64,000 bases of DNA, from contig NW_027271172.1 in assembly GCF_040938485.1 (NCBI RefSeq), positions 1,426,001-1,490,000 on the forward strand, written 5' to 3'. Source of the DNA: Diadema antillarum. Taxonomy: Eukaryota. The stretch's first letter is position 1. Every line of letters starts with the position of its first letter. Below, in pieces: positions 1 through 64,000 of this stretch. The translations under genes were made by a program, and so were the position numbers. The notes below the pieces were generated by a model. That model worked only from the letters and a program-made list of their open reading frames with translations. It was not told the origin of the DNA and ran no database searches.

Positions 1-1491
1 AAGGCTGTGTTACACCTGGGAACCTCAAGTGGATATAAGGTGTATATCGTAGCATTGTTTTTTATTGCAGAAAACTGTGTTAAGGTGTGACCCAAAATTG
101 AACATTATATGGAGATTACATAGCTTATTTTAATAGTAGTTGATAGCACTGGTATATATTTGAAATCTTTCTTCAGCAAATTCATAAAGAATGAGCGCAC
201 TGGAATAAACAGCGTGTAAACATCCTGGAAATATCGATCGAAGAACCAGCTCATTAGTTAAATTAAAGGAATCATTGCAAAGATATCACGATTCTATTTC
301 TATAGCCTTTCTTTTGGCGCATAGTAGGAAACATCGAACAGTCAATTATAGTGTACTTGATCAAATATCCAATGTTCCCTGAACAATAAAAAAAGGATTG
401 ACTATTCAGTCAATTAAAAATGCAATCACAGAAATACATGAAAGGTCTTGTATGCCCAGACAAATTCACTACGAGTAGGACCAATGAGATGCAGTCATCA
501 CCTGGTTAGACAGCAAAATACAACGTGTAATGACAATTAATTTCAGTTCATGCTCATCAAAACTGCTTATTACTTTTCAAAGTTTTGGTTATCAACATTC
601 GTTCGTGGGTGTATTTTGTTTGTTTGTTTGTTTTGTGTGTTTTTCCCTCGTGAAAGACGTAATGATTTCTTCGTATCGAACGTAAACTGCATGTTTACCG
701 TAAACAAGCCATTCAGCTCAGCTCAGCTATGGCGCATTTGATCCATCGAACTTGCAGTAACCACTTATAGGCAGGAGCACGTGGCGCATTCCTTTAAACT
801 TGAAAGTGAAGCCACGTGTTTGCACATCGGCGCTTCCACACACAGTGCGGCATTTTGCGATCATCGTTACAGCAGACTTTCCGATTCCAGTCAGGGGAAA
901 AGGAATTGGAATACCTCTGAAAATACTGATGTTTAAAGTCCAATAAAATGAAAAAAGCCTGAAAACAACGCATGATTATGTTTTAATAGTAAACAATAAT
1001 TGGAAACACAGAACAGAGTTTTGCATCCGCTCACACAGAAGCTCTCTTGAGAAGATGAAAGCATTCCCCGTCCCCTGCTAGATAGTGGAAGCTTCCATAA
1101 TCAGCCCAGCAAGTTTTTGGAGGTACATACTTGCACTTGTACACATTCATTGCGAGAAAGCAATCAATCAACGCTGAACATTGCGTAGTTTGGCATCTTT
1201 ATCGTGCTGGTGACCAGCTTCGGCATGTGTCATAACGTTATGTTTAGAGCCTGTAGGCCTCATAAGTTGACGAGTTTAATTCAAAATAGCAAAAAGAGGG
1301 AGATTGAAAAAATACGAATTCTGGTGGAAAAATACGAATTTTGGAGCTGCTGAGTACTAATTTGTGCTTCCAAAGGGTGGCAGCTCTGGCAGTGGTAATG
1401 ATCTGATACATCTGCAAATTGAATGAAAAGGTCTCCATTGACAACAATGAGACTGAAGTGTTCATTTGATTTCCCATTTGCACTTGCCCAG

Positions 1492-1771
1492 GAGCCCGCT
1501 GTCCTCGAGCGTGTTTGGCTACAATGCCCTCTTCACCAAGCCAGCTTCCTCCCTGGCTCCCATGGCCATCGTCACCATCCTCAACAGGTATGGCTACCAG
1601 GATCTACAGGAGGAGAAGCTCTCCCTTGGGGACACCATCGAGCTCCGGGGCATCATGTTCTGGATCGCCTGCCTCGTTCCCATGGCGATTGGCACCTTGC
1701 AGCTCCTCGTGTGGCAGGGCTACAGTCTCCGCAGCAGCCACATCATCGTCGCCAAGCATGTGGAATCGTAG
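1492..1771 (+). CDS. MFSD13A: Terminal coding exon of an MFS-type membrane protein, MFSD13A/TMEM180-like
   Basis: Acceptor ttgcccag|G at 1491/1492, stop TAG 1769-1771. SSSVFGYNALFTKPASSLAPM...FWIACLVPMAIGTLQLLVWQGYSL resembles the recalled C-terminus of MFSD13A (LFGMVALVTKPGQTFAP...LVPITCALLQLFTWSQFTL). Upstream exons lie outside the window. Confidence 0.7.
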
Positions 1772-3624
1772 TGTTCCTGTAGGGAGCCGTCGATGAGAGT
1801 AAAGCAGATCGAGCGGACAAACGAGCAACATATGTAGCTGTAAGTTAGGATGTAGAGTGAGGTGTGTGGACATTTTTGCTAATGTTGTGCTCAGCTGAAT
1901 TAGCACAAGAGGTAGAATATGAAAACATTGAAATATGCATAGAACCACTCATCCTCGACCTTGTAAGCAAAATCTGAAATTAGGTCATAAAAATATTAAT
2001 TGTGCATGCAAAAATATCCAATTTTACAGCAGTGTATTCACATTTTACACCATTGTAGAGACATTTTGATACAGTATAAATTTCAGCATGTGGTCATGGA
2101 ATGGCAGGTGTACAACATCATATGTTTTCCCCATAAAATGTCAAACATGGCCCTTTTTTCCCTTTTTAACTGAAATGAGTTCCAGAGCAAAATTAAAAAA
2201 GAAAAAAAAAGGGGGGGGGGGGGGGAGTAGTGCCATGAAATACAGTGTACGAGTGTATATTTTTCCCCTCACTTCCATTACTTTCACTGAATATCAAGAA
2301 AAAGACATCTGTACTGTAAAAGTGGAAATTTTCTTGCATTAGGTGTGACATGAACATATTGCAAAAATAAAAGCATGCAGTTTGTTTTGCTTGCCTTATT
2401 TGTTTTGGTTCTGTAGAATTAATTGCATCTCACGTGGCCAAGTGTTAAGATTTACTTGCATGAAAATTTCCCCTTCTACATTATATTCTATAAACAGGTT
2501 ACATTGGTAATGCTCAGATAGAGTCAGTGTATGACACAGACTCTTGGGTGTGACGTGCCATCGTTCTTGACATGCATTATTTATTTATTTTTTTGATTAA
2601 ATAGCATGTGTTAAAATTGATCAAGAAGTGGACTGATAGGAATCCTGGTTTTGTTTTATGTTGCTGTGGCTGCTGTATGCATTCCCTGTAATGAATGGAC
2701 CACTGCATAACTTTGAAATACATGTACTGCATAGTAATTTACATCCCTTGCGGCTGATGGTGTGCTATACACTGCTTATATGTGACTGCTAATTTTTTTT
2801 TTTCAAAGTTTACTTGCACCTTAGTGTATATTCACTTTGCAATGATGTGCATTAAATCAACATGCCTGAACAAAGATGTTGAAATACTGACTGAAAATGA
2901 ATATTAGTATATAAATCCCATATTTGTGTGTTTGTCTCTGGTATTATTGCGTTTGTACATGTATGCCAGTTCAGCATGAGAAAAGGCATTGTGAAGCCTA
3001 AAATTGTAACTTGTGTGGGTTGTTCATAAATCATGTCTTCCAAAGTGTCTTTGGCCTGACAGTGACAGTTGATTTAAAAAAGAATCCATTGCAGTGAGCT
3101 TACAAATGTTTCCCACAATTTACATTTTACAGCAATATACACTGCACTCCCATTTTTACAAAGTCCATGGGACTGGTTGTTGTTTTTTTTCTGTTATTTA
3201 AATACACAGTATTGAAATTATGTAATAGCCGAACAGTAAAGTACAAAGAGATACATTTATGATAATTAGTGAGTCCTGAATTCGTATTTCACTGTAACAA
3301 GAATTTTGTAATAACATGCTCATTATTACGGGAGTGCACTGCAGTATGCTTACTACATATAGCTGTTCAGAGTTGCTGTCGTGGAAGTGACCAGTGTCCA
3401 TAGCTGGTCATTCTGTTTGCATGTATACTGTACATGCTTTTGTTGAACTAAGCCAACATTATTGAGTGATTGTATAGACACATGTGCGTGTGTGCTTTTG
3501 AATCAGACATATAGATGCTAGTATGTCTTGTGCATTTTTATTTTGTGTGTGTGTCATGCATATTTCTTACCAGGTTCTTCAACCATTATTGTGACTGTCA
3601 ACTCATCATTGTGACTACCGGGCA

Positions 3625-3822
3625 GTGTAAAACACAATATATGGGCAGCATGAAAATTTCGCAAATTGGAGCCGACTGCCTTTCTTGCAGTTTGAAATTT
3701 TCGCGAATTGCCACTGGCATCCAATGCATATTGTGTCGGCAAGAACGTTTGCGTGCATTTTAACTTCGCGGATTTTGGCGCTCGCGAAATTAAGATGCAC
3801 GCAAACATTCCTCGTTTTACAG
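3625..3822. mobile_element. Small MITE-like element in the probable 3' UTR
   Basis: Imperfect TIR gtgtaaaac...gttttacag|ta with internal ttttcgcg repeats. Confidence 0.45.
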
Positions 3823-6804
3823 TATTCATATGTTTTGATTGCCAGCTTCTAGATGCAATGTGTCCTTGAGTCCTTGTGAAGGATTTTTGTTTTGTTTTAT
3901 TGTGAATTCTATCATTGGGTTGTGAGGAAACCAGTAGTAGAAATTTTACCTGAAAACCTGGATTATAAAATTGCTTGTATGAGATTTAAGGCCTAATAAT
4001 TTGGGTGTTTATGCTATTGATCTGTTTTAATAAACATGAAGATTTTATTTTTGTGCAAGTGAGATTACTTTAAATGTTTAATTCATGAATATAAAGAACT
4101 ATATATTTTGTATCTTTAAGGAAATTACTGTTCCATTAATGGAGGCTTTTGTTATGTTGTCTGGCTTTCCTATTGTAAAGGAGTAAAGATTTAAATCCCT
4201 ACATCACTGTATTCCTGAAGTGTATGTAGCCAAATCACAAAAATGAGGTTGCTTTGATTTGTTCATTACCTTTATACACCTTGCCTGAATAGTTAAATAG
4301 ATACAGTTTGTATTATGTTTTCTATTCTTTCCCATGCTTTGTGATGACATGAAGGGAAATTACTTCATGCTGTCATAGAGTGACTGTGTCAGGATACTAG
4401 TGACCAGTGTTTAGTAGCAGTGCACATTCCAATGCTGGGAATCAGACTTCCTGTGGCATGCATTGAGCCAAATGACCAATACAAGTTTGTAGCTCACGAG
4501 GACTTATGATGATGCCACTGGTGGCACCATTGCGAAGAAAGTTCACACATGGTGAAGAGGGATATGCACAAATCTGTTTTCATTTTGATGGAAATGACTG
4601 AAATCTGTGTAAAGGCATGCCTGATCAGTAACATGTAGGATTAGTTCATGCACGAAACATATATATTCATACATGTACATATTTTTGCATGTTTCTGTAA
4701 TAAGATTGCAATCTCACAGTCTTAATGAATGAAGGCGTCTCTTATAGAGGCAAAAGGAATGCGACAAAGACCAAAAAAAATGCGTATTTATCTGTTTTGA
4801 TGGGGAAGGAAGGATCTATTTGAATACCTATTTTTGCAGCATAATTTATGTGTGACTTTACCCTGAACTAGTTACCTCTGGTCTCTCTATTCAGCATTTC
4901 GATTTGGCAAGTTGATCTTTACTTCATGTAGGGCCCTACTTGTTTTATAACTGCCAAGGTAAATGGCCACTGTTTGCAATAAAGAATTGAGACATTGACT
5001 ATAATGTATGCTTTCCTGTCACATCATTGCAGAATAGCATTTGTTGCTATTCGTTGCAGTCTGACAGAATATGTACAAAGCATTACTCTAATGCCGATTG
5101 TAGCAAATTGATTCTCCTTTTAAAGAAAGCACCACAGAAAATTGATTAGTGAAAAGAATGCATAAACTTTAATTCTGCTTGAATGTAGGATACTTGCCGT
5201 GTATATTGAAGCAAAGTGGCATTGCTTTTGAACAAAACACCACAGGAAAATTCATTTGCTTAAGAGTGCTTGGATGGAGAATACGTGTACATGCAAATAA
5301 ACAGAGTATAGTAGTATCTCAACTAAGAGGTTGCAATCCAGAGAGAAAGTACAATGTAGCTGTCCTTAACTAGATGGAAAGATGCCGATTATTACATATC
5401 ATTGCAGTATTTTGTACTTCTTCTTTTTTTTTTCCACCAAAATACTGTTTGTTTCAGGGAAACTACTGTTGCCCCAAATTGTATCACTTCACATGTATAT
5501 TGCAGGAAATGTGCAAAAACTGTTTTTGTGTTGTGTTGTTTTGTTTTTGTTTTGTTTTGTTTTTGTTGTTGTTGGTTTGTGTTTGTTTTTGTTTTTGTTT
5601 TTTTTTTGTTTTGGGGGGGGCATATATTTGCCTTTTCAGCTCTCAGAGTCAGCTCTGCAATATTTTGTACTAGGTAGGCATCCTTGATATATTCTTGTTG
5701 AAATTGGTTACTCTTTCTCTATTGGTTGGATGGGTTCAACTACTTTTTTATTTATCTTATCAAGGGTTTAGGATACTAATTATCATGAATCAAAATTTAG
5801 ATAATTATAGACAACAATGATATAGAATTTGAATAAAATAATTGCATTGTTCCCCTCGTTACAGATATTAAATGGAGTGATAAGGAGAAAGAACAAAGAT
5901 CATGTAGGTTGAATTTTTGTGTGCATTTCAATATTTCTTACTTACTTAACAAATAACAAACTCTGAAAATGGAATGGGTATTTGATTTCTTTCACCTTCG
6001 GTAAAAAATGCTGGAAAGTAATGCTTAACTAGCACACAAAGCATGTTCGTGTAACACACATGAAATATCAGGCTAAGCTGAAATACCAGTGATAGTTTGT
6101 ATCAACCAGAAGGTATAGGTTTACTGTATTAGCACCCTACAAACTTTGTCGGAGTTGCAGTTGAAACAAGTCATTGCATTTATTTTGTCTCCCATTGAAT
6201 GAGACTTAAAGTGGACAAAGTGCACTTTTTAACCAAGAATTCAATTCAGTGTTTATAATCTGTTTTCACAACAGAGATGAAGGTGACAGGCCATAAAGGA
6301 ACTCTCATGTTACAATATATCATACCAGGTTAAATGGGAGCTACCCTTACTGGGTGCAAGAAAGTTTCGTTCTCTATACAAGGTAGTGTGTTCTGATGAA
6401 GTACAAAGATTTCTTTATACTGAATTCCCAAGTGTAAATGGACCCCTTGCAAATCTGAATCTACATATGTATGTTGCATCTTGATATTACAATGTATGCT
6501 GTATGTTATGGATTTGGTCACTCTTAGTTCTGAATTCATTTTTGTGCTATTTGGAGTCTGTCTCATTTCTTGTGTTTTTGTACATGTCTACTGATAATCA
6601 TACTGACGAATCATGGCGAGGGCTTTCAGAATTTACGAATATGCAAAGCATCACATATATTATTTTCAAGCTATTTGGAGGGCTTGACTATCTCCCTCCT
6701 CAGAGAATGGGTAGAGAAGTACCCATATTCTTATGTCTTCACAGAGTAACTTAATGTGGGCAAAGATTTTCCCAAGACTACAACTCATTATGCATCTATA
6801 TGTA

Positions 6805-7003
6805 CTCTCATAAAATGTAATTTCCAGTGAAAAATTTACTTCATGTTCATTTTTAAAATCTTCGAGTGATCCCTGAGGTCACTCCAAAATGAGTGAATAT
6901 GAACATTTTCACTCGAAATTCACTCCAATTTCACTCTGAATTCACTCTTTTTTGTATTCACTCCTTTAAGAGTGAATATTTTCACTCGATTTTTTTTAGA
7001 GAG
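6805..7003. mobile_element. MITE with CTCTC termini and many CACTC/GAGTG subterminal motifs
   Basis: TA|CTCTCATAAAA...TTTTAGAGAG|TA. Related copies at about 24828-25016 and 41295-41465. Confidence 0.6.
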
Positions 7004-7573
7004 TAGGTCCAACAGAGAGAATGTCAAAGGTGCCAATCGGGTTGAGCTAGAGGCAAAATAGTTTTGCATGATTCTCTCATGAAATAGTGACATCATTCTC
7101 ACCGTGGATATGAGGTATCAAGGTCATGATAGCGTATACCAAGACTCCAACTCCCTTTTACTCAATTTTTTACATCTATAGTTTAACTTATTCATTCATT
7201 CTTTTTTTACCTTTTTGACATGGATACAGCAAGGAACAATTACATCCTTCACAGCAAATAACATGTATTCTAAAATTGTAACCACAGATGAAAAGGCTAA
7301 AGTAGCTAATTTATTGTTAACCTAAAGACTGATTTTGCTATTAAAGATTGTGATCATTTGTCTCCATCTCTACAAATGCATTAAGATCGTATCTGCTGAT
7401 ATATATATTTTGCTAAACATGCTTAGAAAAAGGAATATGTGGGAATCGAACCTGCCATCTACGGGCTATCCCTGGTTATGAGCAGTGACGCAATAAACTT
7501 GGAACAGATACCCAGGCTCGTCAATTCCAACATTGTTATGTTAAATAGTCCAAGGCAGATAAGGTTTATTTGA

Positions 7574-7990
7574 AGGAGATGTCTAGTACCTGATCAGTGG
7601 GAATCTGTGGGAATGTTGGGGGATGATTGATCCAATCCTTGTGGGATTCATTTAAGAGTATTTACATTATATATCTATTGTTGTGTAAAAATTATTTGCT
7701 TCAGAATGGTCTCATATTCAAGTAATGTGCAGTTCAATATTTCCAGATGATGCCTGTACAGTGACGGGGTGATCGTTTACGGGCTGTGAACGATTGCCCC
7801 GACACTGTACAGGCATGCTAACCGGGAAACATTAAACTGCACATTACTTGAATATGAGACCATTCTGAAGCACATAATTTTCACACAACAATATATATAT
7901 AATGTACTCTTAAATGAATCCACAAGGATTGGAACAATCATCCCCCAGCATTCCCACCGATTCCCACTGATCAGCTACTAGCCATCCCCT
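7574..7990. mobile_element. Fold-back MITE, Kolobok-like (AGG termini, TTAA-like target)
   Basis: Nearly the whole element is an inverted repeat: ttga|aggagatgtctagta...tactagccatcccct|ttaa. Confidence 0.65.
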
Positions 7991-9088
7991 TTAAGTGAAA
8001 TCAAGATATTATTAAAGCAGAGGGGTGAGGAGGTGCTATGAAATATTTTTAAGAATTTGTCTCCCTCTGTATATACATGTATAAGAATATCATAAAAGAG
8101 TGAATTTATGATATTGGTAAGTACAAACAGTATAGGAGAGTTGTAAAGAATGTCATTCCTAGTCTTATTTCCATAAGTCTTATTGCCATATTCTTTGTCC
8201 CATATTTAATGGAACTTCAACTGTTCCGTTTGATTCACCTTACTCTGCTATCACTGCATGGAGTGAAGTTTTTTCCCATTAAGAATCTGAAATATGCTAA
8301 TATCTGTGAAAACTGAGATAAACAGCTTGCATTGTTTTTCACATCCTAATATAATCGTTGCTCCTGATGTAGGAGTATCATTAACTTGTATCTATTTGCA
8401 TCTATACTGCTGAAGTATCACTTAAAAGAAGAAGAATAAAAAAAGACATATTGCAAAATAGACCATATTTCTCAGGACGTGTGTTTCAATGTACAGAACC
8501 GAAATCACTGACTGTTTTTTTTTCCTGCAAAGTTATTTTCTTGTCATATACAGATGTTTAAAAAATTGCAGTACCATAGGACGTGAAGGTAAATGAGACA
8601 TGAAATTCACGCCGACATCTCTGAATTTTGAAAACCTGGGTGCACACACATAAACACAATATATTCGAATAAAACAATGATAACAAGAAATATAAAACTC
8701 GGATCACTGAGCCGCAGCAATGCATGCCTGACCTGGAAAAGACAGAACTAATGGTAATGACACGGTTCTGACAAGCACGTTTGCTCCATTTTGCATCATT
8801 TCACATTTGACCTGTACTAGGTCTCCATACTCGGTCGTACTGTGCACTCCAGGAATGCACAGTTTCAGCGAGTGAGTTGTCATTGTAAAGAAAATTATTC
8901 AGGCTTTCTAACGATGTCACATCTGAATGTAATGATGTTGTTTTTAGAGAAATATGACATATCAAACTGGAAATGCAGGACATTTTTGATGGATATTTAA
9001 TGATATAAATGGTATACTATAAACATATAGGACATATAAGTATATATATATATGATTATATATTATTATATATATATATACATATATG

Positions 9089-9130
<42 letters not shown>

Positions 9131-9139
9131 TTAATATAA

Positions 9140-9730
9140 TAATTTGAAATAATTTGTCCTTGTTGAGAGAAATTACCTCGCCGGCTTTTCTCCACTGCTC
9201 TCGCATACAGTCGGCACTAATGATATTGAAACGTCCTTCCGATATGCCACTAACCCTTTCTCTTTCAAACCAATTAAATCATCGTATTACTAATCAGCAT
9301 TAACCTATTGTGCGTGAATTGCAATTTTCACCATTATCTCGAGCTTTCAAAGGGAGACGTGAAAGTCAATCTCGCTAGATTCCAAGATTAAATTCGTAAA
9401 ATGAAGGTGACAGCCAATTACACAAAGTAGATTATTATAGATGATTAAAGAACGATAGAAATAGAACTAAAACAACGTCAACAGTAATTTTTGTCTACCT
9501 TTTTTTCGCCAATACCCTGTCAGAAATTATTGCATTTGCTCAGTCAGACGGAGTGGCTCTCTAGTTTCCTATCATTGGGCGAGATAAGCATATCTCAAGG
9601 ATACTGCTATTACTTCTTCTCTATTTGACTTTGACAAATGCGCTGATTTACCTCAAACAATTTGCACTCTACTGCTCGGAAGATACTGACAGCTTTTCTT
9701 AGTACGTGAAACTTTATCGCACGGAGAATG
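9140..9730 (+). promoter_or_regulatory. Gene 1 putative promoter and exon 1
   Basis: Homologous to 32010-32618 and 54390-55003; ends in AATG|gtaagctcagtc in all three copies. Confidence 0.55.
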
Positions 9731-12700
9731 GTAAGCTCAGTCTGTAAATCGAAAGCAGTCAGACTGTTAGGCCTACGTATTTCAAGCTTAATCGCTTGCC
9801 ATAAGATGGTGGTCTCCTGTATTCAATTATTTCTATCATTTATTGAAAAATACTTTATACCTTTTTGTATGTTTCGGTGTATGTATATTGCTCAAAAGAA
9901 TTCCCAAGAATTATTTTGTAATATCTTGTAATATGTTTGAACTGTCACGCAGCTACCAAACAATATTGAATATTCAATTGTAATAATAATGGAGGGATGA
10001 TGAAATCACATTAAAATTTTTGTTTCAAACAAAATGTTATATGGTATATTGATAAATATTATATACATTATATATATATACATGTATATACAATTAATTT
10101 TTTGTTATGTAATACAACAGATATAGGTTAAATATTACTGTAGGTTGTGGGGTCAGACCCTCCACTAATTATAAAGTTACTTTTAACAACCTGTGTAATG
10201 GTTCTCATTTCATATATGCGTGTTCCGGTATATTCTTTAAGAAGTAAAACAACGGCTATAACAAATATTGTGAAGGCTAATACACCATGTGCACTGAAAC
10301 CATGCAAATCATTAACGCGATTTTTTAAAAACTTTCCATATACAGTGCAGCTATTTAATCGAGATATCTTTACTCTCGCCGAATAGAATGATACAGCTGA
10401 TTGCAGGTATCATCTTTTAAAAAATTCTTTATTCATGTTCACTTTACAAGGAAATCACATCACAGTGCAGATCTGTCAAAATTATTGTCATCACAATAAG
10501 ATTTCAAGTAGTCCCCCTTATATATATTTTCATCTATATTCATTTTTAGTCACCAGAGTGAATATTTATATAGGCTACATGAAGAGACATACTACTCGTA
10601 TAAAAGTGCAAACAATGCCCCATGAATGAAATGCCTTTTTTTTTTCTTGCTGTTCTTTGCTTTTTCCAGAACATCCCAAGGGCGTCAATATTCGGTTACT
10701 GGGTGTTGTACATTCTTCACCTGGGTAAGATAATGATTCATGTTGATTTCCATTAAAGTTTGAATGAATTGTATATATCAATACCTTTTCCTCCCAAAAA
10801 ATGTCTTCAAACTGCTCTATAATAATTACAGCCAAAATACTCTCACATGCAATTTGTTTCTTTCGGTAAATGCAATTTTCTGATTTTGAAAGCAAATTTA
10901 TCTATTTTTAGAAGCATATGACCCGACTTCTCATTTAGCTGTCAAACATATTGGTTTTAACCCAGTGTGTACTTCAAATTACGAAGTTATCTAGATTTAA
11001 AATGACTTATCAGGCCTGGTCCATTGTGACAATATAAGTATTGTAAATTTTTGTCTATTTGTTATAAATTCAGTCTTCAGGGCGGTATTATCTGGTATAA
11101 AAACCACGTCTCAGGTATTGGCTATCGGCTAAACCCTGCATGTTCTACATTCTGTCTACATGAGGTTTGGAAGATTAGTAATGTTCTCAATTCTCCTTGA
11201 GCGTTAAAAAGCATGACAGTTCTAACTTACACGTACGAACACAAATTTTAATACGTCATGTGGTCAGTCACATCAGTGTTTAGAAAGCTAAATGATTATT
11301 ATTTCTACTCAGAAGAAGCTGATCCTTGTATAAGCTATATCATCAGCTTTCTTTTTGCACACATTGTCCTAATCTGTTCTTGATAGATCTACATTTATAA
11401 TGAGCATCCCTGCAGCCCACTCTAATACTTTTGGACTAAGATGGTGGAAATAGGCCTGTATTTATTATTCATATTGACTTGCTTCTCTGTTAATCATAAT
11501 GATTATTGAGAACAAACGCTCACCAGTTGCTGACAGAAATTTCTCTTACCGACATGCAGCGTCGCCGACCCCATACGACCGCCACACTTGCCACACGAAC
11601 GGCTATGGTCTGAATTACACGCTGCCTAAGATCAAGGGATGTCAGAAGACAGTAGGTCCAGACGGACACCTGGTCCAGAATATTCCCAAATTGTCCCCGG
11701 CCTCATCTGCGGAACTGAGCTGCCGGAACCAACGGCAGAGTCGTCTGGGAGTTCCACAAGGAATGATCGTCTGTCAAATACCTGGTGGGCATTTCTTTTT
11801 CCTGTTTCAAGAATTACGTAATATTGAATACATGTTCCTCAGTCGTTCGCACTTGTCATATCTCATTTAATTGCTCAATTCAGCTTTGATATATCCAAGG
11901 AGATTCAAGCGATGGAATCATAACAGTCGAGGGGTGCGTTAAACAGCTCTGCTAAAGCCTACCTTACCGTACCTTACCGGCGCCATTTCCCGATCTGTTC
12001 CAAACAAAGAATAAAATGTTTGTTCCCCACTACCTACTCATAATACGCTCTTTGGTTCAGAAGTTGGCATGAGAAGAATGTGCGTAACACACTAACGTCA
12101 TAATACGAAGAGTTGATTCTCTTTGTTAGGGACACCTGTCAATAAGCGCGACAGGTGCATGACCCTGTTGCTACAAAATGTATCTGACTGAGGTACGTTT
12201 TCTTCAAAGAGATCTCAAGCGCTACAAATCCGGCATGTTATGGCATGGTTAGCTTTTACTTGAACACTTGAACGTGACCTTTTCCCTTTGATCCTATGAG
12301 AGTATTTGAAGCATGTGCGAAACTGAAGCTGCCCCACAGATAGGAAAACACTTGATTCATGTCACATTGCATAATGACCTACCACTCTCCAATTAACATC
12401 ATGTTCCGCGGACTATGTCTTTATGATGGCAATCACTTTTCGCTGTTCCTATTTATGATAAAATATGAACTGGACATGTCTGGACACTAATCTGACATAA
12501 TTAAGAACTATAACATAGTGATAAGTTTCAACTGTCGGACTTGACCGGGATAAAAAGGGGGAAAAACAGCTTTCTAATGAGGGTACAGTTTAAAATACTT
12601 TCACAAAATACGACTCAGATTTATATTTTGTCGCACGTATTTCTTGACGGAATTGATTTTTGTTTCTGGATGCTTTATCATTAGGTGGAATTTAATTTCA

Positions 12701-13366
12701 TGACTGGCAATATCTCCCCGACATTATGTTGCGTTCAAAATGTATCTTGCGATTGCTGAGAGAGAGATGGGAACATCAAATCCCGATCATAAAAGGCACA
12801 AATGCTCATGTTGAATTCTTATGTGCATCCATTGAAAACTGACAGCTCTTGAAATAAAATTGGTCAGTTGGAACTCCAGCTCTTGAAACTCCTTGTTTTG
12901 AGTTTAAAAGAGATGCGGTCACAACCGTCTCTTTCCTTTTGAGACCATGGTTGATGCCATTACGCAAAAACATTCGAATAATGTGCCAAACTGGATCTAC
13001 CTCACAGATATTATAGGAGAACAATTAATTGGTTTTGATAAAGCCGTACATTATAAAGCGTTCAACATTCGAGGTGGCCCATCAGGCCCACCAGAAAATA
13101 GATTTGGGCCACCAAAGAAAAACGTATACTGTCGAGCGTTGATATATCACCATATATATTATATGTATATACAAAATATGATTTCATATCATCGATATTG
13201 ATGTCAAAGATTGCCAGAGCAACCCGTGCTTTTCTGGGTGGTGTGAAGAAACCATGACAGCGTATGAGTGTCACTGTCCGCCGGAATACACTGGAATTCA
13301 TTGCGACGAAGGTAGGAGTACGTTAATATCTTGTAAAGCAGCAGTAAAGGGTGTGTGTGTATGTGT

Positions 13367-13415
<49 letters not shown>

Positions 13416-14355
13416 TACATGCGTGGACGGACACTATTTTGCAAATGTGTTGTGGTATAAGAATAGTAGGATTCAGTCTATCTAGTATTTCTTTCCAAAC
13501 CCGAGCGATGATTGGAAAGGGCAGTTGCTATATTTGCTATGATTAATAGATGCACAACGCGCATTCAGGCGTGTCCGTTTCAGAGTGGACATGGTCAGCA
13601 ATTATGGTAATGAACGAAAAAAAACAACAACAAATTAATAGCACTAACAGTGATACTAACACGGACCTCGGTTTGGATGCAAATAATATGGTCCGATCGC
13701 AGGGCTGCCACCATAGTGACACGACACAAACCAAAATAGACCATTATTTCCCTCATTGTGCAATTTGCAATGGTTTAATTGTTTGACATCTTAAACTGTT
13801 ACCATGATCACTTGATTCGTTGCGGATGGTGTTGAGAAATTATGAGGAAACGTTGCAAACCCGGAGTCATAGAGAGTATTGCAATCATTAATTTACTCCT
13901 TCTAGGTGTTGTCAACAGAATAGAAAAACAAACGTAAAAACACAACTGAAGTAGAATATGGCGAGCAGTGAATAAGGGTAAGAAAAAAAAATGAACTTCA
14001 AAAATCTCAAGCGCTTAGAAATATTCATCCGCACTGGAAAGCCTGAGTCATTAGATTTGAGTCAACGATTTACTGCAAAACTGTGAACCCGCTGAGAAGA
14101 TGACTCAAGATCACTCCTTGCAGAGTATTAAGCATCATTAAGCACAGTTTTTGCAATCAAAAAATTAAGGCAAACACTTAATTATCTATCAAAGGCAAAA
14201 AACAAAAACAAAGAAAGAACGAAAGGTGAAACCACATGAGAAAAAAAATGTATGAAAAATGCATAACAGTGTATACAAAATGTTTGATATACATTTATGA
14301 TCTGCAAAAAATACAATAAAATCGAACTGGTTTCTTTGTGTTCGAACCCCCTGAA

Positions 14356-14386
<31 letters not shown>

Positions 14387-17300
14387 TACGGGCCTTGGAA
14401 AAAAATCATCAGGAATGACAATGCGCCTTATGTCTGCAGTTAGATACAGAGAGAGAGAGAGAGAGTGGAGCTGCTATATGCTCCCAATAGACAGCAATTT
14501 TCGGTTTTAACATATCAGTATGATCAATTTGATAGATTCACTGTATGAATGAATTATATGATTACAATGAGAGAAGTCATATGTCCATTATGTCCTCGTT
14601 ACTCTTCAGATATCGATGAGTGCATGTGCAACCCATGCCAGCAAGGTGGAGAGTGTATCAATCAGGTGGGCTCCTTCGTCTGCAACTGTCAAAACGGAAC
14701 GACTGGGACACTTTGCGAGATCGGTGAGTGAGTGAGGATCTTTTAAGAGTGTTTTAGAGAATTTCAATATTCTTTAGTTGGTCGTTGCATACAGTTGTAG
14801 AGACTGTATTTGGTAAACATGAATATGAATCCTCGTTACTCTTCAGATATCGATGAGTGCACGTCCTACCCATGTCAACACGATGGATTGTGTATCAACC
14901 AGTTGGGCTTCTTCGAATGCAGCTGTCAAAACGGAACCACTGGAACATTATGCGAGATTGGTGAGCGAGGATCTTTTATAGAGAATGCTATAATGTTCTT
15001 TCCTTGGCCATTTTAGAGACTCTTCTAGGTCTTAACAAGAGGTGATGATATTCCGGTAGATAAAGGAGGAAAATAGCAAGATGTGATCACAGTTGAGAAG
15101 ACGCGAGATATGAAAGCAAATGTGTCGGAGCAGTCCATTAACCCGTTGATCAATCAAATTTGTGATCAGCTGAACATGTGTACCTACATTGCACCAATAA
15201 ACCTTTGTCCTTAGACAGCTATTCTGACAAAGTTTATACATTCAAATCAGTATAAAACTCAACATGATACAATTGAGTCAACTTTTAATCTTCTCACTAC
15301 TTAAGGTGTTACAGTGTACTCCCGTTATAACGAACACGGTTATAACGAAATTCCGGTTACAACGAAGTAAAACATTAAACGTTATTCTCTCCGTGTTTTT
15401 TATCGTTTGTTTGTTCGCTTATAACGAAATTTCGATATAACGAAAGAAAACAGCTGGTCCCGAGGACTTCGTTATAACGGGATTCCACTGTACTATGATT
15501 ATTTTTAGGGAAAGTGATGTATAACGTGTTTTCCGCAAGCTCGTTGAAAAAGTATGAGTGTTCATAAGTCCGAAAATTGCTCATTTTAGTTCCGAATATT
15601 TGTTGCATTAATGCGAATCTTATTCATGATCATTAATGATGAAGACCTAATCCAATTGGGTAAACACGAATCCTCATAATACTCAATAGATATCGATGAG
15701 TGCATTTGCAACCCATGCCAGCACGATGGAGTGTGTACCAATCATGTTGGATCATTTAACTGCACGTGTCAGCCCGGAACGAATGGACCACTATGTGAGC
15801 TCGGTGAGCAAGGATCTTTTATAGAGTGTTTTGGAGAATATTTACATTCTTTCGTAGATTATTATACACACTCTTCATTCATCCAATATCTTTTTTTTTT
15901 TTATAATCATCAATATTCAATTGAATAGAAAGATGAAACGGGAACTTACCGTTTGAAGTTTGAGATTGAATTTGATGAGAATTTTGATTTGATTTGATTT
16001 GATTTGATTTATTGTTCCACATCTCAAAACACAAATAATATGATACAATCGATTTGACATAAGACTGGACATAGCGTCGTAATTACAAAGAATACAAGAA
16101 AAGACAATTTTACAAACATGAAATGTGGGGACCTACTAAAAAGCAAAGCTTGTAATGTATAGGTCCCTGTATAGATGAAAATGTTGGTCTTCTTAAACAA
16201 CCTAGTAACGAAAACTATGAAAGGAAGGAAAGGGACGTATAAAAGAAAAGAGAGCAAAAAGAGCAAGAGAAAGAAATAAAATATACGAGAGCATAGCGAA
16301 ATACTAAGTAGCCACCTGTATAACGCATACAAGATTCCTTGTCACCCGAGCAACATAGTTACGTAACGTAACGGGAAGAATAAGAGATCCTACAACTCAT
16401 GCGCCAACAATTAGTCTTAAAGTAGCAATGTGGCCATGGACAGTCATGACAGTTACTAGTAGATTAAACCTAACTTTTGTCAGTTTTCTCTCTTCTTTTA
16501 TCAGTTTCAAGTTTCAAGTTGATTTATTTTACACAAGAACTATTGAATATAAAATACTGTATAAAAAACAGGATTTCGATTTCTTATCCTCGAAAAAAAA
16601 CAACCACACACATACACATACACACGTTTGAAAACGGAGCCACATTGCCATAATTATATAGATGATGATTGAGGGAGGTTATAAGTCCGGAGACGAAGTT
16701 AAGTGAGGGACTTATAGCCTTCCGAAATAGCATTTCAAACCCTGAGGGTGGAACGTTTGGTACATGTTCCCAACAACAAAAGTCATCATCTCCTGTTATA
16801 TTATATGGGATAGTCAAATCTGCTTTTTCACATTGTATGGAATAAGCACATTTATCCTATCGATTGCGTGAAAAATATGATCGTTCAATCGTTTTGCATC
16901 GTTTGTCATTTGTTACGTGAAAACATTTTCCCATGGGAGAACATTACAAAAATGTTCTGCCCATGGGCGAACATAACAAATGTGCCTCCATCACGTGACT
17001 GTGTTTAGCCAATCACTTACCGGTACTTGACCAACCCATTTAATATAAGCTGTTGGCGCATGTGCGGGCAAAATAATATTCCGTACAGAAAATTAAATTG
17101 CGTGATAAATTATGTATTCACAACGGGAGAGCCCCGACACCAATTACCAATTATATGAATCGTCATTCCTCTTCAGATATCAATGAGTGCATGTTCAACC
17201 CATGCCAACATGATGGAGTGTGTATCAACCAGGTGGGCTCCTTTGTATGCAACTGTCACAACGGAACGACTGGAACACTCTGCGAGATTGGTGAGCAAAA

Positions 17301-20300
17301 AAATTTTAGAGAGTGTTGTAAGGAATATTAATGTTCTTTCGTTGGTCATTTCAGAAACCCTTCTGGGAGGGGGAATAAAGAGGTGACAATCTTACACAGT
17401 GGGTGGCGGATCCAGAGGGGGCACAACCTGCGCACGCCCCCTTTATTTTTCGTTAAAAACAAAAGAAATAAAACGAAGAAAAAAAAAGGAATGAAACCCG
17501 GAAGTGGCACCAGAAATATTAGTTGCGCCCCCTTTACAGAATTCCTGGATCCGCCCCTGTTACAGCAAGAAAATGTGGAAGAGAGCAAGATATAATCACA
17601 ACGAAGAAGACTGGACAAGTGTTCGCATGGTTCATTAATTCATCTTTAAGTTGATCACGGAAACATATAAACTTGATCCTGAATACGAGAACATTGCATC
17701 ATAACATATTTCGTCCATGAGTAGTTATCCTGATGAAGTGTATACCTTCACAGTAAAACTCAAAATTTAGAATTTGGTCTACTGAATTTTGAATTTTGAA
17801 TTTTGTGATTTCTTAAGGTGTTCATGACTATTTTTATTGAGAGTAATGTGATGATAACAATACAGGAATGAGACCTGGGGACCGTTTCATGAAACTTTTT
17901 GTCAGTGATTTACACCGACAACTGTTAAAAGCTACTGAAATCCTTGCGTCTGATTGGCTGATAGCAAATTTGTCGGTGAAAACCTCCGACGAACTCGTTG
18001 ATGAAACGCCCCCCCCCCCCCCTGATATCCGTCTACAAGAATCCGTCGTCCTCTGGGCTAACATGTTTTCGTAGCCCCAAGGACGACTCTTTTGACCCTG
18101 ATGTTATTAATGGTATTATGCCTTCCACGGTGGATGAAGTTTACTTGAAGAAAGCGAGGTAAATCTAATGAAGATGTGATATGGCTTGATGCAGGTTATC
18201 CCGATATTTCATGAAGGTCTATTCGGCACTCTCGTTATTCCCAAAATTCTTTTTTTTTGTACCTGAGTTTTACTTGATGANNNNNNNNNNNNNNNNNNNN
18301 NNNNNNNNNNNNNNNNNNNNNNNNNNNNNNNNNNNNNNNNNNNNNNNNNNNNNNNNNNNNNNNNNNNNNNNNNNNNNNNNNNNNNNNNNNNNNNNNNNNN
18401 NNNNNNNNNNNNNNNNNNNNNNNNNNNNNNNATTTATCCAGGGTAACCCTCTTCGGTGTTTCCACTCTCTTTCAGTTGGCTCTGCCATTATTATCATTAC
18501 CCTGCGTTGCAAGGAACAAATGTATACGCCTGGGTCGAGAGGAACACGGTGGGTAAAAACATCCTTTCCAAGGACGTAAGCACTGGGCGGGAATCGAACT
18601 AGGGTCCTCCAACTGGGAATCTGGAGTCTTATCCACTATGCCGCAGCTACCCCGAAAATATTTGATGTTCGTTTATTCGAATATTTATTGTAATAAATAT
18701 AATTTGTATTCTTCATAATGACGATGACAATCACAATGGGACCACCCATGATTGTATCAACATGAATGCCCATTACTCTTCAGATATCAATGAGTGCATG
18801 TCCAACCCATGCCAGCATGGGGGACAGTGTACCGACCAGCTGGGATCCTTTGTCTGCAACTGTCAAAACGGAACGACTGGAACTCTATGCCAGATTGGTG
18901 AGCGAGGATAATTTAGAGAGTGCTGTAGAGAATACTAAATGTCTTTATTAGGTCATTTTAGAGCCTTTTCTAGGAAGAAACAAGAGATGATAATCTTACC
19001 AGAAGATAGAGGTGGAAAAGAGCAAGAGATGATAACTGCGATGAAGACACATGAGATGAAAGAGTGTCTGAGTGATCCATTTATCGATTGATCACCTAAA
19101 CAATGTCTTGTCAGAAGTTGCAAACTGCTAGTTATCAAATGAATATATGGTTAGATTGCATCCATACAAACTTCGTACGTGAACTTTATCTTGATAGAGT
19201 ATTAACATTCCCATAAGTAAAACTTAACATTACCGCTTATTTCATATTTTGGAGTCAAAAGGGTCTAAGGTTTTGATCCAAGTAGTATCTTCTCCAGAGA
19301 TAAAATGATCAATACTTTACAATTTATGATTTGTACTTAAGTTTCTGATGAGAATATCTAATGTCGTGATAGATTGTCTTCCAAGCTAGGTGAAAGTTCC
19401 CTCAATGAAGCCGAAGGACAATAACGGTTTGACTGTCTGATGTGGATTAATGCTGGTGTTTGGATGGTGCACGTTTTCGGCAGATCCGTTATTCTCAGCA
19501 AGTAGAATTCCTGCACCTGAGGGTTCGTACCAAAATCCAAGAATCAAGGGTTTCTTTACCCGAAGATTTTGTTGCATTAAAGCAAATCTTATTCTTATGA
19601 TTCTCAGTTTAGGTGACATACATGTATATAACCACGATGAGAGAATAGCGACCAATATAAATTCTCATTTGATACTCTTCAGATATCAACGAGTGCACGT
19701 CCACCCCATGCCAGCATGATGGAGCGTGTATCGACCAGCTAGGTTCCTTTGTCTGCACGTGTCAACCTGGAACGAATGGAACACTATGTGAGATCGGTGA
19801 GAGGGGATCTTTTTATAGAGAGTGTTTTAAAAGAGTTAGACCAGTTCGTAATTCTACATCGCGCATGAGCATAAAAAGGTCAATTACACCAGGGTGGTGA
19901 GACGAAAATCACCTCCATGATTGTACATGTACCAGCAACAAGTACGTTGGTTTGTAAATTCACTGAGATAAGCATTAAAGGTTGTGATATGACGATTGTT
20001 CATGTGATCCTTAAAGATAGTGCTTTCCAACACATCTACCTGACGGTAAGCCTGGCATCTGGCAGTATTAATAGAAAAGAAAATCTTTATACATTCATGG
20101 TATCCTTACCCAGAGATCATTCTAGTCTGCGCAAGTTTATTCTTTGTCAGAGGAAGCTCACGCGTTGCATTGTGCTGCTTTCAGGGCAAGTGAAGTACCT
20201 AGCCGAATGAGAAGAAAGAAAAGTTGTACCAATGTACGTATGATTTAATTATTATTGCGACTCATTAACGTTCCGTCGATAGTCATTTAGAGCCTGCTCT

Positions 20301-23300
20301 GGGAGGTAACAAGGGATGAATCTTTGGATAAGGGTTTCCTTAGCCGAATATTTTGTTGCATTAATCTGAATCTTATTTCTAAGATCATCAGTGAGAAAAT
20401 TTGCTAAAAGTACAAACAAGCTTGATTTGCCTGAGTCAAAGTGAAAAAAAAATGACATCTACAGAAAATTAATAGAAGCTGTTGAGAGAGGGGTTCTTTC
20501 GTTGCATTAAACCGAATCGCATTTCGCTGATCCTCACGCAGGGATGGTGAAATACATGTATATAACCACGATGAAAGAACAGCGACCAATATTAATCCTC
20601 ATTTGTATACTCTTCAGATATCAACGAGTGCACGTCGAACCCATGCCAGCATGATGGAGCGTGTATCGACCAGCTAGGTTCCTTTGTCTGCACGTGCCAA
20701 CCTGGAACGAGGGGAACACTATGTGAGATCGGTGAGAGAGGATCTTTTTGAGAGAGAGTGTTTAAAGAGTATAGTAACGTTCTTTCGTTAGTCATTTTAG
20801 AGCCTCTTCTAGAACTGAACAAGTGGTTATAATCTTACAGGAGATGAAGATGGAAAAGAGGAAGACGCAACATAATGAAAGAAAGTATCCCAGCGTAGTC
20901 CATTCATCCGATGTAAAACTAAACGTTTCGAGGGATGTTAGCTGCGGCCGGTGTAGCGGCAGATAGCGTTCCGTGACAGAGAGTCTATCTTGACACTGGG
21001 CAGTGCCTGCCTGCAATAGAAATAGTAAATGATCAAGTATGGTTGCACATAATTATTGAAAGGATTCGGAGAACTACACGAGAGCGCAAAACTCTGCCAA
21101 GTTCACCGAATCACGATAGCATAATAGAACTGTTTTTTTTTTTTGTCTTGTATACACATCTTGGATGTTGATTGTGATCCAAATTCACCATCAAAAATAT
21201 TCCAAACTAACATGGCAAACAAACGAAAATATGAACAAACATACTAAAAAGCGCCAGCAAAAGCATAGCCACCTGAGTAGCAATAACAGGACGAGACATT
21301 ATTGTTAGACAACTTTCAGCACTGCTTATCTTTGCCGTGTGCATTCATTTTTTTTTCTCAAGAGACAGGTCTGTTTCTAAACAATGAGAAAATGACATCA
21401 GTACCAACAAAAATTTGCTTTGTAACGAATATAATGGATTTTCATCGCTTTTACAGCGTCCTATTTCAAGTAACGTTATGCTTATATGTGTGGCAGCAGT
21501 ACTATGTCGAAGTTATATTCTTTTTTTATTGAGCATAATCAAAACTAGTAAATCATAGTTTAGTCCATATATATGACACTACCAAATCCTTTTTTCCCCA
21601 AATACGTAATGAATGCACGTTTATTGTACTTATATATCCTTACTGAAATATACACTTATTAAAGTTATGTGTCATTGACGTGCAATGCCAAACCGTGCAA
21701 TATTCAGATTGGCTTTGATTATAGAGAATCATTAGACAACCAGAATAACAGAGGTCTCAAAATCAAAAACTCGATCGCACTAACACAGAATCTCGGGAAA
21801 ATTATTATGCGCTATATCAGAAATTCTACAATTTTCTTTCGCCATTGGGTATAGGTTTTGACAAATCTTGATCTTTACTAAAAACAAGCAAAGTCTTTAA
21901 AAAACGCATTTCTTATTTTTATGTCCATGTAAGATGAACCAGAACCATCTTAACATTCAAATTTATGTCTACATCCAAAAAAGGTCAACTGAAAATAATT
22001 ATTGTGCTCGATGCCATTATTACAGGCATTATAGGATGATGTTAAGGACATTTTGAAGTATGTCTCGTACATACAGGGTAAACATGTTATACACACTGTG
22101 CAAATGCATGTTGACTTTCACTGATTCATAATACCCTGGTCATCAATTTGAGGCCATGATAACATTAACTTGAGATTACTTTATATAATACGCCTATAAA
22201 ACAAACAAACAAACAAACAAACAAACACACGTTCTGAACCAAGATTCTGCCCGTGACTTCATCTGTCGATCGTTGATAAAATACTCTTATGCATAAAATA
22301 ATTTTGATTGCACCTCCCCCTAGACCAAGCATAACTTGTAGAGGAAGTCCACCCCCAAAATAGATAAGCTTCCAAAGAAAGAGAGAAATATTCCCTGAAG
22401 ACAGATACAAAAAATGACAACTGGATACGACATAAACATGATATGACATTTTCAAATTTCACATACATTTTTTTTTTGAAATCATTTATTGACAAGTCCT
22501 TATGAATACTGAAATCATCAAGTCGACGATGTCATGCTCTCACGTTTTCTTATTCATTTCATATACAGAAATTACAAAAAGGATCTCATATTTCAGATGG
22601 ATATAAAACTCATCTTAAAAACCAACCGTGATAAAGGGCTAAAAAGTATTAACTCTCATATTTCTTGGTATGGGAACATGCTTTTATTTGTATTAGCTAC
22701 AAATAATAATCTATCTTAATTTCATTTACAACATACATGAAAATTGTGAGGGTGTGACATCATCAACTTGCTCATTTTAATATTCATAAGGACTGTTCGA
22801 GAAATGTTTTCCGAAATAATGTGAAATTTTAAAATGTCCTAGCTTCCCCATTTCTTATCCAATTTTTGTATTTTTTCTATTATCCTGTAGGAATTCTATT
22901 TTTCTCTTTCTTTGGAAGTTTAACTAATATTGGGTGGATTTCCTCTTTAAAAGTTCCTCGTTTACTCTGTACCCGGTACATATATAACCAATTTATAGTT
23001 GTTCCAATGTAAAATGTGAAAACCATTCGGAGGTTTTCTTTGATATTGTCATTTTCGTTGACTTGTTATCCATCGTTAGATGTGAATGAGTGTGAACGCA
23101 ACCCCTGTTGGAATGGAGGAACCTGTGTTGATCTTATGAACAACTACACCTGCTCATGCCCCAGTTTTCTTGATGGCCCTCAATGCGAAATTCGTAAGTA
23201 AGAATTGGATTTATCGGGCTTACAATGTTTGGTAGGCCCAATGTCGACTCTTCATTGCGCTTAATGATGGCATAAAGTGTCACGATGTTGTAATGCCTTC

Positions 23301-26300
23301 CCTATATGTTACGTACAGTTGTCTGCAGGAATGGTTTTATAATCTTGAACCTGTTTTTGTTTTGACTTAGGAAGATTTTCAACGTCTTTTGAAAGTGTAT
23401 GTAATCCTTTATATATAAAAATAATTATGTGTCAAATAATTTTTTTTTTAGTAACGAGGCGCAGTTTTCGAAACAGTCATGTCACGTGACCGACAAAATG
23501 AAAAGGATTATGTTTTGTCTGAAAAAAACACACCAAACAAACATGATGCCAATGTATACGCTCTATCGTCCTTCATGAGACCATACTAAACATTCTCTGC
23601 GTCATGTGTCATTACATACGGTAAATTGTATTTTCAAAATTTAATTCAATCTTTGAGAGTATGGACCCTGACATATTTCCGGATTAATAAACCTTCGGAA
23701 TAACAGACCTTGGTAACGATAGAAATAAGCAGCTGTTACCCATATTCAAATAGTGGAATGGTTTCATCGCCTGACAAACGAGAATGTCCACATTTCCGAT
23801 TTGATATGTCAAATCAACAAGAATTATTGTGTTTCCGAAGTCAATGATGAAATGGTCGTGATTGCCATTCTTTATTCATGTATTTTCTTATTTTGACAGT
23901 GAGAAATTTCAGCATTCGCCTGGTTCATAACAGTGACAATTCGGTGCGTGGCAAGCTGGAGGTGCTGTGGAACAACACATGGACTAGCTTGCGCATCAAC
24001 ACGTATTATAGTCAAACTAACAATCTATTCTACAACAACGCAACTGCGGTTGCGTGTAGTCAGCTCGGGTTCACAGGGTACTCCTCTTTCCAGCAATTGT
24101 ATCATACGAGCACGGACAGCGTGGTCTTTGTCAATCTCGTTTGTAGCGGTCAGGAGACTGATCTCGGGCAGTGTCAACATTACTCCATTTTCCTATCAAG
24201 ACATTTTTATTTTTCATTCCGAGGACAAGAGATCACGTGTGCAGGTGACTCCCTGTTTCATCTTTCTCGATCAAGACCTTATACGATATGCTGTCATTTG
24301 CAAAGTTTTTGAGTATTTGATCATGTGTTGTATGTTTGCCTTATTTCCCTTTTGAATTTCATTTTGTCTTGCCTTTATTTTGTGTCTTTTTATCTGTTTT
24401 ACACGCAGCGTCCCGTGCAGTTGTTTCTAGTATAGCTAACTATATACAGCCCAGTCTAATTAAAGGACAAGTCCACCTTCATATACATGTGGATTGAGTG
24501 AATGCAGCAATATTAGTAGAACACATCAGTGAAAGTTTGGGGAAAATCGGACAATCCGTTCAAAAGTTATGAATTTTTAAAGTATCTGCGTAGTCACTGC
24601 TGGATGAGAAGACTACTACAGTGTATGATGTCATATGCGTACAACCATATAAAGAAAATAAAAAGAGAATTTCACAAAACGTTACTTTTTGAATTAAGTG
24701 CACATTTCTTCGACTTGTTACTGACATTATGTTAAGGGTAATATTTTTCCCCTGACTTCTGAAAGAGAGAAGTCGAGTGTTATCTTTTTATGTGAGGAAA
24801 GTGAGAAAATCTTGAATTTTCTTTATACTTTCTTTATATTTTGGAGTGACCTCAGGGATCACTCGAAGATTTTGGAGTGATCCCAGCTGACGTCACTCTA
24901 AAACGAGCAAAAATGAACATTTTCACTAAAAATTCACTCCAATTTCACTCTAAATTCACTCTTTTTTGTATTCACTCCTTAAAGAGTGAAAATTTTCACT
25001 CGATTTTTTTAGAGAGTAGTCTTCTCATCCAGCCGTGACTGAGCGGAAACTTCAAAAATTCATAACTTTTGAACGGATTGTCCGATTTTGCTCAAACTCT
25101 CACTGATGTGTTCTACGAATGTTGCTGCATTCATTCAACCCACATGTCTATGAAGGTGAACTTGTTCTTTAACAGCGTCTGGTCGGGCTATAATATAGCT
25201 TGCCTTTGGCAATTGAAGGAACTTCCCGAAATGACAAGAAAGTAGATTAGGCCCATCTTACACTCGCATGTGCCAGATACATTGAGTAGACCTATATGAT
25301 ACAATATCACTATATCATGCCGGCCTGTCGGTCTTATCATCTTTATTGTTGTTGCGTGTTGTTGTTGTTTTCGTCGTCGCCGCCATTGTTGTTGTTGGGA
25401 GAGATAATTTACAATGCTATTATAATATCGCTGAACAGGAAAGCGGCTGCTTAGAGAATATTCCGAAGCCATACACCTAAAGAGTGCACCTGTTCGATGA
25501 ATTTCAGTTCTGAAAGTGAAAAACTTTCTCTCGTGTGGGAAGGAACAATGCCACCTCCCCCTTCCCCAATCCCACCCCGCGCGTCTTAGCGATCCCCCGC
25601 TTGTGTATTCCTATATAGCTACGACAGAAATCCACGGTGTTCCCAAGCGACAAGTACGGCCTATGTCTGAATATTAGGTATATCCGAGTATGGATAAGTA
25701 TAGCTGAATTAAAGATAATATTGTATCTTTTATGTGAGCACTTCTCTTGTGTCACAGATTCTTATTAGTTTCATTCACAGCTGTTTCCCAAAGATCTTTC
25801 ATAGTAACAACATTTTATTTCAATCTAGTCTGTATAGGCCCTATACTGATATATCTGACTCTTGTGTTTACTTTTTGTGTTTGCTTGTTGTATTATCCGT
25901 ATGTTTAGATTAATGGTGACAGTGAACTGAGCTTATGTTTCCTTGGTCTGGCCCTGTGTGCTGCATCAAAGGGATCGTATAGTTTTGATTAAACCTAACT
26001 TCAGGTTTCTAACATTTGAGAGTGAAATAATGAGAAACCTTTTATGAAATATGAAAGAAACTGATGAAGTAATTCCAAGAAGAGTTCCACGTTTGATGAA
26101 AATGGGTTTTGAAATGGCTGATATATCCAAACAAGGTGATCCTATAATAAAAGGCTTGACCCACCTATCATTAGGATTGCTTAATTTGTTTTAATTGTTT
26201 TTGGATGTCTCAGCCACTCCAAAACCAATTTTCCTCTAATAAACTTTGAATTCCTGGTATAGAATGACATGGTCTGAACTTCATAAGTGGTTTCTTGGTA

Positions 26301-27899
26301 TCTCACAAAAATTTTAAGACCCAATTCTCATCTCCACCAATACTATCACCCTTTTAAATGATACCGTTTTAAATAACACAGTTTGCTTGCCGTTGCTAAC
26401 CACCTGAAGCGAACCACGAGGAACCGTGTTATTATAGTGTGGGTGTGTAGAGGATGGATCACGTCTACGGGTTAGCACTACTGATCATATAGGTCAGTGG
26501 TTGGCAACCTAATCTCATTGGTTACGGGAATTTATGAAAACAAAAATGACAGCGAAATTATGTGTAGTGTTATGCTTTATGTAGAACTGTTTTCCAGTGG
26601 CCAAATTGATTTCTTTAGTAATGCAAGTACATCGAATGGATAACATATAAAGGAAATTGCTGTAGTTTTCCTTATAATTGCATCATATTATTAGTAAAAG
26701 CTACAACATTGTGGTTTCAGCGATCCGTTAACAATATTTCCTTATCTTTATTTTCTAAGTTGCACAACGATCAGCCGGCTTGGTGATTTATATAACAGAT
26801 ACATGAGTAGCGCACATTCTATAGGATGTTTTTTGAAATGGCATGTCAGATCATACTCGTGGTCTCATTGTCTTGTTTTTTCTCTTTTTTTTGTAATCAT
26901 GTCTTTATTGGTAAAAAAAACATATCAATGAACATGTTAACATAATCTTATGATATACAAGGTCTCGACACATGACAGGTAGTGACGCACTTATAAAATA
27001 TTAACAGTGAAGAAGTTATAATATATAGTTATTATGTAAAACAAATTTGGTTGTTGACAAAACTATCAGACAAAAATCACCGTACATTTTCCCAGTACGT
27101 TTATACATATCACATATGCATTATTGTCAAACCAACTTTACTAATTTGTATATGAAATATCAATGGTACATACTACACAATTTAATTGCTGAAGTGTTAA
27201 CATTAAAAAAAATGCATTATCTGTTCGTGATACATATTACATTTTTGAAATACAGTAAATGGCAATCCAACTACTAATAATCTCTTTATCCAGGATACCC
27301 ATTACATAATTTTAAGTGTCTAAATGTAAACCAATAATTGATTGTTGTTATAGTTGACAGGATACATGTTACATTTTTAAAGTGTCAAGTGTCAATCCAG
27401 AAAATCATTATATTTATCCAGCATACACAACTTTTACATTACCTAGTGTCATAAATAGGACCTATACACAAAGTGTTTAAAGTCTTCCCAAGTCTGCTCA
27501 TTTCTTGCACAGTTATTACTCTGAATTCCCTTATATTTTGTCCATCTTGTCCATTTTGTCTCATTAGAAACCCAAGTCCGTCTGACAGGCGGCTCAACCC
27601 CTGACCTAGGTCGAGTGGAGATCTTCTACCAGGGTACGTGGGGAACGGTGTGCAGCAGTCGGTGGGATGACGAGGACGCCGGTGTGGTGTGTCGCATGCT
27701 CGGGTACAGCTCGGGCGAGACTACCTCAGGACTCAGTGTCAGTAGCAAGCCTATGGTACTTAGTGACGTCCAATGTGTCGGCTCGGAAACCGACATCGGT
27801 GCTTGCGAGCACTCGCCATTTATGACGGGGACATGTAACCAACAATCAACAAGCCAAGGGCAAGAAGCCTGGGCGTCTTGTTATACTCTTCCTAACTGA
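9728..27899 (+). CDS. Gene 1: secreted protein, signal peptide + novel N-domain + 9 EGF + 2 SRCR (about 657 aa, 13 coding exons)
   Basis: Exons 9728-9730, 10670-10724, 11560-11784, 13210-13311, 14610-14723, 14847-14960, 15690-15803, 17177-17290, 18784-18897, 19683-19796, 20618-20731, 23080-23193, 23900-24244 and 27568-27899 all have GT-AG ends and compatible phases. They sum to 1974 nt with a single terminal stop. (Counting the ATG exon there are 14 segments.). Confidence 0.8.
10670..10724 (+). CDS. Gene 1 exon 2, signal peptide ([18 protein letters not shown])
   Basis: ttttccag|AAC...CTG G|gtaag, 55 nt, phase 0 to 1. Hydrophobic; conserved in all three copies. Confidence 0.75.
11560..11784 (+). 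CDS. Gene 1 exon 3, unrecognised 4-Cys N-terminal domain
   Basis: catgcag|CG...CCT G|gtggg, 225 nt, phase 1-1. [75 protein letters not shown]. Confidence 0.7.
13210..13311 (+). CDS. Gene 1 EGF-A exon
   Basis: [34 protein letters not shown], 6-Cys EGF spacing, donor G|gtagg. The acceptor position is uncertain (see findings). Confidence 0.8.
14610..14723 (+). CDS. Gene 1 calcium-binding-type EGF exon B1
   Basis: cttcag|AT...G|gtgag, 114 nt. [38 protein letters not shown]. Confidence 0.9.
14847..14960 (+). CDS. Gene 1 EGF exon B2
   Basis: 114 nt, phase 1-1. [38 protein letters not shown]. Confidence 0.9.
15312..15490. mobile_element. Tc1/mariner-pogo-type MITE
   Basis: TA|CAGTGTACTCCCGTTATAACGAA...TTCGTTATAACGGGATTCCACTG|TA. 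Absent from the matching intron of gene 2. Confidence 0.75.
15690..15803 (+). CDS. Gene 1 EGF exon B3
   Basis: 114 nt. [38 protein letters not shown]. Confidence 0.9.
17177..17290 (+). CDS. Gene 1 EGF exon B4
   Basis: 114 nt. [38 protein letters not shown]. Confidence 0.9.
17397..17559. mobile_element. MITE with GGCGGATCCAG TIRs
   Basis: cagtgggtggcggatccag...ctggatccgcccctg, flanked by ttaca on both sides. Confidence 0.6.
17877..18022. mobile_element. Harbinger-like MITE
   Basis: gggg-ac-cgtttcatgaaac...gatgaaacgcccc inverted ends. Confidence 0.5.
18281..18431. other. Assembly gap (151 N)
   Basis: Run of N inside the gene 1 intron between B4 and B5. Confidence 1.
18432..18653 (-). mobile_element. 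tRNA-derived SINE, CORE-like, cut by the gap
   Basis: Minus strand has A box (ggcatagtgg) and B box (agttcgattccc), then gtccttggaaagg...ctctcgacccagg, resembling the CORE domain. Confidence 0.55.
18784..18897 (+). CDS. Gene 1 EGF exon B5
   Basis: 114 nt. [38 protein letters not shown]. Confidence 0.9.
19683..19796 (+). CDS. Gene 1 EGF exon B6
   Basis: 114 nt. [38 protein letters not shown]. Confidence 0.9.
20618..20731 (+). CDS. Gene 1 EGF exon B7
   Basis: 114 nt. [38 protein letters not shown]. Confidence 0.9.
22340..22946. mobile_element. Kolobok-like non-autonomous element
   Basis: agaggaagtccaccc...gggtggatttcctct|ttaa. Confidence 0.45.
23080..23193 (+). CDS. Gene 1 EGF-C exon
   Basis: cgttag|AT...ATT C|gtaag. 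[38 protein letters not shown]. Confidence 0.9.
23900..24244 (+). CDS. Gene 1 SRCR-A exon (divergent 4-Cys SRCR)
   Basis: gacag|TG...GCA G|gtgac, 345 nt. Motifs [37 protein letters not shown]. Confidence 0.8.
24464..25168. mobile_element. Kolobok-like MITE with about 170 bp TIRs and a nested CACTC-family MITE
   Basis: TTAA|AGGACAAGTCCACCTTCAT...ATGAAGGTGAACTTGTTCT|TTAA. Nested element at about 24828-25016. Confidence 0.75.
27568..27899 (+). CDS. Gene 1 terminal exon, canonical 6-Cys group A SRCR (SRCR-B)
   Basis: cattag|[11 protein letters not shown]...[15 protein letters not shown]...VVCRMLG...VQCVGSE...GACEHS...GTC...WASCYTLPN then stop. Confidence 0.9.
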
Positions 27900-39400: not shown

Positions 39401-42400
39401 CCGTTTGTAAGATGTAAGAATCGGACCACTGGGCTAACATCTTTCATAGCCCCGAGGACGACTCTTCAGATCCAAAGGTTAGAAATGAAATAACGCCTTC
39501 CCAACTGGGTGAAGTTCTCTTAAAGAAGACAAAATACAATAAAATTCGAAGGTCTGATACGGCTAGATGCTGGTTACACTGATGATTCATGCGTGCATTC
39601 CGCAAGCTCGTTATTCCTAACACGCAAAACTCCCGACCCTGTGGGTTCCCTTTATGATAATGCCATAATATTGATATTGATAGGGTTTGTTAATCCGAAT
39701 ACTTGTTTCATTAATCCTAATGTTATTCTAATGATGATCACAGTAGGAGAATTCATAATAATACCGATATGAATCCTCTTTACTCTTCAGATATCGATGA
39801 GTGCGCGTCCTACCCATGTCAACATGATGGATTGTGTATTGACCAGTTGGGCTTCTTTGAATGCAACTGTCAAAATGGAACGACTGGAACATTATGCGAG
39901 ATTGGTGAGCGGGGATCTTTTAGAGAGTGTTTCAGAGAGTATAAACGTTCGTACGTCGGTTATTTTATAACCTCTTCTAGCTATAACTATACTAAGAGGT
40001 GATTATTTAACAGCAGATCAAGATGAAAAATATGATCACAGTGAGGCAGGCACAAGATAATTACGAAAGCAAGTGTGTCTGAGCGGTCCATTCACCCGTT
40101 GATTAGGCCGTTGATCAACTAAATTTGTTATCTGTTGAAGATGTGTATATTGCACTAATAAACCTTTGTCCTCAAGGACCTAGCCGGATGAAGAATATAC
40201 ATTCACATTAGAATCAACTCAACATTATAGGCCAACTTCAAATCTTATCATCACTGAAGGTTTTATGGCTATTTTTAGGGAGCGTAAGAGGCCTATTATG
40301 ATAATGCTATATAGGACTCTGACGCGAAATCCGTCTGTGAGATTTGGGACATTGGGTTAACATGTTTGGTAACACCAAGAACGACTCTTTGTTTCCTGAG
40401 GTCATTAAATGTCATGGTAGATTCTCAGCTTTGGAGAAATTCTCGTTAAAAGTCAAAGTACAATACAGATGTGATATGTCTTAATGCCAGTTATTCTAAG
40501 GGTTCATAATTATATTCGGCAAGCTCGTTATTGCAAACACGGAAAATTACGGAGAAGTTCTGGACTTTTCGTAAGTCCGAAGATTGAAAGTCCGAAAACT
40601 GATAATCTTTGCTTTTACGATCATTTGTTGCATTAATGTGATTCTTGGTTTCATGATCATCAATGACGATGACCTAATACAATTGGAGAACAACTACAAA
40701 TACGAATCCTTATTGCTCTACAGATATCAATGAGTGTATTTGCAACCCATGCCAGCACGATGGAGTGTGTTCCAATCACGTGGGCTCCTTTAACTGCACA
40801 TGTCAACCCGGAACGACTGGACCACTATGCGAGCTCGGTGAGCAAGGATTTTTTTTTAGAGTGTTTTAGAGAATCCTCGCATTTTTTTGTAGTTCATTAT
40901 AGAGACTCTTCATTCATCCAATGTCCTTTTCAATAATCATCAATATTCAATGAAATATAAAGATAAAACGAGAACTTCCCCTTCGAAGTTTGAGATTGGT
41001 TTTGATGAGTAATTTGAGGTTAAGAATATGGGATTCCGCCCACGCTTACGCCAGCAACAATTTTCAAAGCATATAACGATATGCCCATAGTCACGACAGT
41101 AAGCTATTATGATGATTGTAATATTAATGATAATATTGATAAAAATAATAAGAACAATAAGAATAACAATAGTATAACAATACAATATACAGTTGCTGCA
41201 GGTGGTCGGAGCTGGCTAACCCTTGAAAAATGGACATATCGAGGAAAGTTATCCAAGTATGCATGAGTATACAATTCAAAACAACTTTGATTTACTCTCT
41301 AAAGAAAAAGTCGAGTGAAGATATTCACTCTTGAAAGAGTGAATACAACAAAGAGTGAATTTTGAGTGAAAATGTTCATTTTCACTCATTTTGGAGTGAC
41401 CTCAAGGATCACTCCAAAATCTTCGAGTGATCCTTGAGGTCACTCCAAAATGAGTGAAAATGTTATCAAAACGGTCAGTCAAATGACGAGAAATTTCTTC
41501 CACAAGCATGAAAGTTATCCAAATATGCCTCGTTGGTCGCAACGAGCTTCAAAACGTAAACCTCTACGTGTTATTGATAATATCAAAGGATTAAGATTTC
41601 GATTTCTTATCGGCGAAAAACAAAGCTTGAAAACGGAGCCAAATTGCTAGCTCGTTGTTAGGGCATATGAGGGTAAAATAAAAATTACGATGTGAAAATA
41701 ATGCGACACTCTCCAATATGAATCGTCATTCCTCTTCAGATATCAATGAGTGCATGTGCAACCCATGCCAGCATGATGGACTGTGTACCAACCAGGTGGG
41801 CTCATTCGTCTGCAACTGTCAAAACGGAACGACTGGAACACTATGCGAGCTTGGTGAGCGAGGATATTAAAGAGAGTGTTTATAGGGAATATTAACGGTC
41901 TTTTACTTGGCCATTCTAGAGGTTCATCTAGGAGGAAACAAGCAAACAGGTGGAAAAGAGCAAGACTGTATGACTACAGCGAAGGAGACGCAAAACATGA
42001 AGGAATTAAATTATGTCTGAGCGCTCCACTCACCCGTAATTGATAAAAATACACTTGTACAAGCTTGTGATCAGCTAGACATGTGTTCATTGCATCATTA
42101 CATTTGTCGTTCTTCAAAAGTTTTCCTGACGAAGCTGGGCATATATAAGTTCACAATAGTAAACTTATAAACTAATTCATATTTAGGCCAATTTCAAATC
42201 TCATTATTTCTTAAGATGTTTATGATTATTTTCATGGAGAGTATTTTTTTTTATCATGATGATAATTCTTAGGACTTTGACGCGAAATCCGTGTGCAAGA
42301 ATCGGACCACTAAAATTGGGCTATAACGTCATGTTTAGTAACCCTATAAGGACGACCGTATAGATCTCGAGCTATTTAATGTCGAGATAAAAAGACTTTC

Positions 42401-45400
42401 CAGCTGGGTAAAGTTCTCGTTAAAAAGTTTAAAAAGTACAACACAGGTAAGGTACTCAGTATGGCTTGATCCTGGTTATTGCATTGGCTCATACAATATT
42501 TGGCAAGCTCGTTTGGTATACCCAACACGCAAACATCCTATAGGCCCTACCTGATGGTTCGTTGATCCGAAAATCAGTAGGGTTTGTTTATCCGTACATT
42601 GCTTCATTGATCCGAATTTTTATTTTTTTAAATGACGCTGGAAACATAAAGGCTTGGGCTCGTGGCAACAACATGATGTTAAACGAAAACAAAACAGAAG
42701 TCGTCCACATTGTGTCACAATTTCGGAAAAGAATTGAGTCTGTTAGCCTCACCATCGATGGAGCTGTCATAAATGCGTCCAAATCTGCCAGAGATCTCGG
42801 CGTTATCGTGGACAACTCCTTGGATGTAAAGGAGCACATTCGCAAGGTGTGCCGGGCTGCTTCTTCTGGCATCTACAGGATCAGGACAATCCGGAAATAC
42901 CTCAACCAGTGCTCCACAGAACGACTTGTTAATGCTCTTGTAACATCGCATCTGGATTATTGCAACAGTTTGCTCATCAACTTACCTGCATGTCATCTCG
43001 CTCCACTTCAGCATATACAGAATACTGCTGCCCGTCTCATCACCTGTACTAGAAAGTATGATCGCATCACCCCTGTCATCCGCAATCTCCACTGGCTGTT
43101 AATCCCACAACGAATCAAGTTCAAGATTCTTCTCATCACCTACAACATCATCCATAACCGTTCACCTATATATCTAACTGACCTGATCTCATCGAAACCC
43201 AGACCGGATACACACATTAACCTAAGATCATCATCTGCAACCCAACTTAAACTTGGCCCTCGCACCCACAATCGTTATGGTGACCGTGCTTTTTCCGTTT
43301 GTGCCCCCCTTCTTTGGAACACTCTCCCTACTCACATTCAGACCTCCACCTCCGTTGACATCTTCAAAAAGAAACTTAAGACTCATTTATTTTTAGAGCA
43401 GAATTAATGATTATGTAGGCCCTGTATGCATTTGTAGTAAATTATTTGTTATTCTAAGCTGATTTGTATGTTTGGTTGTTTAGCATTGTAAAGCGCTTAG
43501 AAACATGTTGTATTAAGCGCTAAATAAATATTTCATATTGTTATTGTTATTATTAAACCACAATGGGATGAGAACCCTGAATTCTACCAATATGAATCCT
43601 TGTATTCTCTTCAGATATCAATGAGTGCATGTGTAACCCCTGTCAACATGATGGAGTGTGCATCAACGAGGTTGGCTCCTTTGACTGCTTCTGTGAACCC
43701 GGAACGACCGGAAGATTATGCGAGATTGGTGAGCGAGGATCTTTAGAGAGTGTTTTTAGAGAATATAAACGTTCGTTCGTTAGTTATTTCAGAGACTCTT
43801 TAAAATGAGTCAAACAAGATTTGAAAATTTTACCAGAAGAAAAAGTTAGAAAAAGCAAGATTTGACCACAGCGATGCAGACGCAAGGCATTTCAGAAAGT
43901 GTGTCTTAGTGGTTAATTCATCCATTTATCAACTAAATTTGTAAATTTGTGATCAACAGAACATAATGTGTGATTGAATTTAGAAACCTTTTGCAGTGAA
44001 ACTGATGACGCATATACATAACATGAGTAAAACATTTAAACTTAGGCCAACTTCAAATCTAATGATTTCTTAATGTGTGTTTATGATTATTTGTAGAGAG
44101 AGTAATTATGATGAAAATGCTAACCAGTACTCTGACATGATATCAGTCTGCTAGAATCGAACCATTGGGCAAATGTTGGGTTACCATCTTTCGTAGCTCC
44201 TAAAACGACCCTGGTCATTAAGTGTTGTGATGAGATGACTTCCCAGCTTGATGAAAGTTCTCTTAAATAATCATTGCCGAAGCACAATAAAGGCGTGGTG
44301 TGGTTTGACACTTTTTTCCCCGATGTTACATGTATTCGGCAAACTCGTTTTTGTTAATTGTTGGTTCGGAAAATAAACAGTGTTTGTTTATCCGAATATC
44401 TTGTTGCATTGATCCTAATCTTAAATCTATGATACTCAGGGACGATGACATACATGTACTAATGTAAGCACGATGAGACAACAGCTACCAATATTAATCC
44501 TCATTATATACTTTTCAGATATCAACGAGTGCACGTCGAACCCATGCCAGCATGGTGGAGAGTGTGTCGACCAGTTGGGCTCCTTCGTCTGCACGTGCCA
44601 ACCTGGAACGACCGGAACACAATGCGAGATCGGTGAGAGAGGATCATTTATAGAGAGTGTTTTAGAGAGTGTTAACGATATTTCTTTAGTCATTATAAAG
44701 GTTCTTCTGGGAGGTTACAAGAGATGATAATCTTACCAGCAGATAAAGGTGGAAAAGAGCAGGAGATGGTTGCGGCAAAGTGTGTCTGAGTGATCCATTC
44801 ATCGATTGATCAACTGATTATGTAATGTCAGAGGTTGCAAACTTCTACAATGTTTCAACTGAATACGGTTGGATCCATACAAATTCCGCTTGTGAGCTGT
44901 TATCTTGATGAAGTGTTTTCCTTCGCATCAGTAAAACTCAACATTTACGCTTACGCTGATACTTATTATTTTTTGTTGTTGATTGATGTATTTCCTGAGT
45001 CCATCTTATATCGTAATAAAATGCGTCCTACGTTGAGTGAAAGTTCACTTTAATAACCAAGTCAAATAACAACAAAGGCGTGAGATGGCTTAATGCTGCT
45101 TATTCTGAAAGTTTATATTTTCAGTAGGCCCGCTTTTCCTAAAGTTTCGTTGATGCGAAAGTTCTTTTTTTTCATCCGATTATTTGTAACAGAAGTCGAA
45201 ATACATCTATGATCATCAATGACGATGATATACAGTGTACATTGTGTAATCACAAATGGAGAAGGGCTAGCAATATGAATTCTCATTACTCTTCAGATAT
45301 CAATGAGTGCATGTGGAACCCATGCCAGCAAGGTGGAGAGTGTACCAACCAGGTGGGCTCCTTTGTATGCAATTGTCAACCCGGAACGAGTGGAACACTA

Positions 45401-48400
45401 TGCGAGATTGGTGAGCGAGGATCTTTATAGTAGAGAGTGTGTCAAAGAATTTTTAACGTTAATTCGCCTGGTCATTAAAAAAAAAGTAGAATTGTTTCAA
45501 GCCGTAACGCTTAGAGGCCGTTGTCCAAGTCAAGCGATTTGTTTATATGGACAAACGGTCTCCTCCATCTGTATACTTAAAGATGTGTCGTCATGAAACA
45601 TGATTATGGACTGTGCACACCTGTTTATATGTCCATGACTTGTAAATATGTTTGATATTGTCATACTTATTTATATTCTCTACACGTGGAGAAATATAAC
45701 TTACTGAAACTGAAATATTATGTTAGGAGTTCTTCTGGGAGTAATCAACAGGTGATAATCTCACAGAAGAATCCAGAAGCAAGATGTGATCACAGCAAAG
45801 AGGACAGAAGACACAAAAAAGTGTGTCCACGTGGTCAATTCGTTCGCCTGTATAAACTAAACATATTAAAGAATGTCAATTTGTGGTTACAGTAGAGTCT
45901 ATCTTGACTGTAATAGATTAATGATAATACATGTAATAAGATATACTAAATGGTAATAGAATGTCGTTGCATATCATGAAGTTTAGCAAGCTACTACGGC
46001 CCCATAGAACTGTTTGTGTCCTAGAAAACATCTTGGATCCGGATTATGATCCAGATCACCACCAAAAATATTCCTAACTCGGAGGTCTGCGGTAAGGGGA
46101 ACGTCTTTCAGGACGGGGGGGGGGGGGGGGGGAGGGGGTGGGGGTGGGGGTGGGGGTGGTTCAACGTGTCTACTGGAAGATTCATACCATCAATCCATGA
46201 TTGTCTATATATTTAGTATTGTGTGTTCTTTTTGTGTTTGCTTGTTTTGGTATTATTTTGTTTTGGATAAATGACGAATAAACGGAACTGAGCATGCTGT
46301 GTTTCCTTCTGGTATGGCACCTTGTTGAGGAGTTCGCAGCATTCGCAAGTTTCCCGTCGAAGACGAGTCCCAAGAATACTCGGCCAGGTGTTTATGGGAA
46401 ATACGTGTTACAGCAAAACCAGTCCATCCTCAACGGGTTTTAAAGTCTATAGACCAAGCATATATCTTACATGCTTCCCTGCATCTTTTTTTTTTTTTTT
46501 TTTGGGGGGGGGGGGGGCTAATCATATATAAAGTAACTTGGAAACATGCAAGTTATACTCGGCCCAGGTTAGGGTGTATTTCATATCTTTTGTTCATCAC
46601 ATTAGTTTTGTACCAATGATTGACAGATGATGCCACTGGCAGGAGCTTTTTTTTTTTTGGGGGGGGGGTGGGGGAGGGGTGGCGCTTATCCAAGGAATCC
46701 AGAGAGAAATAGTAGAAAAAATAATTATGTATAGGGCACGTATTTAGACATTCATTTGGTCACATATTCAAGTGATGTTGAGGGTAACATGAATCAACAC
46801 AAGCTAACATGCACTTGCACTTTGTCTTTCCTTTAATATGTGTACATGGAGTGCATCACTACACCTTTTGTTGTCGTTAGTAATCCTGATGAAACATATT
46901 CCTTCACGCCAGTAAAACTCAACATTTTATCTCCAGTTGACATTATTATAATGAGCAGTTTATTGTTATGCAGGACTTCAGACGCGCTTGTTTAGTTGTT
47001 GTTTTCGTTGATTTGTTATCCCTCGTTAGATGTGAACGAGTGTGACAGCGACCCCTGTTGGAATGGAGGAACCTGTGTTGATCTTATGAACAACTACAAT
47101 TGCTCATGTCCCAGTGACCTTGGTGGCTCTAGCTGCGAAATTCGTAAGTGAGAATAGGATTTATAGGGATTTGTATGGTTGGTAGCCGATTCTTCAGTTT
47201 TGACAGAAGTCAATAAATGCAACGAAAGACTTTCTGCCCTTGGTCGTAGTTGCCTTAGAATCCTAGACCTACTGCCTAAATGGTTTCAAAATTGTGATAT
47301 GTCCAATTTCCTTTAAGAGTTTTGACTTCAGAAAGGTTGCAGCGTCTTCTTGAACAGCATTATTATGATCCTCTGGAAAAACAGATAATTTCTCATAATA
47401 TGTATTTTTTCCTCAGGAACTATGGGCGCAGTATTCGTAAGTAGTCATGTCATCTGACCAACCAAACGAAAGTGATTGATGATATACAATGCGGAGTCGA
47501 GATCATGCTTAGCGTTTGCTATAGCTGTGGTGCCCGTAATGAGCTCAACACTCACGAGCCATACAGCCACGATCTCAACACTCACGAGCCATACAGCCAC
47601 GAGCTCGACACTCACGAGTCATACAACCACGAGCTCGACACTCACGAGCCATACATCCCACGAGCTCGACACTCACGAGCCATACAGCCACGAGCTCAAC
47701 ACTCACGAGTCATACAGCCCACGAGTTCAACACTGAGTGAACAAGGCTAAAACGCCCACGTGTAGAGATCGTGGGCCATTTTTTGCCTTTGTCTCTTCTG
47801 AACATGTTTTGTATAAATCTAGATGGGGGGGGGGGGGGATGGATGTAGATATGGAGGCGTTTTTCTTTCTTTCTCCCCACCTCGTCCCACACTGTTCGGT
47901 GGAGCAAAACGATATACTTCGCCCTACCCGTGTAAAGCCATATTTTTTAAAAGCTAATCTACCAAAGAAACTCTTCAAATTTCCGCTTTGATATATAAAA
48001 ATCAACAAGAAGTGCATGATGTGTCGGAAGTTCATGACTAAATAGCCGTAATTAACAGGTTTATTCATGCATCTTCTTATTCTGACAGTGAGAAGTTTCA
48101 ACATACATCTGGCCAATAATAATGGCGACTCGCTGAGGGGCACCCTAGAGGTACTGTGGAACAACATATGGAAAAGCTTGCGCGTCTATTACTCTTACAA
48201 ATTCAATGACAACGCAGCTGCAGTTGTGTGTCGTCAACTCGGGTTCACCGGGCACTTCTCTAGATCGTTCCAGCAATGGTTTCATGTGAAGGACATCTTG
48301 ACCCTTTTCAGTCTCGAGTGTAGCGGCCAGGAGGATGATCTTGGGCAGTGCCGGAATCGCGTCGGATTCCAAAGTACAACATATTATTGGAGAAGACGTA

Positions 48401-48467
48401 TTACGATCACGTGTGCAGGTGATTTTATTTATTTTTGTTTTGTTTTTTTCAAATTCAGAGACCTGCG

Positions 48468-48558
<91 letters not shown>

Positions 48559-50130
48559 GTGTATTTTGGTATGTGAGTGTTTGGTGATGTTGTGTGTTTG
48601 CCTTATTTCCTTATCAATTTTGTTTTGTCATTACTTTTATTAGTGTTTTTTGTTTGTTTCACACCCAAATTCATGTGTTACGTTATAATGTTATCTTATG
48701 AAATAATGACAGAAAGTATAGATTAGGTCAACCAACTCGAATTGCTAGCTCCAACAGGCTTAACAGTTAGTCTAATACGGTATATCACAATAAGGTACCT
48801 GTCAGGGTTTTCGTTATACACCTATATCTTTTTTCGTATGAGTTGTTGTTCGTCGTTGGGATGAATATCTTGTAATGCTATGAATATCGCGAATCGGGGG
48901 GGGGGGGGGGAGAGGTAGAGAATTACCACAAAATGTAAACCTCGATCAGCGTGCACCAGATTGTTGAAATTCAATTCTGAAATGCAAAACCTCCCTCGTG
49001 TGAGAAAGGAAAAAACTGTCATTATTTCATCCTCCCTCCTTCTCTGTGAGCCCTCGCTTGTGTATTCTCACAAATTGATATCAAATGTATTTTGCCCCCC
49101 CCCCCCCCCCCCCCCGGTGGGGAAATCGGTTGCTCTGTCCTGTGTGCGTGATATGTGTGTTGGGATGCATAAATGTTTGTTTTACTAGTAATTGTCTCTT
49201 ATTCCAGGTGCACACTCATGTGTCACATATTCCTTTTTTTTTGTTTTTATCAACAAGTGATTCCTCATACGATCAATTCATGATTGTCTGTATTTTATAG
49301 TCTTGTGTGTTCTTTGTGCATGTCAGATATTATTTCGGTTCGGATAAATGACGAATAAACTAAACTGAGCATGTAGGTACTATAAAAGAGATTATGGGTA
49401 GCATTTGGTCTTATTGGCTACAGGAAATTAAGAAAACACACATGATGGCAAAATTCTATAATTATGTAATGATTTGTTTTTTTCAGGAACGAATTCTTCA
49501 AGTCATATAGGTACGTTCAATAGATAACATCAAAAATTGCTGCAGTTTCCCTGTATGATTGCATTATATCTGTACAAGATAGAAAATTGTCAATTCAGTC
49601 CTTTGTCAATAAAATTTTCCTTATTTTCTTTTTTCCAGTTGCACAATGATCCGCATGTTGATTTATAACAGACATTCAAAGCCTCCATCAACAAGCTTTT
49701 GAACTTACATTTCGCACCAGATCATGATCGTGGCCTCCTTTTCCAAGTTCAGATGGTAACTCTGAATTCGTCTCTATTTTTGTCTCCGCGATCTTCAGAA
49801 ACCCAAGTTCGTCTGACAAACGACTCTACCCCAGACCTAGGTCGAGTGGAGATCTTCTACCAGGGTACGTGGGGAACGGTTTGCAGCAGTCTGTGGGATG
49901 ACGAGGAAGCCGGTGTGGTGTGTCGCATGCTCGGTTACAGCTCGGGCGAGACTACCCCAGCACTCAGCGTCAGTAGCAAGCCTATGGTACTTAGTGACGT
50001 CCGATGTGTCGGCTCGGAAACCGACATCGGTGCTTGCGAGCACTCGCCGTTTATGACGGGAACATGCAACCAACAATCAACCAGCCAAGGGCAAGAAGCC
50101 TGGGCGGCTTGCTATACCCTTTCTAACTGA
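32616..50130 (+). CDS. Gene 2: paralog with the same architecture (about 653 aa)
   Basis: Exons 32616-32618, 33313-33367, 34004-34231, 37453-37554, 38891-39004, 39791-39904, 40724-40837, 41740-41853, 43615-43728, 44519-44632, 45297-45410, 47030-47143, 48089-48418 and 49799-50130. Sum is 1962 nt with an open frame. Confidence 0.8.
33313..33367 (+). CDS. Gene 2 exon 2, signal peptide ([18 protein letters not shown])
   Basis: tttttag|AAC...G|gtaag, 55 nt. Confidence 0.75.
34004..34231 (+). CDS. Gene 2 exon 3, N-terminal domain
   Basis: 228 nt, phase 1-1. [76 protein letters not shown]. Confidence 0.7.
34541..35592. mobile_element. 1052 bp non-autonomous DNA transposon, TAGTC termini, 3 bp TSD (TAA)
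   Basis: TAA|TAGTCCATGGG...CCCATGGACTA|TAA with about 325 bp imperfect TIRs. The empty site cccttaactct is seen near 62178. Confidence 0.85.
36209..36287 (+). pseudogene. tRNA-Thr(AGT)-like sequence, not a canonical tRNA
   Basis: TAGCTCAGTCGGTAGAGC, anticodon loop CTAGTAA, GGTTCGA. The acceptor stem is bulged and a T-run follows. Confidence 0.6.
37453..37554 (+). CDS. Gene 2 EGF-A exon
   Basis: Same peptide as gene 1 EGF-A; donor G|gtaag. Confidence 0.8.
38891..39004 (+). CDS. Gene 2 EGF exon B1
   Basis: [38 protein letters not shown]. Confidence 0.9.
39791..39904 (+). CDS. Gene 2 EGF exon B2
   Basis: [38 protein letters not shown]. Confidence 0.9.
40724..40837 (+). CDS. Gene 2 EGF exon B3
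   Basis: [38 protein letters not shown]. Confidence 0.9.
41740..41853 (+). CDS. Gene 2 EGF exon B4
   Basis: [38 protein letters not shown]. Confidence 0.9.
42638..43554 (+). mobile_element. 5'-truncated L2/CR1-group LINE (RT C-terminus and 3' tail)
   Basis: ORF 42562-43407 with [42 protein letters not shown] and [10 protein letters not shown]. 3' stem-loop agcgctta/taagcgct at 43492-43521 and a (TTA/TTG) tail. Confidence 0.9.
43615..43728 (+). CDS. Gene 2 EGF exon B5
   Basis: [38 protein letters not shown]. Confidence 0.9.
44519..44632 (+). CDS. Gene 2 EGF exon B6
   Basis: [38 protein letters not shown]. Confidence 0.9.
45297..45410 (+). CDS. Gene 2 EGF exon B7
   Basis: [38 protein letters not shown]. 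Confidence 0.9.
47030..47143 (+). CDS. Gene 2 EGF-C exon
   Basis: [38 protein letters not shown]. Confidence 0.9.
47541..47733. repeat. 30 bp minisatellite, about 6.4 copies
   Basis: Unit gagctcgacactcacgagccatacagccac; two units are 31 bp. Confidence 0.95.
48089..48418 (+). CDS. Gene 2 SRCR-A exon (divergent 4-Cys SRCR)
   Basis: gacag|TG...GCA G|gtgat, 330 nt. Confidence 0.8.
49799..50130 (+). CDS. Gene 2 terminal exon, SRCR-B
   Basis: cttcag|AA; 332 nt including TGA. Nine amino-acid differences from gene 1. Confidence 0.9.
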
Positions 50131-63567: not shown

Positions 63568-64000
63568 GTAGGCCTACGCACAACAACAAATAATTTCAAG
63601 GCCCTCGTGTGAAATTCTTGTCAAGGGCGCGCGCGCGTGTGTGTGTGTGTGTGTGTGTGTGTACATGCTATGACGTGCACTTTTGCCAATGTATTTTTGT
63701 ATACAAATACGTAATAGGATTCAGTCTAATATCTCTTTCCTATTATAACCTGAAGGACGATTGGAAAAAGCAATTACAGTACTATAACGAATAAATGCAT
63801 AACACGTATTTTCCAATTCAGGAGTGCGTTTCAATGAGGCCACGGCTAGTAGTTATGGCAGTGAATTTTCCCCCGAAAAATATATAGATAAAAAGATTAT
63901 AGTACTAACAATCATCCTAACAAGACCTCCGTTTGGATGCAAATAATAATTATGATAGCTCCGATCGCAGGGCTACCACCATGGTAACACAATACAAACC

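What the first reader, a model, noticed from the sequence alone, without database searches (positions are those of the whole stretch)
23900..48418. Variable/constant SRCR pair: SRCR-A is hypervariable and has lost one disulfide
Seen: SRCR-A in both genes lacks the WGTVC cysteine (WTSLR/WKSLR) and the later HNC-type cysteine, keeping 4 Cys. Known: in group A SRCRs those two cysteines pair with each other, so the loss is coordinated and not simple decay. Seen: SRCR-A is about 50% identical between genes, with indels in aromatic-rich segments ([15 protein letters not shown] vs [10 protein letters not shown]; [14 protein letters not shown] vs [12 protein letters not shown]), while SRCR-B has 6 Cys and is about 92% identical. 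Inference: removing the disulfide released two loops that now act as a diversifying binding surface next to a constant domain.
Basis: partly seen in the sequence, partly recalled or inferred. Interest (0 to 1): 0.72.

Follow-up and report, generated by a model that had tools for sequence, protein, structure and literature searches.

The report
Four-cysteine SRCR domain diverging between urchin paralogs
In a tandem family of sea-urchin (Diadema) genes, one of two neighbouring SRCR domains has lost a disulfide and its usual calcium-binding residues and differs between gene copies mainly in three blocks, but about half of the contrast with its "constant" neighbour comes from recent copying of that neighbour between genes.

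Summary
Both SRCR-A exons (23900-24244, 48089-48418) have 4 Cys and lack the C2 ("WGTVC") and C7 cysteines, which pair in canonical SRCRs. SRCR-A is 51% identical between genes 1 and 2. SRCR-B has 6 Cys and is 92% identical.

The window is almost certainly Diadema antillarum. It holds three tandem genes, each an EGF array followed by SRCR-A and a terminal SRCR-B; the other haplotype appears to have four.

- About half of the contrast is history. SRCR-B lies in a tract of about 11 kb that is about 91% identical between genes (dS 0.18 against 0.54 for SRCR-A).
- In age-matched pairs SRCR-A changes only about twice as fast as SRCR-B.
- SRCR-A is not decaying. It models as an SRCR fold, its splice sites are intact in all 7 copies, and its framework has dN/dS (omega) of about 0.4-0.5.
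- Its differences cluster in three blocks, including the former C2 and C7 segments. All canonical cation-site residues are replaced.
- My site-model test favours a class with omega of about 6 (p=0.003, or 0.03 with three close paralogs). SRCR-B shows none (omega 0.46).
- That test rests on only 4 sequences.
- Alleles are nearly identical, so the variation is between paralogs.
- Paired C2/C7 loss recurs in unrelated SRCRs.
- Expression and binding are untested.

The parts
13200..23192 (+). Gene 1 EGF array. It has a first EGF-like exon (core 13200-13310), seven calcium-binding-type EGF exons (cores starting at 14609, 14846, 15689, 17176, 18783, 19682, 20617) and a last EGF exon (core 23079-23192). 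An N run at 18281-18431 was left untouched.
   Evidence: tblastn and regex annotation. The same exon order is joined in the public D. setosum protein P0049. Pfam finds EGF and EGF_CA on P0049.
23900..24244 (+). SRCR-A exon of gene 1 (A1): 115 codons, phase 1-1, 4 Cys. The longest divergent segments are residues 32-46 and 92-108.
   Evidence: AF2 gives pLDDT 79.5 and pTM 0.75, with low confidence at residues 31-40 and 101-110.
27568..27899 (+). SRCR-B exon of gene 1 (B1): 6 Cys, last coding exon, stop at 27897-27899.
   Evidence: P0049 ends at the homologous ...CYTLSN.
27566..38552 (+). Homogenised tract, copy 1. It covers the B1 exon, the gene 1-gene 2 spacer and the first EGF exons of gene 2. 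It is 88-95% identical to 49797-64000 and beyond.
   Evidence: Self-blastn. The flank 300 bp upstream of the B exon does not align, while the exon is 93% and the downstream flank 89% identical.
37443..47142 (+). Gene 2 EGF array: first EGF exon, seven cbEGF exons (cores starting at 38890, 39790, 40723, 41739, 43614, 44518, 45296) and a last EGF exon (47029-47142).
48089..48418 (+). SRCR-A exon of gene 2 (A2): 110 codons, phase 1-1, 4 Cys.
   Evidence: AF2 gives pLDDT 82.5 and pTM 0.77. Foldseek matches solved SRCR domains at TM 0.68-0.74.
48160..48207 (+). A2 variable block 1 (residues 24-39). It contains the former C2 position (R31) and the positions that align with the canonical Asp-Asp of the cation site.
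   Evidence: Cation-site residues are from PMC7043408.
48253..48291 (+). A2 variable block 2 (residues 55-67).
48352..48399 (+). A2 variable block 3 (residues 88-103). It contains the former C7 position (T97, the site with the highest posterior for omega>1). The segment is rich in Arg and aromatic residues.
49799..50130 (+). SRCR-B exon of gene 2 (B2): 6 Cys, terminal exon with stop.
49797..64000 (+). Homogenised tract, copy 2. It covers B2, the gene 2-gene 3 spacer and the first EGF exon of gene 3 (core 63456-63566). It is interrupted by an array of about 161-bp units at 55901-61059. Gene 3 continues beyond the window; its A3 and B3 exons would lie at window-equivalent 84121-84450 and 88926-89266.

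Best explanation
Shown:
- The window carries a young tandem family in a Diadema sea urchin. There are three genes on this haplotype and apparently four on the other.
- Each gene encodes about 7-9 EGF-like domains followed by two single-exon SRCR domains, with the stop codon in the SRCR-B exon.
- A sister family in the same genome has a canonical 6-Cys pair of SRCR domains in the same order. Relative to it, SRCR-A lost the C2-C7 disulfide and every acidic residue of the canonical SRCR cation and ligand site.
- That loss predates the split of the paralogs and is shared with the D. setosum homologue.
- SRCR-A still models as an SRCR fold, and its framework is under purifying selection.
- Amino-acid differences between paralogs are concentrated in three blocks. 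Two of them surround the former C2 and C7 positions, which form the canonical ligand face.
- SRCR-B is under purifying selection. It has also been homogenised between genes by gene conversion or unequal crossing-over.

Inferred:
- The remodelled face of SRCR-A, which is rich in aromatic and Arg residues, is a paralog-specific, calcium-independent recognition surface. It diversified after gene duplication, partly under positive selection.
- The EGF array and SRCR-B provide a common scaffold or a shared interaction.
- The variation is a germline repertoire of paralogs with copy-number differences. It is not allelic hypervariability.
For: Architecture:
- Exon order and the spliced model agree with the public D. 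setosum protein P0049.

Loss of the disulfide and of the cation site:
- The sister family keeps WGTVCDD, LDD and NCxHxED.
- The cation-site residues D1019, D1020, E1086, D1058, D1059 and N1081 are from PMC7043408.

Fold:
- AF2 gives pLDDT 82.5 for A2 and 79.5 for A1. Foldseek finds solved SRCR domains at probability 1.0 and TM about 0.7.

Exon integrity:
- Splice sites and reading frame are intact in all 7 copies.

Selection:
- My GY94-type ML model gives SRCR-A M0 omega 0.96. M1a against M2a gives 2dlnL 11.5, p=0.003, with 15% of sites at omega about 6.
- With the three close paralogs only, 2dlnL is 6.9 and p=0.03. SRCR-B has omega 0.46 (below 1, p=0.008) and no omega>1 class.
- None of 21 replicates simulated under M1a exceeded 5.1.
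- The SRCR-A framework has omega 0.40-0.48. The block after C6 has omega 2.3-2.7, and 8 non-synonymous against 0 synonymous changes between A2 and AX.
- Variable sites are clustered in SRCR-A (permutation p<0.001) and not in SRCR-B.
- EGF exons have omega 0.23-0.33.

Cross-species conservation:
- The unusual A1 loops are largely kept in D. setosum, where the domain is 84% identical.
Against: - Whole-domain omega is about 1 and cannot be distinguished from neutrality.
- The site test rests on 4 sequences (or 3), uses my own implementation, and had only 21 bootstrap replicates.
- Codons with several nucleotide changes, recombination and alignment around indels are known to inflate such tests.
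- Against local intron divergence, the block after C6 is only about twice the neutral rate. Simple counts are not individually significant.
- The block at the former C2 position has omega of 0.65-1.3.
- My composite 'face' partition was defined partly after seeing the flagged sites.
- Alleles differ by 0-2 nucleotides.
- No RNA run was on record, so inclusion of the exon in transcripts rests on one public gene model from another species.
- No signal-peptide exon was found, so secretion is assumed.
Confidence: 0.5

Rival explanations
1. Relaxed constraint. When the canonical cation site and its stapling disulfide were lost, SRCR-A lost its ligand function. It persists as a folded spacer between the EGF array and SRCR-B. 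Its former binding loops then drift almost neutrally, while the core stays constrained by folding and by the need to keep the frame for SRCR-B.
For: - Whole-domain omega is 0.96 and not different from 1.
- All canonical ligand residues are gone.
- The variable loops have the lowest model confidence.
- Exon divergence is no greater than that of flanking introns: A2/AX is 92% in the exon against about 88% in introns, and A2/A3 is 85% against 79%.
- The simple excess of non-synonymous changes in the loops is marginal.
Against: - M2a fits better than M1a (p=0.003 and 0.03), with omega about 6 in 15-23% of sites.
- Non-synonymous divergence in the block after C6 is about twice the local intron divergence in each of the three pairwise comparisons among A2, AX and A3, which share branches.
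- The unusual A1 loops are mostly kept in D. setosum.
- There is no stop or frameshift in 7 copies despite dS up to 0.67.
Confidence: 0.3
2. History only. SRCR-A and SRCR-B are under the same selective regime. The contrast arises only because gene conversion or a partial tandem duplication recently copied the SRCR-B exon and its downstream tract between genes.
For: - A tract of about 11 kb starting at the SRCR-B acceptor is 88-95% identical between genes. The intron just upstream does not align.
- Synonymous differences: genes 1-2, SRCR-A 27/68 against SRCR-B 12/76 (p=0.0015); genes 1-3, 31/71 against 6/77 (p=4e-7).
Against: - In pairs with equal synonymous divergence (2-3, X-3) SRCR-A still has about 1.7-1.9 times the non-synonymous changes (p=0.015-0.03).
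- For the third age-matched pair, 2-X, the non-synonymous excess is not significant (p=0.21), although the N:S ratio differs between SRCR-A and SRCR-B (p=0.04).
- omega is 0.96 for SRCR-A against 0.46 for SRCR-B.
- Differences are clustered in SRCR-A only.
Confidence: 0.12
3. SRCR-A is a decaying exon that is skipped or non-functional, or the genes are pseudogenes.
For: - No RNA evidence was obtainable.
- The exon is phase 1-1, so skipping it would keep the frame.
- No 5' signal-peptide exon was found.
Against: - AG/GT splice sites and the open frame are intact in all 7 copies.
- The framework has omega of about 0.4-0.5.
- The exon is included in the public D. setosum gene model.
- The fold is predicted with confidence.
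Confidence: 0.06

Closest known systems
Sea-urchin SRCR multigene expansion (group A SRCR genes, often with EGF-like domains, mostly in tandem clusters; PMC10855680)
   Same: The domains are single-exon SRCRs. EGF-like is the commonest partner domain in that expansion. The genes are tandemly arranged and duplicated within the lineage. This genome also carries very large SRCR exon arrays.
   Different: That survey describes groups A (6 Cys), B (8 Cys) and a 7-Cys group C. It does not describe a 4-Cys domain lacking C2-C7. Here one of the two domains is such a variant and has also lost the cation site.
Canonical cation-dependent SRCR ligand site (SALSA/DMBT1 SRCR8, MARCO, CD6, CD163; PMC7043408)
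   Same: The fold is the same (Foldseek TM about 0.7 to 6sa5, 2oy3 and 1by2). The variable blocks of SRCR-A lie at the sequence positions that build this site.
   Different: All residues aligned with D1019, D1020, D1058, D1059, N1081 and E1086 are non-acidic in SRCR-A. The face is aromatic and Arg-rich, so any binding would have to be independent of cations. This is inference.
Other SRCR domains lacking both C2 and C7 (for example in Chlorella vulgaris, volvocine algae, Oculina patagonica, Owenia fusiformis, Saccostrea, Acanthaster planci)
   Same: The same pair of cysteines is lost together. In a 79-domain sample, 9 domains lack both and 3 lack only one (Fisher p=3e-9). In a PDB alignment, human CD163 SRCR8 shows WGTVG at the C2 position.
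   Different: These domains are unrelated in sequence (at most 39% identical) and sit in other architectures. No paralog comparison was made for them.
CEACAM-type receptor evolution (variable N-domain under positive selection plus gene conversion among paralogs; PMC8860441)
   Same: It is a works-like comparison only. One domain of a tandem paralog family diverges quickly while gene conversion reshuffles or homogenises parts of the genes.
   Different: The fold is different (Ig), the animals are different, and the microbial ligands are known. I took this only from the paper's title and abstract listing.

Membership tests
SRCR superfamily (Pfam PF00530) | Profile match above the curated cut-off | tested here: met
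   A1 38.0, A2 47.3, B1 82.3 and B2 78.5 bits against a 26.1-bit cut-off.
SRCR superfamily (Pfam PF00530) | SRCR fold | tested here: met
   AF2 models of A2 and A1 have pLDDT 82.5 and 79.5. The A2 model matches solved SRCR domains at probability 1.0 and TM 0.68-0.74. These are models, not solved structures. The A1 model was not fold-searched.
Group A SRCR domain | Six conserved cysteines forming C2-C7, C3-C8 and C5-C6 | tested here: not met
   SRCR-A has only C3, C5, C6 and C8 in all 7 copies and in D. setosum. SRCR-B and the sister family have all six by alignment. Disulfide bonding itself was not tested.
Group A SRCR domain | Absence of the group B pair C1-C4 | tested here: met
   Neither SRCR-A nor SRCR-B has extra cysteines at those positions. 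AX has one extra Cys near C8.
Cation-dependent ligand-binding SRCR (SALSA/MARCO type) | Acidic cluster after C2, before C5 and around C7 | tested here: not met
   SRCR-A has ...SLRVYY / ...LFSLEC / ...STTYYWRRR in place of CDD / LDD / NCxHxED. SRCR-B has SS for DD and keeps only one Asp of LDD. The sister family keeps all of them.
Diversifying immune-recognition gene family (works-like category, not a sequence family) | omega>1 at a subset of sites on a surface | tested here: inconclusive
   M2a is favoured over M1a at p=0.003 and 0.03. This rests on 3-4 sequences and my own code, and surface exposure was not measurable.
Diversifying immune-recognition gene family (works-like category, not a sequence family) | High allelic polymorphism | tested here: not met
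   A1/A1h differ by 1 nt, A3/A3h by 2 nt and A2/A2h by 0 nt. The preprint reports genome-wide heterozygosity of 2.52%. Only one individual was examined.
Diversifying immune-recognition gene family (works-like category, not a sequence family) | Expression in immune cells, or induction by challenge | not testable with these tools
   No RNA run is on record for this stretch.

The most novel reading that the evidence does not exclude
Paired loss of the C2-C7 disulfide defines an unrecognised, recurrent class of 4-Cys SRCR domains, seen here from algae to echinoderms. In this class the former cation-binding face is freed to evolve new specificities that do not need calcium. In Diadema this class is used as the variable module of a germline repertoire of paralogs with copy-number differences. 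It sits beside an SRCR domain that is kept uniform by gene conversion, which would be an SRCR-based analogue of a variable and constant domain pair.
Probability: 0.2. Interest if true: 0.7.

Novelty: new variant of a known kind. Interest (0 to 1): 0.45.

Why it matters
Sea-urchin SRCR genes are a textbook example of expanded innate-immune families, yet it is not known how individual domains gain new specificities. This locus offers a compact, testable case. The SRCR fold is kept, but the canonical calcium site and its stapling disulfide have been replaced by aromatic and basic segments that differ between tandem paralogs. It also gives a caution for scans of raw sequence: comparing identities between two domains of duplicated genes can mislead when gene conversion has reset one of them. 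Diadema antillarum has suffered mass die-offs, so recognition genes specific to this lineage are of practical interest. No link to disease is shown here.

Tried and rejected
- RNA evidence. The look-up of sequencing runs found only DNA-type runs. The laid contigs were genomic and showed no exon-exon joints. Expression and exon inclusion therefore stay open.
- DNA of the D. setosum homologue. The look-up of encoding contigs has no record of P0049, so cross-species dN/dS could not be computed. Only protein identities are given.
- More genomic DNA of the haplotigs C1601 and C450. The order of genes on the second haplotype, and whether gene X is an extra paralog, rest on counts of hits and on 3.3-kb loci.
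- Signal-peptide or 5' exon. Translated comparison of the three upstream regions gave only matches in all frames, which look like non-coding or repeat sequence.
- Topological discordance between the SRCR-A and SRCR-B trees. I dropped this argument because with four taxa the unrooted topologies are the same. The evidence for different histories is the synonymous and flank divergence instead.
- AX as a divergent allele of A2. I rejected this because the flanking introns are only about 88% identical, with large indels.
- Bootstrap. A first 60-replicate run timed out. Only 21 replicates were completed.
- Burial of variable sites. Model coordinates are not returned, so this was not tested. Variable sites are not enriched in predicted loops over strands (14/44 against 26/65).
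- Joined exons. Exons were searched by reference, and the public protein P0049 served as the spliced model.
- The N run at 18281-18431 was left as it is.
Full report
WHAT IS THERE

The window is G000:C284:1426001-1490000 of a 1.75-Gb assembly in 2,963 contigs. These figures match the draft Diadema antillarum assembly described in a preprint: 1.73 Gb, 2,964 scaffolds, 84% duplicated BUSCOs and 2.52% heterozygosity. The closest public protein is a Diadema setosum "uncharacterized protein isoform X2" (P0049, 510 aa).

ORF listing, tblastn and motif annotation show three tandem genes on the + strand with the same architecture:
- a first EGF-like exon;
- five to seven calcium-binding-type EGF exons;
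- a distinct last EGF exon;
- an SRCR-A exon;
- an SRCR-B exon that carries the stop codon.

Gene 1 spans 13200-27899 and gene 2 spans 37443-50130. Gene 3 starts at 63456 and ends about 25 kb beyond the window. The SRCR-A exons are phase 1-1 and the SRCR-B exons start in phase 1. P0049 joins the homologous exons in exactly this order and ends at the same C-terminus. I therefore used it as the spliced model and did not join exons myself. No 5' exon with a signal peptide could be found.

THE OBSERVATION

- SRCR-A1 is 23900-24244 and SRCR-A2 is 48089-48418. Both match Pfam SRCR above threshold, as do the SRCR-B exons.
- SRCR-A has four cysteines and SRCR-B has six.
- In a 94-sequence alignment the missing cysteines fall in the C2 ("WGTVC") and C7 columns.
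- C2 and C7 are partners in the published disulfide pattern C1-C4, C2-C7, C3-C8, C5-C6 (PMC3100851).
- A1/A2 are 50.9% identical and B1/B2 are 91.7% identical.

FAMILY CONTEXT

The genome holds seven SRCR-A/SRCR-B pairs:
- three on C284 (genes 1, 2, 3);
- two on C1601 (A1h, one nucleotide from A1, and a further copy AX/BX);
- two on C450 (A2h, identical to A2, and A3h, two nucleotides from A3).

The assembly contains both haplotypes. The simplest reading is therefore three genes on one haplotype and four on the other. AX is not an allele of A2, because its flanking introns are only about 88% identical and carry large indels. Allelic differences are 0-2 nucleotides per exon. The variation is thus between paralogs and not between alleles.

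A sister family on four other contigs has the same order of two SRCR exons, but both are canonical. They have six Cys and keep WGTVCDD, LDD and NCxHxEDxGVxC. SRCR-A is therefore derived. It lost C2-C7 and, with it, every residue aligned to the cation-site residues of SALSA SRCR8: D1019, D1020 and E1086 for one site, and D1020, D1058, D1059 and N1081 for the other (PMC7043408).

The D. setosum homologue shares the 4-Cys state and most of the unusual A1 loops, and its SRCR-A is 84% identical to A1.

Paired loss of C2 and C7 is not unique. Among 79 unrelated SRCR domains, 67 have both cysteines, 9 lack both and 3 lack one (Fisher p=3e-9). Proteins with such domains come from Chlorella, volvocine algae, a coral, an annelid, an oyster and a sea star. 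The survey of invertebrate SRCRs that I read names groups A, B and a 7-Cys group C, but no 4-Cys class. A phrase search for "four cysteines" with SRCR found nothing relevant.

HOW MUCH OF THE CONTRAST IS HISTORY

- Self-comparison shows a tract that starts within two bases of the SRCR-B acceptor. It runs through the spacer into the first EGF exons of the next gene: 27566-38552 against 49797 to about 64615, at 88-95% identity.
- The intron just upstream of SRCR-B does not align between genes 1 and 2. Around SRCR-A the flanks are near random (JC 0.65-0.67), while the exon is at 0.37.
- Synonymous differences confirm different ages. For genes 1-2, SRCR-A has 27/68 and SRCR-B has 12/76 (p=0.0015). 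For genes 1-3, the figures are 31/71 and 6/77 (p=4e-7).
- For genes 1-2 the ratio of dN between SRCR-A and SRCR-B (0.345/0.041, about 8) splits into about 3 from dS (0.54/0.18) and about 3 from omega (0.64/0.23).
- In pairs with equal synonymous divergence (2-3, X-3) SRCR-A has about 1.7-1.9 times the non-synonymous changes of SRCR-B (p=0.015-0.03). For pair 2-X the excess is not significant (p=0.21).
- SRCR-B is therefore "constant" partly because it was recently copied between genes.

SELECTION

- Pairwise Nei-Gojobori omega is as follows.

| Comparison | omega |
|---|---|
| SRCR-A, A1 against A2, AX and A3 | 0.60-0.64 |
| SRCR-A, among A2, AX and A3 | 1.1-1.2 |
| SRCR-B | 0.23-0.61 |
| Concatenated EGF exons | 0.23-0.33 |

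- I wrote a GY94-type F3x4 likelihood model, with these results.

| Data set | M0 omega | omega=1 test | M1a against M2a | Positive class |
|---|---|---|---|---|
| SRCR-A, 4 sequences | 0.96 | not rejected | 2dlnL 11.5, p=0.003 | 15% of sites, omega about 6 |
| SRCR-A, 3 close paralogs | 1.30 | not rejected | 2dlnL 6.9, p=0.03 | 23% of sites, omega about 5.7 |
| SRCR-B, 4 sequences | 0.46 | rejected, p=0.008 | 2dlnL 0 | none |

- In 21 data sets simulated under M1a the largest statistic was 5.1.
- Candidate sites in A2 numbering are 26, 34, 37; 63, 65-67, 73; and 92, 94, 95, 97, 99, 100. Residue 97 is the former C7 column, and 73 aligns with D1058.
- By region, the framework has omega 0.40-0.48 and the block after C6 has 2.3-2.7. 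The block around the former C2 has only 0.65-1.3.
- Variable sites among A2, AX and A3 are clustered (bin-variance permutation p<0.001). Those of SRCR-B are not.

Caveats on the selection tests:
- there are very few sequences;
- the code is my own;
- several flagged codons need more than one nucleotide change;
- the family shows recombination;
- the composite 'face' partition was defined partly after the fact;
- against local intron divergence the excess in the block after C6 is only about two-fold, and simple counts are not individually significant.

STRUCTURE

With a 94-sequence alignment, AF2 models A2 at pLDDT 82.5 and pTM 0.77, and A1 at 79.5 and 0.75. The lowest confidence falls in the divergent segments. 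The A2 model matches solved SRCR domains (DMBT1, neurotrypsin, M2BP, MARCO) at TM 0.68-0.74. Coordinates are not returned, so exposure of the variable sites could not be measured.

READING

The most likely account (about 0.5) is that SRCR-A is a folded SRCR domain whose canonical calcium-dependent face was replaced. The replacement is a set of aromatic and Arg-rich segments that became paralog-specific, partly under positive selection. The EGF array and SRCR-B stay conserved, and SRCR-B is also homogenised.

The main rival (about 0.3) is relaxed constraint on a face that lost its function. A history-only explanation (about 0.12) is weakened by the age-matched pairs. Decay or exon skipping (about 0.06) is weakened by intact splice sites, the open frame and the constrained framework.

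Expression could not be tested, because only DNA-type runs hold the stretch.

VERDICT

This is a new variant within the known sea-urchin SRCR expansion and not a new kind of system.

That agrees with my identification.

Noticed in passing
window 55901-61059: Arrays of a unit of about 161 bp, in both orientations, fill the gene 2-gene 3 spacer. They interrupt the otherwise 94%-identical tract, and the gene 1-gene 2 spacer lacks them.
   Followed up: partly
L005 (G000:C1601:10815-14141), AX exon: The extra paralog AX has a fifth, unpaired cysteine four residues before C8 (RRRCITVTC).
   Followed up: no
G000 contigs C284, C1601 and C450: There is a likely copy-number difference between haplotypes. 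C284 has three SRCR-A/SRCR-B genes, and C1601 plus C450 have four. The A2 copy on C450 is identical in nucleotides to the window's A2.
   Followed up: partly
G000 contigs C297, C995 and C81: More than a hundred SRCR exons lie at a spacing of about 740 bp. All are about 47-48% identical to SRCR-B. These are giant tandem SRCR arrays elsewhere in the genome.
   Followed up: no
window 42562-43407: A 281-aa open frame lies in the intron between the fourth and fifth cbEGF exons of gene 2. It has no Pfam match and may be a remnant of a mobile element.
   Followed up: partly
window 31345-31614: Another first-stage note (s1-229908) reports a fold-back with hammerhead-like motifs here. It lies inside the homogenised spacer tract, so a second copy should exist near 53700-54000. 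I did not examine it.
   Followed up: no
window 18281-18431: A run of N lies inside the EGF region of gene 1.
   Followed up: no
window 48455-48560 and 27900-27920 / 50131-50160: A (TA)n microsatellite starts about 37 bp after the A2 donor. (GA)n runs follow the stop codons of B1 and B2.
   Followed up: no
window 1423-1948: A GC-richer stretch has overlapping long open frames on both strands. The one frame I scanned (1423-1779, + strand) has no Pfam match. It lies upstream of gene 1 and was not explained.
   Followed up: partly
window 27570-27896 and 49801-50127 (SRCR-B): SRCR-B is also non-canonical. It has SS in place of the Asp-Asp after C2 and a five-residue insertion between C7 and C8. 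The HxEDAGV motif is missing, although the sister family keeps it.
   Followed up: partly
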